Shown: positions 1 to 64,000 of the stretch, in pieces
How positions within the stretch are numbered: position 1 is the first letter of the stretch
Layout: each line of letters opens with the position of its first letter
NCBI GenBank assembly: GCA_903836515.1
Contig: CAILQW010000005.1
Span: 3,280-67,279, forward strand
Direction: 5' to 3'
DNA: 64,000 nucleotides
DNA from: Candidatus Omnitrophota bacterium
GTDB lineage: Bacteria; Omnitrophota; Gorgyraeia; Zapsychrales; Fredricksoniimonadaceae
Position numbers and translations under genes: made by a program
Notes under the pieces: model-generated
Database searches by the model: none
Seen by the model: only the letters and a program-made list of their open reading frames with translations
Told to the model about the DNA's origin: nothing

Positions 1-2
1 TT

Positions 3-803
3 GTGGATAACGGCCTTTTGCGCAAGAACGAGGTGGCTTCGGTCCAAAAGACGTTTAAAGGGTATTACAAGATCAATCTTACGGTGGTGGATGCCCAGAA
101 ACGGTTCCTGGATGAGCTTAAGGGCATATCCGATCCCGAGGAGAAACGCAAGATCATTGGCCGCGTGTTTGTGGAAGTTTTCCAGGAAGCCGCCAAGAAA
201 ATGAAGGGGGTCGAATTCCTCGGCCAGGGCACGCTTTATCCGGACGTGATCGAATCCGTGTCACCGACCGGAGGCCCGTCTGCTGTTATTAAAAGTCATC
301 ATAATGTGGGAGGCCTTCCCAAGAGCCTTCAGCTGAAGCTCCTTGAACCTTTCCGCGACCTTTTCAAGGATGAGGTCCGTGTCATCGGCAAACACCTGGG
401 CGTTCCGGATTCCATCCTCAAGCGTCAGCCTTTTCCGGGCCCGGGCCTGGCGATCCGTATCCTCGGCGATGTGACCGAGGAACGCCTGAGCATCCTGCGC
501 GAGGCCGACGAGCGTGTGCTTGAAGAAATGAAGCGCGCCGGTCTTTATAACGAGGTGTGGCAGTCTTTTGCCGTGCTCCTGCCGGTCAAGACCGTGGGGG
601 TCATGGGGGACCAGCGTACCTATGAAAACGTCATTGCGTTACGATGCGTCAATAGTGTTGATGGTATGACGGCAGACTGGGTCCACCTGCCCTATGAGCT
701 CATGGGCAAGATTTCCAGCCGCATCATCAATGAAGTGCGCGGCGTTAACCGTGTGGTTTACGATATCAGTTCCAAGCCCCCGGCGACCATTGAATGGGAA
801 TGA
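3..803 (+). CDS. guaA: GMP synthase (glutamine-hydrolysing), C-terminal part; 5' end lies upstream of the window
   Basis: ORF is open at the window start. The translation carries the GMP synthase C-terminal dimerisation domain and ends in the family-typical ...PATIEWE. Confidence 0.85.
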
Positions 804-810
804 CCTCCTC

Positions 811-845
811 AACCCCGGAGGTTGCTTCAATCAACCTCCGGGGTT
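811..845. terminator. Perfect 14-bp inverted repeat (aaccccggaggttg / caacctccggggtt) with a 7-nt loop between guaA stop and dnaE start
   Basis: Read directly: 811-824 is the exact reverse complement of 832-845. No downstream T-tract, so Rho-independent termination is uncertain; it may be an attenuator or RNA-stability hairpin. Confidence 0.35.
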
Positions 846-859
846 GATGCGGTATTGTC

Positions 860-3800
860 ATGACCACACCGTTCGTCCATCTCCACGTCCATACCCAATA
901 CAGCCTTCTTGACGGTGCTTGCCGGCTGAAGGATCTTGTCCAGAAAGCCAAGGCCTTTGGCATGTCGGCGGTGGCCATGACCGACCATGGCAACATGTTC
1001 GGCGCGCTTGAATTCTACGAGGAAGCCAAAAATGCTGGCCTCAAGCCTATCATTGGTTGCGAAGTGTATGTCGCCCCGGGTTCCAGGCTTGAACGTGCGG
1101 GAGACCAGCGCAGTACGTCGCATCTGGTGCTTCTGGCCAAGGATATTGCAGGTTATTCCAATTTGATGAAGCTTGTTTCCACGGCTTATACTGACGGATT
1201 CTACTACAAGCCGCGCATTGATAAGGACCTTTTAGCCGCGCACGCGCAAGGATTGATCGGGCTTTCGGCCTGTTTGAAGGGCGAGGTCGCCTCAAGGCTG
1301 TGCGCCGGGCGTTACGATGAGGCGTGCCGTGCCGCGGACCAGTACCGGCAGATATTTGCTCCGGGTGATTTTTACCTGGAGGTCATGGAACACGGCCTGG
1401 CAGAGCAGCGATCTGTGAACGAAGGGTTGTTGAAGATGTCGCGCGAGATGTCTCTGCCGTTGGTGGCCACAAATGACGTTCATTACGTCGAATACGCGCA
1501 TTATGAAGCGCACGAGGCGCTTTTGTGCATCCAGACACAGACGGCCCTTTCGGATCCCAAGCGCATGCGCATGAATTCTGACCAGTTCTATTTCAAGAGC
1601 GGGGATGAGATGGCATCGCTGTTTGCGTGGGCGCCCGAAGCGTTAGCCAACACATCGGCGATCGCCGAAAAATGCAATGTCAAACTGGAGTTTGGCAAAT
1701 ACCATGTGCCAGATTATGCCTGTCCGGAGGGCGAGACCAAAGAAACCTACCTTCGCCGTCTTTGCCTCGATGGCGCTGTGGAGCGTTACGGCAATCCGGT
1801 GCCCGCGGCTGTCATCGAGAAACTTGACTTTGAACTCAAGGTCATTTCCGATCTGGGGTTTGTCGGGTATTTTCTGATCGTCTGGGATTTTGTGCATTAT
1901 GCCCAGAGCAGCGGTATTCCTGTCGGCCCTGGCCGCGGGTCAGCGGCTGGAAGTCTGGCCAGTTATCTTTTGGGCATCACGGACCTTGACCCTATCCGTT
2001 ACTGCCTCTTTTTCGAACGTTTCCTGAATCCCAGCCGTAAAAGCATGCCGGATATTGACATTGATTTCTGCTTCGAACGCCGGGGTGAAGTGGTGGATTA
2101 TGTGACACGTAAATACGGCCGCGCCAATGTCGCCCAGATCATCACCTTTGGCACCATGCAGGCCAAGGCCGTGGTGCGTGATGTGGGGCGTGCCCTTGGC
2201 TTGCCGTATGCTGATGTTGACCGCATTGCCAAGCTTATTCCCGACCGCGTGATGGATGAGAATGGCGAACCCATGCATGTGACCGTTGACCTGGCCATCG
2301 AGACGGAGCCCCAGCTGAAGGAAGTGATCGCTTCCGATGATTCCGCGCGTCGCCTGATGGAGATCGCGCGGGTCCTGGAGGGTTTAAGCCGCCACGCCTC
2401 GGTGCATGCCGCGGGGGTTGTTATTGCCGACAGGGCCCTGACGGATTATGTCCCTCTTTACAAGGTCGATGACCAGGTCACTACCGCGTATACCATGAAG
2501 GGTGTGGAGAAGATCGGCCTTCTGAAGATGGATTTTCTGGGCCTCAAGACCCTGACCCTCATCCAGGACGCCCAGCGCATCATTCGGGAAACCCGCGGAA
2601 TTGACCTGGACATGCGCAAAATTCCTCTCGACGACAAAAAAACTTACGATCTCCTGGGGCAGGGGGATAGTGCCGGCGTGTTTCAGGTGGAAAGCGACGG
2701 GATGCGCAACCTCCTCATCCGCAGCCAGCCCTCGGAGTTCGAGGACATCATCGCCTTGCTCGCCCTTTACCGTCCGGGTCCCCTGGGCAGCGGCATGGTG
2801 GATGATTTCATCAAGCGCAAGCGCGGGGAAGCGCCGGTCCAGTATCCTCATCCTAAGCTTGAGAAGGTCCTCAAGAACAGTTATGGTGTGGCCATTTATC
2901 AGGAACAGGTCATGCAGATGGCCTCCGAGCTGGCCGGATTTTCCATGGCGGACGCGGATAATTTACGTCGGGCCATGTCGAAGAAGAAGGCTTCCGAGAT
3001 GGCCAAGATGCGCGCGTTCTTCATTGACGGCTGTCTTAAGGTCAGCCAGATCCCGCCGGAGGAAGCGGATCGTCTGTTCGACCTTATCGACAAATTTGCC
3101 GGTTACGGGTTCAACCGTTCCCATTCCGCGGCGTATGCGGTGATCACCTACAGGACCGCGTTCCTCAAGGCGAATTACCCTGTCGAGTTCATGTGCGCGT
3201 TGTTGACCAACGAAAAAGAAAATCTGGACAAGATCGTGGGGTATGTCAAGGCGGCCGAGGCCATGAGCCTGAAGATTCTGCCGCCGGATGTGAACGAGAG
3301 CCGCGCGCTTTTTAGTGTGGTGGCCAAGGACAGCATCCGTTATGGTCTTCTGGGCATCAAGAACGTCGGTGCCGCGGCCATTGAAGCCATTGTGGCCGAA
3401 CGCCTCAGGGGCGGGGCATTCAAATCCGTTTTCGATTTCTGCCGGCGGGTCGAACTGCGTGCCTGCAACCGCAAGGTCATTGAATCACTCATCAAATGCG
3501 GCGCTTTTGACACCCTGGGGGCCAGGCGTTCGCAGATGATGGCTGTGCTCGACCAGGCTCTTAACGCCGGCACGAGCCGCCAGAAAGACGTTCAGTCCGG
3601 TCAGTTGTCGCTTTTTTCCATCGGCGCCACGTCCGGAGGCTTTACTGCCGAGCCGGACATTTTCCCGCAGATGAAGGAATGGCCCCAGCCCCAGGTGCTG
3701 GCGTTTGAAAAGGAACTCCTGGGGTATTACTTGAGCGGCCATCCCCTGGACCGTTATGTGGTAGAGATCCAGACGTTCACCAATGCCACATCGTCGAAAT

Positions 3801-4336
3801 TGAGCGGCTTGCCGGAGAATCAGTCGATAGCCATCATTGCCATGGTCGCCGCCGTGAGGCATACGGTGACCAAAAGCCGCGGCGAGCGCATGGCCATCCT
3901 GACGCTCGAAGACCTTGAAGGTACGGCTGAAGCGGTCGCGTTCCCGGAAGTCTTCAAGACGGTCAATACCCACATCAAGGAAAGCGCTGTCATCGTGGTT
4001 AAAGGGAAGATGGTGTCGCGCAAGGGCAAGGACGGCAAGCCCGGGGGTCCGCGCAATATCATCATTGATGAACTGCGCGACATCAACGAGATCTATCAGC
4101 TGGTCAAGCTGATCCGCATTGATACGACGGGTATCGGCCCGGACAAGCTGCCCCTGATCCGAAAGAAGCTGGAACGTTTCCCGGGCCACGTCCCGGTGCA
4201 TTTGCAGATCGATACGCGCAATCACAAGAGTGTGGAGATCAAAGTCGGGCGGGAACTCTATGTGACGCCGAGCGAAGTGCTTATGGACGAGATCAAGTCC
4301 GTCGTGGGTGAAAATGGCTTTCGCGTCGTGCTTTGA
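860..4336 (+). CDS. dnaE: DNA polymerase III alpha subunit
   Basis: 1158 aa. N-terminal PHP domain (HLHVHTQYSLLDGA...MTDHGNMFGA), polymerase core and OB-fold tail typical of DnaE. Confidence 0.95.
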   Translation: MTTPFVHLHVHTQYSLLDGACRLKDLVQKAKAFGMSAVAMTDHGNMFGALEFYEEAKNAGLKPIIGCEVYVAPGSRLERAGDQRSTSHLVLLAKDIAGYSNLMKLVSTAYTDGFYYKPRIDKDLLAAHAQGLIGLSACLKGEVASRLCAGRYDEACRAADQYRQIFAPGDFYLEVMEHGLAEQRSVNEGLLKMSREMSLPLVATNDVHYVEYAHYEAHEALLCIQTQTALSDPKRMRMNSDQFYFKSGDEMASLFAWAPEALANTSAIAEKCNVKLEFGKYHVPDYACPEGETKETYLRRLCLDGAVERYGNPVPAAVIEKLDFELKVISDLGFVGYFLIVWDFVHYAQSSGIPVGPGRGSAAGSLASYLLGITDLDPIRYCLFFERFLNPSRKSMPDIDIDFCFERRGEVVDYVTRKYGRANVAQIITFGTMQAKAVVRDVGRALGLPYADVDRIAKLIPDRVMDENGEPMHVTVDLAIETEPQLKEVIASDDSARRLMEIARVLEGLSRHASVHAAGVVIADRALTDYVPLYKVDDQVTTAYTMKGVEKIGLLKMDFLGLKTLTLIQDAQRIIRETRGIDLDMRKIPLDDKKTYDLLGQGDSAGVFQVESDGMRNLLIRSQPSEFEDIIALLALYRPGPLGSGMVDDFIKRKRGEAPVQYPHPKLEKVLKNSYGVAIYQEQVMQMASELAGFSMADADNLRRAMSKKKASEMAKMRAFFIDGCLKVSQIPPEEADRLFDLIDKFAGYGFNRSHSAAYAVITYRTAFLKANYPVEFMCALLTNEKENLDKIVGYVKAAEAMSLKILPPDVNESRALFSVVAKDSIRYGLLGIKNVGAAAIEAIVAERLRGGAFKSVFDFCRRVELRACNRKVIESLIKCGAFDTLGARRSQMMAVLDQALNAGTSRQKDVQSGQLSLFSIGATSGGFTAEPDIFPQMKEWPQPQVLAFEKELLGYYLSGHPLDRYVVEIQTFTNATSSKLSGLPENQSIAIIAMVAAVRHTVTKSRGERMAILTLEDLEGTAEAVAFPEVFKTVNTHIKESAVIVVKGKMVSRKGKDGKPGGPRNIIIDELRDINEIYQLVKLIRIDTTGIGPDKLPLIRKKLERFPGHVPVHLQIDTRNHKSVEIKVGRELYVTPSEVLMDEIKSVVGENGFRVVL

Positions 4337-4364
4337 GGGGGATGCGAGGGGCCCCATGCGGATG

Positions 4365-4393
4365 AAAACTATCCTTGACACCATAAATCCTTG
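4365..4393 (+). promoter_or_regulatory. Sigma70-like promoter: TTGACA, 17-nt spacer, TACGAT, upstream of the HU gene
   Basis: ttgaca (4365-4370), 17-nt spacer, tacgat (4388-4393), then an AGGAGG RBS at about 4415 and ATG at 4433. Confidence 0.4.
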
Positions 4394-4432
4394 TTGATAC
4401 GATAGTTACAAAATTTCAGGAGGCTTGCCAGT

Positions 4433-4705
4433 ATGACTAAAAAGGATATCGTTCTCAAGATCACCGACATGACCGGCATCAAACAGGTCGATGTCAAAAA
4501 GATCGTCCAGAAAACATTTGATGTGATCGTCGACAGCCTCAATCGCAACGAGAAGGTGGAGTTGCGCAATTTCGGCGTGTTCAAGATCAAGGAACGCAGG
4601 GCCCGTTTCGGGCGCAATCCGCGTACCGGTGACAGCGTGCCCGTGCCGCCCCGTCGAGTGGTCGTGTTCAAACCCGGTCTTGAGATGAAACAGAAGATCA
4701 AATAA
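4433..4705 (+). CDS. HU/IHF family nucleoid DNA-binding protein
   Basis: 90 aa with a beta-arm motif (RNFGVFKIKERRARFGRNPRTGDSVPVPPRRVVVFKPG) typical of the bacterial HU/IHF fold. Confidence 0.85.
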   Translation: MTKKDIVLKITDMTGIKQVDVKKIVQKTFDVIVDSLNRNEKVELRNFGVFKIKERRARFGRNPRTGDSVPVPPRRVVVFKPGLEMKQKIK

Positions 4706-4706
4706 C

Positions 4707-6005
4707 GTGAAAATATCATCTCCCCGCGGCACCAGCGATATCCTGCCTGACCAGATCGCCGCATGGCAAAGCCTTGAAACAACCGCCCGGACGCTTTTTC
4801 GGACCTATGGTTACAGCGAATTGCGGACACCTGTCTTTGAGGAGACCGGCTTGTTCAAGCGTTCGCTGGGCGAGACGACCGAGGTGGTTAACAAGCAGCT
4901 CCTGGAAGTCAAAAGCCAGCGGGCAGATGCGCAGGATGCGGGTTTTTGCCTGCGCCCTGAAGGCACGGCACCGGTGGTGCGTGCTTATAACCAGCACGGC
5001 TTGGGCCGTGAAGAATTTCTGTCCAAACTTTTTTACGTGGGACCCATGTTCCGCGGCGAACGTCCCCAGAAGGGGCGCTTGCGCCAGTTCCACCAGATCG
5101 GTGCGGAAGCCATTGGACGCGGGGCGGACCATCCGCTGTTGGACGCCGAGATCATGGCCCTGGCGGTCAATATCCTTAAATCGGCGGGTGTCAGCGATTT
5201 TAAGCTCAAGATCAACAGCCTGGGCAGTGCTGAGGACAAACAAAATTTTGCGCAATGGCTTCGGGATGAACTCAAGGACAAGATCGGTCATTTGAGCGAT
5301 ACCTGCAAGGACCAGTATGAACGCAACGTGTTCCGTCTCCTGGATTCCAAGGATGCGGCGTGCCGTGAGGTGATCAACGGACTGGATATCGGCACCCGGC
5401 ATTTGTCGGCCAGCGGTGCGGCCTATTTTCAACGCGTCCGTGAAGGGCTGGACCGGCTTGGTATCGCTTATGAAGTTTCTGCGCAACTCGTGCGCGGGCT
5501 GGATTATTATACGCATACGGTTTTTGAGATATCCTGTGCCGGGCTTGGTGCTCAGGACGCGCTGGGGGCCGGCGGCCGCTATAACGGGCTTATCGAACAG
5601 CTTGATGGCGGGGATCGCCGTTTTCCTCAAACCATCGGGGCGATCGGGTTCGCGTTGGGGATGGAGCGCATCTTGCTGGCGCTTGAAGCCCAGGGCAGGG
5701 CTGTCCAGACCAAACGTTCGCTGGATGTGTTCGTTGTGTGCGGCAAGGCAGTGTTGGAGCGGGAAACATTTGCGCTGGTGGACAGTTTTCGCCGTGAGGG
5801 CATTGCCGCAGATATGGATTTCGGTGGCGAGCGGCCCGTCAAGAAGCAGTTTGAACAGGCTGACAGGCTGGGTGCGCGTTTTACGGTGATTTTGGGTGAA
5901 GATGACGCAGGTGCGGCGAGCTTGAGCGTCAAGGATATGGCTACGGGAATCCAGCGTCCGTTATCGCCGGAAAATATGGCAGGACAAATCAAAAATATGT
6001 TGTGA
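4707..6005 (+). CDS. hisS: Histidine--tRNA ligase
   Basis: 432 aa, GTG start. Class II aaRS motifs and HisRS-like N-terminus (GTSDILPDQ...YGYSELRTPVFEET) with a C-terminal anticodon-binding domain. Confidence 0.9.
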   Translation: MKISSPRGTSDILPDQIAAWQSLETTARTLFRTYGYSELRTPVFEETGLFKRSLGETTEVVNKQLLEVKSQRADAQDAGFCLRPEGTAPVVRAYNQHGLGREEFLSKLFYVGPMFRGERPQKGRLRQFHQIGAEAIGRGADHPLLDAEIMALAVNILKSAGVSDFKLKINSLGSAEDKQNFAQWLRDELKDKIGHLSDTCKDQYERNVFRLLDSKDAACREVINGLDIGTRHLSASGAAYFQRVREGLDRLGIAYEVSAQLVRGLDYYTHTVFEISCAGLGAQDALGAGGRYNGLIEQLDGGDRRFPQTIGAIGFALGMERILLALEAQGRAVQTKRSLDVFVVCGKAVLERETFALVDSFRREGIAADMDFGGERPVKKQFEQADRLGARFTVILGEDDAGAASLSVKDMATGIQRPLSPENMAGQIKNML

Positions 6006-6051
6006 GGGACGCCCGGAGGGCAGTCCCTGCGGCTTACGAAAGGCAGTAACC

Positions 6052-7449
6052 ATGCTTCGGACTCATACTTGCGGAGAATTAAGGCCAACCCATAAAGACC
6101 AGGATGTGGTCCTGACCGGATGGGTTCATTGCCGCCGCGACCACGGTAAACTGATCTTCATCGATATCCGCGACCGCTACGGCATCACGCAGGTTGTGTT
6201 CGTTCCCTCGGTGGCCAAGGAGGCCCATCAGCATGCGCAAAAACTCGGGCCCGAGTTTGTGGTCCGCATCCGCGGTTCCGTGAGTGTCCGCCCGGACAAG
6301 AACGTCAATCCCGATATGCTCACCGGCGGGGTCGAACTCCTGGCCAAGGAACTGGAGATCTTGAACGAAAGCAAGGTGCCGGTGTTCGAGATCTCGGGGG
6401 ATGCCAATGTTACCGAAGAGATCCGCCTGACGTACCGTTACCTTGATATCCGGCGCGATAAAATGCGCGAGTCTTTGTTGATCCGCCACAAACTGGCCGC
6501 CACGGTCAGGGCGTTTTTAAACAGCGAGAATTTCATCGAGGTCGAAACCCCGATCCTCACCAAGTCCACGCCCGAAGGCGCACGTGACTTTTTGGTGCCT
6601 TCCCGGCTCAACTTCGGCCAGTTTTATGCCCTGCCCCAGTCACCCCAGCTTTTCAAACAGCTGCTCATGGTGTCGGGCATGGACCGTTATTATCAGATCG
6701 TCAAATGCTTCCGCGATGAAGACTTGCGCGCGGACCGGCAGCCGGAGTTCACCCAGATCGATATGGAGATGTCTTTCGTCGATGAAGAGGATGTGTTCAG
6801 TATCACCGAGCGCATGTTCCAGAAGGTCCTCAAGGAGGTCAAGGGCATCGATCTTCCCATCCCGTTCCCGCGCATGACCCATGCACAGGCGATGGCGCGT
6901 TACGGCTGTGACAAGCCCGATATCCGCAAGGACAAGACGGACAAAAACGAGTTCGCGTTCCTGTGGGTCGTCGATTTTCCGTTGTTCAAACGGAATACCG
7001 CCGAGAACCGCTGGGAGAGCGAGCATCATCCCTTCACCTCGGTGCATCCGGATGACGTAGCCCTTCTGGACGGTGAGGATCTGTCAAAGATCCGCTCACG
7101 TTCTTATGATCTGGTCTTGAACGGCAGCGAGATCGGCTCGGGGTCTGTCCGCATCCATCGCCGCGATATCCAGAAAAGGATTTTTGACATCATCGGCCTG
7201 GGCGAGGAGGAGATCGCGTCCCGGTTTGGTTTTCTGTTGCGCGCCTTCGAATACGGCGCGCCGCCCCATGCCGGTGTGGCGTACGGCCTTGACCGTCTGG
7301 TGGCGCTGCTGACAGGGCTTGATTCGATCCGCGATACCATCGCGTTCCCCAAAACCCAGCGCGGCTCATGTCCTCTGGCGGATGCGCCCTCAACGGTGGA
7401 TGCCGGCCAGCTGCAGGACCTGGGCCTTGTGGTATTGAAGAAGAAATGA
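6052..7449 (+). CDS. aspS: Aspartate--tRNA ligase, short archaeal/eukaryotic type (no GAD insertion)
   Basis: 465 aa. N-terminal OB anticodon-binding domain and class II motifs (FRDEDLRADRQPEFTQIDMEMSF; GSGSVRIHRRD). About 125 aa shorter than bacterial-type AspRS. Confidence 0.9.
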   Translation: MLRTHTCGELRPTHKDQDVVLTGWVHCRRDHGKLIFIDIRDRYGITQVVFVPSVAKEAHQHAQKLGPEFVVRIRGSVSVRPDKNVNPDMLTGGVELLAKELEILNESKVPVFEISGDANVTEEIRLTYRYLDIRRDKMRESLLIRHKLAATVRAFLNSENFIEVETPILTKSTPEGARDFLVPSRLNFGQFYALPQSPQLFKQLLMVSGMDRYYQIVKCFRDEDLRADRQPEFTQIDMEMSFVDEEDVFSITERMFQKVLKEVKGIDLPIPFPRMTHAQAMARYGCDKPDIRKDKTDKNEFAFLWVVDFPLFKRNTAENRWESEHHPFTSVHPDDVALLDGEDLSKIRSRSYDLVLNGSEIGSGSVRIHRRDIQKRIFDIIGLGEEEIASRFGFLLRAFEYGAPPHAGVAYGLDRLVALLTGLDSIRDTIAFPKTQRGSCPLADAPSTVDAGQLQDLGLVVLKKK

Positions 7450-7460
7450 AGGAGGCGTTT

Positions 7461-7976
7461 ATGGGCAGAAGGATATTGACAGGGGTTGCGGCGTGCCTGG
7501 CGGTTGTGGGCATGTCGGGTTGTTTCAGCCTTCGTTCTTACGTGATCAACAAAGAGCGTGTGGATCAGGATATCCCCGGTGAAACCGTCGCGGGAGCGCC
7601 TGTGAAGACGCGCAAGGTGTTTGTGGTCGAGGTTGTCGAGAAAGACAAGGCCGCTTCCGCCCCGTCGGTGTCAACCGTGACGCCGCCGCCTGCCCCCGCA
7701 CCGGAGACGGGGAGGGAAGAAAATTTCACCCCGCCGGTGGCCCCTGCGCCCCTTAATGAAGAGGTTTCTCACGCGGCCAGCCCGGCTTCCTCCTATGTGG
7801 TCGAGAAGGATGATACCTTGCAAAAGATCGCCAAGAAAATCTACGGTTCTTACGGTAAATGGACCCGCATCTACGATGCCAACCGTGCCGTCATCAAGGA
7901 CCCGAATTTTCTGAAACCGGGCGTCACCCTGATCATTCCGGCCGATACGTCTGTGCCTTCCAACGTTAATCCTTAA
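7461..7976 (+). CDS. Lipoprotein with C-terminal LysM peptidoglycan-binding domain
   Basis: AAGGAGG RBS precedes the ATG at 7461. Signal plus lipobox (LAVVGMSGC), a Pro/Ala-rich linker, and a LysM motif (YVVEKDDTLQKIAKKIYGSYGKWTRIYDANR...GVTLIIP). The longer ORF-track start at 7368 overlaps aspS. Confidence 0.7.
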   Translation: MGRRILTGVAACLAVVGMSGCFSLRSYVINKERVDQDIPGETVAGAPVKTRKVFVVEVVEKDKAASAPSVSTVTPPPAPAPETGREENFTPPVAPAPLNEEVSHAASPASSYVVEKDDTLQKIAKKIYGSYGKWTRIYDANRAVIKDPNFLKPGVTLIIPADTSVPSNVNP

Positions 7977-7991
7977 GGGGAATACAAGGCG

Positions 7992-8939
7992 ATGATCCTC
8001 AACCTCAAGTTTGACGATAACAGGGACATCCAGCTTCTTTTTGGCAAGTACGATGACAACCTGAAGACCATTGAGAAGGAATTCAGTGTCCGTATTTACC
8101 GTACGCAGGAGGGTTTGCGTGTGGACGGGGCTGACGAGAAGATCAACCAGGTCGGCGAACTGTTCAACTATTTACTGGGGATCGTCAAGAGCGGTCGCGC
8201 GGTCAAGAAACGCGATATCCAGTATGCCAACCGTGTCGCCCAGCAGGAGAACGAAGAGGGGCTCAAGCGCCTTTCCCGGGAAAAGATCGAACTCCCGGTC
8301 AAGGGCGGTCTTGTTACGCCCAAGACCAAGGGGCAGATCGAGTACGTCGAAGCCATCAAGAAATTTGACATTGTTTTTGGGATCGGCCCCGCGGGCACTG
8401 GAAAAACCTACCTGGCCATGGCCATGGCGGTCAATGCGTTGAAGAAAGGGCTGGTGCGCCGCATCATCCTGACACGTCCTGCTGTCGAGGCGGGTGAAAA
8501 CCTCGGCTTTCTTCCCGGCGAGCTCGAGCAGAAGGTCATGCCGTACCTGCGTCCGCTTTATGACGCGCTTTACGAAATGCTCGAGCCCGACAAGGTCGAA
8601 CAGTATTCCGAGCAGGGCATCATTGAGGTGGCGCCGCTGGCGTATATGCGCGGGCGCACGTTCAACGAGGCGTTTGTCATCCTCGACGAGGCGCAGAACT
8701 CGACACCCGAGCAGATGAAGATGTTCCTGACCCGCCTGGGGTTCGATTCCAAGACGATCATCACGGGTGATGTGACCCAGAGCGACCTTCCGGAAGGACA
8801 GCCTATCGGTCTCATTGAAGCGGAGAAGGTCCTGCGCGGGGTGGAGGAGATCAAGTTTGTGCACCTGACCGCCGAAGATACCGTCCGCCATGAGCTCGTG
8901 CAGAAGATCATCGAGGCGTATGATAGATACCATAAATAG
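7992..8939 (+). CDS. ybeZ: PhoH-like ATPase (YbeZ family)
   Basis: Walker A (GPAGTGKTY) and PhoH signature (ILTRPAVEAGENLGFLPG). Sits in the conserved position upstream of ybeY. Confidence 0.9.
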   Translation: MILNLKFDDNRDIQLLFGKYDDNLKTIEKEFSVRIYRTQEGLRVDGADEKINQVGELFNYLLGIVKSGRAVKKRDIQYANRVAQQENEEGLKRLSREKIELPVKGGLVTPKTKGQIEYVEAIKKFDIVFGIGPAGTGKTYLAMAMAVNALKKGLVRRIILTRPAVEAGENLGFLPGELEQKVMPYLRPLYDALYEMLEPDKVEQYSEQGIIEVAPLAYMRGRTFNEAFVILDEAQNSTPEQMKMFLTRLGFDSKTIITGDVTQSDLPEGQPIGLIEAEKVLRGVEEIKFVHLTAEDTVRHELVQKIIEAYDRYHK

Positions 8940-10326
8940 AAAAAAAGACAGCATTATCACGGCGGCATGGGTTTTCGTGGGCCTGTTTCTTTTCTGCCTG
9001 GCCTCGGGTTTTTCCCTGCTCATCCCGCTGTTGTTGGTGTTCTACGGATGCCATCTGGCGATGTTCCGCGGCGTGCAGGCGTCGCGTTTTTTGCATCTGG
9101 GTCTCTTGTTGACGATCCTGGTGGCCACCGGACACGCCATGACGGAGTATTCGCGTTTTTCACCGTATTATATTCCCGTGGCCGCGGTGTCCATGCTGAC
9201 CATGCTGTTGTTCAACGATTTTCAGCTTGCTTTTTCCATGTCGTTTATGTCTGCCGCTGTTTTAAGTCTTTCGCTGGGGTTTCCCCTCGATGATTGCCTG
9301 ATCATGTTCATGGGCGGGTTGACCGGCGCTTATCTTGTCCGGGATGCGCGCACCCGGGGGCGGGTGCTGGCTGCCGGGCTTGTGGTCGGGGTGGTGCAGG
9401 CGTTTGCGTTCTTGCTCGTGCATCCGTCTTTTTCCCGGGAAATCGTTTATCACGGGATGCGCCCGTTCTTGATCAGCGGCATCATGGCCTCGGCTGTCGT
9501 GCTGGCGACACTCAAGATATTCGAAAGCCTCTTCGGGGAACTGACGCATTTCAGCCTGCTTGAGCTTTCGGATTCACTCACCCAGCCCTTGCTCAAGCGT
9601 CTGGCCTTCGAGGCGCCCGGGACCTATCACCACAGCCTTGTTCTCAGCAACATCGCCGGGGCCGCGGCCGACGCCATCGATGCCAATGCCCTGCTGGTGC
9701 GGGTGGGCGCATACTATCACGACATCGGTAAACTGGTGAAGCCGGAATATTTCAACGAGAACCAGATGATGATCGACAACAAGCACGACACACTCGAACC
9801 CTCGATGAGCCGCCTGGTTATTCTTAACCATGTGAAGGAAGGCGTGGAGATCGCGCGCAAGCATAAGCTCAGCCCGCGGCTGGTCGATTTTATCCAGCAG
9901 CATCACGGCACGAGCCTCATCCATTATTTTTATCAGAAAGCCCTTGCCGCCGACGATACGGATTCGGTGCAGGAAGAAAATTACCGTTATGCCGGCCCGA
10001 AGCCCCAGACGAAGGAGGCCGCGATCATCATGCTGGCCGATTCGGTGGAAGGCGCCACACGCTCCCTGGATGAGCATACGCCCGCCAGGATCAGCGACCT
10101 TGTCCGCAAGGTCATCAACAATAAATTCATCGACGGGCAGCTCGACGCATGCAACCTGACCTTGCGCGAGATCGAGGCCATCTCCGGCGTTTTTGCCCGC
10201 GAGCTCTCCGCCATGTACCATGTGCGCGTAAAATATCCCCATGCCAAAAAGTCAAATGGACATCAGAGTAAGCCTTCTGCGGACCAGGATCCCTCTGTCG
10301 CCGACGAAGATCAGGCAGGCCGCTGA
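8920..10326 (+). CDS. 7TM receptor with intracellular HD/HDIG phosphohydrolase domain (7TMR-HD family)
   Basis: Multiple N-terminal TM helices and a C-terminal HD domain (HHSLVLSNIAG...YYHDIGK...HHGT). The exact start is uncertain; the ORF overlaps the ybeZ 3' end. Confidence 0.8.
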   Translation: MIDTINRKKDSIITAAWVFVGLFLFCLASGFSLLIPLLLVFYGCHLAMFRGVQASRFLHLGLLLTILVATGHAMTEYSRFSPYYIPVAAVSMLTMLLFNDFQLAFSMSFMSAAVLSLSLGFPLDDCLIMFMGGLTGAYLVRDARTRGRVLAAGLVVGVVQAFAFLLVHPSFSREIVYHGMRPFLISGIMASAVVLATLKIFESLFGELTHFSLLELSDSLTQPLLKRLAFEAPGTYHHSLVLSNIAGAAADAIDANALLVRVGAYYHDIGKLVKPEYFNENQMMIDNKHDTLEPSMSRLVILNHVKEGVEIARKHKLSPRLVDFIQQHHGTSLIHYFYQKALAADDTDSVQEENYRYAGPKPQTKEAAIIMLADSVEGATRSLDEHTPARISDLVRKVINNKFIDGQLDACNLTLREIEAISGVFARELSAMYHVRVKYPHAKKSNGHQSKPSADQDPSVADEDQAGR

Positions 10327-10678
10327 GGCATTCTTGGCCCACAGCGGTGTCGCAGCGGCGGAGCTTTCCATTGTCTTTGTTCCGGGCCGCGTTATCCGCA
10401 GGCTGAACAAGTCCAGCCTCGGGCATGATTATGTGACGGATGTCATCACTTTCGATTTAAGCGATGGATCGAACGCCGGGCATGTGGACGGCGAGATCTA
10501 TCTTTGCCCGGATGAGGCCCGGCGCAACGGGCGCGCGTACGGCGAACCTGTGGCGCGCGAGCTGTTGAGGTATGTGGCGCACGGGATACTCCATCTTTTG
10601 GGGCAGGATGACGCCACACCACGACAACGGGCATCCATGCAAGCCAGGGAAGATGCCTTGCTTGCCCTGATCGCGTAG
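10241..10678 (+). CDS. ybeY: rRNA maturation endoribonuclease YbeY
   Basis: 145 aa with the zinc-binding motif HGILHLLGQDD and a conserved ELSIVFV...DVITFD core. Overlaps the 3' end of the preceding gene in another frame. Confidence 0.85.
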   Translation: MPKSQMDIRVSLLRTRIPLSPTKIRQAAEAFLAHSGVAAAELSIVFVPGRVIRRLNKSSLGHDYVTDVITFDLSDGSNAGHVDGEIYLCPDEARRNGRAYGEPVARELLRYVAHGILHLLGQDDATPRQRASMQAREDALLALIA

Positions 10679-10693
10679 GAGCGCGGATATCCT

Positions 10694-11431
10694 GTGGCCA
10701 TTATTTCGACTGAAGCTGTTGTTTTAAGGACCGTGCCGCTGCGTGAGACCAGCATGATCGCGTTTTTGTTTACCCGTTCTCACGGCAAGGTGAACGGCGT
10801 CCTTAAAGGCATCCGCAAAGATCCCCGCAAGTTCCGCACCAGCCTCGACAAACTTTCCGTCAATGATATCGTCTTTTACCAGTACCGCAACAGCGACATC
10901 CATCTCGTCAGCCAGTGCGACATGAAGGAGCATTTCCCCGCCATACGCCTCGACATCAAGCGCATGACCGCCGGAGAGTATGCCTGCGAACTCCTTAACA
11001 AGATCATGCCAGTGGAGCAGAAGAACGCGGGGGTTTACACGCTGCTATTGGACTATTGCCGGGCACTCGGGGAGGCTCGCGATCCGGGGCGGCTGGTCCA
11101 CATGTTCCAGATCAAGCTTCTGGCGCTGTCGGGTTTCCGGCCGCACATCGACTCCTGTGTCCAGTGCGGCTGTGCTGTGAGCGGGAAAGTCAAGTTCAGC
11201 ACACGCCAGGGCGGCCTGGTGTGCCCGCGCTGTGAACGCAAAGAGATCGGCCTTGTGCCGGTATCCTCCGGGGCGCTGGCATCCCTGCTTTACGTGGAAA
11301 ACCATCCCTGGGACCAGTGCCTGAAATTGTCCCTGACCCCTTCTGTCAGGAAGGAACTCAAACATATATTGAACAATTTTTTGATTTATCATCTTGAAAA
11401 GAATATTAAATCAGCGAAGTATCTTGAATAA
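10694..11431 (+). CDS. recO: DNA repair protein RecO
   Basis: 245 aa, GTG start. N-terminal OB fold and C-terminal Cys4 zinc motif (CVQCGC...CPRC) typical of RecO. Confidence 0.85.
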   Translation: MAIISTEAVVLRTVPLRETSMIAFLFTRSHGKVNGVLKGIRKDPRKFRTSLDKLSVNDIVFYQYRNSDIHLVSQCDMKEHFPAIRLDIKRMTAGEYACELLNKIMPVEQKNAGVYTLLLDYCRALGEARDPGRLVHMFQIKLLALSGFRPHIDSCVQCGCAVSGKVKFSTRQGGLVCPRCERKEIGLVPVSSGALASLLYVENHPWDQCLKLSLTPSVRKELKHILNNFLIYHLEKNIKSAKYLE

Positions 11432-11567
11432 AAGGTATATGTTAGGGCATTTTTGGCGTTTCCGTCAGGAAACGTTTTCCCGATAAGCGCCCCCTTGGCC
11501 TCTTTTCACGCCCCCCGTCATTTATACTTCTCTCAACAGTCGGATATGTTGCTGTCAGGGAGGGGTT

Positions 11568-14276
11568 ATGAGGCATCTGCGCAAATTCATCATTGTGTTC
11601 GTTCTCGCGGCTTTTGCTGCGGCGTCGGTTACACCGCCGGCCCGTGCCCAGGGGATTGCTCTGCCCCCGGTGAATGAAGCGCTGGCCTTGACTCCGGCCT
11701 TTCAGCCCTGCCTGCTGCGCGGGCTGAAACTTGATGCCCGTTCGCCTTTCAATTTTGAATTCGTCCTGGATAGCGGCAATACGGCGCTGGAAGGGGATGC
11801 GTTCAAGGCCGAATCCGACATGCTCATCCGCTTTTTCCTCGCGGCGCTCACAACCCCTGAGAAAGATATCTGGGTCAACTTGTCGCCCTACGAGAACAAC
11901 CGTATCGTGGACGATGATTTCGGGCGCACCACCATGGGGCGCGAACTGTTGGCCCAGGATTATATCCTTAAACAGCTCACTGCATCCTTGATGCACCCCG
12001 ATACAGCGCTCGGTAAAAAATTCTGGGACAAGATCTATGATGAGGCCTGGAAAAAATACGGCACCACGGATGTCCCGATCGACACGTTCAACAAGGTCTG
12101 GATCATGCCCGCCAGCGCGGTGGTGCATGAAGGCAAAGACACCGGCGCGGAGCGGGGTGCCCGGAACCTGAGCGCTTTTATCGATGAGGCGCATTTGAAG
12201 GTGATGCTGGAAACGGATTATATGGCCGCGGAGAAAGCGGTTGTGCTGCAGGACCAGGCACCGGCGGCTGACAAGGACACGCGGGAAATATCCCAGAAAA
12301 TCGTCCGCGACATCATCTTGCCCGCACTGGAAAAAGAAGTGAACGAGGGGAAGAATTTTGCGCGCTTGCGCCAGGTGTATTATGCGCTCCTGTTGGCCGT
12401 CTGGCTCAAGAAAAAACTGAAGACCGCCGCGGTCAAGGCCGGGGAAGTGAAGAAGAAAGACAATATCCTGTCCTTGATCTTTGTGGATCATAAAAAGACA
12501 GGCGGCATCGAAACCGCTGATCCCCGCGCCGAGATCAACGGGGTGTACGCCCTGTATGTTCAGGCGTTCAAGGAAGGGGTTTACAATCTCATCAAGGAAG
12601 ATTACGACAAGAACTCCGGTGAGCTCATCCCGCGCAAGTATTTCTCGGGGGGTTTTGCCGCAGATGGGGCCGAGGCCGTGATCGATGCGGCAGTCAAAAA
12701 GGGAGAAAGGATGGCTCCTTTGTTTGAGTCCAACGGGGGGCTCCACAACCTTGCCGTGTTGTTACAACCTGCGGCAAAACGACTTCAACGTCAGAAGGAT
12801 GTTTTTAGGCGGACCGTCACTGGGATCATGATCGTCCTGGGGCCTATGACCAGTATTTCCCAGGCATTCGGCACGATCGCCGCCACACCGGATAATTTAT
12901 ATTTGCGTCAGCAGAGCCGTACGGTTGTTGAGAATATTTCTGATTGGCAGATTAGAATTCCTCCCGGGTTGACCCAGGAAGATGAAACAACGGGCATGAC
13001 ACGGCAGTCACGGCATGAACAGGACCGGCAGATCGTGGATACGGCGTTAACCCAGGTGCTGTCCCGTGTGAATGCCATTTATGCGGACAAAGGCTGGAAA
13101 TTGTTCACGGAAGATGGCGTCATGAAGAAGATGCGACTTTCCAGAGAACAGCTGACCCAGGCCTTGCGTAACGGTTATGACAAGACAACGCACCTTAAGA
13201 AAATCATGTCATATGATACTTTTGTTAATACTTTCTTCGCCATCGTTTGGAAAGAATCGACATTTGAAGCTAATAAGTACAAGCATCGTTCAACGGCTAC
13301 AGGGTTAGTGGGGGTTATGGCGAAGTTATCAAACGGTGGCAACATGAAGAACCCGCTGGAAAATATCGCCAGGGCGTTTGAATTGTGGGATGAGCAAGCC
13401 GGAGATTTGGATCAATATAACAAGAAGTACGGGAGTTCAAAGGCTGCGGCCCTGGCGAGGATGTTGTGCGGGGAGCTGAATGAACGCGATCATCGCAACA
13501 GGCTGCACAGGTTGTCTGTTGGCCCTGAAATGGCGAAGTACTTTCTCAATGAAGATGGCGCATTGAATGATCAAGCCAGGCATATTATTTACTTGATTGA
13601 ACATTATGCGGGGTTGAAAAGCCTGACGGCCATCATGGCGACATTGAAGAATGTATATGATATCGATCAAAAGGGCAAGGTTGTGTCAACGGCGAAACCA
13701 TCGGGATATGTTGTCTTGATCCTTAATACTGCCGGTGTCAAGGGGGATGGATCGCGGTTTATTGTGCTTCACAGCCTGGACAAAGAAAATGCATCGGCGT
13801 ATTTATTGGCGAAAAATACAGCGGCGCCTCAGATTAATTCATCTTCAACAGAGCCGCAGAGACTGCCATCTTTTGATGCAGACAAGGGCTCAATTTTTCA
13901 GTATTTATTAACAGCATGGTCCAGGATTTATTCTTCCTCCGAAAGACAGAAGGATCAGCCATGGCGATGGGCCATGGATCCGCGGCAGCCTAAAAGCCCC
14001 AATATGGCTGATCGGCTCGATCCGCTTGGCCCGTTTCTGGCAGACAATGCGTCGATTTCAAACACTGGTGGTATTGACCTTAAGACCGGGGCCATGGACC
14101 TGTTGATGCGCGGCCAGGGGGGCGATATTGCCTTTGAACTGACCCCCGCCCAGATCGACATGCTCCGTCAGGGGGTCAGCGGCTTCGTGCCTGTCATCCT
14201 TGACGTCAAACCCATGGGAAGCCTGCCGCTGTTTATGGGGATGGAGAGCGGGAATAGCGGCGCAGCCGCCGCATGA
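11568..14276 (+). CDS. Secreted hypothetical protein (902 aa), no domain recognised
   Basis: Clear signal peptide (MRHLRKFIIVFVLAAFAAASVTPPARAQG) and a long uninterrupted ORF. The minus-strand ORF 11442-12746 is treated as its antisense shadow. Confidence 0.6.
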   Translation: MRHLRKFIIVFVLAAFAAASVTPPARAQGIALPPVNEALALTPAFQPCLLRGLKLDARSPFNFEFVLDSGNTALEGDAFKAESDMLIRFFLAALTTPEKDIWVNLSPYENNRIVDDDFGRTTMGRELLAQDYILKQLTASLMHPDTALGKKFWDKIYDEAWKKYGTTDVPIDTFNKVWIMPASAVVHEGKDTGAERGARNLSAFIDEAHLKVMLETDYMAAEKAVVLQDQAPAADKDTREISQKIVRDIILPALEKEVNEGKNFARLRQVYYALLLAVWLKKKLKTAAVKAGEVKKKDNILSLIFVDHKKTGGIETADPRAEINGVYALYVQAFKEGVYNLIKEDYDKNSGELIPRKYFSGGFAADGAEAVIDAAVKKGERMAPLFESNGGLHNLAVLLQPAAKRLQRQKDVFRRTVTGIMIVLGPMTSISQAFGTIAATPDNLYLRQQSRTVVENISDWQIRIPPGLTQEDETTGMTRQSRHEQDRQIVDTALTQVLSRVNAIYADKGWKLFTEDGVMKKMRLSREQLTQALRNGYDKTTHLKKIMSYDTFVNTFFAIVWKESTFEANKYKHRSTATGLVGVMAKLSNGGNMKNPLENIARAFELWDEQAGDLDQYNKKYGSSKAAALARMLCGELNERDHRNRLHRLSVGPEMAKYFLNEDGALNDQARHIIYLIEHYAGLKSLTAIMATLKNVYDIDQKGKVVSTAKPSGYVVLILNTAGVKGDGSRFIVLHSLDKENASAYLLAKNTAAPQINSSSTEPQRLPSFDADKGSIFQYLLTAWSRIYSSSERQKDQPWRWAMDPRQPKSPNMADRLDPLGPFLADNASISNTGGIDLKTGAMDLLMRGQGGDIAFELTPAQIDMLRQGVSGFVPVILDVKPMGSLPLFMGMESGNSGAAAA

Positions 14277-16433
14277 TCATTGCGCCTGTCGCAAAATATC
14301 CTTGGCCAGCGCCGGGCCGATGCCTTTGAGCTTGCCGATCTTGTCTTCGGATGAACCCTTCAGGTCCGCTACGCGCTGGTAGCCGTGGTCAAAGAGGATG
14401 CGGGCGCGGATGCGGCCGATGCCCTTGAGCCCGGCCAGTTCGAGCAGTTCTTCCTTGATCCCGTAACGCACACGGTTCTTCAAGCCTTCCAGGAAATGGG
14501 ATAATTTGTTGAACTGGTAGACTTCAGCGATAGATTGCGCGGCGTAGACGAGCCACTGCGCAGATTCCGTATGGCGGAAAATGTCGCCGGGCCCGATGTC
14601 GAAGCGTTCGCACACATCCTCTTCCTTTTCCTCATCCATCCAGCGCAGGAGCATCCAGACAGTCTTCAGCACGCCCAGCGAGGTGTAGTAGTCCTGCAGG
14701 GACTGGATGTCCTCGCGGGTCAGGGCCAATTCATCGGCCACCTTGTTGCCAAAGTCTTCCAGATCTTCCAGGCCCTTTTTACCCACCGACAGCCGTTCGC
14801 TGTCAGGGCAGGAGCAGACCAGATGGAGGATGCCGATCGACGAAAAGTTCGTTCCTGCGGCGATGCGGGCCAGGCCCTTTTTAAGGACCAGGCCGGAGAC
14901 AGGGTCGATGTAAAGGCGGCTGACCCTGGCACCAAAAGGTGTGGGGAAGAAGCGGAACCCGCTTTTGTCGATGAATTTCTCGCGGTGAAGAAAATCGAAG
15001 ATGTTGCCCACGAGTTCGATCAGGTTGGCGCTTTTGTGCTGGTGGGCCAGGAAGGTGTGCTCCAGGAATTCGAACATCCCGTTGACATCGTGCACATACC
15101 CGCCCGCCACTGACGCCAGGACATGACGTCTGAGCTGGGCTTCATCGGAAAGTTTCGAGATCACCGGTTCGGGCGGAGCCAGGATAAAGCGTTCAAAGAG
15201 GGCGTCCTGTTCCGCCAGGGACCGCGCGATCAACACCGCTTCGCCATATTCATCGTATTGCGGACGGCCCGCACGGCCCGCGCACTGCTTGTATTCGGAG
15301 GCGGGGATAAAGACCGAACCGGCTCCCGAGGCGTAGCGCTTGGTGTCGCGGATGATGGCCCGGCGCGCAGGAAGGTTGACGCCGGCAGCCAGTGTCGGTG
15401 TGCAGCAGATCACCTTGATGATATTCTTTTTAAAATTTTCTTCAATGGCTTCACGCTGATCCGGCTTGAGGCCCGCGTGGTGAAAGGCCACACCGTGCAG
15501 TACGACTTCAGCCAGTTTTTTGCAGACCTTGGTCGCATCAGTTCCTGAACCTGCATCCGCGGCGATCTTTTTCAGATGGCCGCATTCATCGGGGGAGAGC
15601 AGGGGGTCTACCCACCGGCAGAGCTCGCGGGCCACAGCCTGGGTCGAGCGCCGGGAATTGACAAAGACCAGGGCCTGCCCTTTGCCGCGCAGGGTGTCCA
15701 TCACGAGTTGCTGGACCTCGTCGGGTGCGTCTTCGGTGATGACGCGGACATGGCCATTCTCGTAGGTGAGGCGGTTGTTGTAATAGACGCCTTCGTTGAG
15801 CGGGATCGGCCGCCAGCTGCTGACTACCGCTTTGGCGTCCAGCCAGTCGGCCATTTCCTTGGAATTGGCCACGGTGGCCGAAAGGGCCAGCACTTGCATC
15901 CCGGGATTCATGAGGCGGATACGGGTGATGAGGATCTCCAGGGTTGGGCCTCGGCTGACGTCGTTGATGACATGGATTTCATCAAAGACGGTGACCGCCA
16001 GGCCGTTGACCAGCCACGGAGCCCGCGCGCGCAGGAGAGAGTCCACTTTCTCGGCGGTCGCGATCACGATCTGGTAATCCTTCAGGTAGGCCGAAGGGGA
16101 GTCCAGGTCGCCGATGGCGATGCCGACCTTGATCCCCAGCGGTTCATATTTTTTCTTGAAGTCGCGGTATTTTTCACTGGCCAGGGCCTTGAGGGGGGCG
16201 ATGTAGAGGCAGCGACCGCCTTTTTCAAAGACAGCCTTCAGCATGGCCAGTTCCGCGATCAGGGTCTTGCCTGAAGCGGTCGGAACCGCAAGAACGACAT
16301 TGGCGCCCTCCAGCACGCCGGCATGGATGGCGTCGGCCTGGGGCGGATGGAGCATGGTGATGCCGCCGGCAAGAAGTGCGCTGCGATAGGCCGGGGGGAA
16401 ATTGTGCCGTGTCAGAAGTTCATCAAAACGCAT
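14277..16433 (-). CDS. Hel308/Ski2-like superfamily 2 DNA helicase
   Basis: 718 aa. Motif I (AVPTASGKT), motif II (DEIH), a winged-helix/ratchet region and a C-terminal helix-hairpin-helix ([17 protein letters not shown]...[12 protein letters not shown]). This architecture matches archaeal Hel308/Hjm. Confidence 0.85.
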
Positions 16434-16559
16434 AAGTGGTCATCATTCTAGTCCGGGGTTCCCGGGGCGTCAATTATTATCCGGCATTTAGGGCGTTGAC
16501 AAACCGTGAATTCTGGCGAAAATGAGTGCTGGCGATCAAGCCACCAACACGGAGGTATT

Positions 16560-16955
16560 ATGCAGCTGCCTTTAGAATTGATCATGAAGAACGTTGAACA
16601 TAAAGAAGAGATCGAAGCGGTCGTCCAGGAGAAGCTGGGGAAGCTGGAGCATTCCTGCGATCATATCATCAGCTGCCGCGTTTTTATCGAGCAGAATCCG
16701 ACGCACCAGCATGCCCGGCACACGTATCATGTGCGCATCGATGTGCGCATGCCGCCGCACCACGAGATCGTGGTCAAGCGCGATTCGGGCCGCAATGTCC
16801 ACGACAATCTTCCTGCGGTGGTGCGCGACGCCTTTTTGGCTGTCAGGCGCCAGGTCGAGGTGATCGTCGACCGTCAGAAAAAGAAGGTCAAGTCCCATAC
16901 GCTCGCGCACATGATCCCTGCACGCCTGCGCAAGGCGCTCAGGATGGAAGAATAG
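16560..16955 (+). CDS. hpf: Ribosome hibernation promoting factor / RaiA family
   Basis: GGAGG RBS then ATG at 16560. The short protein matches the HPF/YfiA pattern (N-terminal MQLPLELIMKNVEH, charged C-terminal tail). Confidence 0.8.
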   Translation: MQLPLELIMKNVEHKEEIEAVVQEKLGKLEHSCDHIISCRVFIEQNPTHQHARHTYHVRIDVRMPPHHEIVVKRDSGRNVHDNLPAVVRDAFLAVRRQVEVIVDRQKKKVKSHTLAHMIPARLRKALRMEE

Positions 16956-16999
16956 GGCTGTGACTGTCAGGGGCGGGCCTGGTTCCGCCCCTGCATGTT

Positions 17000-17707
17000 A
17001 TGAACCTGATCCTTCTTTTTCCTTCTGATTTTGTTCCCGGGACAACCAGGGCTGTTCTCTCCGGACGGCGGCACACGCATGTGCGCGCGATCCATCGTGC
17101 GTCGGCGGGGGATGTTCTTGTGGTGGGCTGTGCCGACGGGCGTACCGGGGAGGGCCGGATCTTCAGCCTGACAGACCGGGAGCTTGTGATCGATGTGGCC
17201 CTGGCCGCGGAGCCGCCGTCCAAGATCCCTGTGGTATTGGCTGTGGCGCTTATGCGCCCGCCCGTTTTCCGGCGGGTCCTGCAAACAGCCGCGGCCATGG
17301 GGGTGAGCGCGATCCATGTGTTTAATTCCTGCCGTGTCGAGAAAAGTTTCTGGCAAAGCACGGCCCTCGACGAGGCTGACATCCGGGATCAGCTGATCCT
17401 CGGTCTGGAGCAGGCGCGCGACACGCTGATCCCTGCGGTGACGTTTCACAAGCGTTTCAGGCCCTTTGCGCAGGATGTCCTGCCCGGTCTTCTTAACGGC
17501 CGCTGCGGGATTGTGGCCGACCCTTCCGGGGGGCTCCTGGGGCTGCCGGCGCCAGGGCCTAAGGTCCTTTTGATCGGGCCCGAGGGCGGATTTATTCCCG
17601 ATGAACTTGATGCCTTTCGCCTGGCCGGGTGTTCGGTGGCCGGGCTGGGCCCCCGTATCCTTCGTGTCGAAACTGCTGTGGCTGCGTTCCTTTCCCGTCT
17701 TCTTTGA
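17000..17707 (+). CDS. rsmE: 16S rRNA (uracil1498-N3)-methyltransferase RsmE
   Basis: 235 aa. N-terminal PUA-like domain and C-terminal SPOUT knot motif (LLIGPEGGFIPDEL...GPRILRVETA). Confidence 0.85.
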   Translation: MNLILLFPSDFVPGTTRAVLSGRRHTHVRAIHRASAGDVLVVGCADGRTGEGRIFSLTDRELVIDVALAAEPPSKIPVVLAVALMRPPVFRRVLQTAAAMGVSAIHVFNSCRVEKSFWQSTALDEADIRDQLILGLEQARDTLIPAVTFHKRFRPFAQDVLPGLLNGRCGIVADPSGGLLGLPAPGPKVLLIGPEGGFIPDELDAFRLAGCSVAGLGPRILRVETAVAAFLSRLL

Positions 17708-17859
17708 TTCATGTTGAAAGAAATGGACAAGTTTAGCGCATCCAATTTTTCGCCTGCCTTATCGCGGCACCCTTCCGGCTTCTCTCGAGGCTTGCGAGCC
17801 CCTCGTTCCAGGCGGAAAGGCACCCGGCGCTTGGCGCGGCGAAAACATAGGGCGCTAAA

Positions 17860-17963
17860 CATGAACAAAAAAATCAAGAATTCAATTTAAGGATAATTTC
17901 TATTTGTTAATATGAAATTGGTAAAATTATTCCTAAATCGTTTAATATGAGTATTAATACTAA
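17860..17963 (+). promoter_or_regulatory. AT-rich island (over 75% AT) immediately upstream of the giant gene; likely promoter/UP region
   Basis: About 100 nt of A/T-rich sequence (aatttaaggataatttctatttgttaatatgaaattggtaaaattattcc...) in an otherwise roughly 60% GC context. No -35/-10 pair could be picked confidently. Confidence 0.3.
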
Positions 17964-20900
17964 ATGCCAACGGGTAAGGCTTTGCTGAAAGTCTTCACGC
18001 GCATCCGGACCTCCTTCCTTGCCTTGGGGGTCGTGGTGCTGGCATGTGTTTATGCCTGGGCTTCCGGAATCTCCATCCCTGATAATTCCCGGCTGAATGT
18101 CAATTCTGGCGAACTCCATCTCGAGCTTGCCCTGCCCGGTCATGTTACCAATAGCGGCGTGATCAAAACAACGACGGGGAAGGTGCGCCTCAACGGCGAT
18201 TGGAATACGTTGGGCACAGGTTATTATGATGCTGGCACAGGGACGGTGGTGTTTTTGGCGTCGGGCGGGTTAGAGACCATTACGCCCGGTAGTAATGTCA
18301 GCGATGCTTTCTATAACCTCACGCATGCCGGAGCTGCCACACTCAAGGTCGTGACGAATGCCCTGAATATCCGTGGCGGATTTACCAATCAGGCTGGTAT
18401 CTTTGATGCCAATGGCCTGACCATGAATGTGGGCGGCGACTGGGCCAACACCTCGGCAGCGGCCCCGTCTTTTATCCCCAACGGTAATATCGTCCATTTG
18501 AACGGTGCCGACCAGCAGATCCTCGGGCAAACGACTTTCTACGAAATTGACAAGCAGATCTACGCGGGGCCGTCGGTGCAACTGACCCTGCCTTCGGGTC
18601 TGGCCCAGACCATTACGCATAAGCTGACCCTGCGCGGGAGCAGTGATGTCCTGTTGGCCTTGCGCAAGGGCGCGGGAACCGATGCGGCTCAGCTTAAACT
18701 TTTATCCGGAGGGCTGCAGGATATCGCGCGTGTGGATGTGCAGGACAATGACGCCTCGGGAGGGCTTACCCTGGTGGCGCGTTCATCACCGGATCATGCC
18801 GCGCCGGCCTATAAGACCACCAACTGGGCGTTCGGGAGCGTCACGGTCAAGTGGGACGGGTCGGATGATACCCGCTGGGACAATCCGTATAACTGGAACC
18901 TGGGGATCGTGCCTGAATCCGGGGACACGGCGATTATTCGTTCCGTGGATGAGGATAACGCCAATGCGCCCATCCCGCATCAGCCTGTCCTGGCGCATGA
19001 TGTGACCGTCGGTGTGCTGCAGATCAGAAACGGGGCCGGCGTTGATCTTGCCCAGCATAATATGACGGTGCAGGGCGCGCTCACCAACGCGGGCACCATC
19101 ACGCTCGCCGGGAATGAAACCGTCACCGCGGCGTCCCTGGCGGATACGGGCACATTCCGGTATGTGGGGATGACCAACGGGACGCTCAACGCGGTGATCA
19201 GCGGCAACTTCATCATTGGCGGCACGGCTTTGTCCACGTATCATGCCCTTGTGGTGGAGGAACAAAATGTGTCCTCCCAGCGGGACACCTTTACCATTGC
19301 TTCAGATTTGAGCGTTACGACGGATGCGGTCTTTACGGCCGGGGCTGTTGCTGTCGCGTCGGGGAAGAAGCTATCGGTGGGCGGGGGCATGACAGTCAAC
19401 GGGGCCACGTTTGACGCCAGCATGGCCAGCGTGGACACCTTTGGATTTGTGCTTTCAGGCGGATCGTTTTCTGCTCCGGGAGCTGCCGGCATTTTCACGG
19501 TGTCCGGTGATTTCACCCACAGCGCAGGGACATTCACGCCCAATGACGGTACGCTGACCCTTGACGGGACCAGCACGGTTGCGCCATCGATCCAGACGCT
19601 TAAAGGCAGTACAGGGTTCTACAGCCTTGTCAAAACGATCCCTTCCGGTGCCACACAACCCCATACCCTCACGTTCTGGTCAGGGGATATTTTCATGGTG
19701 TCGCGCCAGCTGACCATGACCGGGCTGGACGGTTCGCACCGGTTGAACATCGACGCATCAACATCTGGATCAGCGGCCAGCCTCAGGCTTTTGACCGGCG
19801 GCGGGCAGAATATTCAGAATGTTGCTGTCCGTGACAATAATGCCCTTAGCGGGCTCTTGCTGGTCGCGCGCGGGGATTCGCAGGACATCAGCAACAATAC
19901 CCACTGGGCCTTTGGGGCGGCGACCTTGAGGTGGGTTGGATCCGTATCGGATGCATGGGCAGATCCGTTTAACTGGGATCTGGGCATGGTGCCTATCCCT
20001 AACGATACCGTTGTGATCCGTGCCGAGGACGAGGATAATGGCAATGCGCCCCTTCTGCATCAGCCGCTTTTGTCCGCGGATGTTGCCGTGGGGAGCATGA
20101 ATATCCGTGATGCGGCCGCCTCCGTGACATTGAACGGGCACGGCCTGCAGGTGAAAAACACGGCCGTACCGCCGGGGGTCTTCCAGAATAATGGTACGGT
20201 TTACTTAAACGGCACCGAGACCCTGGATCTGGCGGCGTTTGATACCGATTCAGGGACGTTTGCCTACAGGGGCGACGGTGCCGGCGGCGGGCCGTTCAAT
20301 ATTTCAGGTAATGGCCGGCCTGCCGCGTTCTTCAATCTTGTGATCCAGCCGCCGCCGGCAGGAGCGGCCTCCACATTTGCCGCTAACAACGACCTGACGG
20401 TCAATGGCGCCCTTACGGTCAGCGGGGCAGCCCTGAATGCCGCAGGCAGTTCTGTGGCCGTGGTCGGCAGTTTCACCGAAACCGGCGGCACATTCACAGC
20501 CCCGGGCAGTGCGAAGAGTTTCACCATTGCCGGTGATTTTGTTCATAGTGCCGGAGTATTTAACGCCAATGGCGGTACGGTCACATTGAACGGGACTTCT
20601 TCCACCGCGGCCAGCAGTCAGTTGCTGGGGGGTAATACCACATTTTATAATCTTCTTAAAACCGTTCCGGCGGGAGCCGTTCAGGTTCACCGGCTCACCT
20701 TTGACCATGCCGCCACCGCTACAGTCGCCCATACCTTGACCTTGCGCGGGATTACGGGGAACGCCCTGCAAATCCGTTCGGACAGCGTCGATCCTGCTCC
20801 TGCGGTCCGTTCAGCCCAGCTATTGCTTCAGACGGGCGGCACGCAGAACATCGGTTTTGTGGATGTCCAGGATTCGGATGCCTCGGGCGGAGTGACCCTG

Positions 20901-23900
20901 CTTGCGCGGGATTCTGACGATCATTCCAATCCTTCCTACAACACGACCAACTGGATCTTTGGTATCCCGACGGTAACATGGACCGGGGTTGTGTCCACCG
21001 ACTGGGCTGATCCGTTGAACTGGGATCTTGGCCTTGTTCCCTCCTCAGGGGATGATGCGCTCATACGCGCGGCGGCGAACCAGCCGCACCTGACGGCTGC
21101 CTCCGGAGCGGTGTCCCTGCGTAATCTTTCCCTCGAAGGAGGGACCAGCCTTGCGCTTGACGGCTATGGCCTGGCCATTACCGCCGTGTTGTCCAACAGC
21201 GGAAGTATTGTTTTGCGCGGCAGTGAACCTGTGGCGATCCATACACCGGATACGGATTCGGGCACGTTTGTGTATACCGGGGCTGATGCCGGGGCCCCGA
21301 TCATCCTGCCGGCGTTCGATCCCGCGCATGCCGCATTGATTTATTTTAACCTTGTGATCGCGGCTACCGGCGCTGTGGATACTTTTCGTCCGGCCACAGA
21401 CCTGGTCATCCATGGCGGTCTGACGGTCAATGGCGGGGTGCTTGATGCTGCGGGCATATCCATGACGCTGGCGGGGAACCTTGCCCTCAATGGCGGGACC
21501 CTGTCCGCGCCGGGGAGCGGGAAGACGTTCACGGTGGGAGGGGACTGGGCCAGGACGCTTGGCGTCTTTACGCCTGATGGCGGCCGGGTGACCCTGAGTG
21601 GCCCGGCAACGGCCACAATGAGCGGGGATACCGGATTTTATGACCTCGCCACATCTGTCCCGGTGGAAGGCAAGACCATTCATTTTACGGCCGGGTCGGA
21701 TCAGACCGTGGCCCATACCCTTGATCTGAACGGGAATGCCGCGGCCAAGCTGGTCCTGCGTTCCAGCGCTGATGGCACGCCCTGGACGCTGACGTTGCCG
21801 TCGGGGTACCAGGTCGTACGTAATGTTGACGTGCGCGATGCCGTGGCCGTGGTCGCGGGCGTGCGGCCGTATGTGCTGGCCCTGGACTCCATTGACCAGC
21901 AAAACAGCGGTGTTTCGACGAACAAGGGCTGGCTTTTCGCCCAGCTTCTCATCATCGCCCCCGCAGAGGGGCGTACTGTTGACCCGGATCCGACAGTGAT
22001 CGGGCGTTCGGTGCCTTCCGAAGCGGTGAGCATCATGGACAAGGACGGCGTGGTGGTGGCCACGGCCAGGGCCGATGTGAACGGCAATTTCCGGGTCGTG
22101 GTGGGGCATGATGACGCTGCCCTGGGCACGGTGATACGGACATCCCTGGCAACAGGGGCCAATGAGATCATGCCGAGTTTTGACGGCCATAACGGGACAT
22201 CGGCGCATGTCACGGTTACCGCCGCAACCACACCTGTCGAGGTGCCGGTCATCGTTGGGCCTGTCGACGGGACGCTGTTGATCGAGGCGACGCCGACGAT
22301 CACAGGGCAGGGCAAACCCGGGCAAACGGTTGTTGTTGTGGCTTCCGACCTGAGGGGGCAGCTCTTGCTGACCCTTCCGCCCGAGGCTTACGCGGGCCAG
22401 GGCACGGTGGGCGCCGACGGGTTGTATGCGGTGACCCTGACGCGGCCGCTGGTCAGCGGCGTCAATTATGTTTCTGTCGTGGTGGATGGGGTGTCGAGCC
22501 GTGTCCTGTCGTATGTCATCCGCGATCTCCAGGGCGTTGTCTTTGATGCCACCAACAACCACCTGATCAAGAATGCCAGTGTCAGCCTCATCAAGCCGGA
22601 CGGCACCCTGGCCAGGCCGGGGACAGACCTCGATGCCGCGGATGTGAATCCTTTTGTGACCGGGGCTGACGGCATTTATTATTTTGTCAAAGCTTCGGGC
22701 ATCTTTACCTTCAAGGTCGATGCCGCCGGCTATGATTATCCCAGCCAGACCCCCGATGACCAGATGCCTGCGGGCCGTTTTGTGGTGAAGGGATCGCGCG
22801 GGGAGGAAGTATCCACCGTCGGGCTTATCATGCACATTGATCAGCCTCTGGATGCCAATCCCCATATTTTCAAGGTGGAGAAAAAGGCCAACAAGGCCCA
22901 GGCGAAGATCGGTGAGGTGGTCACCTATACCGTGACCATAGAAAATCTCCTGACGACCCCGGTGGCCGCCTCTGCCAATCTCGTCGACAAGATACCGCCA
23001 GGGTTCAAGTTCATGCCGGGCCGGGCCCAGCTGGATGGTTTGCCGGTGCCTGATCCCGCCGGGATGCGTCCCCTGATCCTTGCTGTCGGGGATTTTGCCG
23101 CCGGGCAGAAGAAGGCGGCGCGGTATCAACTGGTCATCGGCGCGGGTGTGGCGCCGGGCAATTATGACAACGTCGCGTATATGGCGTATACCAACGGCCG
23201 TGTTGTCTCCAATCGGGCCAGCGCATCGGTCCAGCTCGTGCTTGATCCTCTTTTCGATGCGGGGACGGTGTTCGGCAAGGTGTTCTATGACTGGAACGAG
23301 AACGGCAAACAGGACGCGCCGGATTATGTCGCCGAGGATCGCGAGGAGGTTGTCGAGTCTCCCGTGCCCAACGTGCGGCTTGTCATGGAAGACGGCACGG
23401 TGGTGACCGCGGACAAGAACGGGCAGTTCAGTATTCCCGCGCTTTTGCCCGGCCGTCACCTTGTCAGGCTCGATGAACGTTCCCTGCCGCCAGGGGCCTA
23501 CCTGACCACGGATAAAGTTCAGGTCGTGGATGTCACCGCGGGGAGTATTGTCAAGGTGAACTTCGGTGTCAATACCGGCAACAGCGCGCCTCTGGGTAAG
23601 GATGACACGTTTTTCCAGAACGACCTCGTGGTGGAACAGAATGCCGCCGCCAACACGCCGCGCCTGAATGTCAGGACGTTCAATGAAAACATCCTTCTGC
23701 ATAATGACACGGTTATCGAGCAGGTCGAATTCAGGATGTTTACAAATTACGCAGCGTTTTTGATCTCATGGGAGCTGGAAGTGCGCGACCGTGACACGCA
23801 TAAGGTTGTCCGTTCTTTTACCGGGACGCGGCAGAATATTTATGATCCTGTTTATTGGGACGGCCGCGACAAGGCGGAGAAATATATCCGCCAGGACCGT

Positions 23901-26900
23901 CATTACACTTATGTTTTCCGGGTGCGCGATGCCGGAGGAAAATGGGATGAAACTGCCGAGAAAGACCTTGCGCTCAACGTCTTGACCGATGCGGAAATGT
24001 CCCTGCGCGAACATCCCCTGCAGGGGGAGGTGCCGCAGGCCGTTACCCGTGCGGACCAGTATCGCGTGTTCTTGCAGGCGCTGGCGGGAGAAAATAACCT
24101 CAAAACACATAATATCTGGGTCAAGGGAGAAACGGTGGTGTTGAAGCCGGTGCATGCTGGTATCCGTCAGGTCAGGGTGCTTAAAGGCGGCGAACTTTTC
24201 ACCGAGGTCCCGGTGCTCGAATACCAGGGGGTGACCGCCCGCCAGCTTCTCGCTTCATCGGCGGGGGAGCAGGCGCTCCCCATGGAGATCATCCTTCCCG
24301 ACGGAGATTATGAACTCGATGTGATGACGGCTGCGGCGCAAGGGCCTGCACTGCCCGCCGGGGCGAATGTGGCGGCGTTGGCATCATCTTCTGCCGAGGC
24401 CGGGGCCGCGGCGGCATCGCGCTACAAGAAACCGCTGAAGGTCGGCGAAGATTACATGATGTTTGTGGCCATGGGGGACGGCAAGGCAGGGTATAACACC
24501 AATCGCGGCAACATTGAGCCGGTGCAGGGCAACGAGGCGTACAAGCCCGGTTTTTACAAGGAAGGCAAGCTGGCCTATTATCTCAAGGGCAAGGTCCAGG
24601 GGAAGTATGTTGTCACCTCAAGCTTTGATACCCAGCGCCTGGGCAAGCAGGCCCTGCGTACCTTCCGCGATGAGGATTATTATCCGGTTTACGGCGATGC
24701 CTCTACCGTCAATTATGACGCCACTGATACGCAAGGCCCGTTGTATCTGGCCGTCGATTGGGATAAGTCCCAGGCCATCTGGGGCAATTATGCCGTCGCT
24801 TTCAACGATAATGAATTCGCGAATTACACCCGTTCGCTCTACGGCGGGAAACTGGATTACAAGACGGTGGCCACGACAGATTACGGAGAGCCCAAGACCA
24901 ATATTGTGGTGTTCCATGCCGAAGTCCGCGAGCGCAGCGCTCATAATGAATTCCTGGCCACAGGTGGGTCCCTTTATTATCTTAAGTCCCAGGATGTGGT
25001 GAAGGGCACGGACAAAGTCAGGGTTGAGGTGCGTGATGCGGTCACAGGCCTGGTGAAATCCACGGTCGAGATGAAGAGCGGCGTGGATTACGAGATGGAC
25101 AATGCCAACGGACGCATGTTGTTCTGGCGGCCGGTGTCCATGTCCGTTGCGGGCACGGGCTTGATCAGTAACGGCCTGTTGAACGGGGACCCTGTTTATG
25201 TTGTGGCGGACTATGAGTATTTTACCAACGATACCATTGCCAACGCCACCAACGGCACCCGGGTGGCCCAGGCCCTAGGCAAGGATGTTGTCGTCGGGGG
25301 GACGTATGTGTCCGAGGCGCAGGCTGACCGCAATTATGAACTTAAAGGGACCGATGTGACCATGCACATGGGTAAGGATGCGACGGTCAAGGGCGAGTAT
25401 GCACAGAGCTTGTCGGCGGCTGGCGGGAACTACATTTCCTCCGATGGCGGTATCACTTTCAGCGAACTGTCCGTGGCGGACAATACGCAGGGGCAGGCTT
25501 ACGGGATCAGCCAGGATGCCCGGTTGTTCGATCGTGTCGGTCTCAAGAGTTACTACAAGTGGATCGGCGACGGCTTCTCGACGTCGGGGACAACGTCCCA
25601 GCAGGGTAAGGAAATGAAGGGCATGGCCATGACCTTTGACCTGACGCCGGTGACCCGTTTGACCGCCAGCCGCGATATCCAGCGGTTGATCACCCGCGGC
25701 AATCTTCAGACGGCCATGCAGGTCGGTGCCCAGGAAACAACCACCTCCATGGTGCAGATCGTGCAGGATGCCCGGCGCTTGAGGCTGAGTGCGGCCTTCC
25801 AGAGCACGCAGGTCAAGGCCAAGGATGATACCTATCAGTCGGGATCCAACCAGGAGGCCAACACCCTGGCGGTCAAGGCGGATTACGTGCTGAATGAAAA
25901 GACGGACCTGACCTTGAGCCATCAGGCGGATGTGGCCGGAGGTTCCAAGCAGACAACGACCGCCGGTGTGACACGCCGGTTATCCGACAGGCTGAGCGGG
26001 AGCCTGGAAGGGTCGGTGGGGACGGAGGGCCTGGCCACGAAAGCGGGCCTGAGCGCCAATGTAACGCCAAAACTCGCGCTCACCTCCGATTACACGGTCA
26101 CCAAAGTTCGCAATGGGGGCATTCAGCATACCGCCGCGCTCGGCGGGAAGGGGCAGATCAATGACAAGACATCGCTCCAGGCCACGGCAAGCGTGACGCA
26201 ATCGGCGGCTGGTGCCCAGGAGAATACCGTTGCCCTGGGCGGGACGACCAAGATGAGTACAGATACGGATGTCAAGATGGGCGTGGAATCGACCCAGTCG
26301 TCGGATGCCGCCAAATCCCGTCAGGCGCTGGCCCTGGAAGGCGCGCGCCAGGGCGCCGACGGGCATGCTACGACCGGCGGGGTGAAGATCCAGGATTCCC
26401 TGACCAGCGGCAAGCAGACGGTGATTAGCGCGGGTGAGGCGGGACAGATGACACCTGATTCCCGTATCGCGGCGGAACGTTCCTTTGCCTTTGGCACGAA
26501 CAGCCAGGAACAGGACAACACGTACAAGATCACGCGCACGCAGGACGGCCGGAACGTCGAGACATCCTATGCCCGCCGGCAGACGGCGGGTACGGCCGGC
26601 GTTTCCGATTCCAATATTTTCGGGCTTAGCGGGGATGTCAATGACCGGGTCGCGGTGCAGGCCAGCCTTGAAAAAGGCAAGGCGATGGATGTGGACGGGT
26701 CGATTTATGACCGTGTGGCCCTTTCCGGCGGGTTGGGTTATGTGGCCAAGGATCCGTCGACCGGCGAGGTTTCTTTCCAGAGCTCGACCAAGGGCGAAGT
26801 GCGTGTTGATACCGGGTCGACCGACCGGCAGCAGTATGTGCTCTATCAGTCCGCGGAAGGGAAACCCAACGACCAGAGCACGGTGCGTGTCAAGGTCTCG

Positions 26901-27839
26901 TATTCCACGACCCATAATTCAAACACCGGTAAAGCCGAGGCCGGTTACAAGGAAATCATGCTGGGCGGGGCTTACCGGCCGGTGGCCATGGACCGCCTGA
27001 ATGCGTTCGGGGAGTACACGTACAAGGAAAACCAGGGGCCTGCGGGCCAGACTACGGCCACCGATGTCACGGCTTCGAAAATGCATGTGGTGACGGCCGG
27101 TGCGGCCTATGAACTCAATGCCAGGTGGGATCTTGTCGAAAAACTCGCCATGCGGATCATGGAAGAGAAAGTCACCGGATTCGAGTTCACCAAGACGCAT
27201 ACCTGGCTCATGGTTCATCGCGTCAATTACGCGATAAACCAGGATTGGAAGATCGGGGCTGAATACAGGATGCTGACGGTCCAGGAAGCCAAGGACAAAA
27301 AGAGCGGCGTGCTTCTGGAGGCTGTGCACCATGTCAATGACAACGTGGAACTTGGGATCGGGTACAATTTCACTAATTTTGTCGATGACCTGACAAATCT
27401 CGGCTATACGGCCCAGGGGCCGTTCATGCGTATGACCGGGAAATTGTATGATCAGACGCCGCAGGAACGGGCCAGGGCCAAGGCCCGATGGCTTGACCGC
27501 CGTGTTGAACTTTATGCTGCAAGGATGGTCAAGAGGGAATTTGAACGTAAAGACAGTCAGATTGTGGCCGAACTCAACGAACGCTACAAGAGGGCCCGGA
27601 TAGCGGCAGAACTTGGTAAATATGATGAAGCGCAGCATATTTATAAGAACATTATCCAGGTGACCCGGATGATGTATGAAGAGGCGGCCCAGTTCGTCCG
27701 TCATCATATCGACTTTGAAGAACGGGTCTACAATGCCTTCCAGCGCGCGGAAGAGTACTATCATAAAGGGGAGTTATGGCAGGCCCGCAAATTGTGGGAA
27801 AAAATTGTGGAAGAAGCGTCAAAGGCTGTGCTAGAATAA
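17964..27839 (+). CDS. Giant surface/outer-membrane protein (3291 aa): PATR-like repeat passenger region, DUF11-like domain, Ser/Thr/Gly-rich beta-rich C-terminal region
   Basis: N-terminal signal/anchor (FLALGVVVLACVYAWASG) and 9.9 kb of uninterrupted ORF. About 3.5 tandem 350-aa repeats carry PATR-like GTxTLxGTS motifs. A DUF11-like stretch (KIGEVVTYTVTIENL...AVGDFAAGQ) and a long T/S/G/Q-rich region suggest a beta-barrel or fibre. Confidence 0.85.
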   Translation: MPTGKALLKVFTRIRTSFLALGVVVLACVYAWASGISIPDNSRLNVNSGELHLELALPGHVTNSGVIKTTTGKVRLNGDWNTLGTGYYDAGTGTVVFLASGGLETITPGSNVSDAFYNLTHAGAATLKVVTNALNIRGGFTNQAGIFDANGLTMNVGGDWANTSAAAPSFIPNGNIVHLNGADQQILGQTTFYEIDKQIYAGPSVQLTLPSGLAQTITHKLTLRGSSDVLLALRKGAGTDAAQLKLLSGGLQDIARVDVQDNDASGGLTLVARSSPDHAAPAYKTTNWAFGSVTVKWDGSDDTRWDNPYNWNLGIVPESGDTAIIRSVDEDNANAPIPHQPVLAHDVTVGVLQIRNGAGVDLAQHNMTVQGALTNAGTITLAGNETVTAASLADTGTFRYVGMTNGTLNAVISGNFIIGGTALSTYHALVVEEQNVSSQRDTFTIASDLSVTTDAVFTAGAVAVASGKKLSVGGGMTVNGATFDASMASVDTFGFVLSGGSFSAPGAAGIFTVSGDFTHSAGTFTPNDGTLTLDGTSTVAPSIQTLKGSTGFYSLVKTIPSGATQPHTLTFWSGDIFMVSRQLTMTGLDGSHRLNIDASTSGSAASLRLLTGGGQNIQNVAVRDNNALSGLLLVARGDSQDISNNTHWAFGAATLRWVGSVSDAWADPFNWDLGMVPIPNDTVVIRAEDEDNGNAPLLHQPLLSADVAVGSMNIRDAAASVTLNGHGLQVKNTAVPPGVFQNNGTVYLNGTETLDLAAFDTDSGTFAYRGDGAGGGPFNISGNGRPAAFFNLVIQPPPAGAASTFAANNDLTVNGALTVSGAALNAAGSSVAVVGSFTETGGTFTAPGSAKSFTIAGDFVHSAGVFNANGGTVTLNGTSSTAASSQLLGGNTTFYNLLKTVPAGAVQVHRLTFDHAATATVAHTLTLRGITGNALQIRSDSVDPAPAVRSAQLLLQTGGTQNIGFVDVQDSDASGGVTLLARDSDDHSNPSYNTTNWIFGIPTVTWTGVVSTDWADPLNWDLGLVPSSGDDALIRAAANQPHLTAASGAVSLRNLSLEGGTSLALDGYGLAITAVLSNSGSIVLRGSEPVAIHTPDTDSGTFVYTGADAGAPIILPAFDPAHAALIYFNLVIAATGAVDTFRPATDLVIHGGLTVNGGVLDAAGISMTLAGNLALNGGTLSAPGSGKTFTVGGDWARTLGVFTPDGGRVTLSGPATATMSGDTGFYDLATSVPVEGKTIHFTAGSDQTVAHTLDLNGNAAAKLVLRSSADGTPWTLTLPSGYQVVRNVDVRDAVAVVAGVRPYVLALDSIDQQNSGVSTNKGWLFAQLLIIAPAEGRTVDPDPTVIGRSVPSEAVSIMDKDGVVVATARADVNGNFRVVVGHDDAALGTVIRTSLATGANEIMPSFDGHNGTSAHVTVTAATTPVEVPVIVGPVDGTLLIEATPTITGQGKPGQTVVVVASDLRGQLLLTLPPEAYAGQGTVGADGLYAVTLTRPLVSGVNYVSVVVDGVSSRVLSYVIRDLQGVVFDATNNHLIKNASVSLIKPDGTLARPGTDLDAADVNPFVTGADGIYYFVKASGIFTFKVDAAGYDYPSQTPDDQMPAGRFVVKGSRGEEVSTVGLIMHIDQPLDANPHIFKVEKKANKAQAKIGEVVTYTVTIENLLTTPVAASANLVDKIPPGFKFMPGRAQLDGLPVPDPAGMRPLILAVGDFAAGQKKAARYQLVIGAGVAPGNYDNVAYMAYTNGRVVSNRASASVQLVLDPLFDAGTVFGKVFYDWNENGKQDAPDYVAEDREEVVESPVPNVRLVMEDGTVVTADKNGQFSIPALLPGRHLVRLDERSLPPGAYLTTDKVQVVDVTAGSIVKVNFGVNTGNSAPLGKDDTFFQNDLVVEQNAAANTPRLNVRTFNENILLHNDTVIEQVEFRMFTNYAAFLISWELEVRDRDTHKVVRSFTGTRQNIYDPVYWDGRDKAEKYIRQDRHYTYVFRVRDAGGKWDETAEKDLALNVLTDAEMSLREHPLQGEVPQAVTRADQYRVFLQALAGENNLKTHNIWVKGETVVLKPVHAGIRQVRVLKGGELFTEVPVLEYQGVTARQLLASSAGEQALPMEIILPDGDYELDVMTAAAQGPALPAGANVAALASSSAEAGAAAASRYKKPLKVGEDYMMFVAMGDGKAGYNTNRGNIEPVQGNEAYKPGFYKEGKLAYYLKGKVQGKYVVTSSFDTQRLGKQALRTFRDEDYYPVYGDASTVNYDATDTQGPLYLAVDWDKSQAIWGNYAVAFNDNEFANYTRSLYGGKLDYKTVATTDYGEPKTNIVVFHAEVRERSAHNEFLATGGSLYYLKSQDVVKGTDKVRVEVRDAVTGLVKSTVEMKSGVDYEMDNANGRMLFWRPVSMSVAGTGLISNGLLNGDPVYVVADYEYFTNDTIANATNGTRVAQALGKDVVVGGTYVSEAQADRNYELKGTDVTMHMGKDATVKGEYAQSLSAAGGNYISSDGGITFSELSVADNTQGQAYGISQDARLFDRVGLKSYYKWIGDGFSTSGTTSQQGKEMKGMAMTFDLTPVTRLTASRDIQRLITRGNLQTAMQVGAQETTTSMVQIVQDARRLRLSAAFQSTQVKAKDDTYQSGSNQEANTLAVKADYVLNEKTDLTLSHQADVAGGSKQTTTAGVTRRLSDRLSGSLEGSVGTEGLATKAGLSANVTPKLALTSDYTVTKVRNGGIQHTAALGGKGQINDKTSLQATASVTQSAAGAQENTVALGGTTKMSTDTDVKMGVESTQSSDAAKSRQALALEGARQGADGHATTGGVKIQDSLTSGKQTVISAGEAGQMTPDSRIAAERSFAFGTNSQEQDNTYKITRTQDGRNVETSYARRQTAGTAGVSDSNIFGLSGDVNDRVAVQASLEKGKAMDVDGSIYDRVALSGGLGYVAKDPSTGEVSFQSSTKGEVRVDTGSTDRQQYVLYQSAEGKPNDQSTVRVKVSYSTTHNSNTGKAEAGYKEIMLGGAYRPVAMDRLNAFGEYTYKENQGPAGQTTATDVTASKMHVVTAGAAYELNARWDLVEKLAMRIMEEKVTGFEFTKTHTWLMVHRVNYAINQDWKIGAEYRMLTVQEAKDKKSGVLLEAVHHVNDNVELGIGYNFTNFVDDLTNLGYTAQGPFMRMTGKLYDQTPQERARAKARWLDRRVELYAARMVKREFERKDSQIVAELNERYKRARIAAELGKYDEAQHIYKNIIQVTRMMYEEAAQFVRHHIDFEERVYNAFQRAEEYYHKGELWQARKLWEKIVEEASKAVLE
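18190..21900 (+). repeat. About 3.5 tandem divergent repeats (period about 1.05-1.08 kb) inside the giant gene
   Basis: Recurring blocks: LxLRG...AQLxLLxGGxQxIxxVDVQDxDASGGLTLVAR...TNWAFGxxTVxWxGxxxxxWxDPxNWxLGxVPxxxDTxxIR at nt 18620-19040, 19710-20130, 20730-21150, with a partial copy at about 21715-21890. FTAPGxxKxFTVxGDFxHSAGxFxxNGGTxTLxGTS recurs at about 19470, 20490 and 21500. Confidence 0.6.
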
Positions 27840-27912
27840 CCGCGCTTAATTTGATAATAGCACTGTTCCCAATGATTTCCGTTCCTTCTTCGTCGGGAGA
27901 ACAAGAGATTTC

Positions 27913-30900
27913 ATGAAAAGATACCATCAGGTATTTCCTGCCGCTTTTGTCCTGGTCTTTCTGGGGTGTGCGCAAGCCTGCGCCCAGGGTGCCGGGGACG
28001 CGCCGCCATCCGTATTTAAAGAGGACAAGGGCCCTGCCGATTATGTCTATGACCTCAAGCTTCTCATCAAGAAATCCAAAGATAATATCAGGGTTGTGAA
28101 CGAAAAGATCAAGGAACAGGCCGTCATCAAGCGCAACCAGCAGCGCGAAGACAAGGCCCGGGAATATTATCAGCAAGCCATGAAACTCCAGGAAGAAGGG
28201 CGCCTGGAAGAAGCCCGCCAGTTGTTTGACAAGGCCATCCGGATCACCGAACATCCCGAAATGAAATATTATATAAAGGAAAGCGCGCGCCGTTCCAAGC
28301 TTCAGGCCACCGCGCTGGAACGTGAACAGGAAGACCTTCAGCGGGAGCAGACCGGGGAACAGAAGGCCCTGTTGGAGCGTGCGGCCGGCAGTTATGATAC
28401 GGCGGTGACCCTTTACAAACAACAGAAGTTCCGTGAAGCCCGGGACGAGTTCCAGTCCGTTGAGGAAATGTACCCCGATTACAAGGCGGTTCGCAGCTAT
28501 CTCCAGGTCGTTGAACAGGATATCATCCAGTCTGAACATCTGCAGGCGAAAGAACAAAAGAAAGAGATCGAACGCCAGCAGAAAGAGATGGAGATTTCCC
28601 GCCTGCGCGAAAAGGAGTTGTGGCGCAAGGAGATTGAAAAGAAGGAGGAGGGCCGTCAGGAGGAGCTGCGCAAGCAGGCGCAGGGCATTTACGATGAGGC
28701 TCTCCGGTTGTACGGCGATCATAAATATACCGAGGCCCGCGACAAATTCCAGGAACTGGAATGGGTTGTGCCGGATTTCAAGGCCACGCGGGCGTATCTG
28801 GGCCGTGTCGAGGCCGATATCCATAATGAGAAGAAAAAGATATCGCATCAGCGCCAGGAAGAAGTCGAAAAACAACACTGGCAGGATGTTCTGGGTGAAA
28901 AGAAGACGGCCGACGACCGCCGCAAGGCCATGGAAGCCCGTGAACAGGAAAAACTTGCTGCGGTCAAGGACCAGGCCGAGTTTGTCTATCTTGCGGCCGT
29001 AGCTCTCTTTGAAAAACAGCTTTTGGCCCAGTCAAAGGAAAAATTTGACGAGGTGGAGGGCATTTATCCCAATTACAAAGTCACGCGCGATTATCTTAAG
29101 CGCATTGCGGATTTCTTTCATATCCAGGAAGAGCGCGAGACGCTCAAGCAAAAAGCGGCGGATGAACGCCATATCTGGGAGCAGGAGCTGGAGCGCCGCA
29201 AGGCGGAAAAAGAGAAATTCAAGCAGTTATCCATGGAAGCTGATGCCGCCTACAATGAAGCGGTGCGGCTTTACAAGACCGGACGGTTGATCGAAGCCAA
29301 GGAAAAATTCATCGAAGTCGATCAGCGTGTGCCAGATTACAAGTCTACGCGTGTTTACCTGAAACGGGTGGATGAGGATATTGAACTGATGGTCAAGACC
29401 CAGCGCCATCAGGAGGTTCTGGATGCCGAGCGCGAAGAAGTGGAGAAGATGCGCGCCACACGCGACAAGGCCGAGGCCGTATACAACGAAGGCATCGCGG
29501 CTTACGATGCCAAGGATTTTGTCACAGCCAGGGCCAAGTTCGAGGCCTGTGAGGACATTTTCCCGGATTTCAAGAAGACAAAATATTTCCTGGCCCGTAT
29601 CAGTGAAGATGCCCGGGCAGCGGAAGAAACCAGAACACATCAGGCTATGGAGCGTGAAGCTTCCGGGTTTTATGCCCAGGCGCTCACTTTTTATCAGGCC
29701 GGGCAGTTTGAAGAGGCCAAAAAGAAGTTCATGGCTGTTGAGGCCGTGGTTACGGATTTCAAGCAGACCAGCACGTACCTCGATCGTATCGACGATGATA
29801 TCCTGCGCAAGAAAGAGGCGGACCTGGCGCGGATGAAAGAGCAGCGCGCGCAGGGGGTCTATGACCAGGCCATGGCCCTTTATCGGGGCGGCGAACTTGC
29901 CGAGGCCAAGGAGAAATTCCTTGAGGTGGAAGTTGTTTATCCTGGCTACAAGGAAACAACGCATATCCTCGAGACAGTTGATGCCGATATCGAAAAACAG
30001 AAAAAAGAAGCCGCCCTGCGTCAGCAGACGGATGCCGCCGAGAAATTATACGTCCAGGCTGTTGAGTTGTACCGCACCGGCGATTATGCGGCGGCCAAAG
30101 AGCTTTTTATCAAGACCGAGGTCGTATTTCCCGAGTACAAGGACTGCCTGAAATATTTATCGCGCATCGATGCGGACATCGCGCGCCGCAGGAAAGAAGA
30201 GTTTGTGCGTTCTCAGGCGGCGCAGGCCGATCCGCTCTATGCCCAGGCACTTGCCTTATACAAGGAATCTGATTTCATTGAAGCCAGGAACAAGTTCATG
30301 GAACTTCAGGGGGTTATCCCCGGGTACAAGGAAACCGAGTTATATTTAAAACGCATCGAGAAGGATATCCGGGACCAGCAGGAGCGGGCGGTCGCCGCGG
30401 AAAAGGCGCGCAAGGCGGATGGGCTTTACGCGGATGCGGTAAAACTCTACACGTCCCGTCAGTTTGAACAGGCCAAAGCCAGGTTCATAGAGCTGACCAC
30501 CGTCGATCCTTCTTACCGCAATGTCCGCACGTATCTCTCCCGCATTGACAGTGATATCCGTGATGAGGCGGTGCGTCAGGCCCGCGAACATGTTGAAGAA
30601 CAGGCCGCGGCGCCTTATGCGCAGGCCGTCACGCTCTACCATGAGTCTAAGTTTGAAGAGGCCAAAATCAAATTCAGGGAAGTTTTCCTGATCGCTTCGG
30701 ATTACAAGAAGACCAAGGCGTATCTGGCCCGCCTTGACGGGGATATCCAGGCCGCCCGGCAAGCCCGTGACAAAGAGCGTTTGTCCAGGGCAGAAGCGCT
30801 TTATAAGGATGGCGCAGTTCTGATGGATGGCGGGCGCCTGATTGAAGCGTTCATGAAATTCAGCGATCTGGAACAGGTCTATCCGGATTACAAGGCAGTA

Positions 30901-33273
30901 CGTTCCAATCTTGTGAAATTGCGCCGGCTGGCTGTGGAAAAGGACATCGAACTCCCGGATGCGCCGCCTTCGGCTGCCCTTGAGGCGGAGGATTCGGCCG
31001 AGCATGCCATGGCAGACCTTTATCAGGAAGGCCTGCAGTATTATAAAGACAAGAAATACGATGAAGCCCAGGCCAAGTTTGAGGCGGTGGGGGCATCGAA
31101 GTCCGATTATCGTTCGACCAGGATTTACCTTGACCGTATCAAGGCGTTGAAGGCGGCGGTGCCGGGGGCGCCTGCTGTTGCGGCGGCGCCAGCCGCTGTT
31201 GTTCCGGCGGTAGTTTCCCATGAGCTTCCGCAGGAAAATGATAAAGCCCTGGCGGTCCTTGCCACCCGTTCCGGCAAGCTTTACCGGCAGATCAAATCCC
31301 TGTCGGAAGACAAGGAATTGTCGTCCACGGCCAGGACGTTCGCGAAAGTGGACCGGCTGATCGAAGACCTCCAGACAGAGCGCCGTCGTATCGCGGAAGA
31401 TGCTTTTCATCAAAAGAAGGCCGAAGAACAGGCGTCTGTGCGCAAGCAACGCAGGGATGAGGAGGCTTCACGGCGTGAGGCACAGAAGAAGGCCAGGATC
31501 GCGTCGGTACAAGCCGCCGCTTCAAAAATCCGCAGCACTGGGCGTAAAGCCAGCCCCGCGATCGATCTGCACGAGGAGGAACAGCGTCAGATCCGTATCA
31601 AGGCTGAAGAGATCTATCAGCAAGGCGTGAGGCTCTGGCGTGAGAAGAATTACGAGGCTTCCCGTGAGCGCTTTGAGGCACTGACAAAACTTTTACCGGA
31701 TTATAAGGATACAGGGCTGTACGTGGCCCGGATCGAACGTCTTAAGGACGATGAAGCGCTCCGTCGTGAAGAATCCGTGGACCGCGATGCCATTCAGGCG
31801 CTGGCGGCTAAAGCTACTGCCGTGAATGTGGAGGTGCTTGAGCTGTCACGCAAAAAGCAGTATGCCGCCGTTGAGACGCGTTTCAATGACCTGGAGGCGA
31901 TTTTAAAAGAGATCCAGGCGGTCAAGACGCGCATCGAGACCCGCCGGCAGCGCTATGAATCGCCATGGGACAAGAAGCCCGCCGCGCATCAGGCCGGACC
32001 TGCCGGGGCTGTTTTCAATGAGGCCGAGCAGGCTTACGCGGTCCAGGATTATGCGCATGCGCGTGAAAAATTTGTTGAGGCCGTTCAGATCGATCCTTCC
32101 TGCAAGAAGGCCGCCGCGGCCTACATTGCCAGGATTGACCGTATTCTTGCCCGGCGCGATTTCGAGTCGCGCGAGGCCCAGAAGAAGATCGAGGACAGGG
32201 TGGTGGCACTGCAGGGTGGGGCCCAGACCAAAAATGAGATTGTCATCAAGCGTGCCGTCAAGGTATCCAACGAAGGCAAGAGCCTTTACAGGATCGGGCG
32301 TTACCGGGAGGCCCGTATCAAGTTTGAGGAATTGGCCGATATCGGATCTCCTGCCGAAAAACGTACGGCCCAGCGGTATCTGGAACTTATCATGGCCGCT
32401 CTTGACAAAGAAAAACACATGAGTGAGGCACAGCGCCGTAGCGCGCAGGAGCGTTCTTTCGAGCAACAACACCTGAAGGCTCAGGCCGGGCTGGAACAGG
32501 ACAAGCGCAGCCAGGCGCGTGAGCTGGACAAGACCAAGGCGATTACGGCCGACCAGCGGCTGCTGGATATCCGCCGTGAACAGGGCTTAAAGGCGATCGA
32601 GGACCAGAACGCGCTGCAGCGCGGCAGTGCGGGCAGACGCTCTATAGCAGATGAAAAGAAAAAGATCGCGCTGGAGAAGGCTGTCGCCCAGAAAAAGGCG
32701 CGGGATGAATCCAGTGCGTTGACCCGCAAGCTGGAGGAGGCGCGCGCGAGGGACCGCAAAGATCGCGAAGAGCAGGATATGCTCAGGCGCAACAGGGCCG
32801 CGGTGCAGTCGATCCTCAAGGGATCGGAATTGGCGGATGCGCGTGGTGTTGTCATGACCCCGGCGCCTGCCGCGGTGGAGTTGCCGTCGGCCGGGATCCC
32901 GCCTGAAGATCCTTCGACGCTCCTGCTCAAGCAGACAGCGGCCCGGGAAAAGCGCCGCCTGGAAGAACAGCGTACCGCTATCCGGAAGGAATTTGAAGAA
33001 GGGGTCGAGCGTTTTTATAATGAGGCGGTTGATCTTTATAAGAAGAAAAATTATGAAGAAGCGCTGGAGGGGTTCGCGCAGGTCGACGGGCTGATCAAGG
33101 GCTATAAAAAGACGGACCAGTATCTGGAAGACTCCAGGCGCGCCTTGGGCCGGGGAAGGCCCGTGCAAGTGCCGCAACGACCCCTACTGCCTGCCGGCCA
33201 GGACCGGATGCGGTCTGTTACGTCTACGCTGGACGCGTTCGATCAGCGCACATCCCCGATCGCGGTGCACTGA
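27913..33273 (+). CDS. Large repetitive lipoprotein (1786 aa) of about 16-20 charged helical repeats
   Basis: Signal plus lipobox (VLVFLGCAQA). Repeat unit YxxAxxLYxxxxFxEAxxKFxEVExxxPDYKxTxxYLxRIxxDI recurs with 190-300-nt spacing, separated by E/K/R/Q-rich spacers. Long antisense ORFs here are shadows. Confidence 0.8.
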   Translation: MKRYHQVFPAAFVLVFLGCAQACAQGAGDAPPSVFKEDKGPADYVYDLKLLIKKSKDNIRVVNEKIKEQAVIKRNQQREDKAREYYQQAMKLQEEGRLEEARQLFDKAIRITEHPEMKYYIKESARRSKLQATALEREQEDLQREQTGEQKALLERAAGSYDTAVTLYKQQKFREARDEFQSVEEMYPDYKAVRSYLQVVEQDIIQSEHLQAKEQKKEIERQQKEMEISRLREKELWRKEIEKKEEGRQEELRKQAQGIYDEALRLYGDHKYTEARDKFQELEWVVPDFKATRAYLGRVEADIHNEKKKISHQRQEEVEKQHWQDVLGEKKTADDRRKAMEAREQEKLAAVKDQAEFVYLAAVALFEKQLLAQSKEKFDEVEGIYPNYKVTRDYLKRIADFFHIQEERETLKQKAADERHIWEQELERRKAEKEKFKQLSMEADAAYNEAVRLYKTGRLIEAKEKFIEVDQRVPDYKSTRVYLKRVDEDIELMVKTQRHQEVLDAEREEVEKMRATRDKAEAVYNEGIAAYDAKDFVTARAKFEACEDIFPDFKKTKYFLARISEDARAAEETRTHQAMEREASGFYAQALTFYQAGQFEEAKKKFMAVEAVVTDFKQTSTYLDRIDDDILRKKEADLARMKEQRAQGVYDQAMALYRGGELAEAKEKFLEVEVVYPGYKETTHILETVDADIEKQKKEAALRQQTDAAEKLYVQAVELYRTGDYAAAKELFIKTEVVFPEYKDCLKYLSRIDADIARRRKEEFVRSQAAQADPLYAQALALYKESDFIEARNKFMELQGVIPGYKETELYLKRIEKDIRDQQERAVAAEKARKADGLYADAVKLYTSRQFEQAKARFIELTTVDPSYRNVRTYLSRIDSDIRDEAVRQAREHVEEQAAAPYAQAVTLYHESKFEEAKIKFREVFLIASDYKKTKAYLARLDGDIQAARQARDKERLSRAEALYKDGAVLMDGGRLIEAFMKFSDLEQVYPDYKAVRSNLVKLRRLAVEKDIELPDAPPSAALEAEDSAEHAMADLYQEGLQYYKDKKYDEAQAKFEAVGASKSDYRSTRIYLDRIKALKAAVPGAPAVAAAPAAVVPAVVSHELPQENDKALAVLATRSGKLYRQIKSLSEDKELSSTARTFAKVDRLIEDLQTERRRIAEDAFHQKKAEEQASVRKQRRDEEASRREAQKKARIASVQAAASKIRSTGRKASPAIDLHEEEQRQIRIKAEEIYQQGVRLWREKNYEASRERFEALTKLLPDYKDTGLYVARIERLKDDEALRREESVDRDAIQALAAKATAVNVEVLELSRKKQYAAVETRFNDLEAILKEIQAVKTRIETRRQRYESPWDKKPAAHQAGPAGAVFNEAEQAYAVQDYAHAREKFVEAVQIDPSCKKAAAAYIARIDRILARRDFESREAQKKIEDRVVALQGGAQTKNEIVIKRAVKVSNEGKSLYRIGRYREARIKFEELADIGSPAEKRTAQRYLELIMAALDKEKHMSEAQRRSAQERSFEQQHLKAQAGLEQDKRSQARELDKTKAITADQRLLDIRREQGLKAIEDQNALQRGSAGRRSIADEKKKIALEKAVAQKKARDESSALTRKLEEARARDRKDREEQDMLRRNRAAVQSILKGSELADARGVVMTPAPAAVELPSAGIPPEDPSTLLLKQTAAREKRRLEEQRTAIRKEFEEGVERFYNEAVDLYKKKNYEEALEGFAQVDGLIKGYKKTDQYLEDSRRALGRGRPVQVPQRPLLPAGQDRMRSVTSTLDAFDQRTSPIAVH
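28370..33150 (+). repeat. Tandem degenerate repeats (period about 190-300 nt) encoding the PDYK-x-T-x-x-YL-x-RI module
   Basis: PDYK/PDFK/PNYK/PGYK...YL..RI(D/E)xDI hits at about 28480, 28775, 29075, 29335, 29570, 29760, 29945, 30135, 30320, 30510, 30700, 30890, 31100, 31700, 32100 and 33110. Confidence 0.6.
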
Positions 33274-33351
33274 AGGATATATTGAATTGTTGTCTTGAAG
33301 TCGATGGCGGCAAGATTTAACCCGCATTTTTCAATAGAAAGAGGCTGGAAG

Positions 33352-35112
33352 ATGAAGTTTTTTAAAATAGTGTTCTTTGGTGTTGTGGCCCTGGTGGTTC
33401 TTTTGATCGCCGGTCTTTATATTTTCTTTAAGACCTTTGATCTTAACCAGCATGTGCCCCAGATCACCCGCCAGATTTCCCTGACCCTTGGCCGTGATTT
33501 CAAGGTCGGGGGCGCGCAGATGGGTTTTTCTTTCGTGCATGGTATCGGGCTTCAGATCAGGGGTATTACGCTGGCCGATGACACCAGGTTCTCGGACAAG
33601 CCTTTTTTGACACTTGACCATATTGAGGTCGGGTTGAATGTCAACGCTTTCCTGTTCGAGCGCAGGATCCAGGTGACCGATGTGGTTATGGTTGCGCCCA
33701 GGATTGTGATCATCCGTTCAAGCAGCGGGACGATCAATGCCGCAGGGATCGGGGCTCAACCGTCGCCTGCCGCGACAGTACAGGCTTCTTCATCCGCCGG
33801 AGAGAAGGCGCTTCCCGCCGCCCTGCTTTCCCTTTTGGTCAAGGATGTGAAGATCACGGATGCGGATATTACTTACATTGACAGGATGATGTCTCCGGAG
33901 CTGGTGTTGTGGGTGAGTCATATCGATGCCCAGCTCAAGGATCTTTCTTTCGTGCGGCCTTTTCATGTGACGCTCAAGGCCGCCGTTTTCGCTGTTGAAC
34001 AAAATATGACGGTTGATGCGGACCTGGCGTTGGACATGGCCCAGCAAGCCGTACGGCTGACGGGGCTGAAGGTGGCGGCAGACCTGGCAAAGATCGATCT
34101 CGCGCTCCTTAAACAGGATGTGCCCATGATCGGCCCTGCGGGGTTGAAAAAACTTGATGGGACCGTTACTTTTTCCGTGGCCGATGCGCTGGCCGGGGCC
34201 GCGGGGCTTACGGCCCTTAAAGCCCGGATTCTTCTTGAGAAAGGGGAGGTCCTTACCACCCTTCTGGGAGTGCCCGCAGGGAATATCATGCTCAAGGCGG
34301 ATATGGATGAAAAGAAGATCGATGTTGGGAGTCTTGAATGTACTATCGCGGGCGGCACGCTGAAGGGGACAGCTTCGATCGCAGGTTATCTGACCGAGCC
34401 CTCGATCTCAACGGTTTTCAAGCTCGACACGGTGGATGTGAAGAAGCTCCTGGGGGGCTACAAGCTGCCTGTGAAAATAAGCGGGAATCTTTCGGCGTCC
34501 GGGAGCGCAACGTTTCAGGGCAAAACGCCGGAAAGTATCCTGGCTTCCCTGAAGGGGGATGCCCAGGGAGAACTCAAGAACGGCCAGCTTGACAATGTGA
34601 ATCTTTTGGCCCTGGGGCTGGAAAAAATCCCCATGCTTCCCGGTCTTCTGGATAGTATCCTGCCGGGGCTTTCCGCAGACACCCAGCAGGATGTGCGCCA
34701 GGGGATAACGCGTTTTGATACCTGTCGTGCGCAGGCAACAATGGCCGCCGGGGTGATCCAGGTTGCCGCCGCCGATATTGCGACCCGGGATCTGACCGTT
34801 CACGGGCAGGGCACAGTCAACATGTCCGGGCCCCTGGATTTCAAGGGGGAGATTCGTATGGCGAAGGCGGTGTCGGATGTGTTGGTGGCCAAGGCAGGGG
34901 ATCTGTCTGCCTTGCGGGATGAGCAGTCCCGGATCTATATGCCCCTGAGCATAAGCGGAACTTTGCTGAAGCCGCGGTTTATCCCGGATGTGGACTATTT
35001 GACAAGGAAGATAATCGCAAGCCAGGGGAGTGAACAGCTTAAGCAGGTCCTGGGGACTCCGGAAGCTTCACAGGCCGTTAACGCTGTCCTGGATCTTTTC
35101 AAGAAGAAGTAA
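33352..35112 (+). CDS. AsmA-family outer-membrane assembly protein
   Basis: Start at MKFFKIVFFGVVALVVLLIAGLYIFF (N-terminal TM anchor), followed by long beta-rich sequence with AsmA/DUF748-like features (GxxTxxG repeats, C-terminal GGTLKG...). Confidence 0.7.
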   Translation: MKFFKIVFFGVVALVVLLIAGLYIFFKTFDLNQHVPQITRQISLTLGRDFKVGGAQMGFSFVHGIGLQIRGITLADDTRFSDKPFLTLDHIEVGLNVNAFLFERRIQVTDVVMVAPRIVIIRSSSGTINAAGIGAQPSPAATVQASSSAGEKALPAALLSLLVKDVKITDADITYIDRMMSPELVLWVSHIDAQLKDLSFVRPFHVTLKAAVFAVEQNMTVDADLALDMAQQAVRLTGLKVAADLAKIDLALLKQDVPMIGPAGLKKLDGTVTFSVADALAGAAGLTALKARILLEKGEVLTTLLGVPAGNIMLKADMDEKKIDVGSLECTIAGGTLKGTASIAGYLTEPSISTVFKLDTVDVKKLLGGYKLPVKISGNLSASGSATFQGKTPESILASLKGDAQGELKNGQLDNVNLLALGLEKIPMLPGLLDSILPGLSADTQQDVRQGITRFDTCRAQATMAAGVIQVAAADIATRDLTVHGQGTVNMSGPLDFKGEIRMAKAVSDVLVAKAGDLSALRDEQSRIYMPLSISGTLLKPRFIPDVDYLTRKIIASQGSEQLKQVLGTPEASQAVNAVLDLFKKK

Positions 35113-35200
35113 TCTTTTTGCCCGCCGGAGAGGGCGCAGATTTTTCGGGAATAGGGCATCGGCCGCATTCTGGATGAATTTCGCTTGTGTTTGCCCGACG

Positions 35201-35228
35201 GCAAAGGTATACTATAAAAAATTTAGAA
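35201..35228 (+). promoter_or_regulatory. Candidate sigma70-like promoter: TTGCCC, 16-nt spacer, TATAAA
   Basis: ttgccc (35201-35206), 16-nt spacer, tataaa (35223-35228), about 45 nt upstream of the ATG at 35271. Confidence 0.3.
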
Positions 35229-35270
35229 ATCGTGGCAGGGTATCTGAATCAGGAAGGGACAGGCGGGGTT

Positions 35271-35984
35271 ATGGCAGATTCCAAAAAGAACAACAAAATC
35301 CGAATCATACTTTTGATCCTCATGGGGGGGTTGACGCTCTATACCCTTGTGATCTGGTTTTTCAATTATCGTACGCTGCAGCAGACCGTGACCACCATCG
35401 AGACGACGGCACAGGAACAGTCCGTTAATTTCCGTTATTATGTTCAGGAATACCGTTCCGCCAAGACAGCGCTGGATACGGCCAACCAGAAGGTCGCGGA
35501 ATTGACGGCGGAACTGGCAGCGGCCAATGCGGAATTGGCGTCCACACGGACTGAATTGTCTTCGCTCCAGGGGATGAATGATGATCTTAAGGGGACGATC
35601 CTGTCTCTGGAACATTACAAGGTGAAGGCGCATGCCAAGGGCGAGGCGCTGGAGTCGATGATCAATGCCTTCAGGAAGAAGAACAAACAGCTCGACGCAG
35701 ATCTCCAGGTTGTCCGCAGGGAGCTGGCCGTATTCCAGCCGGATATCTCGGATGTTACCGAAGGCAAATCCAAGATCCTTCTTTTCAGGAATCACATTAG
35801 GCTTGTGAAAAAGAACATGCATGTTCTCAAGGAGCAGGCATTATCCATGAAGATCGCGGCACAGCAACAGCATGACCGGCTTGAAATGCTTTACGGCAAC
35901 AATGGATATATGGTCAAGGATGGCCAGGATCAATCCATCAAACGCCAGGGGGCGAAGGTGGATATCAAAGTCGAATTCAAATGA
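35271..35984 (+). CDS. Membrane-anchored coiled-coil hypothetical protein
   Basis: MADSKKNNK followed by a TM helix (IRIILLILMGGLTLYTLVIWFF), then heptad-like coiled-coil sequence (AELTAELAAANAELASTRTELSSLQ). No homology recognised. Confidence 0.55.
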   Translation: MADSKKNNKIRIILLILMGGLTLYTLVIWFFNYRTLQQTVTTIETTAQEQSVNFRYYVQEYRSAKTALDTANQKVAELTAELAAANAELASTRTELSSLQGMNDDLKGTILSLEHYKVKAHAKGEALESMINAFRKKNKQLDADLQVVRRELAVFQPDISDVTEGKSKILLFRNHIRLVKKNMHVLKEQALSMKIAAQQQHDRLEMLYGNNGYMVKDGQDQSIKRQGAKVDIKVEFK

Positions 35985-36045
35985 TACGTGCCGCATGGCG
36001 CGGAAAAACCGAAGCCGGCGAAAGCCTGCTTCGGTTTTAGTCTTT

Positions 36046-36711
36046 ATGGATTTTCAGGTAACCCGCTCCTTTCGGCGTAAAACACTCCAGGTCCGTGTGG
36101 GGGTCCGGGGTGTGGACGTCAGCGCCCCTGTATGGGTATCGGATAGCGAGATCGGGGAATTCCTTCTTAAGCAGAAAGAGTGGATTGACCGTGCGCTCCA
36201 AGAGGCCGGGCTGCGTCAGAGCCGGGACGGTGTTTTTGTATCGGGCGGGACGTTGTACGTGATGGGCGAGGCGTATCAGCTTGAGTGTCTTGCTGCGGAC
36301 ACGGGCCTGCCGTGCCTGGAGGAGTTTGCCGGAGGCTGGAGGGTCAAGGCGGATACGGCACTCCGGCGGCGTTTGATCGTGAAGTGGTACCATCTAAAGG
36401 CATCCAGGATGTTCCCGCAGATCGTGGATGACTGGGCGGCGCGGATGGGCCTCGTGTGCCCCCGGGTTATTGTCAAGGATCAGCAAAGGCTTTGGGGGAG
36501 CTACAGCGCGCGGACCCAAAGTGTTCAGCTGAACTGGCGGCTCTTGGCGTTTCCTCCTGTGATCATGGATTATATTGTGGTGCATGAATTGTCCCATGCC
36601 CGGCACCTTAATCATTCCCGGGCGTTTTGGGCCGAGGTGTCCCGGTTCTGCCCCGAATGGCATGCGCGCCGGCGCTGGTTGAGGACTGACGCGCCAAGAT
36701 ATTTATTTTGA
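36046..36711 (+). CDS. DUF45/YgjP-family metal-dependent hydrolase (WLM-like zinc peptidase fold)
   Basis: Conserved N-terminal VTRSFRRKTLQVRV...SDSEIGEFLLKQKEWI and the zinc motif VVHELSHARHLNHSRAFWAEV. The start is uncertain: ATG at 35995 or 36046. The ORF-track start at 35872 overlaps the previous gene. Confidence 0.7.
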   Translation: MDFQVTRSFRRKTLQVRVGVRGVDVSAPVWVSDSEIGEFLLKQKEWIDRALQEAGLRQSRDGVFVSGGTLYVMGEAYQLECLAADTGLPCLEEFAGGWRVKADTALRRRLIVKWYHLKASRMFPQIVDDWAARMGLVCPRVIVKDQQRLWGSYSARTQSVQLNWRLLAFPPVIMDYIVVHELSHARHLNHSRAFWAEVSRFCPEWHARRRWLRTDAPRYLF

Positions 36712-36736
36712 TATCCATGGGAAGAAGCTGGTTGCC

Positions 36737-36961
36737 ATGATCCTCAAGGTTAAGGTTATTCCAGGTGCCCGCAAGAACGTTTTTCATGAGGAGCCGCAAG
36801 GGGTCAAAGTGCATCTGACCGCACCTCCTGTCGATGGTAAAGCCAATGAGGCGCTGGTCGCTTTTTTAGCAGAACATTACAGCGTGCGTCCTTCCCGTAT
36901 AGAGATAATAAAGGGATTGAAATCACGCCATAAAGTCATTAATATAAAAGACTCAATTTGA
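36737..36961 (+). CDS. DUF167 (YggU) family protein
   Basis: 74 aa. ILKVKVIPGARKNVF...VKVHLTAPPVDGKANEALVAFLAEHYSV...IEIIKGLKSRHKVINI matches the YggU fold family. Confidence 0.75.
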   Translation: MILKVKVIPGARKNVFHEEPQGVKVHLTAPPVDGKANEALVAFLAEHYSVRPSRIEIIKGLKSRHKVINIKDSI

Positions 36962-36978
36962 CACAGAGGGAGAATTGT

Positions 36979-37431
36979 ATGCCGCTCGAAGAACGCATCA
37001 ACAAGGAATATATCCAGGCCATGAAGGACAAGGCGGCCGATAGGTCGGCCGCCATCAATTACCTGCGGGCTATGATCAAGCAGGTCAAGGTGGACAAGCG
37101 CCTGGAAACGGTCAGTGACGACGATGTAATCGCAGTCATCAAGAAACAGATCAAACAGCGCCAGGATTCCATCGAGCAGTTTGAAAAAGGCGGCCGTCCT
37201 GAACTTGCGGCCAAGGAAAAGGCCGAGATGGATATCATGAGGGCCTATCTGCCCGAGGAAATGCCGGCGGAAGCGATCAGGGCTGTTGTTGATGCGGTGG
37301 TCCGTGAGACCGGCGCCTCATCCATGAAAGACATGGGCGGGGTCATGAAGGCGGTGCGTGAAAAAGTCGGTGGATCGGCGGACGGCAGGCTTGTCAGTGA
37401 ACTGGTCAAGGAAAAACTGGCATCCCTGTAG
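36979..37431 (+). CDS. GatB/YqeY domain protein
   Basis: GAGGGA RBS then ATG at 36979. MPLEERINKEYIQAMKDKAADRSAAINYLRAMIKQVKVDKR...EKAEMDIMRAYLP is typical of the YqeY family. Confidence 0.8.
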   Translation: MPLEERINKEYIQAMKDKAADRSAAINYLRAMIKQVKVDKRLETVSDDDVIAVIKKQIKQRQDSIEQFEKGGRPELAAKEKAEMDIMRAYLPEEMPAEAIRAVVDAVVRETGASSMKDMGGVMKAVREKVGGSADGRLVSELVKEKLASL

Positions 37432-37440
37432 GGCGTCGTT

Positions 37441-38220
37441 ATGAAGAGAAAATTTCTTTTTCTTTCGGTGGCATGTTCGGTCCTGGCTGCCCTGCTGGTG
37501 CTGGCCACCGCCTGGCTTGTCCCGCGTTATCAGGTGCCGATCCTGATGTACCACGCCATCACGCCGTCATGGCATGAGCCGCTCAACAATGTGATGCCTG
37601 CCAATTTTGCCCGGCAGATGAATTATATCAGTTCGCATGGCTACCGCGTCATGACGCTCGATGAGCTGGTTGAGGGGATCCGGACAGGGCGCAGGGTGTT
37701 CCAAAGGAGCGTGGTGATCACCTTTGATGACGGCTATGAGAATAATTATACCCGGGCTTATCCTTATTTAAAGCAGCACGATTTTCCGGCGGCGATCTTC
37801 CTGGAGGTGGCCAATGTGGACCATCCCGGATACCTGACGTGGGCGCAGGCCGTTGACATGGCCGCTCACGGGGTAACTTTTGGGAGCCACATGATGACCG
37901 GTGCTTACATCCCCGGATTGCCGCGCGAAGAAGCTGTATCGCAGATCAGGGAGAGCAAGCGCCTGATCGAGGCCAGGCTGGGCCGGCCGGCCTTGTTTTT
38001 TGCCTATCCCATCGGCGGATTTGATGAGACCGTCAAGCAGGCCCTTCGGGACGCCGGTTATGCCGCAGCCTTTGCGACCAACCGCGGGAATGACCACAAG
38101 GGGATGGATTTGTACGAATTGAAGCGTATCCGGGTCAAGGACGGGGATAGCGCCCTGGTGCTTTGGTTCAAGCTTTCGGGTTATTATAATTTTTTCAGGC
38201 CGGTCAAGAGTTCAAACTGA
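37441..38220 (+). CDS. Polysaccharide deacetylase (NodB homology domain), exported
   Basis: N-terminal TM/signal. NodB motifs VITFDDGYENNY and HPGYLTWAQ, with a conserved His. Confidence 0.8.
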   Translation: MKRKFLFLSVACSVLAALLVLATAWLVPRYQVPILMYHAITPSWHEPLNNVMPANFARQMNYISSHGYRVMTLDELVEGIRTGRRVFQRSVVITFDDGYENNYTRAYPYLKQHDFPAAIFLEVANVDHPGYLTWAQAVDMAAHGVTFGSHMMTGAYIPGLPREEAVSQIRESKRLIEARLGRPALFFAYPIGGFDETVKQALRDAGYAAAFATNRGNDHKGMDLYELKRIRVKDGDSALVLWFKLSGYYNFFRPVKSSN

Positions 38221-38265
38221 GCGCGGTCATGCCGCGGGTGTTGACATGAGGGGAAAAGGAGTGTC

Positions 38266-41200
38266 ATGAAAGAGACAGCACAATCATATTTGCGCCAGGA
38301 CGGGACATTTGTTATCGAGGATTTTAACCGCAGGGCGCCTTTCGCGAATTTTTTTCCGGGAATCGCCGGTGCCTGGGGTATTCCGATGTGGGTGTTCACC
38401 ACCAACCGCGGCCAGGGTATTGCCTCTTTCGGGATTGAGTCGAAGGACAAGGCGATCATGGAGTTCCAGCCTGCCAACAAGGCCTACCGGTTGACGGGGA
38501 CGCATGGATTTCGCACCTTCCTCAAGGTCAAGCGGGGCACAGCCGTCAAATTTTACGAGCCCTTCCGCGCCGATGCGGGCACGCCTTTTAAAATCCGCCA
38601 GTCGATGATGATCACCTCCCACGACCTGACGATCGAGGAAGTCAACCAGACGCTGGGGGTGGCGGTCACGGTCAATTATTTCACCATGCCCGAAGAGCCT
38701 TTTGCCGCCCTTGTCCGCATGGTGACGGTCAGGAATCTCTCCAAAGCGGCGATGTCCCTTGAGATGATCGACGGCCTGCCGGTCATTATCCCTTTCGGGC
38801 AGAACGACTGGGTCATGAAGCACATGTGCCGCACCATTGAGGCCTGGTACAAGGTGCGCAACCTTCACAAGCGCGCGCCCTATTTTCAGCTCGACGTCGA
38901 GGCCGCCGACGTGCCGCAGGTCAACCATATCAAGGAAGGCAATTTCTATTTTGCGTTTGATCCCAAGGCCAAGCCGGGGGTCCTGCTGACGCCTTGTGTC
39001 GAGGCTGCTGCGGTGTTCGGACAGGCGACCGACTTCACTGTGCCGGAATGCTTCATAGCGGCGAAGAATTACAAGGTCCCCGTGCTTCAGCAGACAGATA
39101 ACCGCACCCCGTGTGCCATGGCGCACACGACCTTCCCGCTGCGGGCCGGTGCGTCGAAAGATGTGATCAGCCTCACCGGTTTTGCGCGCAGTGTCGATGA
39201 GCTCAATGCGAATGTCAAAAAGGCCACGGCGTCAGGTTTCGTGGAGCGCAAGCGCGCGGGCAACCGGGCCCTGGTGGAGGGGGTCAAGTCCCTGGCATTC
39301 ACGCACAGCGCGCACAACGCGTTTAATGCGTACGCCGGACAGACCTTTCTGGACAATGTGATGCGCGGCGGGCTTCCGGTAAGCCTCAAGACGAGTGCGG
39401 GTCCGGCGGTGTTCAACGTTTACAGCCGTAAACACGGCGACATGGAGCGCGACTATAATTTCTTCAAACTGTCCCCAACCTTCCTTTCCCAGGGGAACGG
39501 CAATTACCGCGATGTGAACCAGAACCGCCGCAACGACGTGTGGTTTAATCCGGACCTGAAGGACAGCGCTGTGGTCAATTTCTTTTCGCTCACACGGGCG
39601 GACGGGTACAACCCTCTGATCGTCTGCGGCATGGCCTTCACGCCTGAAGATGACGGCAGGATCAATGACCTTCTGGGGGCGTGTGTCAAATCCGGGGACG
39701 TGACCGCCCTGGCGACATTCCTGAAGAAGGGGTTTATGCCCGGGGACCTGTTCAATTTTATGGCGGATCATGATATCCGCCTGAAGGTGACGCCCCGTGC
39801 TTTCCTGGCGCGTGTGTTAAGCGAATGCCGCAAGTCGGAAACAGCCCAGCACGGGGAGGGTTTCTGGACGGATCACTGGACGTACAACCTCGACCTGCTG
39901 GAAAGTTATTTGTCGCTTTATCCGGAAAATCTCAACGCGATCTTTCTGGGCAACAAAAATTTCGGTTTTTATCATAACGGCGTTTACGTTCAGCCGCGCG
40001 ATAAGCGTTATGTGCTGACAGCCCGCGGTGTGCGCCAGTATCACTCCTTGCATGAGGCTCACGAGGATAAAAATAACACCCTGCGTGTTTCTCACGGGGC
40101 GGGCGAGGTGTACCGCACCAGCCTTCTGGTGAAGATGCTTTGCCTTGTCGCCAACAAGGCCGCCACCCTCGATCCCAGCGGGATCGGGATTGAGATGGAA
40201 GCTAACAAACCCAACTGGTACGATTCGTTAAACGGGCTGCCAGGCCTGCTGGGGTCGTCCATTTCCGAAACATTCGAACTGAAACGTGCCGCCGCGTTTG
40301 TTCTGGCGGCCTTCGACCGGCTTGCCCTTGACGGCGACGCCTCGGTCCTGGTATTTGAAGAGCTTGCGGATTTTTGCGAGGGGCTGGGAGGCCTGTTGGC
40401 GCAGGAACACAGCGATCTTCACTATTGGGACAAATCCAACACCCTGAAGGAAGCTTACCGGGTCAGGATACGCCAGGGCATTTCCGGGGGGGAAAAAGAA
40501 GTTTCTTTTGCCTTCCTGCGCCGGCTCCTGGAAGCGGTGGTCGTGAAGGCGGACAGGGCGGTGGCCAAGGCCGCGCGTCCCGACGGCCTTTTTGCCACCT
40601 ATTATGTCCATGAGGTGGTCCGCCATGAAATGATCGATGGGGTATCGCCCGCCAAAGAAGGCCCGCATGTCAGGCCGCTTGCCTTTAAACGTCATGACCT
40701 GCCGCTTTTTCTGGAAGGGTTCGTGCACGCCCTGCGCAGTGAGCCGGATGCGGCCCGCGCGCGGGAGCTTTACCGTCAGGTGCGCAAGAGCCCCCTGTTC
40801 GATCGTGCCCTGGGCATGTATAAATTGAACACCAATATTACGGCGGAGAGCGAGGAGATCGGGCGCACACGGGTTTTCCCGCGCGGCTGGCTTGAGAACG
40901 AATCTATCTGGCTGCACATGGAATACAAGTACCTGCTGGAGCTGCTGCGCCGGGGGCTGTTTGAAGAGTTTTACCAGGATCTCGCGACCTGTTGTGTGCC
41001 CTTCATGGATCCCTCGCGGTATGGCCGCAGTATCCTCGAGAATTCTTCATTCATTGTGTCCAGCGCGCATACGGACCCTAACCTGCACGGCCAGGGATGT
41101 GTGGCCCGCCTTTCGGGCAGTACCGCTGAATTCACGCATATGTGGATGCTGATGAGCGCGGGTCTTTCGCCTTTTACCGTCAGCCAGGGCGGCGCGCTTG

Positions 41201-41535
41201 AACTCGCTTTTCGTCCGGCGCTCAAGGGGGCGTGGTTCACGCAGGCGGGTTCATCGGCCGAGATGTTCACCCTTGACGGCGAACGCCGGATGCTCGACCT
41301 GCCGGCGGATACCTATGCGTTCAATTTCATGGGACGGACACTGGTTGTATACCACAACAGCCGGCATGCCGACACGTTTGGCGCCCGTGCGGTCCTGCCG
41401 GTGCGCGTGACCCTGCGCTATGCCGCTGCCCACGGCGGGAAAAAACACGAGATCACCGGCGGCGTTATCCGGTCGCCCTACGCGGGCGATGTTCGTGAGG
41501 GCCGGGTGGAGCGCATCGACGTGGTGCTGGAGTAG
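38266..41535 (+). CDS. Large hypothetical protein (1089 aa), possibly a glycoside hydrolase/phosphorylase-like six-hairpin enzyme (tentative)
   Basis: Long uninterrupted ORF with no signal peptide. I recognise no domain confidently. A carbohydrate-active role is guessed only from adjacency to the deacetylase and a Trp/aromatic-rich composition. Confidence 0.55.
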   Translation: MKETAQSYLRQDGTFVIEDFNRRAPFANFFPGIAGAWGIPMWVFTTNRGQGIASFGIESKDKAIMEFQPANKAYRLTGTHGFRTFLKVKRGTAVKFYEPFRADAGTPFKIRQSMMITSHDLTIEEVNQTLGVAVTVNYFTMPEEPFAALVRMVTVRNLSKAAMSLEMIDGLPVIIPFGQNDWVMKHMCRTIEAWYKVRNLHKRAPYFQLDVEAADVPQVNHIKEGNFYFAFDPKAKPGVLLTPCVEAAAVFGQATDFTVPECFIAAKNYKVPVLQQTDNRTPCAMAHTTFPLRAGASKDVISLTGFARSVDELNANVKKATASGFVERKRAGNRALVEGVKSLAFTHSAHNAFNAYAGQTFLDNVMRGGLPVSLKTSAGPAVFNVYSRKHGDMERDYNFFKLSPTFLSQGNGNYRDVNQNRRNDVWFNPDLKDSAVVNFFSLTRADGYNPLIVCGMAFTPEDDGRINDLLGACVKSGDVTALATFLKKGFMPGDLFNFMADHDIRLKVTPRAFLARVLSECRKSETAQHGEGFWTDHWTYNLDLLESYLSLYPENLNAIFLGNKNFGFYHNGVYVQPRDKRYVLTARGVRQYHSLHEAHEDKNNTLRVSHGAGEVYRTSLLVKMLCLVANKAATLDPSGIGIEMEANKPNWYDSLNGLPGLLGSSISETFELKRAAAFVLAAFDRLALDGDASVLVFEELADFCEGLGGLLAQEHSDLHYWDKSNTLKEAYRVRIRQGISGGEKEVSFAFLRRLLEAVVVKADRAVAKAARPDGLFATYYVHEVVRHEMIDGVSPAKEGPHVRPLAFKRHDLPLFLEGFVHALRSEPDAARARELYRQVRKSPLFDRALGMYKLNTNITAESEEIGRTRVFPRGWLENESIWLHMEYKYLLELLRRGLFEEFYQDLATCCVPFMDPSRYGRSILENSSFIVSSAHTDPNLHGQGCVARLSGSTAEFTHMWMLMSAGLSPFTVSQGGALELAFRPALKGAWFTQAGSSAEMFTLDGERRMLDLPADTYAFNFMGRTLVVYHNSRHADTFGARAVLPVRVTLRYAAAHGGKKHEITGGVIRSPYAGDVREGRVERIDVVLE

Positions 41536-41539
41536 TCCT

Positions 41540-42637
41540 GTGATAATATCTGTTCCCCGACGCACGCCCCTTTTTAACACGCATATGGCGCTGGGTGCCA
41601 AAATGGTCCCTTTTGGCGGATGGGAAATGCCCCTGCAGTATCCCGACGGGATTCTCAAGGAGCATGAGGCCAACCGCAAGGGCTGTTCTGTTTTTGACTG
41701 TTCGCATATGGGTGAGTTTCTCATTGAGGGTGATGCGGTGGCCTGTGGGCTTGAGCGTATCGTCACCCAGCCCTTGGCGGACCAGCCTGTGGGCACATGC
41801 CGTTATGGGATGGCGCTCAATGCCTCCGGTGGAACGATCGATGACCTGATCGTCTACCGCCTGGCACCGGAAAAATGGATGGTCGTAGTCAATGCCGCCA
41901 ATATCGCCAAGGATGCGGCTCATTTTCGCGCGCATCTGGCATCCGGGACACGGTTTGAGGATGTGTCCGATGAGACGGCCAAGATCGATGTCCAGGGGCC
42001 CTTGTCGCGTGATGTGATGGCCGCGCTGGTGCCCGGGGTCAGGGATCTGGCGTATTACACCTTTGGTATTTTTCGTGTCCTGGGAGAGGATGTCATTGTC
42101 AGCCGGACAGGGTACACCGGTGAGCTCGGCTACGAGATCTATTACCCGTGGGGCCGTACGGGAAAGCTGTGGGACGCCCTGTGTGCGGACAGGCGTGTCC
42201 ATCCGACGGGGCTTGGCGTTCGCGATGTGCTGCGCATCGAAGTGTGTTATCCGCTCTACGGGCATGAGCTCTCCGAAGAGATCTCGCCGTTGGAAGCCGG
42301 CCTGGGCCGTTTTGTCGATACGGGCAAGGATTTCATGGGCCGGGCAGAGCTTTTGCGCCGGGATCGGGAGGGCGGGCGCCGGATCATCCATTTTGTGTCC
42401 GCGAGCCGCCGCGCCCCGCGCCAGGGGCATGCTATTTTTTCGGCGGAGGGCGTTGTTGCCGGCGATGTCGTCAGCGGGACATTTTCACCGGCGCTGGGGG
42501 CGGGTGTCGGCATCGGATTTATAAAAAAAGAGTTTACGGGTGCGTATAAAAATATTATATTTGGGGATGAAAAAATGAGGGTGGACGCGCAGGCGGCCTC
42601 CAGGCCCTTTTATAAAACGGGCTCACTCAGGGCCTAG
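41540..42637 (+). CDS. gcvT: Glycine cleavage system T protein (aminomethyltransferase)
   Basis: GTG start at 41540. N-terminus RRTPLFNTHMALGAKMVPFGGWEMPLQY and the downstream folate-binding domain match GcvT. The ORF-track start at 41420 overlaps the previous gene. Confidence 0.9.
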   Translation: MIISVPRRTPLFNTHMALGAKMVPFGGWEMPLQYPDGILKEHEANRKGCSVFDCSHMGEFLIEGDAVACGLERIVTQPLADQPVGTCRYGMALNASGGTIDDLIVYRLAPEKWMVVVNAANIAKDAAHFRAHLASGTRFEDVSDETAKIDVQGPLSRDVMAALVPGVRDLAYYTFGIFRVLGEDVIVSRTGYTGELGYEIYYPWGRTGKLWDALCADRRVHPTGLGVRDVLRIEVCYPLYGHELSEEISPLEAGLGRFVDTGKDFMGRAELLRRDREGGRRIIHFVSASRRAPRQGHAIFSAEGVVAGDVVSGTFSPALGAGVGIGFIKKEFTGAYKNIIFGDEKMRVDAQAASRPFYKTGSLRA

Positions 42638-42658
42638 AGTTAAAGGACGGAGAGATTT

Positions 42659-43072
42659 ATGGATATCGTCGAGCATTATCTGTACACCAAAGAACACGAG
42701 TGGATCAATATCGAGGACGGTGTCGGCACGGTGGGCATCACCGAATACGCCCAGAGCGCCCTTGGCGATATCACCTTCGTCGATCTGCCCCACGCGGAGG
42801 CCGAAGTGGAGCAGTTCGAGCAGTTGACGTCGGTCGAGTCGGTCAAGTCTGCCAGCGATATCTTTTCGCCCATGTCCGGACGCATCATCGATGTCAATGA
42901 CAAGCTTTCCGACGATCCCGGGCTGATCAACCGGTCCTGCTGCGACAAGGGCTGGATCGCCAGGATCGAGATCTCGGATATGGATGAATCTTCCAATCTC
43001 CTGACCGCGGCGGAATATGGGAGCTATCTCGAAAGCCTCGACCGTAACGGGGACGCTGACAGCGACGAGTAA
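42659..43072 (+). CDS. gcvH: Glycine cleavage system H protein
   Basis: 137 aa with the lipoyl-lysine motif (VESVKSASDIFSPMSG) and a good RBS (GGACGGAGAG). Confidence 0.9.
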   Translation: MDIVEHYLYTKEHEWINIEDGVGTVGITEYAQSALGDITFVDLPHAEAEVEQFEQLTSVESVKSASDIFSPMSGRIIDVNDKLSDDPGLINRSCCDKGWIARIEISDMDESSNLLTAAEYGSYLESLDRNGDADSDE

Positions 43073-43102
43073 ACCGCCCGGACCGTAATACAGGATCTTC
43101 CC

Positions 43103-44440
43103 TTGAATCCCTATATCGCCAATACACCAGAAGATGTCCGGGCCATGCTGGACGTCATCGGCGTCGATTCTATCGATGCCCTCTTCGCCGACATCAAGCC
43201 GGAGCATGCCCCTCTTTCCTTTGACCTTCCCGCAGGCCTTTCGGAGTTCGAGGTCATGGAGCGTCTGCGGCGGCTTGCGGCCAGGAACACCGGGGCCCTG
43301 GTTCCCTTCATCGGCGGCGGTTATTATGACCACTATGTGCCGGCCGCCTGCGGCGCCATTATGTCGCGCGGCGAGTTTTATACGGCCTACACACCCTATC
43401 AGCCCGAATGCTCCCAGGGGACGCTCCAGGCCCTGTTTGAATACCAGAGCGGTATTTGCACCCTGACGGGCATGGATGCGGCCAACGCCTCTCTTTACGA
43501 CGGGGGAACGGCTCTTTATGAGGCCATGATGATGGCCCTGCGCATCACGCGCCGCCAGAAGATCATCATGGATGGGGGCGTCAGTCCCATTTACCGCAAG
43601 CTTATCCGGTCCTACACCCATAACCTTCATATCGATCTTGTTGAAACGCCCGTGGTTCACGGGCAGACCGACCGGGCGGCGGTGGCCGGACTGCTGGACA
43701 AGGACACGGCAGCGGTCATTGTTCAGAACCCTAACTTTTTTGGCGCTATCGACGATCATGCGGATATAGCGCAGCAAGCGCATGCTGCCGGCGCGCTTTT
43801 GGTGGCAAGTGTTTATCCTGTATCCTTGGGCTTGTTAAAAACTCCGGCGGAGATGGGGGTCGATATTGCCACGGGCGAAGGACAGTCGCTGGGATTGCCG
43901 CTTAATTTCGGCGGCCCCTACCTTGGTTTCATGGCGGTGCGCAAGGCGCTGATCCGTCAGATGCCGGGCCGTATTGTCGGCGAGACTGTTGATGCGCAGG
44001 GCCGCAGATGCTTTGTCAACACCCTTCAGGCACGTGAACAGCATATTCGTCGGGAAAAAGCCACCTCCAACATTTGCACGAATGCGGCGCTGTGTGCGAT
44101 CCAGGCGGCTGTCTTTATGTCGCTGTTGGGGCGGGAGGGGTTTCGACGGCTGGCCCAGCTCAATCTCGACAAAGCGGAATTTGCCCGTCAGACGCTCGAG
44201 GCGATCCCGGGCGTCAGCGTGAAACGCTCCTCGCCGACCTTTAATGAGTTCGCGGTCCATTTGCCCAGGGATGCGGCGGACGTCGTGGAAGCGATGATCC
44301 CGCGCGGGTTCGCGGCAGGTTTTCCCCTGGGCCGTTATTACGCGGGCATGGATCATTATTTGCTGGTCGCGGTCACGGAAAAGCGTACCCAGGACGAGAT
44401 CCGGGCCTACGCCGCGGCGCTCGCGGAGGTGCTCGCATGA
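43103..44440 (+). CDS. gcvPA: Glycine dehydrogenase (decarboxylating) subunit 1
   Basis: 445 aa, apparent TTG start. N-terminus MNPYIANTPEDVRAMLDVIGVDSIDALF is typical of the P-protein alpha subunit. Confidence 0.9.
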   Translation: MNPYIANTPEDVRAMLDVIGVDSIDALFADIKPEHAPLSFDLPAGLSEFEVMERLRRLAARNTGALVPFIGGGYYDHYVPAACGAIMSRGEFYTAYTPYQPECSQGTLQALFEYQSGICTLTGMDAANASLYDGGTALYEAMMMALRITRRQKIIMDGGVSPIYRKLIRSYTHNLHIDLVETPVVHGQTDRAAVAGLLDKDTAAVIVQNPNFFGAIDDHADIAQQAHAAGALLVASVYPVSLGLLKTPAEMGVDIATGEGQSLGLPLNFGGPYLGFMAVRKALIRQMPGRIVGETVDAQGRRCFVNTLQAREQHIRREKATSNICTNAALCAIQAAVFMSLLGREGFRRLAQLNLDKAEFARQTLEAIPGVSVKRSSPTFNEFAVHLPRDAADVVEAMIPRGFAAGFPLGRYYAGMDHYLLVAVTEKRTQDEIRAYAAALAEVLA

Positions 44441-45894
44441 AACTTATTTTTGAACAGAGCGTCCCCGGACGCCAGGGGTTCAGGTTTCCCGATTCTGATG
44501 TCGGTGTGAAAGCCGCCGTGGCCCCAAAATACCTGCGGCAGGCCGCACTGGCATGGCCGGAAGTTTCGGAACTGGATGTGGTCCGCCATTTCACGCGGCT
44601 TTCCCAGCTCAATTTTTCCGTCGATGCCAATATTTATCCGCTGGGTTCATGCACCATGAAGTACAACCCGAAGTTCACTGAAAAAGCGGCGGCCATGCCC
44701 GGGTTCGCGGACCTGCATCCTTTGCTGCCGCAGCTTAAGGGCGGCGAGCGTTATGTGCAGGGGGCGCTGGAGGTGCTTTACGATACCCAGCGCTGGCTTG
44801 GCGAGATCACGGGCATGAAGGCGTTCACACTCCAGCCTCTGGCCGGCGCGCATGGGGAACTCACCGGGATCATGCTCATGGCTGCTTACCACAAGGCTCA
44901 GGGGAACAGGAAGAAATATATCATTGTCCCGGATTCAGCGCACGGCACCAACCCCGCCAGCGCGGCGGTCGCCGGCTATCAGATCATCTCTGTCCCCTCC
45001 GACAGGAAGGGCGGGATGGATATCGACAAGCTCAGGGCCGTTCTGACCGATGAAGTCGCCGGGCTCATGATGACATGCCCGGATACGCATGGTGTTTTCA
45101 ACTCCAGGATCGCGGAGATCGCGCAGCTTGTGCATTCTGTCGACGGGCTCATGTATTATGACGGCGCCAACCTTAACGCGACTCTCGGACGGTGCCGTCC
45201 CGGCGATGTGGGCTTCGATGTGGTCCATCTTAATCTCCACAAAACTTTCGGCACCCCGCATGGCGGCGGCGGCCCGGGGTCCGGGCCTGTGGGCGTCACC
45301 GGGAAGCTTGCAAAGTTCCTGCCGGTTTCGCGTGTCGTGAAACGTCCCGACGGCGTTTACGCCCTGGATTATGACCAGCCCGATTCCATCGGGTATATCG
45401 CGTCGTTTTACGGGAATTTCGGCATTATCCTGCGCGCCTATGCTTATATGCTCATGCTGGGCGGGGACGGGCTCAAGGCCACCAGTGATCACGCGGTGCT
45501 TAATGCCAACTACCTGATGCATCGCCTGAAAAAGCATTATCAGATCGCCTTTGACCGCATCTGCATGCATGAGTGCCTTTTCTCGGCGGCGAAGCAGGCC
45601 GAGGCAGGGGTGCATGCCATTGATATTGCCAAATTTCTCATTGACCAGGGCATTCATCCGCCGACCGTTTATTTTCCGCTGACGGTCAAGGAAGCGGTCA
45701 TGATCGAGCCGACGGAAACCGAGAGCCGTCAGACGCTTGATCTTTTTGCCGAGGCTATGATCCGGGCCGATGCACTGGCCAAGGCCGATCCGGACGCATT
45801 CCATGCTTTCCCGCGCACCATGCCGATTTCCCGTCCGGATGAGACAAAAGCCGCGCGAGACATGAACGTTAATTTTTTTGCGTCCAGGGCATGA
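44437..45894 (+). CDS. gcvPB: Glycine dehydrogenase (decarboxylating) subunit 2
   Basis: 485 aa, PLP-dependent fold. ATGA start/stop overlap with gcvPA. Confidence 0.9.
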   Translation: MKLIFEQSVPGRQGFRFPDSDVGVKAAVAPKYLRQAALAWPEVSELDVVRHFTRLSQLNFSVDANIYPLGSCTMKYNPKFTEKAAAMPGFADLHPLLPQLKGGERYVQGALEVLYDTQRWLGEITGMKAFTLQPLAGAHGELTGIMLMAAYHKAQGNRKKYIIVPDSAHGTNPASAAVAGYQIISVPSDRKGGMDIDKLRAVLTDEVAGLMMTCPDTHGVFNSRIAEIAQLVHSVDGLMYYDGANLNATLGRCRPGDVGFDVVHLNLHKTFGTPHGGGGPGSGPVGVTGKLAKFLPVSRVVKRPDGVYALDYDQPDSIGYIASFYGNFGIILRAYAYMLMLGGDGLKATSDHAVLNANYLMHRLKKHYQIAFDRICMHECLFSAAKQAEAGVHAIDIAKFLIDQGIHPPTVYFPLTVKEAVMIEPTETESRQTLDLFAEAMIRADALAKADPDAFHAFPRTMPISRPDETKAARDMNVNFFASRA

Positions 45895-46532
45895 GGATCG
45901 AGGATCTTTCGTTTCAGGATCCGCAGGAAAATCTCGCTTATGATGACAGCCTGTTGGCAAGGGCCGATACAGGCACCGGTGGAGAAGTCCTCCGTTTCTG
46001 GGAGTCTGCAGCCTTCTTTGCGGTGCTGGGGCGGACTTGCGCCGCCGGGCAGGAGGTGGATGCCGCGGCGTGCACGCGCGCGGGGGTGAGCATCCTGCGC
46101 CGTTCCTCGGGCGGCGGCACGGTGTTGCAGGGCCCGGGCTGTCTTAATTTTTCCCTGGTTTTGGCCAAAACGCGCCATCCTGCGCTGGCGTCTATTTCCC
46201 AATCCTATGGTTTCATCCTTGACAAGGTTATCGCGGCGCTTGCCTCCTGCGGCGTGGAGGCATTTTTTCGTCCGGTCTGCGACCTTGTCCTGGGCCCGGG
46301 CGAGATGAAATTCTCCGGCAATGCCCAGCGGCGCGGGCGGGGGCATATCCTGCATCACGGGACCATCCTTTATGCCTTTGACCTCCCGCTCATCGGCGCA
46401 TGCCTTCACATGCCGCCGCGGATGCCTGAGTACCGACGCGGACGCCGCCATGAGGATTTTGTGGCCAATATTCACCTGGATGTCGGGCGTTTCAAACGTG
46501 CCCTGGGCCAGGCCTGGGGTGTTCTTGGATAA
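45891..46532 (+). CDS. Lipoate-protein ligase A family catalytic-domain protein (single BPL/LPL domain)
   Basis: 213 aa with the LplA-type motif RRSSGGGTVLQGPGCLNFSLVL. ATGA overlap with gcvPB. No C-terminal LplA accessory domain. Confidence 0.75.
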   Translation: MRIEDLSFQDPQENLAYDDSLLARADTGTGGEVLRFWESAAFFAVLGRTCAAGQEVDAAACTRAGVSILRRSSGGGTVLQGPGCLNFSLVLAKTRHPALASISQSYGFILDKVIAALASCGVEAFFRPVCDLVLGPGEMKFSGNAQRRGRGHILHHGTILYAFDLPLIGACLHMPPRMPEYRRGRRHEDFVANIHLDVGRFKRALGQAWGVLG

Positions 46533-46555
46533 GATTTTTTAAAGTTTTTTGAACC

Positions 46556-47842
46556 GTGGATGGTAAAATAATTTTTCAGGGAGGCTGCGTGCATTCATTG
46601 CGTCCAGGAAAGTTGTGGGTGAGTTGTGTGATGGCGGCCGCAGTGTTGCTGGGTCCTGTGCGCTTGCTGCCGGATGCGTCTGCCGCGTCTGCCGCACATG
46701 AAGCGTATCTGCCTTTTTTTGAAGAGGTTTACACCCTGATGCAGGAACATTACTTCTTTGAAGTTCAGCGTTCCGATTTTGACCGGTTCCTCGAACTTTT
46801 TGATGCGAAGATTTATCCCGATATCCTTCGCCAGCACAAGAGCGCGGATTTCATCCGCTGGCGTACAGCCGCCTACCTGGTCGACACGCTCAAACAGCCC
46901 GATGATCTTTTTTCGCGTTTTTTGCCGCCCAAACCGGCCGTACAGTTTGCGAAGGAAGTTTACGGAAAAAAGATCGACCTGGGCATCGAGGGCCATACGA
47001 TTACCGGGGGAATGGTGGTGGATTTCGTGGAGCCCCGATCGGATGCCTACGCCAAAGGGCTGCGGGAGAACGACCTTGTGGTACGTCTTGATCAGGAGGA
47101 TGTCCTGATCCTGGGCGATAAACGGATGAGGGACCGGCTCAATCCTCTGGAGGGCGGGCGGGTCCTGATCGATTATTTTTCCGGGCAGACGCGCGCGCCT
47201 CATGCCATCGAGGTGGTCAGCCGCGAATACTTCAAGCAGACCGTTTTTCTTGTGCCGACGGGTGTGCCGGGTATCTATTGTTTGCAGATCCGTAAATTCA
47301 ATCAGGGTACCCCGGAAGATTTCAGCCGGCTCCTGGACCAGATCAGGCTCAGGAACCCCAGGGGGCTTGTGCTTGACCTGCGGGATAATCCAGGCGGGCC
47401 GCCTTTGGCCGCACGGGCCATTGCCGCATTTTTTCTTCCCAATGGAAAAGGTCTCGTCTATTTCGAAGGCCGCCGCCGGCCCCGTGCCGATCTCGATATT
47501 CCGGTGATTCCTGGCATGCTTCAGGTAGATTGGCCCGTGGCCATCCTGGTCAACAAGGGGACGGGGAGTGCCGCCGAACTTTTCACCGGGGTCCTCCAGG
47601 ACAAGAAACGTGCGGTGGTCCTGGGCGAGCAGACGGCCGGGCAGGTGTTGTTAAAAAGCTTGTTTGATCTTTCCGACGGTTCGACGCTGGCCCTGGTTAA
47701 TGCCCGGGGGCATTTTCCGGATGGAAGGCCTTTTCCTTTTGATGGCGTTCGTCCCGACGAGAAGCTTTCCGGTGTCACGCAGGAGGCGGCGGTGGGCCTG
47801 GCGGCGAAGTATCTTTATCTGTCCAGGGGGGGCGTGAAATGA
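46556..47842 (+). CDS. S41 family C-terminal processing peptidase
   Basis: Motifs LVLDLRDNPGGP and VAILVNKGTGSAAELFTGVLQD (catalytic Ser region) with a PDZ-like middle region. An N-terminal hydrophobic signal is likely; the start is uncertain. Confidence 0.75.
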   Translation: MDGKIIFQGGCVHSLRPGKLWVSCVMAAAVLLGPVRLLPDASAASAAHEAYLPFFEEVYTLMQEHYFFEVQRSDFDRFLELFDAKIYPDILRQHKSADFIRWRTAAYLVDTLKQPDDLFSRFLPPKPAVQFAKEVYGKKIDLGIEGHTITGGMVVDFVEPRSDAYAKGLRENDLVVRLDQEDVLILGDKRMRDRLNPLEGGRVLIDYFSGQTRAPHAIEVVSREYFKQTVFLVPTGVPGIYCLQIRKFNQGTPEDFSRLLDQIRLRNPRGLVLDLRDNPGGPPLAARAIAAFFLPNGKGLVYFEGRRRPRADLDIPVIPGMLQVDWPVAILVNKGTGSAAELFTGVLQDKKRAVVLGEQTAGQVLLKSLFDLSDGSTLALVNARGHFPDGRPFPFDGVRPDEKLSGVTQEAAVGLAAKYLYLSRGGVK

Positions 47843-48555
47843 CGCTGCGGATCCTGGTGATCATTCCTGCGTTCAATGAAGCCGGCGCGATCGAAGGGAC
47901 GGTGCGCGAAGTGCTCGCCCAGAAGGTGCCGGTCACCGCCCTGGTGGTCGATGACGGGTCTTCCGACGCAACATCTGCGCGGGCTGCGGCAGCAGGGGCG
48001 CTTGTCGTCCGCCTGCCGTTTAATCTGGGGATCGGCGGGGCGGTGCAAACCGGTTATCGTTATGCCGCGGCGCACGGGTACGACATCGCCGTCCAGGTTG
48101 ACGGCGACGGGCAGCACGACCCTTCTTATCTGGGGGCGGTCATGGCGCCTGTGGCCGATGGGCGTGTCGACATGGCTGTGGGCAGCCGTTTTATCGATGG
48201 ACACGCGGGGTTCCGTTCGTCTGCCTCCCGGCGGATCGGCATCCGGTTTTTGGGCATCCTTATCCGTCTTCTGACGGGACGGCCCGTCACGGATCCGACA
48301 TCGGGATTTCGTGCCTGCGGCAGGAAGTTCATCGGCGTTTTCGCCGCGTATTACCCGACAGATTATCCTGAACCCGAAGCCATGGTCGTGGTGCACCGCC
48401 TGGGCGGGCGCTTTACGGAAGTGCCGGTCGTCATGCGTCCGCGGCGCAGCGGGGTCAGTTCCATTGCCCTGCTCAAGCCGCTGTATTATATGATCAAGGT
48501 CTCGGGGGCCATCCTGTTGCATACGTTAAAGAACAGAAAGGTGTATGAACCATGA
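47839..48555 (+). CDS. GT2 glycosyltransferase, polyprenyl-phosphate sugar synthase-like (DPM1/GtrB-like)
   Basis: N-terminus VIIPAFNEAGAIEGTV...VVDDGSSDAT...FNLGIGGAVQTGYRYA...VQVDGDGQHDP; 238 aa, the size of DPM1-like enzymes. Confidence 0.85.
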   Translation: MTLRILVIIPAFNEAGAIEGTVREVLAQKVPVTALVVDDGSSDATSARAAAAGALVVRLPFNLGIGGAVQTGYRYAAAHGYDIAVQVDGDGQHDPSYLGAVMAPVADGRVDMAVGSRFIDGHAGFRSSASRRIGIRFLGILIRLLTGRPVTDPTSGFRACGRKFIGVFAAYYPTDYPEPEAMVVVHRLGGRFTEVPVVMRPRRSGVSSIALLKPLYYMIKVSGAILLHTLKNRKVYEP

Positions 48556-48908
48556 CCATCCAATGGCTTGCGATCATCCTGGCATCCACGGTGTTTATGC
48601 TCGTGATCGAGCTTGTCCGCCGTGAAAAACTGACTTTCAAGTACGCTTTTGCCTGGCTTTTTCTGGCGGCCCTGGGGGTTGTTTGTTCCGTTTTCCGGGG
48701 GCTTCTTTTTTTTCTTTCCGATCTTTGCGGGTTTGCGCTGGCCAGTAATTTTATTTTCTTTGCCATTCTGTGCGGGTTTGTTTTCCTGAGTCTTCTGATG
48801 ACCGTTTTCCTTTGCCAGCAGAACAGGCGCAATGACCGCATGGTGCAGGCCCTCGGGCTGCTTGAGCTTGAGGTCAGGGGGTTGAAGGAGCGTGTCGATG
48901 GCCGATGA
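48552..48908 (+). CDS. DUF2304-like small membrane protein
   Basis: 118 aa with 3-4 TM helices. Translationally coupled between two GT2 genes, a frequent context for DUF2304. Confidence 0.6.
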   Translation: MTIQWLAIILASTVFMLVIELVRREKLTFKYAFAWLFLAALGVVCSVFRGLLFFLSDLCGFALASNFIFFAILCGFVFLSLLMTVFLCQQNRRNDRMVQALGLLELEVRGLKERVDGR

Positions 48909-49887
48909 CCCGCTGGTGAGCGTGATCATCCCCGCGTACAATGCGCAGGCAACCGTGGCGGCTGCCATCGAGGCCGTTACGGCCCAGCGGTGTACCGGCG
49001 GCGTGGAGCTGGTTGTGGTGGATGATGGGTCCACCGACGCAACCGGAGATATTGTCCGGCGTTATCCCGGCGTTCGCTATATTCGCCAGGATAATGCCGG
49101 TCCGGCGAGTGCGCGTAACCGCGGGGCCGGGGAGGCGCGCGGGGCATTTCTTTTTTTTACGGATGCCGATTGTCGTCCCCAGCCTGGATGGGTGGCGCGG
49201 ATGATGCAAGGGTTTGGCTGTGATGATGTTGCCGCCGTATCGGGAAGCTACGGCATCGTTAACCCCGGTTCCTGGCTGGCACGGATCATCCATGCGGAAA
49301 TCCGTTACCGCCATACCAGGCTCATGCCCCGCCATCCGTTTTTTTTCGGCAGTTACAATGTGGCTGTCAGGCACGATGTCTTTAGGCGCGCAGGCGGATT
49401 TAATGCCGTCTATCGCCGGGCGAGCGGGGAAGATAATGATCTCAGCTACAGGATCGTAGCGGCAGGCGGGCGGATTCTTTTTATGGCCGACGCTTGCGTG
49501 GATCATTATCATCAGGAATCTTTGGGGCGTTATCTTCGGGAGCAGTTCCGCCACGGGTTCTGGCGTGTGAAAATGTACCTGGACCATCCGCAGATGATGG
49601 CGGGGGATGGGTATACCTTCTGGAAAGATATTGTGGAAGTTCCCTGCGTCCTGGGGCACGGGCTGTTGTGGTGGGGCTGGCCCTGGCCCTGGCCCTGGCC
49701 GTTACCGGCGGCGGGATTGTTCTTTCTGTTTGAAGTATTCTTCGGTTCGATGCTGATGCGGTCTTTCGGGCCGGGGGCGGCGGCCGGGGGCGTGATGTGG
49801 CTGCGGGCCTTTGCGCGCACCGCGGGGTTTATTGCCGGCGGGGTTTTCTTTCTTAAAAAGATATTTTTAATGCCCAAGAAAATTTAA
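48892..49887 (+). CDS. GT2 glycosyltransferase with C-terminal membrane segment
   Basis: VSVIIPAYNAQATV...VVDDGSTDAT...FTDADC, with a C-terminal hydrophobic region. Contains a (TGGCCC)n microsatellite encoding WPWPWPWP. Confidence 0.8.
   Translation: MSMADDPLVSVIIPAYNAQATVAAAIEAVTAQRCTGGVELVVVDDGSTDATGDIVRRYPGVRYIRQDNAGPASARNRGAGEARGAFLFFTDADCRPQPGWVARMMQGFGCDDVAAVSGSYGIVNPGSWLARIIHAEIRYRHTRLMPRHPFFFGSYNVAVRHDVFRRAGGFNAVYRRASGEDNDLSYRIVAAGGRILFMADACVDHYHQESLGRYLREQFRHGFWRVKMYLDHPQMMAGDGYTFWKDIVEVPCVLGHGLLWWGWPWPWPWPLPAAGLFFLFEVFFGSMLMRSFGPGAAAGGVMWLRAFARTAGFIAGGVFFLKKIFLMPKKI
49688..49711 (+). repeat. Hexanucleotide microsatellite (TGGCCC) x3 plus TGGCCG inside the GT2 gene
   Basis: Read directly: tggccctggccctggccctggccg encodes W-P-W-P-W-P-W-P. 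Confidence 0.6.
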
Positions 49888-49985
49888 AAAAAACTTGCGG
49901 GGCATTGGCGCTATGTTAATATGAAACTGTTTCAGGATCAACAGGCAACGATTTCAAAAACAGGGAAAATTTTCTAATACCGACG

Positions 49986-50609
49986 ATGGCTAAGAAAGAA
50001 ACTGCAGAAGAAAAGCTGCTGAAAATCATCGAGGCCACCCAAAAGGCCAAAGAGGCCCCTGCATCGGCGACAGCCGCGGCCCCGGCTTCGGTCCCGGTTA
50101 AAAGAGCAGCCTCCCCTAAAATCATCATTTCATTCCGCCAGGTCAACACGGTTCTTGCCGTTGCCGCCCTGGCGGCGTTTATTTTTCTCGTGCATGAGGT
50201 CCAGCTCGGGCTGTCCCGTCTCAACGAAGATGTGAGCCTTTCCGTCGATCTTCCTGCGGTGAAAGACGCGGGAGGCCCTGCGGTGCCCCAGCTGAAAACG
50301 GCCGGCTGGTATCTCGACAAGGTCGCGGCACGCAATATTTTTCAACCTTACGAAAAAAGTTCTGCCGGCGGGCAGGGTGTCCCTTCGGATCGCGCCGCCC
50401 TGCAGACCAAGATAGGCAAGTATAAATTCGTCGGCGTGGCCTGGCTTGACGTCCCGGAATCGGCGACGGTGATGCTGGAGAATATTGCCACGAAAGAAAC
50501 CCGTTTCCTGAAAGAGGGCGACAAGATCGAGGATGTAACGGTCAAGACCATTTACACAGACAGGGCGGTCTTCAGTTACGCAAACGAGGAGATAACGATC
50601 AAGTTATGA
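49986..50609 (+). CDS. PilP/GspC-like secretin-associated inner-membrane protein (tentative)
   Basis: N-terminal charged region, one TM (VLAVAALAAFIFLV) and a C-terminal beta-sandwich-like segment (KYKFVGVAWLD...VMLENIATKETRFLKEGDKIEDVTVKTI...AVF) resembling PilP. Its ATGA stop/start overlaps the secretin gene. Confidence 0.5.
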   Translation: MAKKETAEEKLLKIIEATQKAKEAPASATAAAPASVPVKRAASPKIIISFRQVNTVLAVAALAAFIFLVHEVQLGLSRLNEDVSLSVDLPAVKDAGGPAVPQLKTAGWYLDKVAARNIFQPYEKSSAGGQGVPSDRAALQTKIGKYKFVGVAWLDVPESATVMLENIATKETRFLKEGDKIEDVTVKTIYTDRAVFSYANEEITIKL

Positions 50610-52204
50610 CAAACCACACACTTTCCCCCCGGAAGATCGTCCTGACACTGTTCGCGGGTATGGCGGCGGTGCTCGCCATCGCGGGATTTCGTCCCGCGGC
50701 CGCCGAAGAAGCGCAGACGCCCAGGCCGCTGATCATTTCCCAGCCGAAAGAATCTATCGACGAGCGCATGGCCCGCAAGATCGCCCTGGATGTCCGCGAC
50801 ATGAACATTGTGGATGTCCTCAAGTTTCTCGCCACGAAAGGCGAATTTAACGTGGTCATCAGCCCGTCGGTCGACGGACGCACGACAGTCCTCCTGGACA
50901 ATGTGGCCATCAAGGATGCCCTTGACATTGTGGTGATTTCCAGCCGCCTGGCGTACAGCATCCAGAACAATATTGTGCAGGTCATGACCGCCGCGGAGTA
51001 CGAGGGCATGTTCGGCAAGCAGTTCAGCGACAAGACCGTTGTGGCCACGTTCCGCCTGCAGTACGCCAAGCCGAGCTATGTCCTGGCGGCGCTCGACAAT
51101 ATGAAAAGCAATGTCGGGAAGATCATTATAGATGAAGATACCGGCGCGGTGGTCTTGATCGACACGCCTGATTCCATCGCCAAGATGAAAAAAGTGCTGG
51201 CCGACATTGAACAGCCGCTGGAAACGATCGTGTACAACCTGCAGTACGCCAAGGCGGATGTGGTCGCCGACAAGCTGCGCGCCAGGATCGACGCCAAGTC
51301 CGTGGGGTCGATCACGGCGGACGAGCGGTCGAACCAGCTGGTTGTCCGTGTGTTCCCCGGCCGCAAGGACGAGGTGGAGAAGATCGTCCGGCACCTGGAT
51401 GAGCCGACAAAAGAAGTGTTGATCGAGGCGCGGATCCTTCAGGTTATCTTCAAGCCCAGCTATGACGCAGGCATCGACTGGAATATCGCCTCCAGCGACA
51501 AGGCCAACCCCAACCTGCAGTTCAAGAATATTTACATGAATTCAAGCGGCATGAGCGCGACAGACAATCTTTCCACTACGTTCGGCCAGATTGCGGTGGG
51601 CAATATTAACGCGGACCGTTTCGCTCTTAATATCCGCGCGATGAAGCAGGTCAGCGATACCAAGCTTCTTTCGAATCCCAAGATCATGGCGGTTAACAAC
51701 GAGGAGTCCCGTATCCATATCGGCGATACGGTGCCCTATATCATTTCGACCGTGTCCGGCACCGGGGATAATGCTATCACCAGTGAAGATGTCCGTTTCA
51801 TCGATGTCGGCCTCAAGCTGAATGTGACCCCCACCATCAACGATGACGGGATGATCACCCTGAAACTCCGCCCCGAGATATCTTCTGTTGTTGGCAAACT
51901 TCAGTCGAAAAACAGCGGCGGTATCCCGCAAGTCAACAAGACAGAGGTGGAGACAACCCTTGTTGTCGAGGATGGCACGACCATCATCATGGCCGGCTTG
52001 CGTAAAGACGACAAGATCCACACCAAGACAGGTTTGCCCGTTCTCATGGACCTTCCTTACGTGAGCAAATTATTCAGCCGCGATTCCGACAGCATATCTT
52101 CGTCGGAGATCGTCATCTTCATTACACCGCATATTTTGACCGGCAAGGAAAATTACAAGGCGCCCGACGGGACCATCAAGCCGTCGAAGGCCTATAACAA
52201 GTGA
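50606..52204 (+). CDS. Secretin (GspD/PilQ family outer-membrane channel)
   Basis: Signal peptide, N-domains, and a C-terminal secretin domain (LLSNPKIMAVNNEESRIHIGDTVPY...FIDVGLKLNVTPTINDDGMITLKLRPEISSV...VLMDLPYVSKLFSRDSDSISSSEIVIFITPHIL). Confidence 0.85.
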   Translation: MTNHTLSPRKIVLTLFAGMAAVLAIAGFRPAAAEEAQTPRPLIISQPKESIDERMARKIALDVRDMNIVDVLKFLATKGEFNVVISPSVDGRTTVLLDNVAIKDALDIVVISSRLAYSIQNNIVQVMTAAEYEGMFGKQFSDKTVVATFRLQYAKPSYVLAALDNMKSNVGKIIIDEDTGAVVLIDTPDSIAKMKKVLADIEQPLETIVYNLQYAKADVVADKLRARIDAKSVGSITADERSNQLVVRVFPGRKDEVEKIVRHLDEPTKEVLIEARILQVIFKPSYDAGIDWNIASSDKANPNLQFKNIYMNSSGMSATDNLSTTFGQIAVGNINADRFALNIRAMKQVSDTKLLSNPKIMAVNNEESRIHIGDTVPYIISTVSGTGDNAITSEDVRFIDVGLKLNVTPTINDDGMITLKLRPEISSVVGKLQSKNSGGIPQVNKTEVETTLVVEDGTTIIMAGLRKDDKIHTKTGLPVLMDLPYVSKLFSRDSDSISSSEIVIFITPHILTGKENYKAPDGTIKPSKAYNK

Positions 52205-52232
52205 CCGTTAAATTCTTCGGGAGAGGTTCTCT

Positions 52233-53069
52233 ATGAGGCCAGCAAATTCTTGGAAGTTACCGACCATCTTCGCCGCGGCCGCGGGAGTGTTTTTGTTCTC
52301 GGCCCCTCTTGCTGTTGTTGCCGCTGGAGCCGAGGCCGGGGTCCAGAACGCCCAGGTGGATCCTGAATCCCTGAAGAAGGAGATCGAGCGCCTGAAGAAT
52401 GAAAAAGATTACGAGTCCAAACGGGTCGAGGAAATGCGCAGCGAGCGTGAAGAATTTGTCAAGGAGATCCGCCGTGCCGAGAGCCAGAATACCAAACAGA
52501 CCAAGGAGATCGATGGTCTGAAAACCGCCCTTTCCCAGCAGCAGGAATCGTTTGAGGCCCGGATGAAGAAATTCGAGACCGACCTTAAGGATTCCCAGGA
52601 TCTCGGGCAGAGGAAGGCTTCAGTGCAGCCGGCGCCCGGCAGTCGGCCGCCCAGTGCATCTTTTGCCGTTGAAAAGGCAGCCGGAGAGGTCCTGCAGAAG
52701 GGCGGCGACCTTGATCCCGAGGATGAAAAGTTCAAGGAAGAACTGGCCCGTGCCCATTACAACATGGGTAATGTCTATTACGAAAGAGGCGAGTATCAGC
52801 GTGCTGCTGTCGAATACTACCAGGCCGTGGACCTCATGCCGTATGATGCCGATGCGCATTACAACCTGGCGTATGTCAGCGGGGAATTCATCGGCGACCA
52901 GGATGCGGCGCTGAAGCATTATCAGTGGTACCTTTATTTGAAACCCCTGGCCGAAGACCGTAAACTTGTGGAGGAAAAGATCGTCAGCGCGAAACTGACT
53001 GTCCGAAGCCGTGTTGATTCCAGCCTGGACAAGCCTGAGCTTTCCGGCCATCAAAACGTGGCCAGATAA
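52233..53069 (+). CDS. Secreted coiled-coil plus TPR repeat protein (possible pilotin/secretin accessory)
   Basis: Signal peptide, an E/K-rich coiled coil, then TPR-like helices (ARAHYNMGNVYYERGEYQRAAVEYYQAVDLMPYDADAHYNLAYVS). Confidence 0.65.
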   Translation: MRPANSWKLPTIFAAAAGVFLFSAPLAVVAAGAEAGVQNAQVDPESLKKEIERLKNEKDYESKRVEEMRSEREEFVKEIRRAESQNTKQTKEIDGLKTALSQQQESFEARMKKFETDLKDSQDLGQRKASVQPAPGSRPPSASFAVEKAAGEVLQKGGDLDPEDEKFKEELARAHYNMGNVYYERGEYQRAAVEYYQAVDLMPYDADAHYNLAYVSGEFIGDQDAALKHYQWYLYLKPLAEDRKLVEEKIVSAKLTVRSRVDSSLDKPELSGHQNVAR

Positions 53070-53137
53070 AAGATCCTGATCTTTGTCGGAGCAAGCCTTT
53101 CCTTCTTGAGGAAAGGCGGGTGCACTAAAGGAGTGGT

Positions 53138-54718
53138 ATGAATATCAGAACGTCGGCGATCTTCGGGCTTGCGATTATTGTTGGTATTTTTTCACTTCCC
53201 GCCATTTCCCAGGCTAACGATCTTAAAGTATCCAATGTTCGCCTCGGTCCGCGTGATGCGAACGCAAAAACACTCGCGGTATTTTTCGATCTTTCCTGGC
53301 AGAATTCCTGGCGTAACAAGATCAATCATGATGCTGTCTGGGTGACGGTCCGCCTGCAGGATGCCCAGGCAGGTTCTTCCGAAAAGAAGCTGTGCCGCCT
53401 GTCGGTGAGCGGTCTTAACCCGTCCGGCACTTCTGCCGGTTCCAACAGTGACCTGGCCATCCAGGTACCCGCGGACAAAGCCGGGGCTTTTATCCGCCGT
53501 GTGGCCAATCATGCCACAGCTCCGGTCACAACAACCAGTGCCATGGTAACGGTTAATTACGACGCCTGTGGCCTGAGCGCGGCCAGCGAAGTGTCGGCCA
53601 CGCTGGTTGCCCTTGAAATGGTTTATGTTCCGCGCGGCGCATTTTATGCCGGCGATTATGCGGCGTCTCCCGCCGCGTTTCAGCGGGGCGGGGCGGACAA
53701 TAATCCCTGGCCCATCGCCAGCGAGTCCGCCATCAATGTCAGCGCGGCCTCGGCCAACGGATACTACTATGTTTCTGCCGGGAATGCCGGGGAGATGCCT
53801 TCGGCTGCCGCCTTTACGATCCCTGCCGCCTTCCCCAAGGGGTTTGATGCTTTTTATATGATGAAGTACGAGATCACGGAGGGCCAGTGGGTCGAGTTTG
53901 TCAACTCCCTGTCCTTTCCCGCACGTTCCCGGCGGGATGTGACCAATGCTTCCCACAAGAATTCCGATACGGTCATAGCGCGCGATGCCGTGGCATGCGC
54001 GGGATCGCCGCTTGTGTGCACCACCGACAGGCCTTACCGCGCCATGACCTTCCTGTCATGGCCGGACGTGTGTGCGTTCCTTGACTGGGCCGGGTTGCGC
54101 CCGATGACCGAGCTCGAGTTTGAAAAAGCGGCCCGCGGGCCCTTTCTTCCTGTCAACGGCGAATATGCCTGGGGGACGGCGGATATTCAGCCCGTGTCGG
54201 CTTTGTCCAGCGGGGCTGAAGAAGGCGGCGAACTGTCGGCAACGCCGGGCGCCAACGCGCGTTTCGACGGGATACTGCTTTCCGGGGGAGATGCTGCCGG
54301 CGGTTCTTCCTGTCAGGGCGGGCCGCTGAGAGTCGGTATTTTTGCCACGGATGCCTCGAACCGCATATCTTCCGGTGCCGGTAATTACGGGGCCATGGAA
54401 CTTTCTGGAAATGTCAAGGAGTGGACCGTATCCGTGGGCCATTCTGCCGCGCTGGCCTATACCGGGGTTAATGGTGATGGTGCTTTGACCACAACCACGG
54501 GTTTTGAAGGCAATGCGGATACGGCGTTGTGGCCCGGGATGGATGTGGATGCCAGCCATGGCGTGATACATGCCGCCGGAGCCGGGTTTCGCGGCGGCTC
54601 ATGGGCCGATCCGTCCGCCCGTTTGGCGATTTCGGATCGTACGGAAGCGGCGTCCTCCGCTACTGATGCCGCGGCGACCTATGGCGGTCGCGGTGTCCGT
54701 TCGGCGGAAGGCCAGTAA
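53138..54718 (+). CDS. Secreted FGE-sulfatase (SUMF1/formylglycine-generating enzyme) domain protein, paralog 1
   Basis: Signal peptide, a unique N-terminal domain of about 180 aa, then FGE-domain motifs (LEMVYVPRGAFYAGD; YMMKYEITEGQWVEFV; TFLSWPDVCAFLDWAGLRPMTELEFEKAARG; FRGGSWAD). Confidence 0.8.
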   Translation: MNIRTSAIFGLAIIVGIFSLPAISQANDLKVSNVRLGPRDANAKTLAVFFDLSWQNSWRNKINHDAVWVTVRLQDAQAGSSEKKLCRLSVSGLNPSGTSAGSNSDLAIQVPADKAGAFIRRVANHATAPVTTTSAMVTVNYDACGLSAASEVSATLVALEMVYVPRGAFYAGDYAASPAAFQRGGADNNPWPIASESAINVSAASANGYYYVSAGNAGEMPSAAAFTIPAAFPKGFDAFYMMKYEITEGQWVEFVNSLSFPARSRRDVTNASHKNSDTVIARDAVACAGSPLVCTTDRPYRAMTFLSWPDVCAFLDWAGLRPMTELEFEKAARGPFLPVNGEYAWGTADIQPVSALSSGAEEGGELSATPGANARFDGILLSGGDAAGGSSCQGGPLRVGIFATDASNRISSGAGNYGAMELSGNVKEWTVSVGHSAALAYTGVNGDGALTTTTGFEGNADTALWPGMDVDASHGVIHAAGAGFRGGSWADPSARLAISDRTEAASSATDAAATYGGRGVRSAEGQ

Positions 54719-54750
54719 CACTTTTTCAACCTTTAACCCCGAACAGACCT

Positions 54751-56379
54751 ATGCTAAAAAAAATCATTTTTTCGACCGTTGCCTGCGCATTGATTTCTTT
54801 TCCCGCTTTCGCCAACAACCTCCAGCTCAATCATTTTGATCTCTACGCTTCGGAGGCCTCCGCGCACCGGATGACCTTTACGCTGGATATCCGTCAGGAC
54901 AACAGCTGGCGCAGCGCGGCGTCCCATGATGCGGTGTGGATTTTTATGAAGTACTCCACGGATGCGGGACAGACATGGCATCACGCCAGCATGGGTGGCA
55001 TCGGCCTTAACCCGTCGGGGTTTGCAAGCCCCCAGGGATTCGAGATCCTTGTTCCCGCCGACATGAAAGGGTTCTTTTTTCGCCGGGCCGATATTCTGAC
55101 GGGGGCCCTGGATGCCAAGGCGGTTCATTTTGTGTGGAACTACGCGCAGGACGGTATTTCCGACGATACAGCCAATGCGGCCAATACCCTGACAAAGGTT
55201 TTTGGGCTCGAGATGGTTTATATCCCTGAAGGGGCTTTCTTTGCCGGTGACGGGGCGAGCGCGTCCCCCTTCCGTTTCAAGCAGGGGAGTGCGGATGACA
55301 GCCCGTGGTATATTTCCAGCGAGAATGCGATCACGACGACCAATACCGCTTCGGCTGGATTTTATTATCAGTCGACCGGGGCGTCCGGCGAGAATCTGTC
55401 GGGGGACGTGTTTTTGGTGCCCAACTCTTTTCCCAAGGGATATAAGGCTTTTTACCTGATGAAGTATGAGCTGACCGAGGGGGAGTGGACTGAATTTTTC
55501 AATGCCCTTTCTGCGGCAGCCAAAGCGACCCGCGATATCACAGCCTCCCTCAATGGCGGCAAGAATTCAACCGGTGTGGTTGACCGCAATACGGTGGCCT
55601 GGGATCCCGTTTATCCGTCACGCCCTGCGGTCACGATGCGTCCTTCCCGCGCGATGAGCTATATTTCCTGGCCTGATGCGGCGGCGTATGCGGATTGGGC
55701 CGGCCTGCGCCCCATGACGGAACTTGAGTTTGAAAAGGCGGCGCGGGGGGTGGATGTCAATTCCGTTACAGACGAATTTGCTTGGGGGAGTGCCAGTTAC
55801 AGCGCTGCCACCGCTGACCAGATATTTCCCGCCAATCAGGATGAGAATGGCACCGAAGCGGTTTTGAATGGAGCGGCCAATCTTAACCGGAATGCCCTGG
55901 GATGGACTTCCGGTGACGGGCGTCCCGGCGGGGCGGCGGAAGGTCAGAAGGGTCCTTTGCGTGCCGGAATTTTTGCGGAAAATTCGACAGCCCGCGTGAC
56001 CAGCGGCGGCGGATATTACGGCGCCATGGAACTTTCGGGAAATCTCGCCGAGCCGGCCGTCACGGTGGGCCGCGCGGAAGGCCGCCAGTTTTTAGGCTCC
56101 CACGGGGATGGCGAACTTTCAACGATATCAGGACATGAGGGGAATGCTACCAATGTGGATTGGCCCGGCATTGACGTTTCCGATGCGCGGCGCGGGGTGG
56201 ACAGGACGCTGGGGATCGGGTATCGCGGCGGCGATTTCCAGTCTGCCAGCATCCGCGATTTTCAGGTATCCGCGCGCAGTTTTGCCGCGAAAGATCCTGA
56301 CAGCGCGGGGTTTAAACAGCGCCACGATGCATCTTCCGGCATTTATTATGGCGCGCGCCTGGCCCGCACGGCCCCGTGA
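54751..56379 (+). CDS. Secreted FGE-sulfatase domain protein, paralog 2 (tandem duplicate)
   Basis: Same architecture as paralog 1 and about 45-50% identical by eye (LEMVYIPEGAFFAGD; YLMKYELTEGEWTEFF; SYISWPDAAAYADWAGLRPMTELEFEKAARG; YRGGDF). Confidence 0.8.
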   Translation: MLKKIIFSTVACALISFPAFANNLQLNHFDLYASEASAHRMTFTLDIRQDNSWRSAASHDAVWIFMKYSTDAGQTWHHASMGGIGLNPSGFASPQGFEILVPADMKGFFFRRADILTGALDAKAVHFVWNYAQDGISDDTANAANTLTKVFGLEMVYIPEGAFFAGDGASASPFRFKQGSADDSPWYISSENAITTTNTASAGFYYQSTGASGENLSGDVFLVPNSFPKGYKAFYLMKYELTEGEWTEFFNALSAAAKATRDITASLNGGKNSTGVVDRNTVAWDPVYPSRPAVTMRPSRAMSYISWPDAAAYADWAGLRPMTELEFEKAARGVDVNSVTDEFAWGSASYSAATADQIFPANQDENGTEAVLNGAANLNRNALGWTSGDGRPGGAAEGQKGPLRAGIFAENSTARVTSGGGYYGAMELSGNLAEPAVTVGRAEGRQFLGSHGDGELSTISGHEGNATNVDWPGIDVSDARRGVDRTLGIGYRGGDFQSASIRDFQVSARSFAAKDPDSAGFKQRHDASSGIYYGARLARTAP

Positions 56380-56529
56380 CTATTTTTATCCGACGGAGAT
56401 CTGCTTTTTCCGGTCGTTTTTCTTCAGCCTGGAATCATGGGAAAAAATTCTTAGAATTTCATTGAAGTCCAGTGCGATAATTCAGATAATGTACTCATCG
56501 ATGCCACCGTTTCATAACGATTCCTGGTA

Positions 56530-59500
56530 ATGAGAATAAATAAAAGACTGAAATTTATTCAACAGACATGGTTGCGTTGTGCCGTTACACTTATTATTAA
56601 TATCTTAATAAGTGGGCTGGCGGCAACGTATGCGCATGCCCAGTTTTCCGGCGGCGCGGAGAACGGCAATGCCACAGCCACCATTGGCAGCGATATTTTT
56701 ACAGGCGGCGCCCAGAACGGCACCACCAGCGCCACCTCCGGCAGCAACGGATCCCTTTCCTACGGGGATGCCACCCACATCGCCTTTTTGGTAACCCCTT
56801 CCAGCATCAAGCATGGCAATACCTTCGAACGTCAGCCGGTTGTGGCGGTGTTGGATGCCAGCGGCAATGTTGTGGCGGGCGATAATTCCACCCGCATTTC
56901 TCTCGCCATTCAGAACAATCCCGGTGCCGGAACATTAAACGGCACAACCTCTGTCACGGTTGTCCATGGTCTGGCGGCATTCACAGATCTTGGCATCACG
57001 CGTGCCGGCAATCTTTACACGATCATCGCGCGGGCCGACGGGCTGGGCAGCGCGGTTTCGGATGCCTTTGATGTTTTTGCGGGAACCGGCGCGAAGTTTG
57101 CGGCCATATGGGATGCGTCCCAGACGGCTTATTACATTTACAGCTGGATCGAGACGGACGGCCAGCGGCAGCCCATTACAACATCCAATGCCTATTGCAT
57201 GCCGCATCAAATCTGGAGATCTTCTTCAGGCACCCTTGTTTCCGAGAAAGCGGCCTGGACGCCGACAGTTGATGATGACAAAAACTGGTGTTTCAGCTCC
57301 GGCAGCAAATGGACGCCCAGCAACAGGGACGATTCTTATTTTATTTCTTTCGGGATCAACTGGGATGGCGGTCCTTTCGATGCCTACTCCTCCCTTGAGA
57401 TCACGGCCATGAATATTGCCGGCGTCAACTGGGATGACATTGCCGCGATGAAAGGCAAGATCGATGCGGTCAACTGGCAAAATATCGATGACATGGCCAA
57501 GTCGGATATCAACTGGGATGACGTGGCCCACATGGCTGCTGCGGCCGTGAACTGGGAATACCTGGGCGTCCTGCGTTCCGACATTGTGGACATCAAGAAT
57601 GTCACCGACCAGATGAGCGGGATCAACTGGACCAGTGCCAGGGACATGACCAATGCCGGGATCCAGTGGGCGGATGTCAGCGCCATGACCGCGGCGGGCA
57701 TCAACTGGGATGACCTGTACGCCATGACGCGCCAGGGGGTGAACTGGCAGGATATCGGCATTTTGTCATCGATTGGCATCAACTGGGACGATATCGGTGT
57801 TTTCTCCCAGGCCGCTGTCAACTGGTATGACATTGCCCGGCTCGCCGGGGTGGGTATCAACTGGCAGGATATTTCGGAACTGGCCGGCGCAGGCATCAAC
57901 TGGTACGACCTTGATGCGTTGTCTGTCGCCGGGGTGAACTGGACGGATCTCGCCATCATGACCGGGGCCGGGGTTAACTGGCCCGATCGTGTCAATTGGG
58001 ACAATCTGGCGGAACTCACCACAGCGAATATCAACTGGGACGACCTGACCGTCATGTCCGAGCAGGGCCTGAACTGGTATGACCTTGATGTGCTTACCGA
58101 GGCCGGGATCAACTGGAATGATCTTAACGCGCTGACGGTGGCCGGTATCAATTGGTATGACATCGAAGCCATGAGCACGGGCGGGGTGAACTGGAGTGAT
58201 ATCCAGGTCTTGTCCGCGGCGGGCGTCAACTGGCAGGATGTGAATGTGTTGACCCTTATCGCGGTCAACTGGAGCGATATCCAGGCGATGTCAGCAGCCG
58301 GGGTGAACTGGAATGATGTGGGGGAACTTTCCGCAGCCGGGGTGAACTGGAATGATATGGAGGCTTTGTCGCTCGCCGGGCTCAACTGGTCTGATATGAG
58401 CGCCTTTTCCCAGGCGCAGATCAACTGGAATGACATCCAGGCGTTTACCTCCGCCGGGGTGAACTGGAATGATCTTGGCGCCATGGCGGCCGCGGGTGTT
58501 AACTGGGATGATGTCCAGGCCCTGACCCATGTGGGTGTGAATTGGCAGGATATTGAGGCCTTGGGCGGGGCGGGGATCAACTGGGCCGATATCGGGCTCT
58601 TGTCCGCGCAAGGGGTGAACTGGTCGGATGTGGGATCGTTGACCGCCGCAGGCATCAACTGGGATGATGTGCAGGCCATGACCCGGATCGGCATGAACTG
58701 GTCGGATATGTCCGCTTTGTCTGCCGCCGGTGTCAATTGGTCGGATCTTGCCGGACTTTCCACCCGTGCGGTAAATTGGACGGATATACAGGCGCTGACC
58801 GCAGCAGGCATGAATTGGGACGACCTCCAGGCATTTTCCGCCGCGGGGATCAACTGGCAGGACATTCAGGTCCTGACAACCACTGCGGTCAATTGGGATG
58901 ATATTCAGGTTTTGTCTGCCGCGGGTGTTAATTGGTCGGATATTCAGGCTTTCACTAATATAGGGGTCAATTGGAATGATATCAGCCGGATGGCTGCTGC
59001 CGGTGTGAATTGGGATGATGTTCAGAGTCTTTCTGTAACCGGCGTCAATTGGACGAATCTTGCGGTGATGGGTGCGGCCGGGATCAATTGGGAAGATGTC
59101 AATACCCTGACCACGCGCGGCATTAACTGGGATAATGTCGAGGTGTTTGCCGCCGCCGGGATCAACTGGTCGGATGTGCAGACACTGACAGTCGCCGGTG
59201 TGAACTGGGATGATATTCAGCGGATGAGTATCAGCACCGTCAATTGGGATGATATGGCCGTGTTGTCTTCCACGGGCATCAACTGGGATGATCTTGCCAC
59301 GCTGTCCGGCAAGGGCGTCAATTGGGATGATCTTCTCGCGTTGACGTCCAAGGGTATCAACTGGGATAATCTGGCGGTCATGGCCGCTGACGGGATCAAC
59401 TGGACCGATATCGGGCGCATGGCCGGCGAAGGTATTAATTGGAGTGATATCGCCGTTTTCACGGTGGCTGGTGTCAACTGGGAGGATGTCGCTGTCCTTT

Positions 59501-62500
59501 CGGCTACGGGTGTCAATTGGCATGATATCGGCGTGTTCACGGCCGAGGGGATTAACTGGGGCGATATCCAGGCGTTGGCCGCGGCCGGCGTGAACTGGAC
59601 TGACGTCGGGGCCATGACTGCTGCCGGCGTCAACTGGGACGATATCGTTACCATTTCCCGAAAGGCGGTCAACTGGGATGATGTGACAGCCCTGTCTTCT
59701 GCCGGGGTTAACTGGACGGATATCCAGGAGATGTCCCAGCGCGGCGTCAACTGGGATGATGTTGCTGTCCTGGCCCGCACGGGTGTGAATTGGGACGATA
59801 TCGCGGTGCTGGCGTCGCGCGGCGTGAATTGGGACGATGTTCAGCATTTGGCGGCGTCAAATGTGAATTGGGATGATATTGGCCGACTGACAGTTACAGG
59901 TGTGAACTGGGACGATCTCTACAGCCTGTCGGTCAAGGGGGTCAACTGGGATGATGTCCTTGTCCTGACCAACGCCGGCGTGAACTGGGCGGATATAGGT
60001 GATCTGTCGTCGCGTGGTGTTAATTGGTCCGATATTGCCCGCATGGCCGATGCCGGGATCAACTGGGATGATGCACAGGCCTTGACCGCGGTCGGGGTGA
60101 ATTGGCACGATGTGGCTGTGTTGACAACCGCCGGATTGAACTGGTCGGATGTGAATGCCATGGCCTCAGCGGGTGTTAACTGGGGGGATATCGCCCTCCT
60201 GAGCGCGACGGGGGTCAACTGGGACGATGTCCAGGCCATGGCCGCCAAAGGTGTCAACTGGGATGGGCTGGCAAGCCTCGCGGCCGCTGGGGTCAACTGG
60301 ACGGATATTTCTGTGTTAGCAGCAACCGGAGTGAACTGGTCTGATGTCAATGCCATGACTGTGGCCGGGGTCAATTGGGATAACCTGACATCCATGACCA
60401 CATCCGGGGTGAATTGGGCGGATCTGACAACGCTGACATGGGCGCAGGTCAATTGGGATGATGTGAGTGCGCTTTCCGCGAAAGGTGTCAACTGGACAGA
60501 TCTCGGGGCCATGAGTGCGGCGGGGATAAACTGGCTGGATATCAGCACGTTGGCGGTTGCAGGTGTTAACTGGGATGACCTTCATGTCCTTTCCCAGGGT
60601 GGCATCAACTGGTCTGATATCGAGGTGTGGTCCGCTGCTGGTGTGAACTGGGCTGACATCGGGGCTGTAAGCGTGGCGGGTGTTAACTGGATGGATATCC
60701 AGGTGTTGACCAGCGCAGGTGTCAATTGGAGCGACCTGGAACGATTGGGTGTTAGCGGTGTTAACTGGGATGATCTGGCTGTTCTGGCCGGGACAGGTGT
60801 CAACTGGCTCGATCTTCAGTCGTTCACCATCGCCGGGATCAATTGGAACGACCTCGCGGTCCTTACAGCCAATAATGTGAACTGGGATGATATTACACGT
60901 CTTTCTGCCGCGGGTGTGAACTGGGAAGATGTGGGTACCATGGCGGCCTCCGGTCTCAATTGGGAAGATATTCAGCAAATGACCGCCAAGGGGATTAATT
61001 GGACGGATATCGCCGCGTTCACATCTTCTTCTATTAATTGGGCTGATCTGCAGGTACTGGCGGGGACGGGTGTTAACTGGAATGATATCCAGGTCCTCTC
61101 GCTGCAGGGTGTGAACTGGGTGGACATCGGGGGGCTTGCCGCCGCAGGGATCAACTGGACAGATCTCCAGGCGCTCGCATCAACGGGAGTGAACTGGAGC
61201 GATATCAGCGTCATGTCCGTGCAGGGGGTCAATTGGGATGATATTAATACCCTTTCCACGCGCGGGGTGAACTGGGAGGATGTGGCTGTCCTCGCGGGTA
61301 AAGGTATTAATTGGAATGATATCCAGGCATTGTCGTTGAGCGGCCTTAACTGGTTTGATATGGAGGCCATGACAACAGCGGGCGTGAACTGGGATGATCT
61401 CCAGGCCATGGCCGGCAAAGGCGTGAACTGGGATGACATCCAGGTCCTGAGCGGACGCGGTATCAATTGGGTCGATGTTGATACGCTTTCCAAGGCGGGC
61501 GTTAACTGGTCTGATATCGTGGCGTTGAGCACAACGGGTGTGAATTGGAACGATCTTGAAGTTTTAGCGGCAGCGGGTGTGAACTGGGAGAACCTCCAGT
61601 CACTGGCCGGCACAGGGATTAACTGGGACGATATCCAGGTGCTCTCCGTCCGCGGGATCAACTGGGATGATATTGTGGCCATGTCGCAGGGGGGCGTGAA
61701 CTGGTCGGATATCGGCGCGCTTTCCTTGGCCGGGGTGAATTGGAATGATATGGGGCTGTTGGCGCAGGCCGGTGTGAACTGGGCTGATATTGATGCTATG
61801 ACGACCGTTGCCGTGAACTGGGATAACGTTCAGGCGATGTCCGTGGCAGGGATCAACTGGGCCGATGCCGGTGCCTTAACCACGGCCGGCGTCAACTGGA
61901 CCGACATGAATGTGCTGACCGCTGCGGGAGTTAACTGGGCCGATGTGGGCGCCCTCAGCGCGGCGGGAGTGAACTGGGGCGACATCAACACACTGACCGC
62001 GGCCGGGGTGAATTGGGCGGATGTCAGTGCCTTGGCGGGGGCCGGCATTAATTGGGCAGATGTAGGTTCCTTGAGTGCCGTCGGGGTGAACTGGTTTGAT
62101 GTGAGTGCCCTCACGGTGGCGGGCGTGAACTGGGATAATATTCAGCTGATGTCTGCGGCCGGTGTCAACTGGGATAATGTGACGGTGATGGGGACTTCCG
62201 GTGTGAACTGGGCGGATATTGCGGCCTTGAGTGCGGCAGAGGTCAACTGGTCGGATGTCAATGCGCTTACGGCGGCCGGGGTCAACTGGAGCGATATTGG
62301 CATATTAAGCGATGCCGCTGTGAATTGGGACAATGTGCAGGTGCTTTCCATCGCGGGTGTTAACTGGGACGACCTTAATGTGATATCCCGGACCGGTGTG
62401 AACTGGACGGATATCGGTGCCCTGAGCGAGGCGGGCGTGAACTGGGCCGATGTAAATGCCTTGACGGTGGCGGGCATGAACTGGGACAGCCTGCAGTCAC

Positions 62501-64000
62501 TTTTTAACGCCGGGGTGAATTGGACCGATCTTGATAGCTTAAGTGTTGCCGGCGTCAACTGGGATAACGTCCAGGCCTTGACGACGGCAGGTGTGAACTG
62601 GACGGATGTGAACGCGTTGACCAACACCGGGGTGAACTGGGATGACCTGGTCCAGATGAGCCGCACCGGAGTGAACTGGGAAGACTTGAATCACATGAGC
62701 ACCGTGGGGGTCAACTGGGAAGATTTGAATCTGATGAACAGCCTGGGGATCAACTGGACCGACATGCAGGTTCTGACGACCGCCGGCGTAAATTGGGACA
62801 ATGTGACATCCTTGAGTGTGTCGGGCGTGAACTGGACGGATGTGGAGGCCTTGAGCGCGTCAGGTGTGAATTGGGCCGATATTGGCGCGATGAGCCTGTC
62901 GGGCGTCAATTGGTCGGATATCGGCACGATGGCCGGTGCAGGGGTGAACTGGGCTGACATCGGCACCATGAGCGGCGTCGGTGTTAATTGGGAAGATGTC
63001 GGCGTTCTGGCGCGCACAGGGATCAACTGGACGGATGTGGGTGCCCTGACAGCCGCAGGTGTGAACTGGCTGGATGTCAATGCCCTGACCATGGCCGGCG
63101 TCAACTGGGATAATGTGAATACATTGACAACCGCCGGCGTCAATTGGGCGGATGTCACCTCTTTTTCGGCGGCTGGAATTAACTGGGATGACCTTACCAC
63201 GCTGACGCTTCACGGAGTTAATTGGCAGGATATCGCCGTGATGACCGCCGCCGGCGTGAACTGGGCGGATGTTAACACGTTGACGGGCGCAGGTGTGAAT
63301 TGGGATAACCTTCAGGCGCTGTCAACTGCAGCGGTGAACTGGTCGGATGTGACCCTGCTCACCACAGCGGGCGTGAACTGGTCGGATATGAATGCCCTGA
63401 CCATCAGCGGCGTTAACTGGGATAATCTGCAGGCGATGGCTGCTGCGGGTGTGAACTGGACAGATATGGCCACCTTGACAGTGGCTGGCGTGAACTGGGC
63501 CGATGTGAATGCGTTGACGGCCGCGGGCGTGAACTGGTTGGATATGACCATACTCACGACAACCGCGGTAAACTGGTCTGAGCTGGAAAACCTCACGGTC
63601 GCGGGGGTGAACTGGTCCGATCTTGCTGTTATGGCACAGGCTGGCGTGAACTGGGCGGACGTGAACGCGTTGACCAATGCCGGCGTGAATTGGGATGGCA
63701 TTAATACCTTAAGTCTGGCGGGCGTTAACTGGGATAATATCCAGACCATGTCCGTAGCGGGCGTTAACTGGGATGACCTTAATAGTTTGACCACGACCGG
63801 TGTGAATTGGACGGACATGGCTGTGATGGGGGCCATGGGCGTTAACTGGGCGGATATCAATGTTCTTTCGATGTCAGGGGTTAATTGGAGTGATGTCCAG
63901 ACGCTGACATCCGCCGGGGTCAATTGGGACAACATGCAGGCATTGACCGCGGCCGGGGTGAACTGGTCCGATGTGAATGCGCTTAGCGCCGCGGGCATTA
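56530..64000 (+). CDS. Mega repeat protein, 5' portion (at least 2490 aa in window; continues past the end): signal peptide, Ig-like (Big) domain, then about 170 tandem 13-aa GVNWxDIxALSAA units
   Basis: ATG at 56530 gives MRINKRLKFIQQTWLRCAVTLIINILISGLAATYAHAQ (signal), a G/S/T/N-rich linker, a Big-like beta domain (ATHIAFLVTPSSIKHGNTFERQPVVAVLDASGNVVAGDNSTRISLAI...), then the repeat array. The frame was checked at 57355, 59593 and 63961. The ORF track misses it because no stop lies in the window; minus-strand ORFs 57384-63998 are its antisense shadows. Confidence 0.8.
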   Translation, partial: MRINKRLKFIQQTWLRCAVTLIINILISGLAATYAHAQFSGGAENGNATATIGSDIFTGGAQNGTTSATSGSNGSLSYGDATHIAFLVTPSSIKHGNTFERQPVVAVLDASGNVVAGDNSTRISLAIQNNPGAGTLNGTTSVTVVHGLAAFTDLGITRAGNLYTIIARADGLGSAVSDAFDVFAGTGAKFAAIWDASQTAYYIYSWIETDGQRQPITTSNAYCMPHQIWRSSSGTLVSEKAAWTPTVDDDKNWCFSSGSKWTPSNRDDSYFISFGINWDGGPFDAYSSLEITAMNIAGVNWDDIAAMKGKIDAVNWQNIDDMAKSDINWDDVAHMAAAAVNWEYLGVLRSDIVDIKNVTDQMSGINWTSARDMTNAGIQWADVSAMTAAGINWDDLYAMTRQGVNWQDIGILSSIGINWDDIGVFSQAAVNWYDIARLAGVGINWQDISELAGAGINWYDLDALSVAGVNWTDLAIMTGAGVNWPDRVNWDNLAELTTANINWDDLTVMSEQGLNWYDLDVLTEAGINWNDLNALTVAGINWYDIEAMSTGGVNWSDIQVLSAAGVNWQDVNVLTLIAVNWSDIQAMSAAGVNWNDVGELSAAGVNWNDMEALSLAGLNWSDMSAFSQAQINWNDIQAFTSAGVNWNDLGAMAAAGVNWDDVQALTHVGVNWQDIEALGGAGINWADIGLLSAQGVNWSDVGSLTAAGINWDDVQAMTRIGMNWSDMSALSAAGVNWSDLAGLSTRAVNWTDIQALTAAGMNWDDLQAFSAAGINWQDIQVLTTTAVNWDDIQVLSAAGVNWSDIQAFTNIGVNWNDISRMAAAGVNWDDVQSLSVTGVNWTNLAVMGAAGINWEDVNTLTTRGINWDNVEVFAAAGINWSDVQTLTVAGVNWDDIQRMSISTVNWDDMAVLSSTGINWDDLATLSGKGVNWDDLLALTSKGINWDNLAVMAADGINWTDIGRMAGEGINWSDIAVFTVAGVNWEDVAVLSATGVNWHDIGVFTAEGINWGDIQALAAAGVNWTDVGAMTAAGVNWDDIVTISRKAVNWDDVTALSSAGVNWTDIQEMSQRGVNWDDVAVLARTGVNWDDIAVLASRGVNWDDVQHLAASNVNWDDIGRLTVTGVNWDDLYSLSVKGVNWDDVLVLTNAGVNWADIGDLSSRGVNWSDIARMADAGINWDDAQALTAVGVNWHDVAVLTTAGLNWSDVNAMASAGVNWGDIALLSATGVNWDDVQAMAAKGVNWDGLASLAAAGVNWTDISVLAATGVNWSDVNAMTVAGVNWDNLTSMTTSGVNWADLTTLTWAQVNWDDVSALSAKGVNWTDLGAMSAAGINWLDISTLAVAGVNWDDLHVLSQGGINWSDIEVWSAAGVNWADIGAVSVAGVNWMDIQVLTSAGVNWSDLERLGVSGVNWDDLAVLAGTGVNWLDLQSFTIAGINWNDLAVLTANNVNWDDITRLSAAGVNWEDVGTMAASGLNWEDIQQMTAKGINWTDIAAFTSSSINWADLQVLAGTGVNWNDIQVLSLQGVNWVDIGGLAAAGINWTDLQALASTGVNWSDISVMSVQGVNWDDINTLSTRGVNWEDVAVLAGKGINWNDIQALSLSGLNWFDMEAMTTAGVNWDDLQAMAGKGVNWDDIQVLSGRGINWVDVDTLSKAGVNWSDIVALSTTGVNWNDLEVLAAAGVNWENLQSLAGTGINWDDIQVLSVRGINWDDIVAMSQGGVNWSDIGALSLAGVNWNDMGLLAQAGVNWADIDAMTTVAVNWDNVQAMSVAGINWADAGALTTAGVNWTDMNVLTAAGVNWADVGALSAAGVNWGDINTLTAAGVNWADVSALAGAGINWADVGSLSAVGVNWFDVSALTVAGVNWDNIQLMSAAGVNWDNVTVMGTSGVNWADIAALSAAEVNWSDVNALTAAGVNWSDIGILSDAAVNWDNVQVLSIAGVNWDDLNVISRTGVNWTDIGALSEAGVNWADVNALTVAGMNWDSLQSLFNAGVNWTDLDSLSVAGVNWDNVQALTTAGVNWTDVNALTNTGVNWDDLVQMSRTGVNWEDLNHMSTVGVNWEDLNLMNSLGINWTDMQVLTTAGVNWDNVTSLSVSGVNWTDVEALSASGVNWADIGAMSLSGVNWSDIGTMAGAGVNWADIGTMSGVGVNWEDVGVLARTGINWTDVGALTAAGVNWLDVNALTMAGVNWDNVNTLTTAGVNWADVTSFSAAGINWDDLTTLTLHGVNWQDIAVMTAAGVNWADVNTLTGAGVNWDNLQALSTAAVNWSDVTLLTTAGVNWSDMNALTISGVNWDNLQAMAAAGVNWTDMATLTVAGVNWADVNALTAAGVNWLDMTILTTTAVNWSELENLTVAGVNWSDLAVMAQAGVNWADVNALTNAGVNWDGINTLSLAGVNWDNIQTMSVAGVNWDDLNSLTTTGVNWTDMAVMGAMGVNWADINVLSMSGVNWSDVQTLTSAGVNWDNMQALTAAGVNWSDVNALSAAGI
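57355..64000 (+). repeat. 39-nt tandem repeat array (about 170 copies, very homogeneous), coding
   Basis: Period of 39 nt between successive aactgg cores (for example aactggtatgacattgcccggctcgccggggtgggtatc|aactgg), with rare truncated units such as the 18-nt aactggcccgatcgtgtc. Example run: GINWDDVQAMTRI | GMNWSDMSALSAA | GVNWSDLAGLSTR | AVNWTDIQALTAA. Confidence 0.9.

Follow-up and report, generated by a model that had tools for sequence, protein, structure and literature searches.

What do two secreted proteins with the fold of a sulfatase-maturing enzyme do at a locus that has no sulfatase? The genes, which we call FGE1 and FGE2 because their products resemble formylglycine-generating enzyme (FGE), lie in tandem on the plus strand of a 64-kb window of Omnitrophota DNA (the whole stretch that we analysed), next to a secretin gene cluster and the gene for a giant repeat protein. 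We examined the former active site, the neighboring genes, and the distribution of the family in other phyla.

Loss of the FGE active site

FGE1 (53138-54718, 526 aa) and FGE2 (54751-56379, 542 aa) were found exactly where a sequence-only reading of the window had placed two tandem ORFs, and they are paralogues with 42% identity over 513 residues (BLASTP, E = 4e-117). Each protein begins with an apparent Sec signal peptide, as that reading had proposed (residues 1-26 of FGE1 and 1-21 of FGE2); both peptides end in A-x-A and are followed by an invariant N-N/D-L, so that the junctions between signal peptide and mature protein read MNIRTSAIFGLAIIVGIFSLPAISQA before NDL and MLKKIIFSTVACALISFPAFA before NNL. 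The N-terminal module suspected to be common to the two proteins is real, although it is about 130 residues long and not 180. It is an Ig/FN3-like beta-sandwich, at residues 27-155 of FGE1 (nt 53216-53602) and residues 22-145 of FGE2, where it includes an Asp-box-like S-x-D-x-G-x-T-W. The remainder of each protein is an FGE/C-type-lectin (CLec) fold domain, which lacks the Cys pair in FGE1 (residues ~156-526) and is entirely Cys-free in FGE2. Pfam family PF03781 (FGE-sulfatase; gathering cut-off 23.3 bits) matches both proteins, with E-values of 2.3e-14 and 2e-12, in a central segment of only about 110 residues. The FGE motifs that had been quoted are present–SWPDVCAFLDWAGLRPMTELEFEKAARG and RGGSW in FGE1, and RGGDF in FGE2–and the predicted structure of the single protein is confident (pLDDT 90.6).

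The canonical aerobic FGEs (human SUMF1 and those of Streptomyces coelicolor and T. curvata) share with FGE1 and FGE2 the Pfam family, the motif W-x-D-A-x-A-Y-x-x-W-A-G-x-R-L-P-T-E-x-E-W-E and the RGGS stretch. In contrast, sequence similarity to real FGEs is detectable over only about 55 residues, and the copper-binding Cys pair of the RGGS-x-x-C-x-x-x-x-C stretch is absent even though the PF03781 fold is present. When we made the profile alignment to S. coelicolor FGE that the earlier reading had recommended, D491 aligned with the first catalytic Cys and a deletion of three residues fell at the second. The sole Cys of FGE2 is within its signal peptide, leaving the mature protein Cys-free. 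Neither an alignment of 92 Omnitrophota sequences nor a set of 68 sequences from several phyla contains an invariant Cys or His. Many Arg, Glu and Trp residues are invariant across the family; the invariant charged residues in the 68-sequence set include R282, R321, R333, R398, R409, R501, R518, E160, E327 and E329.

The absence of a sulfatase nearby, also remarked on from the sequence, was borne out: no Pfam sulfatase matched among the 33 listed window ORFs that we scanned, which included the longest, a six-frame scan of the window found no PROSITE sulfatase signature, and no C/S-x-P-x-R substrate was found within it. Copper-dependent, Cys-pair FGE activity serving sulfatase maturation is thus refuted by the missing Cys pair and the lack of a sulfatase or CxPxR in the window, and we conclude that FGE1 and FGE2 are not formylglycine-generating enzymes. 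The earlier suggestion of a non-canonical FGE-fold protein, acting as a binding module or as some other oxidase, holds insofar as the catalytic Cys residues are gone; the oxidase option is unsupported because the family conserves neither Cys nor His. We also rejected an EgtB-like iron enzyme. EgtB, OvoA and SenA have an N-terminal DinB domain with a three-His iron site, whereas FGE1 and FGE2 have the beta-sandwich, no DinB domain, and no invariant His; their scores are 16.8 and 27.6 bits against 420 for SenA, and 11.3 and 24.8 bits against 360 for EgtB. The best explanation, we propose, is that they have the FGE/C-type-lectin fold but no enzymatic function. An inactive FGE paralogue is known in pFGE/SUMF2, a single-domain protein of the eukaryotic ER that modulates FGE, from which FGE1 and FGE2 differ in their extra beta-sandwich, their long loop insertions, and a genomic context unrelated to sulfatases.

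A secretin cassette with a giant repeat protein

In about 30 Omnitrophota-type loci we found the same fixed gene order: a GspC-like gene, a secretin, a TPR protein, one to four FGE-like genes, and a giant protein with 13-residue NW repeats. Identities across these loci are 37-100%. The association with a 13-mer repeat protein, for which a co-occurrence analysis had been suggested, is conserved in them. In the window, all genes of the cassette are on the plus strand. The first encodes a GspC/PilP-like protein of 207 aa (49986..50609) with one membrane helix predicted from its sequence; it has no Pfam match, its orthologue at locus L004 has a weak match to PF11356 (T2SSC), and it is directly upstream of the secretin in the ~30 loci. 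The outer-membrane secretin (50606..52204, 532 aa; Pfam Secretin 3e-46, Secretin_N 1.8e-21, and a weak STN match) is syntenic in all Omnitrophota-type loci that reach far enough upstream. The next gene, also syntenic, encodes a secreted coiled-coil and TPR protein of 278 aa (52233..53069; TPR_11 2.4e-10, TPR_1 3.9e-07) which, judging by its position, might have a pilotin-like role.

Upstream of the cassette is a trio of plus-strand genes identified by Pfam as GT2, DUF2304 and GT2 (47839..49887). The trio is present at loci L001-L018, L020-L022, L024 and L031, is reduced to weak GT2 matches with no DUF2304 at L019, and is absent from L023, L028, L029, L033, L035, L037, L038, L049 and L069. Its membership of the system is uncertain because its synteny is limited to the main Omnitrophota clade. 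Among the annotated window ORFs there is no T2SS or type IV pilus ATPase, platform protein or pseudopilin, which may be encoded elsewhere, and no Por/Gld family was found among the window ORFs scanned. Promoters and terminators predicted in the cassette were no more numerous than in shuffled sequences.

The giant protein is secreted, with a signal peptide at residues 1-37, and its gene (56530..64000, plus strand) runs past the end of the window; an orthologue on a 1.34-Mb contig has 8,087 aa. After the signal peptide come a Gly/Ser/Thr-rich tail containing two short motifs, a region that appears Ig-like, and the 13-residue 'GVNWxD' repeats, which begin at about nt 57400. The spacing from NW to NW is 13 residues in 162 of 168 cases, and the repeats form 39-nt families at the DNA level. 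Residues 1-357 match no Pfam family, the 13-residue repeats gave only spurious matches (CW_7 and Lysostaphin_N) in Pfam and NCBIfam, where nothing was found for the motifs, and a homologue search with the first 330 residues returned only fragments. The protein has just three Cys residues (17, 223 and 254) and no CxPxR, and its repeats are Cys-free, in agreement with what had been read from the sequence. Motif 1, QFSGGAENG (residues 38-46, nt 56641..56667), is at the predicted mature N-terminus, and motif 2, IFTGGAQNG (residues 56-64, nt 56695..56721), follows it. Synthetic peptides representing the two tags would be pGlu-FSGGAENGNAT and SDIFTGGAQNGTT.

Giant secreted proteins of Omnitrophota encoded downstream of secretin-type genes have been described by West-Roberts et al. 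(bioRxiv 10.1101/2023.11.21.568195), who proposed a role in prey attachment. Their loci have more than 10 T2SS/type IV pilus genes (gspD/E/F, rcpC) and giants of 'Archaeovorin' or dockerin type, and they mention no FGE- or sulfatase-type proteins and place none near the giants; at the present locus the giant is a 13-residue NW-repeat protein and the secretion genes are a minimal GspC-like/secretin/TPR module.

An N-terminal tag that accompanies the family

The number of FGE-like genes in Omnitrophota matches the number of motifs in the giant protein: there are two motifs in all 22 loci with two genes, and one motif in all 6 loci with one gene. This correlation is drawn from related genomes. 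The state with one gene and one motif is found at three separate places in a neighbor-joining tree of the secretins, so there have apparently been at least three independent changes of gene and motif number. In Bacteroidota, loci L044 and L059 likewise pair two FGE-like genes with two motifs. Otherwise the counts diverge beyond Omnitrophota: a single FGE-like gene can be next to partners with 1-23 motifs, and four genes go with two or three. FGE1 and FGE2 each have separate orthologues; those of FGE2 are 59-78% identical to it and always occupy the second place in the gene pair. Residues that are conserved but different between the two paralogues include S488D and D491S, in the former active-site stretch. 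The idea that duplication led to subfunctionalisation is thus supported by the separate orthologues and by the pairing of two different motifs with two paralogues, and of one motif with one.

The family is much more widespread than the note's link to the fibre locus implied, and is specific neither to such loci nor to Omnitrophota: clustering at 50% identity gives at least 1,876 clusters, from several phyla. To find the motif across phyla we used a simple regular expression, [FYW]xGGx(1-4)G within the first 90 residues, at 78 loci. It matched at least 51 of the 78 downstream genes, compared to 11 of 731 control genes (1.5%). The consensus over 53 loci is A-Q-[YF]-[TS]-G-G-x-x-x-G, directly at the signal-peptide cleavage site. 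This motif, which the earlier reading had not noticed, is the strongest pointer to function. Proteins bearing this tag otherwise differ, being the giant fibre in Omnitrophota and proteins with a T9SS type-A C-terminal domain in Bacteroidota and Ignavibacteria. About a third of loci have no motif-bearing neighbor; some of these are solitary paralogues and some are at contig ends. This is an uncharacterised, multi-phylum family whose genes, at 51 or more of 78 loci, directly precede the gene for a secreted protein with at least one tag at its mature N-terminus. Neither the family nor the tag is described in the literature that we searched on Omnitrophota giant genes, FGE/SUMF1 proteins with T9SS, and FGE/C-type lectins and DGRs.

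Docking, modification or secretion

Genomic correlations suggest that the FGE-like proteins are non-catalytic docking proteins, one per tag, that reuse the former FGE groove, a reading that we favor but consider only about evenly poised between right and wrong. Each paralogue would bind one tag of the flexible Gly/Ser-rich tail through its old substrate groove, with the two non-identical tags of the giant protein shared out between FGE1 and FGE2. Like canonical FGE, the proteins would then read a short linear peptide within an unfolded stretch. Assembly of the complex would take place in the periplasm, with export left to the adjacent GspC-like/secretin/TPR module. We infer physical binding, its site, and the final location of the proteins, for which two sub-models can be drawn. 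In the one we prefer, the FGE-like proteins would be exported with the fibre and make a distal, lectin-like tip or cap. The variable proteins TvpA, TaqVP and Mtd of diversity-generating retroelements (DGRs) belong to the same fold subclass and serve solely to bind ligands on cell or phage surfaces, often at fibre tips (PMC5006420, PMC6328139). In the other, the FGE-like proteins would remain periplasmic and act on the N-terminus as a chaperone or an anchor, comparable to the PorK/GldK docking hubs. The one Bacteroidota member scanned, the 489-residue protein of L079, lacks a T9SS C-terminal domain and so would be periplasmic by default, which argues against the tip sub-model unless the protein is co-exported.

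The same absence in L079 would suit enzymes with a new, Cys-independent active site that modify the N-terminal [YF]xGG motif of the downstream protein in the periplasm, just as FGE works on an unfolded CxPxR peptide ahead of export. We consider this unlikely, but it is the alternative that survives best: what would be recognised, as by FGE, is a short linear stretch of an unstructured tail, the FGE-like and motif-bearing genes are strictly adjacent, and the many invariant charged residues, like the invariant Arg, Glu and Trp generally, could equally build an unrecognised active site. EgtB and OvoA, moreover, are FGE-like proteins without the Cys pair that take part in catalysis, although the EgtB metal site is in the DinB domain that FGE1 and FGE2 lack, and the family offers copper or iron no conserved Cys or His as a ligand. 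The domains added in longer family members (CBM9, Lcl_C, PKD, DUF285 leucine-rich repeats, and beta-propeller) are of binding or extracellular type, the sole fusion with redox-type domains being P0357 (HZS_alpha and a weak cytochrome c match). Nor is a one-to-one pairing of paralogues with motifs expected of enzymes, since a single enzyme could act on both motifs.

Docking by a Cys-less FGE fold has precedents in PorK, GldK and GldJ, lipoproteins of the T9SS and gliding track whose FGE groove is reused to dock partner proteins (PMC12421860, PMC12635249). FGE1 and FGE2 differ from them in having the N-terminal Ig-like domain in place of the large helical insertion of PorK, and in their proposed ligand, a linear N-terminal cargo tag. 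By their sequences they also lack a lipoprotein signal, the putative signal peptide of FGE1 being Cys-free and that of FGE2 having an atypical TVAC, and the invariant and nearly invariant columns of the 92-sequence Omnitrophota alignment contain no Cys, so there is no conserved lipobox. It is rather improbable that the FGE-like proteins are instead subunits of the secretin apparatus, such as a PorK-like periplasmic ring or a pilotin accessory, unrelated to the cargo motif. They do adjoin a secretin in the window, but not T9SS genes; PorK and GldK are encoded with PorL/PorM/PorN (GldL/M/N), whereas the neighbors here are the GspC-like, secretin and TPR proteins, and the GldK equivalog (NCBIfam TIGR03525), whose cut-off is 350, matches with 22 bits. 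In Bacteroidota, Ignavibacteria, Verrucomicrobiota and Proteobacteria the family is found without any secretin yet still beside a motif-bearing protein, and its copy number tracks the number of cargo motifs and not the secretin.

That the proteins are ordinary FGEs maturing a sulfatase encoded elsewhere in the genome, as the PF03781 match and the public names 'formylglycine-generating enzyme required for sulfatase activity' and 'SUMF1/EgtB/PvdO family nonheme iron enzyme' would have it, is barely credible in view of the lost catalytic residues, the short similarity to real FGEs, and a conserved partner that is a fibre or T9SS cargo protein and not a sulfatase. Equally far-fetched is diversification as variable ligand-binding proteins by a DGR, many of whose targets share the FGE-type C-type-lectin fold, which we rejected because a repeat search of the whole 64-kb window found no template/variable pair (the repeats touching the FGE genes are paralogue matches only), the window ORFs scanned against Pfam include no reverse transcriptase, and the C-terminal region, the usual place of the variable region, is not hypervariable but among the most conserved (R501, G516 and R518 are nearly invariant).

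Thousands of proteins, in the at least 1,876 clusters of this family, are misleadingly labelled 'formylglycine-generating enzyme' or 'SUMF1/EgtB/PvdO nonheme iron enzyme', and neither chemistry is possible for these family members. If the docking reading is correct, an FGE groove that reads a [YF]xGG tag would extend what PorK and GldK revealed, namely the FGE fold as a general scaffold for docking in the bacterial envelope. More tentatively, and with the chances against it, the tag and its receptor of beta-sandwich and Cys-less FGE fold may be an unrecognised two-component system of several phyla, in which the receptor is a lectin-like head at the far end of fibres and of T9SS-anchored proteins, or else installs a new modification on the Gly-Gly tag. 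The tag would then mark surface proteins at their N-terminus with an address or a signal for assembly, and a dedicated receptor of FGE fold would read it. Cultured Flavobacteriia such as Neotamlana nanhaiensis FHC16 (locus L079) and Polaribacter carry the family, which opens it to genetic and biochemical work.

Omnitrophota are uncultured, ultra-small, host-dependent nanobacteria, and are probably predatory or parasitic. The compact secretin cassette that we have identified in them is devoted to a giant repeat fibre, and its FGE1 and FGE2 are candidates for the fibre tip or anchor, which bears on how Omnitrophota cells attach to their hosts. If the receptor model is true, this surface fibre of the 8,000-residue class would gain two specialised heads.

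An FGE-like family and its former active site

Two neighbouring genes on the forward strand, FGE1 (53138-54718, 526 aa) and FGE2 (54751-56379, 542 aa), encode secreted FGE-like proteins; when re-checked, both ORFs had exactly the coordinates given in the sequence-only reading. At 42% identity across 513 residues (E = 4e-117), they are clear paralogues by sequence. Both begin with an apparent Sec signal peptide ending in A-x-A (signal peptides and the membrane helix of the cassette proteins were assigned by eye), and directly after it comes an N-[ND]-L motif that is invariant across the family. FGE1 gave a confident AlphaFold2 model (pLDDT 90.6, pTM 0.91, with 92 homologues as input). The two proteins score above the Pfam gathering score for FGE-sulfatase (PF03781) through their central ~110 residues only, and in direct comparison their similarity to solved FGEs spans just ~55 residues around the motif W-x-D-x-x-A-x-x-x-W-A-G-x-R-x-x-T-E-x-E-x-E-x-A-A-R-G.

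The sequence-only reading had proposed aligning the proteins to FGE to look for the catalytic cysteines, and the pair is absent. In a profile alignment the S. coelicolor FGE stretch LRGGSYLCHDSYCNRYRVAARS corresponds to frGGsfadssa---rlrisdRs in the family; another residue takes the place of the first catalytic Cys (D491 in FGE1), and a 3-residue deletion covers the second. FGE2 is Cys-free once its signal peptide is removed, and no Cys or His is invariant among 92 Omnitrophota sequences or among 68 drawn from several phyla. This excludes the copper/Cys-pair mechanism of FGE, and the NCBI name 'nonheme iron enzyme' is likewise without support. The earlier statement that no sulfatase lies nearby holds within the window: none of the 33 ORFs scanned, the longest ones included, has a Pfam sulfatase match, the six frames contain no PROSITE sulfatase signature, and CxPxR occurs in no cassette protein.

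For FGE1 and FGE2 alike, over 100 relatives match along the full length with 51-78% identity, and nearly all of those with a named source come from Omnitrophota MAGs. A profile of the N-terminal Ig/FN3-like domain alone matched 1,876 cluster representatives (50% identity clustering) at E <= 1e-3 among 1.84 billion proteins, and 897 at E <= 1e-10; in the longer members that we checked, this domain is joined to PF03781. Scanning one genome per GTDB species, we confirmed at least 584 loci. Those listed include Bacteroidota, the cultured Neotamlana nanhaiensis among them, as well as Ignavibacteriae, Verrucomicrobiota, Lentisphaerae, Bdellovibrionota and Proteobacteria; full-length identity is 34-38%. 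Some members (L080 2480-4783, L044 9851-15949, L073 3737-8047, P0251 and P0357) carry additional fused domains: a second FGE domain that is far closer to the canonical type (PF03781, 2e-59), Lcl_C, PKD together with DUF285 leucine-rich repeats, CBM9 and, in a single member, HZS_alpha with a cytochrome c domain. Fusion domains are mostly of binding type (CBM9, Lcl_C, PKD, DUF285 leucine-rich repeats and a beta-propeller).

An N-terminal tag on the downstream partner

Across phyla, the FGE-like gene or genes are followed directly by the gene for a secreted protein that has [YF]-x-G-G-x-x-x-G straight after its signal peptide. Using a simple regular expression, we found this tag in the downstream gene at no fewer than 51 of 78 assessable loci, compared with 11 of 731 other genes (1.5%) of the same loci. 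A logo from 53 loci, anchored on the first motif, reads A(-2) Q(-1) [YF] [TS] G G [SN] [GY] [DR] G [DS], which places the predicted start of the tag at the mature N-terminus, with Gln as residue +1. No Pfam or NCBIfam model spans the tag. Outside it the partners are unrelated from lineage to lineage: those of Bacteroidota and Ignavibacteria end in a T9SS type-A sorting domain, and the Omnitrophota partner is a giant fibre protein. In the window, the mature giant begins QFSGGAENG...DIFTGGAQNG, two tags in a Gly/Ser/Thr-rich tail that precedes the first apparent Ig-like region.

Some Bacteroidota proteins carry the tag expanded into arrays (L040 10692-11918, L055 11472-13943, L068 11504-12721, L077 8188-17154), with up to 23 copies of ~25-30 residues by eye (…L[FY]xGGxGDG[FHY]…) before the T9SS sorting domain; the GGxGDG core of this undescribed family of repeats is RTX-like. 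A Verrucomicrobiota MAG (L070 6671-15682) has 4-5 tandem FGE-like paralogues followed by a 298-aa protein tagged close to each end (N-terminal WFLGGSYDGYD, C-terminal SFSGGSYDGCD).

The Omnitrophota-type cassette

Gene order is constant in ~30 Omnitrophota-type loci: a GspC-like protein, a secretin, a TPR protein, then 1, 2 or 4 FGE-like genes (products 37-100% identical to FGE1) and the giant. The co-occurrence with a 13-mer repeat protein that the sequence-only reading had suggested examining is thus borne out. Outside this group we found neither secretin nor giant, save one distant secretin match in L047. Carriers of the complete cassette include many MAGs that represent GTDB species under the title 'uncultured Planctomycetales' or 'Planctomycetia' (L006, L008, L009, L013-L015, L017, L019, L023, L031, L036, L069; up to 58% identical to FGE1), titles that look like taxonomic mislabelling.

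The giant starts at 56530 on the forward strand and continues past the window end. A signal peptide and ~300 residues lead into 13-residue repeats, GVNWxDhxxhsxx, of which ~170 near-perfect copies (GVNWxD[IL]xx[LM][ST]xx) lie within the window (57400-64000, +), as others do in L002 (13242-21593); the NW-to-NW spacing is exactly 13 in 162 of 168 cases. The only Pfam matches of these repeats, to CW_7 and Lysostaphin_N, are spurious. An orthologue in a 1.34-Mb contig has 8,087 aa, and short-read contigs usually break within the repeats. Between FGE2 and the giant lie 150 nt (56380-56529) with a single terminator-like hairpin (56394-56412) and a single promoter-like site (56462-56490), kinds of site that are no more frequent across the cassette region than in shuffled sequence.

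Upstream of the cassette is a GT2, DUF2304, GT2 trio (47839-49887, +), preceded by S41 peptidase and glycine-cleavage genes. Its synteny does not extend beyond the main Omnitrophota clade; periplasmic glycosylation might draw on it for a lipid-linked sugar, or the arrangement may be no more than conserved gene order. Two very large forward-strand ORFs, 17964-27839 (3,291 aa; weak DUF11, Big_6 and CarboxypepD_reg matches) and 27913-33273 (1,786 aa; TPR-rich, with 189-nt (63-aa) repeats), together with the AsmA/YhdP-like gene that follows (33295-35112), may form another envelope or surface system.

Among Omnitrophota-type loci, two FGE-like genes accompany two tags in 22 of 22 cases and one gene accompanies one tag in 6 of 6; in the two four-gene loci, two clear tags are present. 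When the adjacent secretins are arranged in a neighbour-joining tree, loci with one gene and one tag fall at three separate places (L017 by L018, L037 by L033, and the L028/29/35/38 clade), so the match is not one inherited event. Two genes accompany two tags in two Bacteroidota loci as well. Elsewhere lone genes sit next to partners with 1-23 tags, and one gene per tag is therefore not a general rule. The FGE1 and FGE2 families differ at 17 conserved positions, among them S488D and D491S in the stretch that once held the active site.

A putative docking role

The Cys-less FGE/CLec fold, the strict adjacency to a tag-bearing protein, the equality of copy number and tag number, the paralogue-specific groove residues and the mostly binding-type fusions fit non-catalytic recognition proteins, each putatively docking on one tag. 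A precedent by analogy is PorK/GldK/GldJ, a Cys-less FGE fold turned docking hub, with the substrate groove turned protein interface (PMC12421860, PMC12635249). PorK/GldK is the closest likeness in putative mode of working, but our proteins are not members: the GldK model scores 22 bits where the cut-off is 350, and, unlike PorK/GldK, they have no lipobox and their genes no PorL/M/N neighbours.

We favour co-export of the FGE-like proteins with their tagged partner, on which they would form a lectin-like tip or cap, because secretins and the T9SS alike export folded proteins and because T9SS type-A cargo is anchored by its C-terminus, which puts an N-terminal tag at the distal end. The main alternative within docking, a periplasmic N-terminal chaperone or anchor, is favoured by the absence of a T9SS sorting domain from the one Bacteroidota FGE-like protein scanned. 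An enzyme that modifies the tag through an unrecognised active site is less likely, at about one chance in five. A role as a structural part of the secretin and nothing more, as a true FGE or as a DGR target is unlikely or excluded; FGE1 and FGE2 failed the tests for FGE, EgtB and DGR-target membership.

In the literature searched we found no description of the Ig-like plus FGE-like family, the tag or the secretin/giant-fibre cassette. Inactive FGE folds put to other uses are already on record, and in kind these proteins are therefore not new; what is new is the combination of an Ig-like plus FGE-like architecture, a family of this size and spread, a dedicated N-terminal tag carried by the adjacent protein, and the secretin/giant-fibre cassette.

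What the first reader, a model, noticed from the sequence alone, without database searches (positions are those of the whole stretch)
56530..64000. Open-ended mega-gene of about 170 near-identical 13-residue tandem units (G-V-N-W-x-D-I-x-A-L-S-A-A) behind a signal peptide and Ig-like domain
Seen in sequence. From 57355 to the window edge the + strand is a single frame of 39-nt units. N, W and D are invariant at fixed positions, hydrophobic I/V/L/M at others, and each unit has an A/G-rich turn. The array is preceded by about 275 aa of signal peptide, a low-complexity linker and a Big-like beta domain. The gene continues beyond the window, so the full protein exceeds 2490 aa, probably by far. 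I do not recognise this 13-residue W-containing periodicity as any named repeat class; it is not LRR, pentapeptide, HEAT, TPR, RTX, PATR or a collagen-like repeat. A 13-residue unit with one short amphipathic helix (WxDIxxL) and a Gly turn suggests a novel solenoid or superhelical fibre. The extreme nucleotide-level homogeneity implies recent expansion or concerted evolution and makes this a likely assembly-collapse hotspot, so true copy number may be higher. The supplied ORF track shows only broken antisense ORFs with a QLTPAAV-type pseudo-repeat, so standard annotation would probably mis-call or miss this gene.
Basis: seen in the sequence. Interest (0 to 1): 0.95.

Follow-up and report, generated by a model that had tools for sequence, protein, structure and literature searches.

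The report
Giant secreted 13-residue helix-repeat protein
A real, open-ended gene of an Omnitrophota bacterium encodes a secreted protein built from about 170 diverged copies of an unnamed 13-amino-acid helix-plus-turn unit; it belongs to a family seen almost only in that phylum (868 to 8,087 residues) that lies in a conserved gene block next to an outer-membrane secretin channel, and it probably forms a long cell-surface fibre.

Summary
Frame +1 from 56530 is open for 2,490 codons. It encodes a signal peptide, a conserved Gly/Ser/Thr-rich segment, two Ig-like beta-sandwich domains and about 168 units of G-[VI]-N-W-x-D-[IVL]-x-x-[LM]-[ST]-x-A. The last 154 units keep an unbroken 13-residue register.

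The claim of near-identity is wrong. Units average 57% nucleotide and 48% amino-acid identity, all are distinct, and third codon positions are close to random. The array is old and held by selection on the protein, not recently expanded.

Three independent assemblies match the window exactly, and one extends the ORF to 2,718 codons without a stop. Nearly every short-read contig ends inside the array.

Relatives named by their source are almost all Candidatus Omnitrophota. They share one gene order: GspC-like, secretin, TPR, two FGE-fold proteins, then the NW protein. Complete members have 868 to 8,087 residues and a conserved helical C-terminal tail.

No Pfam, NCBIfam or PDB family explains the unit. 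The Lysostaphin_N and CW_7 hits are periodicity or local matches.

Capping residues, AlphaFold secondary structure and i+3/i+4 covariation indicate one short capped helix per unit. The tertiary fold is unresolved (pLDDT about 45).

Best reading: a length-variable extracellular stalk or fibre linked to the neighbouring secretin machine.

The parts
56530..56643 (+). Start codon and Sec-type signal peptide (aa 1-38, MRINKRLKF...ATYAHA|Q)
   Evidence: Translation. Homologs align with the same K/R-rich n-region, hydrophobic core and A-x-A|Q site. AF2 models a single N-terminal helix at aa 2-35. The cleavage site is read from the sequence and was not predicted with a dedicated tool.
56644..56769 (+). 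Conserved Gly/Ser/Thr/Asn-rich segment (aa 39-80) with motifs QFSGG and IGSDIFTGG
   Evidence: pLDDT is about 30 with no secondary structure. The motifs are nevertheless conserved across homologs.
56770..57399 (+). Two tandem Ig-like beta-sandwich domains (about aa 81-185 and 186-290)
   Evidence: AF2 pLDDT 70-90, all-beta. Foldseek against the PDB matches Ig/FN3-like tandem domains at E about 1e-5: 7nit BbgIII, 8s80 Sap, 4kkp RbmA. The first domain also matches Big_1-bearing proteins in the homolog search.
57400..57987 (+). Proximal, irregular NW units (aa 291-486). Spacings of 15, 25 and 26 residues come first, then 8 regular units and the first part of the conserved half-unit GVNWPDRVNW (57970-57999), which straddles the boundary at 57987/57988.
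   Evidence: Spacing list. These proximal units and the half-unit align position for position in orthologs.
57988..63993 (+). 154 consecutive 13-residue units in perfect register (aa 487-2488), consensus G-[VI]-N-W-x-D-[IVL]-x-x-[LM]-[ST]-x-A
   Evidence: One helix per unit in both AF2 models. Covariation shows an i+3/i+4 pattern.
63994..64000 (+). Start of the next unit, cut by the window edge. The ORF continues.
   Evidence: The identical contig L001 continues the open frame to 2,718 codons.
49986..50609 (+). 207-aa membrane protein, weakly GspC-like, overlapping the secretin start
   Evidence: NCBIfam GspC E 5e-4. Pfam T2SSB E 0.006. The L015 ortholog carries PF11356 T2SSC. Syntenic in all loci.
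50606..52204 (+). Outer-membrane secretin (PilQ/GspD-like)
   Evidence: Pfam Secretin 3e-46 and Secretin_N 1.8e-21. NCBIfam PilQ 2e-73 and GspD 7.5e-66, both below the equivalog cut-offs.
52233..53069 (+). TPR protein with a coiled-coil N-terminal half, weakly PilW/Tgl-like
53138..54718 (+). FGE-fold (SUMF1-like) secreted protein, paralog 1
   Evidence: Pfam FGE-sulfatase 2.3e-14, partial coverage of the profile. Signal peptide read from the sequence.
54751..56379 (+). FGE-fold secreted protein, paralog 2, immediately upstream of the giant gene
   Evidence: Pfam 2e-12. 2,766 homologs at E<=1e-30, and all those named are Omnitrophota. 57 of 118 orthologs have no Cys in the mature part.

Best explanation
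The region is the 5' part (at least 2,718 codons in total; the end is unknown) of a genuine chromosomal gene of a Candidatus Omnitrophota bacterium.

Architecture shown: a Sec signal peptide, a conserved flexible segment, two Ig-like domains, then an array of about 170 or more diverged 13-residue units.

Unit structure, partly shown and partly inferred: each unit is one short amphipathic alpha-helix of about 9 residues. N3 with D6 reads as an N-terminal capping box. V2 with I7 reads as a hydrophobic staple. W4, I7, L10 and S/T11 form the apolar face. G1 closes the turn. These residue roles are my reading from general helix-capping knowledge.

Fibre model, inferred: the helices stack into an elongated alpha-solenoid-like rod on the order of 100 nm for the part seen. 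This length was not computed.

C-terminus, by analogy: complete homologs end in a conserved helical tail of about 250 residues finishing ...VVVK[TSA]W[FY]E-x-[ED]. This gene probably does too.

Function, inferred from context: the gene lies in a gene order conserved across the Omnitrophota relatives examined (GspC-like, secretin, PilW-like TPR, two non-canonical FGE-fold proteins, NW protein, a C-terminally membrane-anchored coiled-coil protein, and further on GspE/F/G). The most likely role is an extracellular stalk or fibre. It would be exported by Sec and then passed through, or assembled at, the neighbouring secretin. The Ig-like domains would act as a binding head and the repeat number would set the reach.
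For: Real coding gene:
- 0 stops in 2,490 codons against 19-185 in the other frames. Codon-position identity among units is 0.57, 0.73 and 0.43.
- Three independent assemblies are identical to the window.
- The surrounding genes are housekeeping genes: DnaE, tRNA synthetases, glycine cleavage.

Old, selected array:
- All units are distinct, with 57% nt identity and saturated synonymous sites.

Helix per unit:
- DSSP places a helix at unit positions 4-12 in two independent AF2 runs.
- Mean-field DCA on 1,866 three-unit windows (Meff 1,527) gives its strongest couplings at 6-9, 8-12, 5-8, 9-12, 9-13 and 7-10, reproduced in all three unit copies.
- There is no Pro and no Cys in the array.

Family:
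- An exhaustive profile search found 589 representatives at E<=1e-3 and 36 at E<=1e-30 among 1.84 billion proteins.
- All but one of the NW-repeat proteins that carry a taxon name are Omnitrophota; one is labelled Elusimicrobia.
- Complete members have 868, 900, 1,292, 2,809 and 8,087 aa and share the C-terminal tail.

Context:
- The same gene order occurs in L004, L005, L007-L011, L015, L016, L018 and L019.
- In the distant locus L006 the FGE-fold gene overlaps the start of the NW gene although the other neighbours differ.
- The downstream neighbour has a signal peptide, a coiled coil and a C-terminal TM helix.
- GspE/F/G genes lie downstream.
- The NW N-terminal region evolves faster (34-63% identity) than the secretin (62-89%), as surface proteins often do.
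Against: - The tertiary structure is not established. AF2 gave pLDDT 45 and pTM 0.25 for 16 units, and about 40 for the repeats in the N-terminal model.
- Inter-unit covariation is weak.
- No structure in the PDB resembles the model.
- Nothing here shows expression, export or passage through the secretin.
- Much of the neighbourhood, from glycine cleavage genes to ATP synthase, is syntenic among these genomes. Adjacency is therefore partly conserved gene order rather than proof of a functional link.
- The C-terminus of this particular gene was not seen.
- The N-terminal 4,757 residues of the 8,087-aa relative were not inspected.
- Fibre length is an estimate from general helix-packing distances.
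Confidence: 0.6

Rival explanations
1. Envelope-internal scaffold. The protein stays in the periplasm or on the inner face of the outer membrane. It would act as a tether, ruler or coat held by the downstream membrane-anchored coiled-coil protein, and would not be threaded through the secretin.
For: It has a Sec signal peptide only and no recognisable outer-membrane or cell-wall anchor. Complete homologs have a helical C-terminal tail. The next gene encodes a signal peptide, coiled coil and C-terminal TM protein. No evidence of secretin passage was obtained.
Against: A rod of 170-580 units would exceed the width of any periplasm, and Omnitrophota are reported as ultra-small cells (10.1101/2023.11.21.568195). 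The Ig-like head and the faster evolution relative to neighbours fit an exposed protein. The GspC-like, secretin and TPR genes lie immediately upstream.
Confidence: 0.2
2. Multivalent ligand-binding array. The invariant Trp, with Asn and Asp, would be solvent-exposed in every unit and bind a repetitive ligand such as prey cell-wall glycan or Ca2+. The array would then be an adhesive surface rather than an inert spacer.
For: There is one invariant W, N and D per unit. The array in this organism is strongly acidic (D+E 11%, K+R 1.6%). A 14-residue stretch resembles the helix-turn of the peptidoglycan-binding CW_7 repeat. Omnitrophota giant proteins have been proposed to bind prey surfaces (10.1101/2023.11.21.568195).
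Against: N3, D6, V2 and I7 fit a helix capping box with a hydrophobic staple. W4 lies on the same helical face as I7, L10 and S/T11, which suggests a core position (my reading from the sequence). The acidity is not conserved: the 8,087-aa relative has K/R at position 12 in 170 of 238 units. No CW_7 stretch passes on its own.
Confidence: 0.12
3. The unit belongs to an already named repeat family, either the Pfam Lysostaphin_N 13-residue repeats or CW_7.
For: Over the whole 2,490 aa, PF25533 scores 133 bits (cut-off 60) and PF08230 scores 57 bits (cut-off 25). Two homologs carry a precomputed PF25533 hit.
Against: A 780-aa piece scores only 34 bits for PF25533, so the score accumulates from the shared period. 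BLASTP of 40 units against lysostaphin pro-repeats found no alignment at E<=100; that sequence was recalled from memory. No M23 peptidase domain is present. CW_7 has no stretch that passes alone and covers only 14 of 40 profile positions. Only 2 of the NW-repeat homologs carry a precomputed PF25533 hit.
Confidence: 0.03
4. The array is an assembly artefact, such as a collapsed or chimeric repeat, or the + strand call is wrong.
For: Contigs end inside the array in almost every assembly. One scaffold has an N gap inside the array.
Against: There were zero mismatches between the window and three independent assemblies over 6.2-7.5 kb. All units are distinct. No frame other than +1 is open, and the codon-position pattern fits +1. 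Orthologs in other genomes have the same architecture.
Confidence: 0.02
5. The repeats form a flexible or largely disordered acidic chain, an entropic spacer or bristle without a fixed fold.
For: AF2 confidence is very low across the repeats. Inter-unit covariation is weak.
Against: Hydrophobic and capping residues are strictly conserved over hundreds of units despite synonymous saturation. Covariation shows a helix pattern. There is not a single indel in 154 units here or across 236 consecutive spacings in L012.
Confidence: 0.05

Closest known systems
Omnitrophota giant proteins (Archaeovorins and Dockerin-type; West-Roberts et al., bioRxiv 10.1101/2023.11.21.568195; also 10.64898/2026.06.07.730766)
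   Same: Same phylum. Very long, repeat-rich proteins predicted to be extracellular, encoded next to type II secretion or type IV pilus-like genes (gspD/E/F). They fragment short-read assemblies. Repeats are reported as old and diverged rather than recent nucleotide tandems.
   Different: The described classes have 30,000 or more residues, many TM regions, SecA-DEAD, HEAT/TPR or dockerin/TSP3 domains. Here Pfam found none of these in the 2,490 residues scanned. No 13-residue Trp repeat turned up in keyword searches of either paper. Sizes here range from 868 to 8,087 aa.
Giant rod-like bacterial adhesins built from tandem extender modules (for example S. aureus Ebh with helical FIVAR-GA modules, or BIg-repeat adhesins such as SiiE and LapA); named from my own knowledge
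   Same: A terminal binding region plus a long array of tandem modules whose copy number varies between lineages and sets the reach.
   Different: The modules there are 70-126-residue domains exported by sortase or type I systems. Here the module is a 13-residue single helix, and the context is Sec plus a secretin.
Alpha-solenoid repeat families (TPR, HEAT, Sel1, PPR, TALE); named from my own knowledge
   Same: Tandem amphipathic helices. The weak Foldseek matches of the low-confidence model were designed helical toroids and a TALE repeat protein.
   Different: Those units have 33-47 residues with two helices. This unit has 13 residues with one helix and no 26- or 39-residue super-period. No sequence or confident structural similarity was found.
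Pfam CW_7 (PF08230), the cell-wall-binding repeat of Cpl-7-type lysins
   Same: Local resemblance over 14 residues covering profile positions 21-34 of 40.
   Different: CW_7 is modelled as a unit of about 40 residues. No individual stretch passes the threshold, and the rest of the profile is not matched.
Pfam Lysostaphin_N (PF25533), 13-residue pro-region repeats
   Same: Period of 13 residues. The summed score exceeds the cut-off for the whole protein.
   Different: No shared conserved residues. BLASTP gave no alignment. There is no M23 peptidase.

Membership tests
Pfam Lysostaphin_N (PF25533) | Whole-protein score above the gathering cut-off (60 bits) | tested here: inconclusive
   133 bits over 2,490 aa, but only 34 bits for a 780-aa piece. 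The score grows with the number of 13-residue periods.
Pfam Lysostaphin_N (PF25533) | Residue-level similarity to the lysostaphin pro-region repeats | tested here: not met
   BLASTP of 520 aa of the array against lysostaphin pro-repeats found no alignment at E<=100. The lysostaphin sequence was recalled from memory.
Pfam Lysostaphin_N (PF25533) | N-terminal extension of an M23 peptidase | tested here: not met
   No peptidase domain was found in the 2,490 aa scanned or in the Pfam scan of complete homolog P0017.
Pfam CW_7 (PF08230) | A full unit of about 40 residues matched by at least one stretch that is significant on its own | tested here: not met
   0 stretches pass. The best stretch covers profile positions 21-34 of 40.
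Omnitrophota Archaeovorin-type giant protein | 30,000 or more aa, numerous TM regions, SecA-DEAD and HEAT domains (10.1101/2023.11.21.568195) | tested here: not met
   Pfam found none of these domains in the 2,490 residues scanned. I see no hydrophobic segment after the signal peptide in the translation. The largest family member seen has 8,087 aa. The C-terminal part of this gene is unseen.
Omnitrophota Dockerin-type giant protein | Dockerin, EF-hand and TSP3 repeats | tested here: not met
   No such Pfam hits.
Substrate or fibre of a secretin (T2SS/T4P-like) system | N-terminal Sec signal peptide | tested here: met
   Read from the sequence and conserved in homologs. No dedicated signal-peptide predictor was available.
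Substrate or fibre of a secretin (T2SS/T4P-like) system | Conserved genetic linkage to secretin, GspC-like and pilotin-like genes and to GspE/F/G | tested here: met
   Weight is limited because the wider region is also syntenic.
Substrate or fibre of a secretin (T2SS/T4P-like) system | Secretin-dependent export shown experimentally | not testable with these tools
   Needs genetics or fractionation in an Omnitrophota culture or a heterologous host.
Alpha-solenoid / helical repeat protein | Each unit forms an alpha-helix | tested here: met
   DSSP on two AF2 models. Covariation at i+3 and i+4. Capping-box residues.
Alpha-solenoid / helical repeat protein | Regular inter-unit packing into a superhelix | tested here: inconclusive
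   pLDDT 40-45 and pTM 0.25. Inter-unit couplings are weak. No PDB analogue was found.
Canonical formylglycine-generating enzyme (for the two upstream genes) | Two catalytic cysteines (established FGE biochemistry, from my own knowledge) and a CxPxR/SxPxR substrate motif | tested here: not met
   57 of 118 FGE2 orthologs have no Cys in the mature part and 47 have one. The array contains no Cys and no Pro, so it has no such motif. The Pfam match covers only profile positions 35-142 of 255.

The most novel reading that the evidence does not exclude
The NW unit would be a new structural class: a single-helix solenoid repeat of only 13 residues, shorter than the two-helix units of the named alpha-solenoid families I compared it with. 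It would build rods hundreds of nanometres long that ultra-small Omnitrophota extend through a dedicated secretin, assembled with two non-catalytic FGE-fold proteins and a membrane-anchored base protein, as a length-tunable tether to reach host or prey cells.
Probability: 0.25. Interest if true: 0.8.

Novelty: new variant of a known kind. Interest (0 to 1): 0.6.

Why it matters
Omnitrophota are widespread ultra-small bacteria. The cited preprints describe members as predatory or host-dependent, and their giant proteins are thought to mediate cell contact, but their structures are mostly unknown.

This locus defines a compact, well-delimited family that is tractable for three reasons:
- The repeat is extremely regular and, in these searches, unnamed.
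- The family has a natural length series from 868 to 8,087 residues.
- It sits in a fixed genetic context beside a secretin.

The short complete members could be expressed to solve the fold. That would test whether a 13-residue single-helix unit forms a rod.

The finding also has practical consequences. The locus is a systematic contig breakpoint in short-read Omnitrophota assemblies. In one gapped scaffold the gene was replaced by antisense ORF calls. The Pfam Lysostaphin_N hit could propagate a wrong name.

Tried and rejected
- Pfam and NCBIfam scans of the N-terminal region, the repeats, the C-terminal tail and the downstream neighbour gave no meaningful family.
- PDB sequence searches with single sequences and with a 16-unit profile found nothing below E 0.1.
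- AlphaFold2 on 16 units with an in-phase alignment of 12 blocks gave pLDDT 45. Foldseek of that model found nothing.
- A first alignment of 135 overlapping blocks was unusable because MAFFT aligned the true overlaps.
The single-protein query worked.
- A super-period of 2-7 units was tested and not found.
- Inter-unit DCA contacts were sought, but only weak signals and same-position lineage signals appeared.
- Literature searches for the motif strings and for an Omnitrophota surface fibre returned nothing relevant.
- The idea that FGE2 is a PorK/GldK-like lipoprotein was rejected. The signal-peptide Cys is not conserved, and the cleavage site reads AFA|NN.
- Classical formylglycine modification of the array was rejected because the array has no Cys and no Pro.
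- The 3' end of this organism's gene could not be found. Every contig carrying the locus stops inside the array.
Full report

The + strand frame starting at the ATG at 56530 has no stop for 2,490 codons up to the window edge. The other five frames carry 19-185 stops over the same stretch.

The translation contains 169 NW dipeptides, and 162 of the gaps between successive ones are exactly 13 residues. After a conserved half-unit (GVNWPDRVNW, aa 481-490), 154 units follow with no insertion or deletion (nt 57988-63993).

In 162 regular units, N3 and W4 are invariant. G1 occurs in 144 units and D6 in 141.

**2.

The units are not near-identical. Mean pairwise identity is 57% at the nucleotide level (maximum 90%) and 48% at the protein level, and no two units are the same. 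TRF reports only short patches at 68-84% matches.

Identity per codon position is 0.57, 0.73 and 0.43. Four-fold sites are close to random, with Gly codons GGG/GGT/GGC at 45/43/41. This is an old array with saturated synonymous sites, maintained by selection on the protein. It is not a recent expansion or a product of concerted evolution.

The only clear higher-order duplication is a block with a lag of 42 units and about 85% nt identity (aa 2007-2110 against 2553-2660). Its second copy lies just beyond the window.

**3. Is it an artefact?**

The upstream gene's product is found on at least 20 contigs from public assemblies. Three of them (ENA ERZ27313161, ENA ERZ27313059 and Logan ERR4193021) match the window with zero mismatches over 6.2-7.5 kb of the array. 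One extends the open frame to 2,718 codons.

The gene caller of the collection called the + strand ORF on these contigs. All of these contigs stop inside the array. So do the orthologous loci L005-L010, L016, L018 and L019. L011 was truncated by the fetch limit rather than by a contig end, and L015 carries a 100-N gap and also runs off its scaffold end.

On scaffold L015, with its 100-N gap inside the array, the roughly 2,550-aa ORF was not called and antisense ORFs were listed instead. The locus is therefore an assembly breakpoint and occasionally an annotation trap. The sequence seen is not collapsed.

**4. The N-terminal part.**

Residues 1-38 look like a Sec signal peptide ending AHA|Q. 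Residues 39-80 are Gly/Ser/Thr/Asn-rich and were predicted without structure, but they carry motifs conserved across homologs (QFSGG and IGSDIFTGG).

Residues about 80-290 are modelled as two beta-sandwich domains with pLDDT 70-90. Their best PDB matches are tandem Ig/FN3-like domains at E about 1e-5, including BbgIII 7nit, S-layer Sap 8s80 and RbmA 4kkp. The first domain also matches Big_1-bearing proteins.

**5. The unit.**

Both AlphaFold2 runs place one helix at unit positions 4-12 and a four-residue turn. Confidence is low: pLDDT 45 and pTM 0.25 for 16 units, and about 40 for the repeats in the N-terminal model.

An independent, sequence-only test supports the helix. Mean-field DCA on 1,866 non-identical three-unit windows from the family (effective number 1,527) gives its strongest couplings at positions 6-9, 8-12, 5-8, 9-12, 9-13 and 7-10. 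These are i+3 and i+4 pairs, and they are reproduced in each of the three unit copies.

From general helix-capping knowledge, I read the conserved residues as follows:
- N3 with D6 form an N-cap and N3 capping box.
- V2 with I7 form a hydrophobic staple.
- G1 is the C-terminal Gly of the preceding helix.
- W4, I7, L10 and S/T11 share one helical face.

The array has no Pro and no Cys. In this organism it is strongly acidic (D+E 11%, K+R 1.6%). That acidity is not a family trait: the 8,087-aa relative has K/R at position 12 in most units. No 2-7-unit super-period exists.

Inter-unit covariation is weak, and the model has no PDB analogue (best E 0.04, a designed helical repeat protein). How the helices pack therefore remains unknown.

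**6. Known families.**

Pfam gives two hits over the whole protein. Lysostaphin_N scores 133 bits against a cut-off of 60. CW_7 scores 57 bits against a cut-off of 25.

Neither is convincing:
- A 780-aa piece scores only 34 bits for Lysostaphin_N, so the score simply accumulates with the shared period of 13.
- BLASTP against the lysostaphin pro-repeats, a sequence I recalled from memory, found no alignment.
- No CW_7 stretch passes on its own, and only 14 of 40 profile positions are matched.
- NCBIfam and PDB sequence and profile searches are empty.

**7. The family.**

A word-indexed search found about ten relatives. Almost all that carry a name are Candidatus Omnitrophota MAGs, and they share the same N-terminal architecture at 35-58% identity.

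An exhaustive HMMER search with a 16-unit profile against 1.84 billion representatives gave 589 hits at E<=1e-3, 161 at E<=1e-10 and 36 at E<=1e-30. Most are contig-end fragments, and some weak hits are unrelated 13-periodic proteins. Named cluster members are all Omnitrophota.

Complete members have 868 aa (P0002), 900 aa (P0022), 1,292 aa (P0019, with a LamG-type N-terminus) and 2,809 aa (P0017, with a large N-terminal extension). On a 1.34-Mb contig (GCA_964572155.1) there is an 8,087-aa gene. Its last 3,330 residues contain 238 units, 236 of whose spacings are exactly 13, followed by the tail.

All complete members end with a conserved helical tail of about 250 residues. It carries TD-x-S....LFG motifs and finishes ...VVVK[TSA]W[FY]E-x-[ED].

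GTDB genomes hold five orthologous loci at 44-68% identity. Their open frames reach at least 3,253, 3,032, 2,553, 1,257 and 4,066 aa.

The proximal units and the half-unit are orthologously conserved. Length variation therefore lies in the distal array.

**8. Context.**

The window is chromosomal, with DnaE, HisRS, a class II tRNA synthetase, PhoH and glycine cleavage genes.

Immediately upstream lie, in order:
- A 207-aa membrane protein that is weakly GspC-like. Its ortholog in L015 carries PF11356 T2SSC.
- A PilQ/GspD-like secretin.
- A TPR protein that is weakly PilW/Tgl-like.
- Two secreted FGE-fold paralogs.

This order, together with two GT2 genes and DUF2304 further upstream, recurs in eleven other loci. 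In the distant locus L006 the other neighbours differ, but an FGE-fold gene still overlaps the start of the NW gene.

Where the 3' side is visible (L004 and L012), the next gene encodes a conserved 434-aa protein. It has a signal peptide, two beta domains, a coiled coil and a C-terminal TM anchor, and no Pfam family. An F-type ATP synthase operon follows, then GspE, GspF and pseudopilin genes.

The FGE-fold proteins are unlikely to be canonical formylglycine-generating enzymes. Half of 118 FGE2 orthologs have no cysteine in the mature part, and the array has no Cys or Pro and so no CxPxR motif.

The NW N-terminal region diverges faster than its neighbours (34-63% identity against 62-89% for the secretin).

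**9. Most likely mechanism.**

Shown: this is a Sec-targeted protein with Ig-like domains and a long array of capped short helices, conserved in a secretin-containing gene block.

Inferred:
- The helices stack into an elongated rod.
- The protein is exported and passed through, or assembled at, the neighbouring secretin.
- The Ig-like domains form a binding head.
- The helical tail, perhaps with the membrane-anchored neighbour, forms the base.
- The unit number sets the reach (33 units in P0002, at least 170 here, at least 238 seen in L012 and possibly several hundred more).

This agrees with the published proposal that Omnitrophota giant proteins near type II secretion-like loci mediate contact with prey or hosts (10.1101/2023.11.21.568195). 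However, this protein lacks the defining features of the Archaeovorin and Dockerin-type classes, and keyword searches of that paper and of a 2026 survey found no such repeat.

The main caveats are the low-confidence fold, the absence of any expression or localisation data, the general synteny of the region, and the unseen 3' end.

**10. Verdict.**

This is a real and unusually regular feature.

In the libraries and literature searched, the repeat is an unnamed helical repeat family with a very short unit, found mainly in Omnitrophota. It is a new variant of a known kind, the giant repeat-built surface proteins that are already a theme in this phylum. Interest is 0.6.

Noticed in passing
window 17964-33273: A second cluster of very large genes: a 3,291-aa ORF (17964-27839) with only weak DUF11 and Big_6 hits, then a 1,786-aa TPR-rich ORF (27913-33273) and an AsmA/YhdP-like gene (33295-35112). 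TRF found no tandem nucleotide repeats there.
   Followed up: partly
window 38266-41535 and 11568-14276: A 1,089-aa ORF and a 902-aa ORF with no Pfam family at the thresholds used.
   Followed up: no
window 57970-57999 (aa 481-490): A half-unit, GVNWPDRVNW, interrupts the register once. The same interruption sits at the same place in the aligned orthologs that reach this position (for example INWSSQINW and VNWDETINW). The proximal units are therefore position-specific and ancient.
   Followed up: partly
L001 17800-19933 (aa 2007-2110 against 2553-2660 of the gene, beyond the window): A segmental duplication with a lag of 42 units (1,638 nt) and about 85% nt identity. It is the only part of the array with high internal similarity and lies near where several assemblies break.
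   Followed up: partly
L015 19371-19470: A 100-N scaffold gap lies inside an orthologous array. On this scaffold the gene caller omitted the open ORF of about 2,550 aa and listed three antisense ORFs of 144-220 aa.
   Followed up: yes
L004 12610-13917; L012 10001-11305: The gene after the NW gene encodes a conserved protein of about 434 aa with no Pfam or NCBIfam family (123 homologs, 38-67% identity). It has a signal peptide, two similar beta segments, a coiled coil and a C-terminal TM anchor.
   Followed up: partly
window 54751-56379 and orthologs P0293-P0412: The FGE-fold protein upstream belongs to a very large family (2,766 hits at E<=1e-30) whose named members are all Omnitrophota. Its mature part often has no cysteine, so it is probably not a catalytic formylglycine-generating enzyme.
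   Followed up: partly
P0033 (aa 400-600), P0017, P0019: NW units also occur as a module in other architectures. They follow a repetitive Gly-rich (GGLVG-type) N-terminal region in P0033, a 1,500-aa extension with Rha78A-like Ig domains in P0017, and an N-terminus that NCBI annotates as LamG in P0019.
   Followed up: no
L004 13933-22607; L012 11325-21305: An F-type ATP synthase operon sits between the NW locus and the GspE/GspF/pseudopilin genes in both loci where the 3' side is visible. A small OSCP-domain gene also appears upstream near the GT2 genes in several loci.
   Followed up: no
window 56638-56720 (aa 37-64): The predicted mature N-terminus, Q-[FY]-[ST]-G-G ... I-G-x-D-I-[FY]-x-G-G, is conserved in most homologs even though it lies in a segment predicted as unstructured. 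It may be a recognition or processing motif.
   Followed up: no
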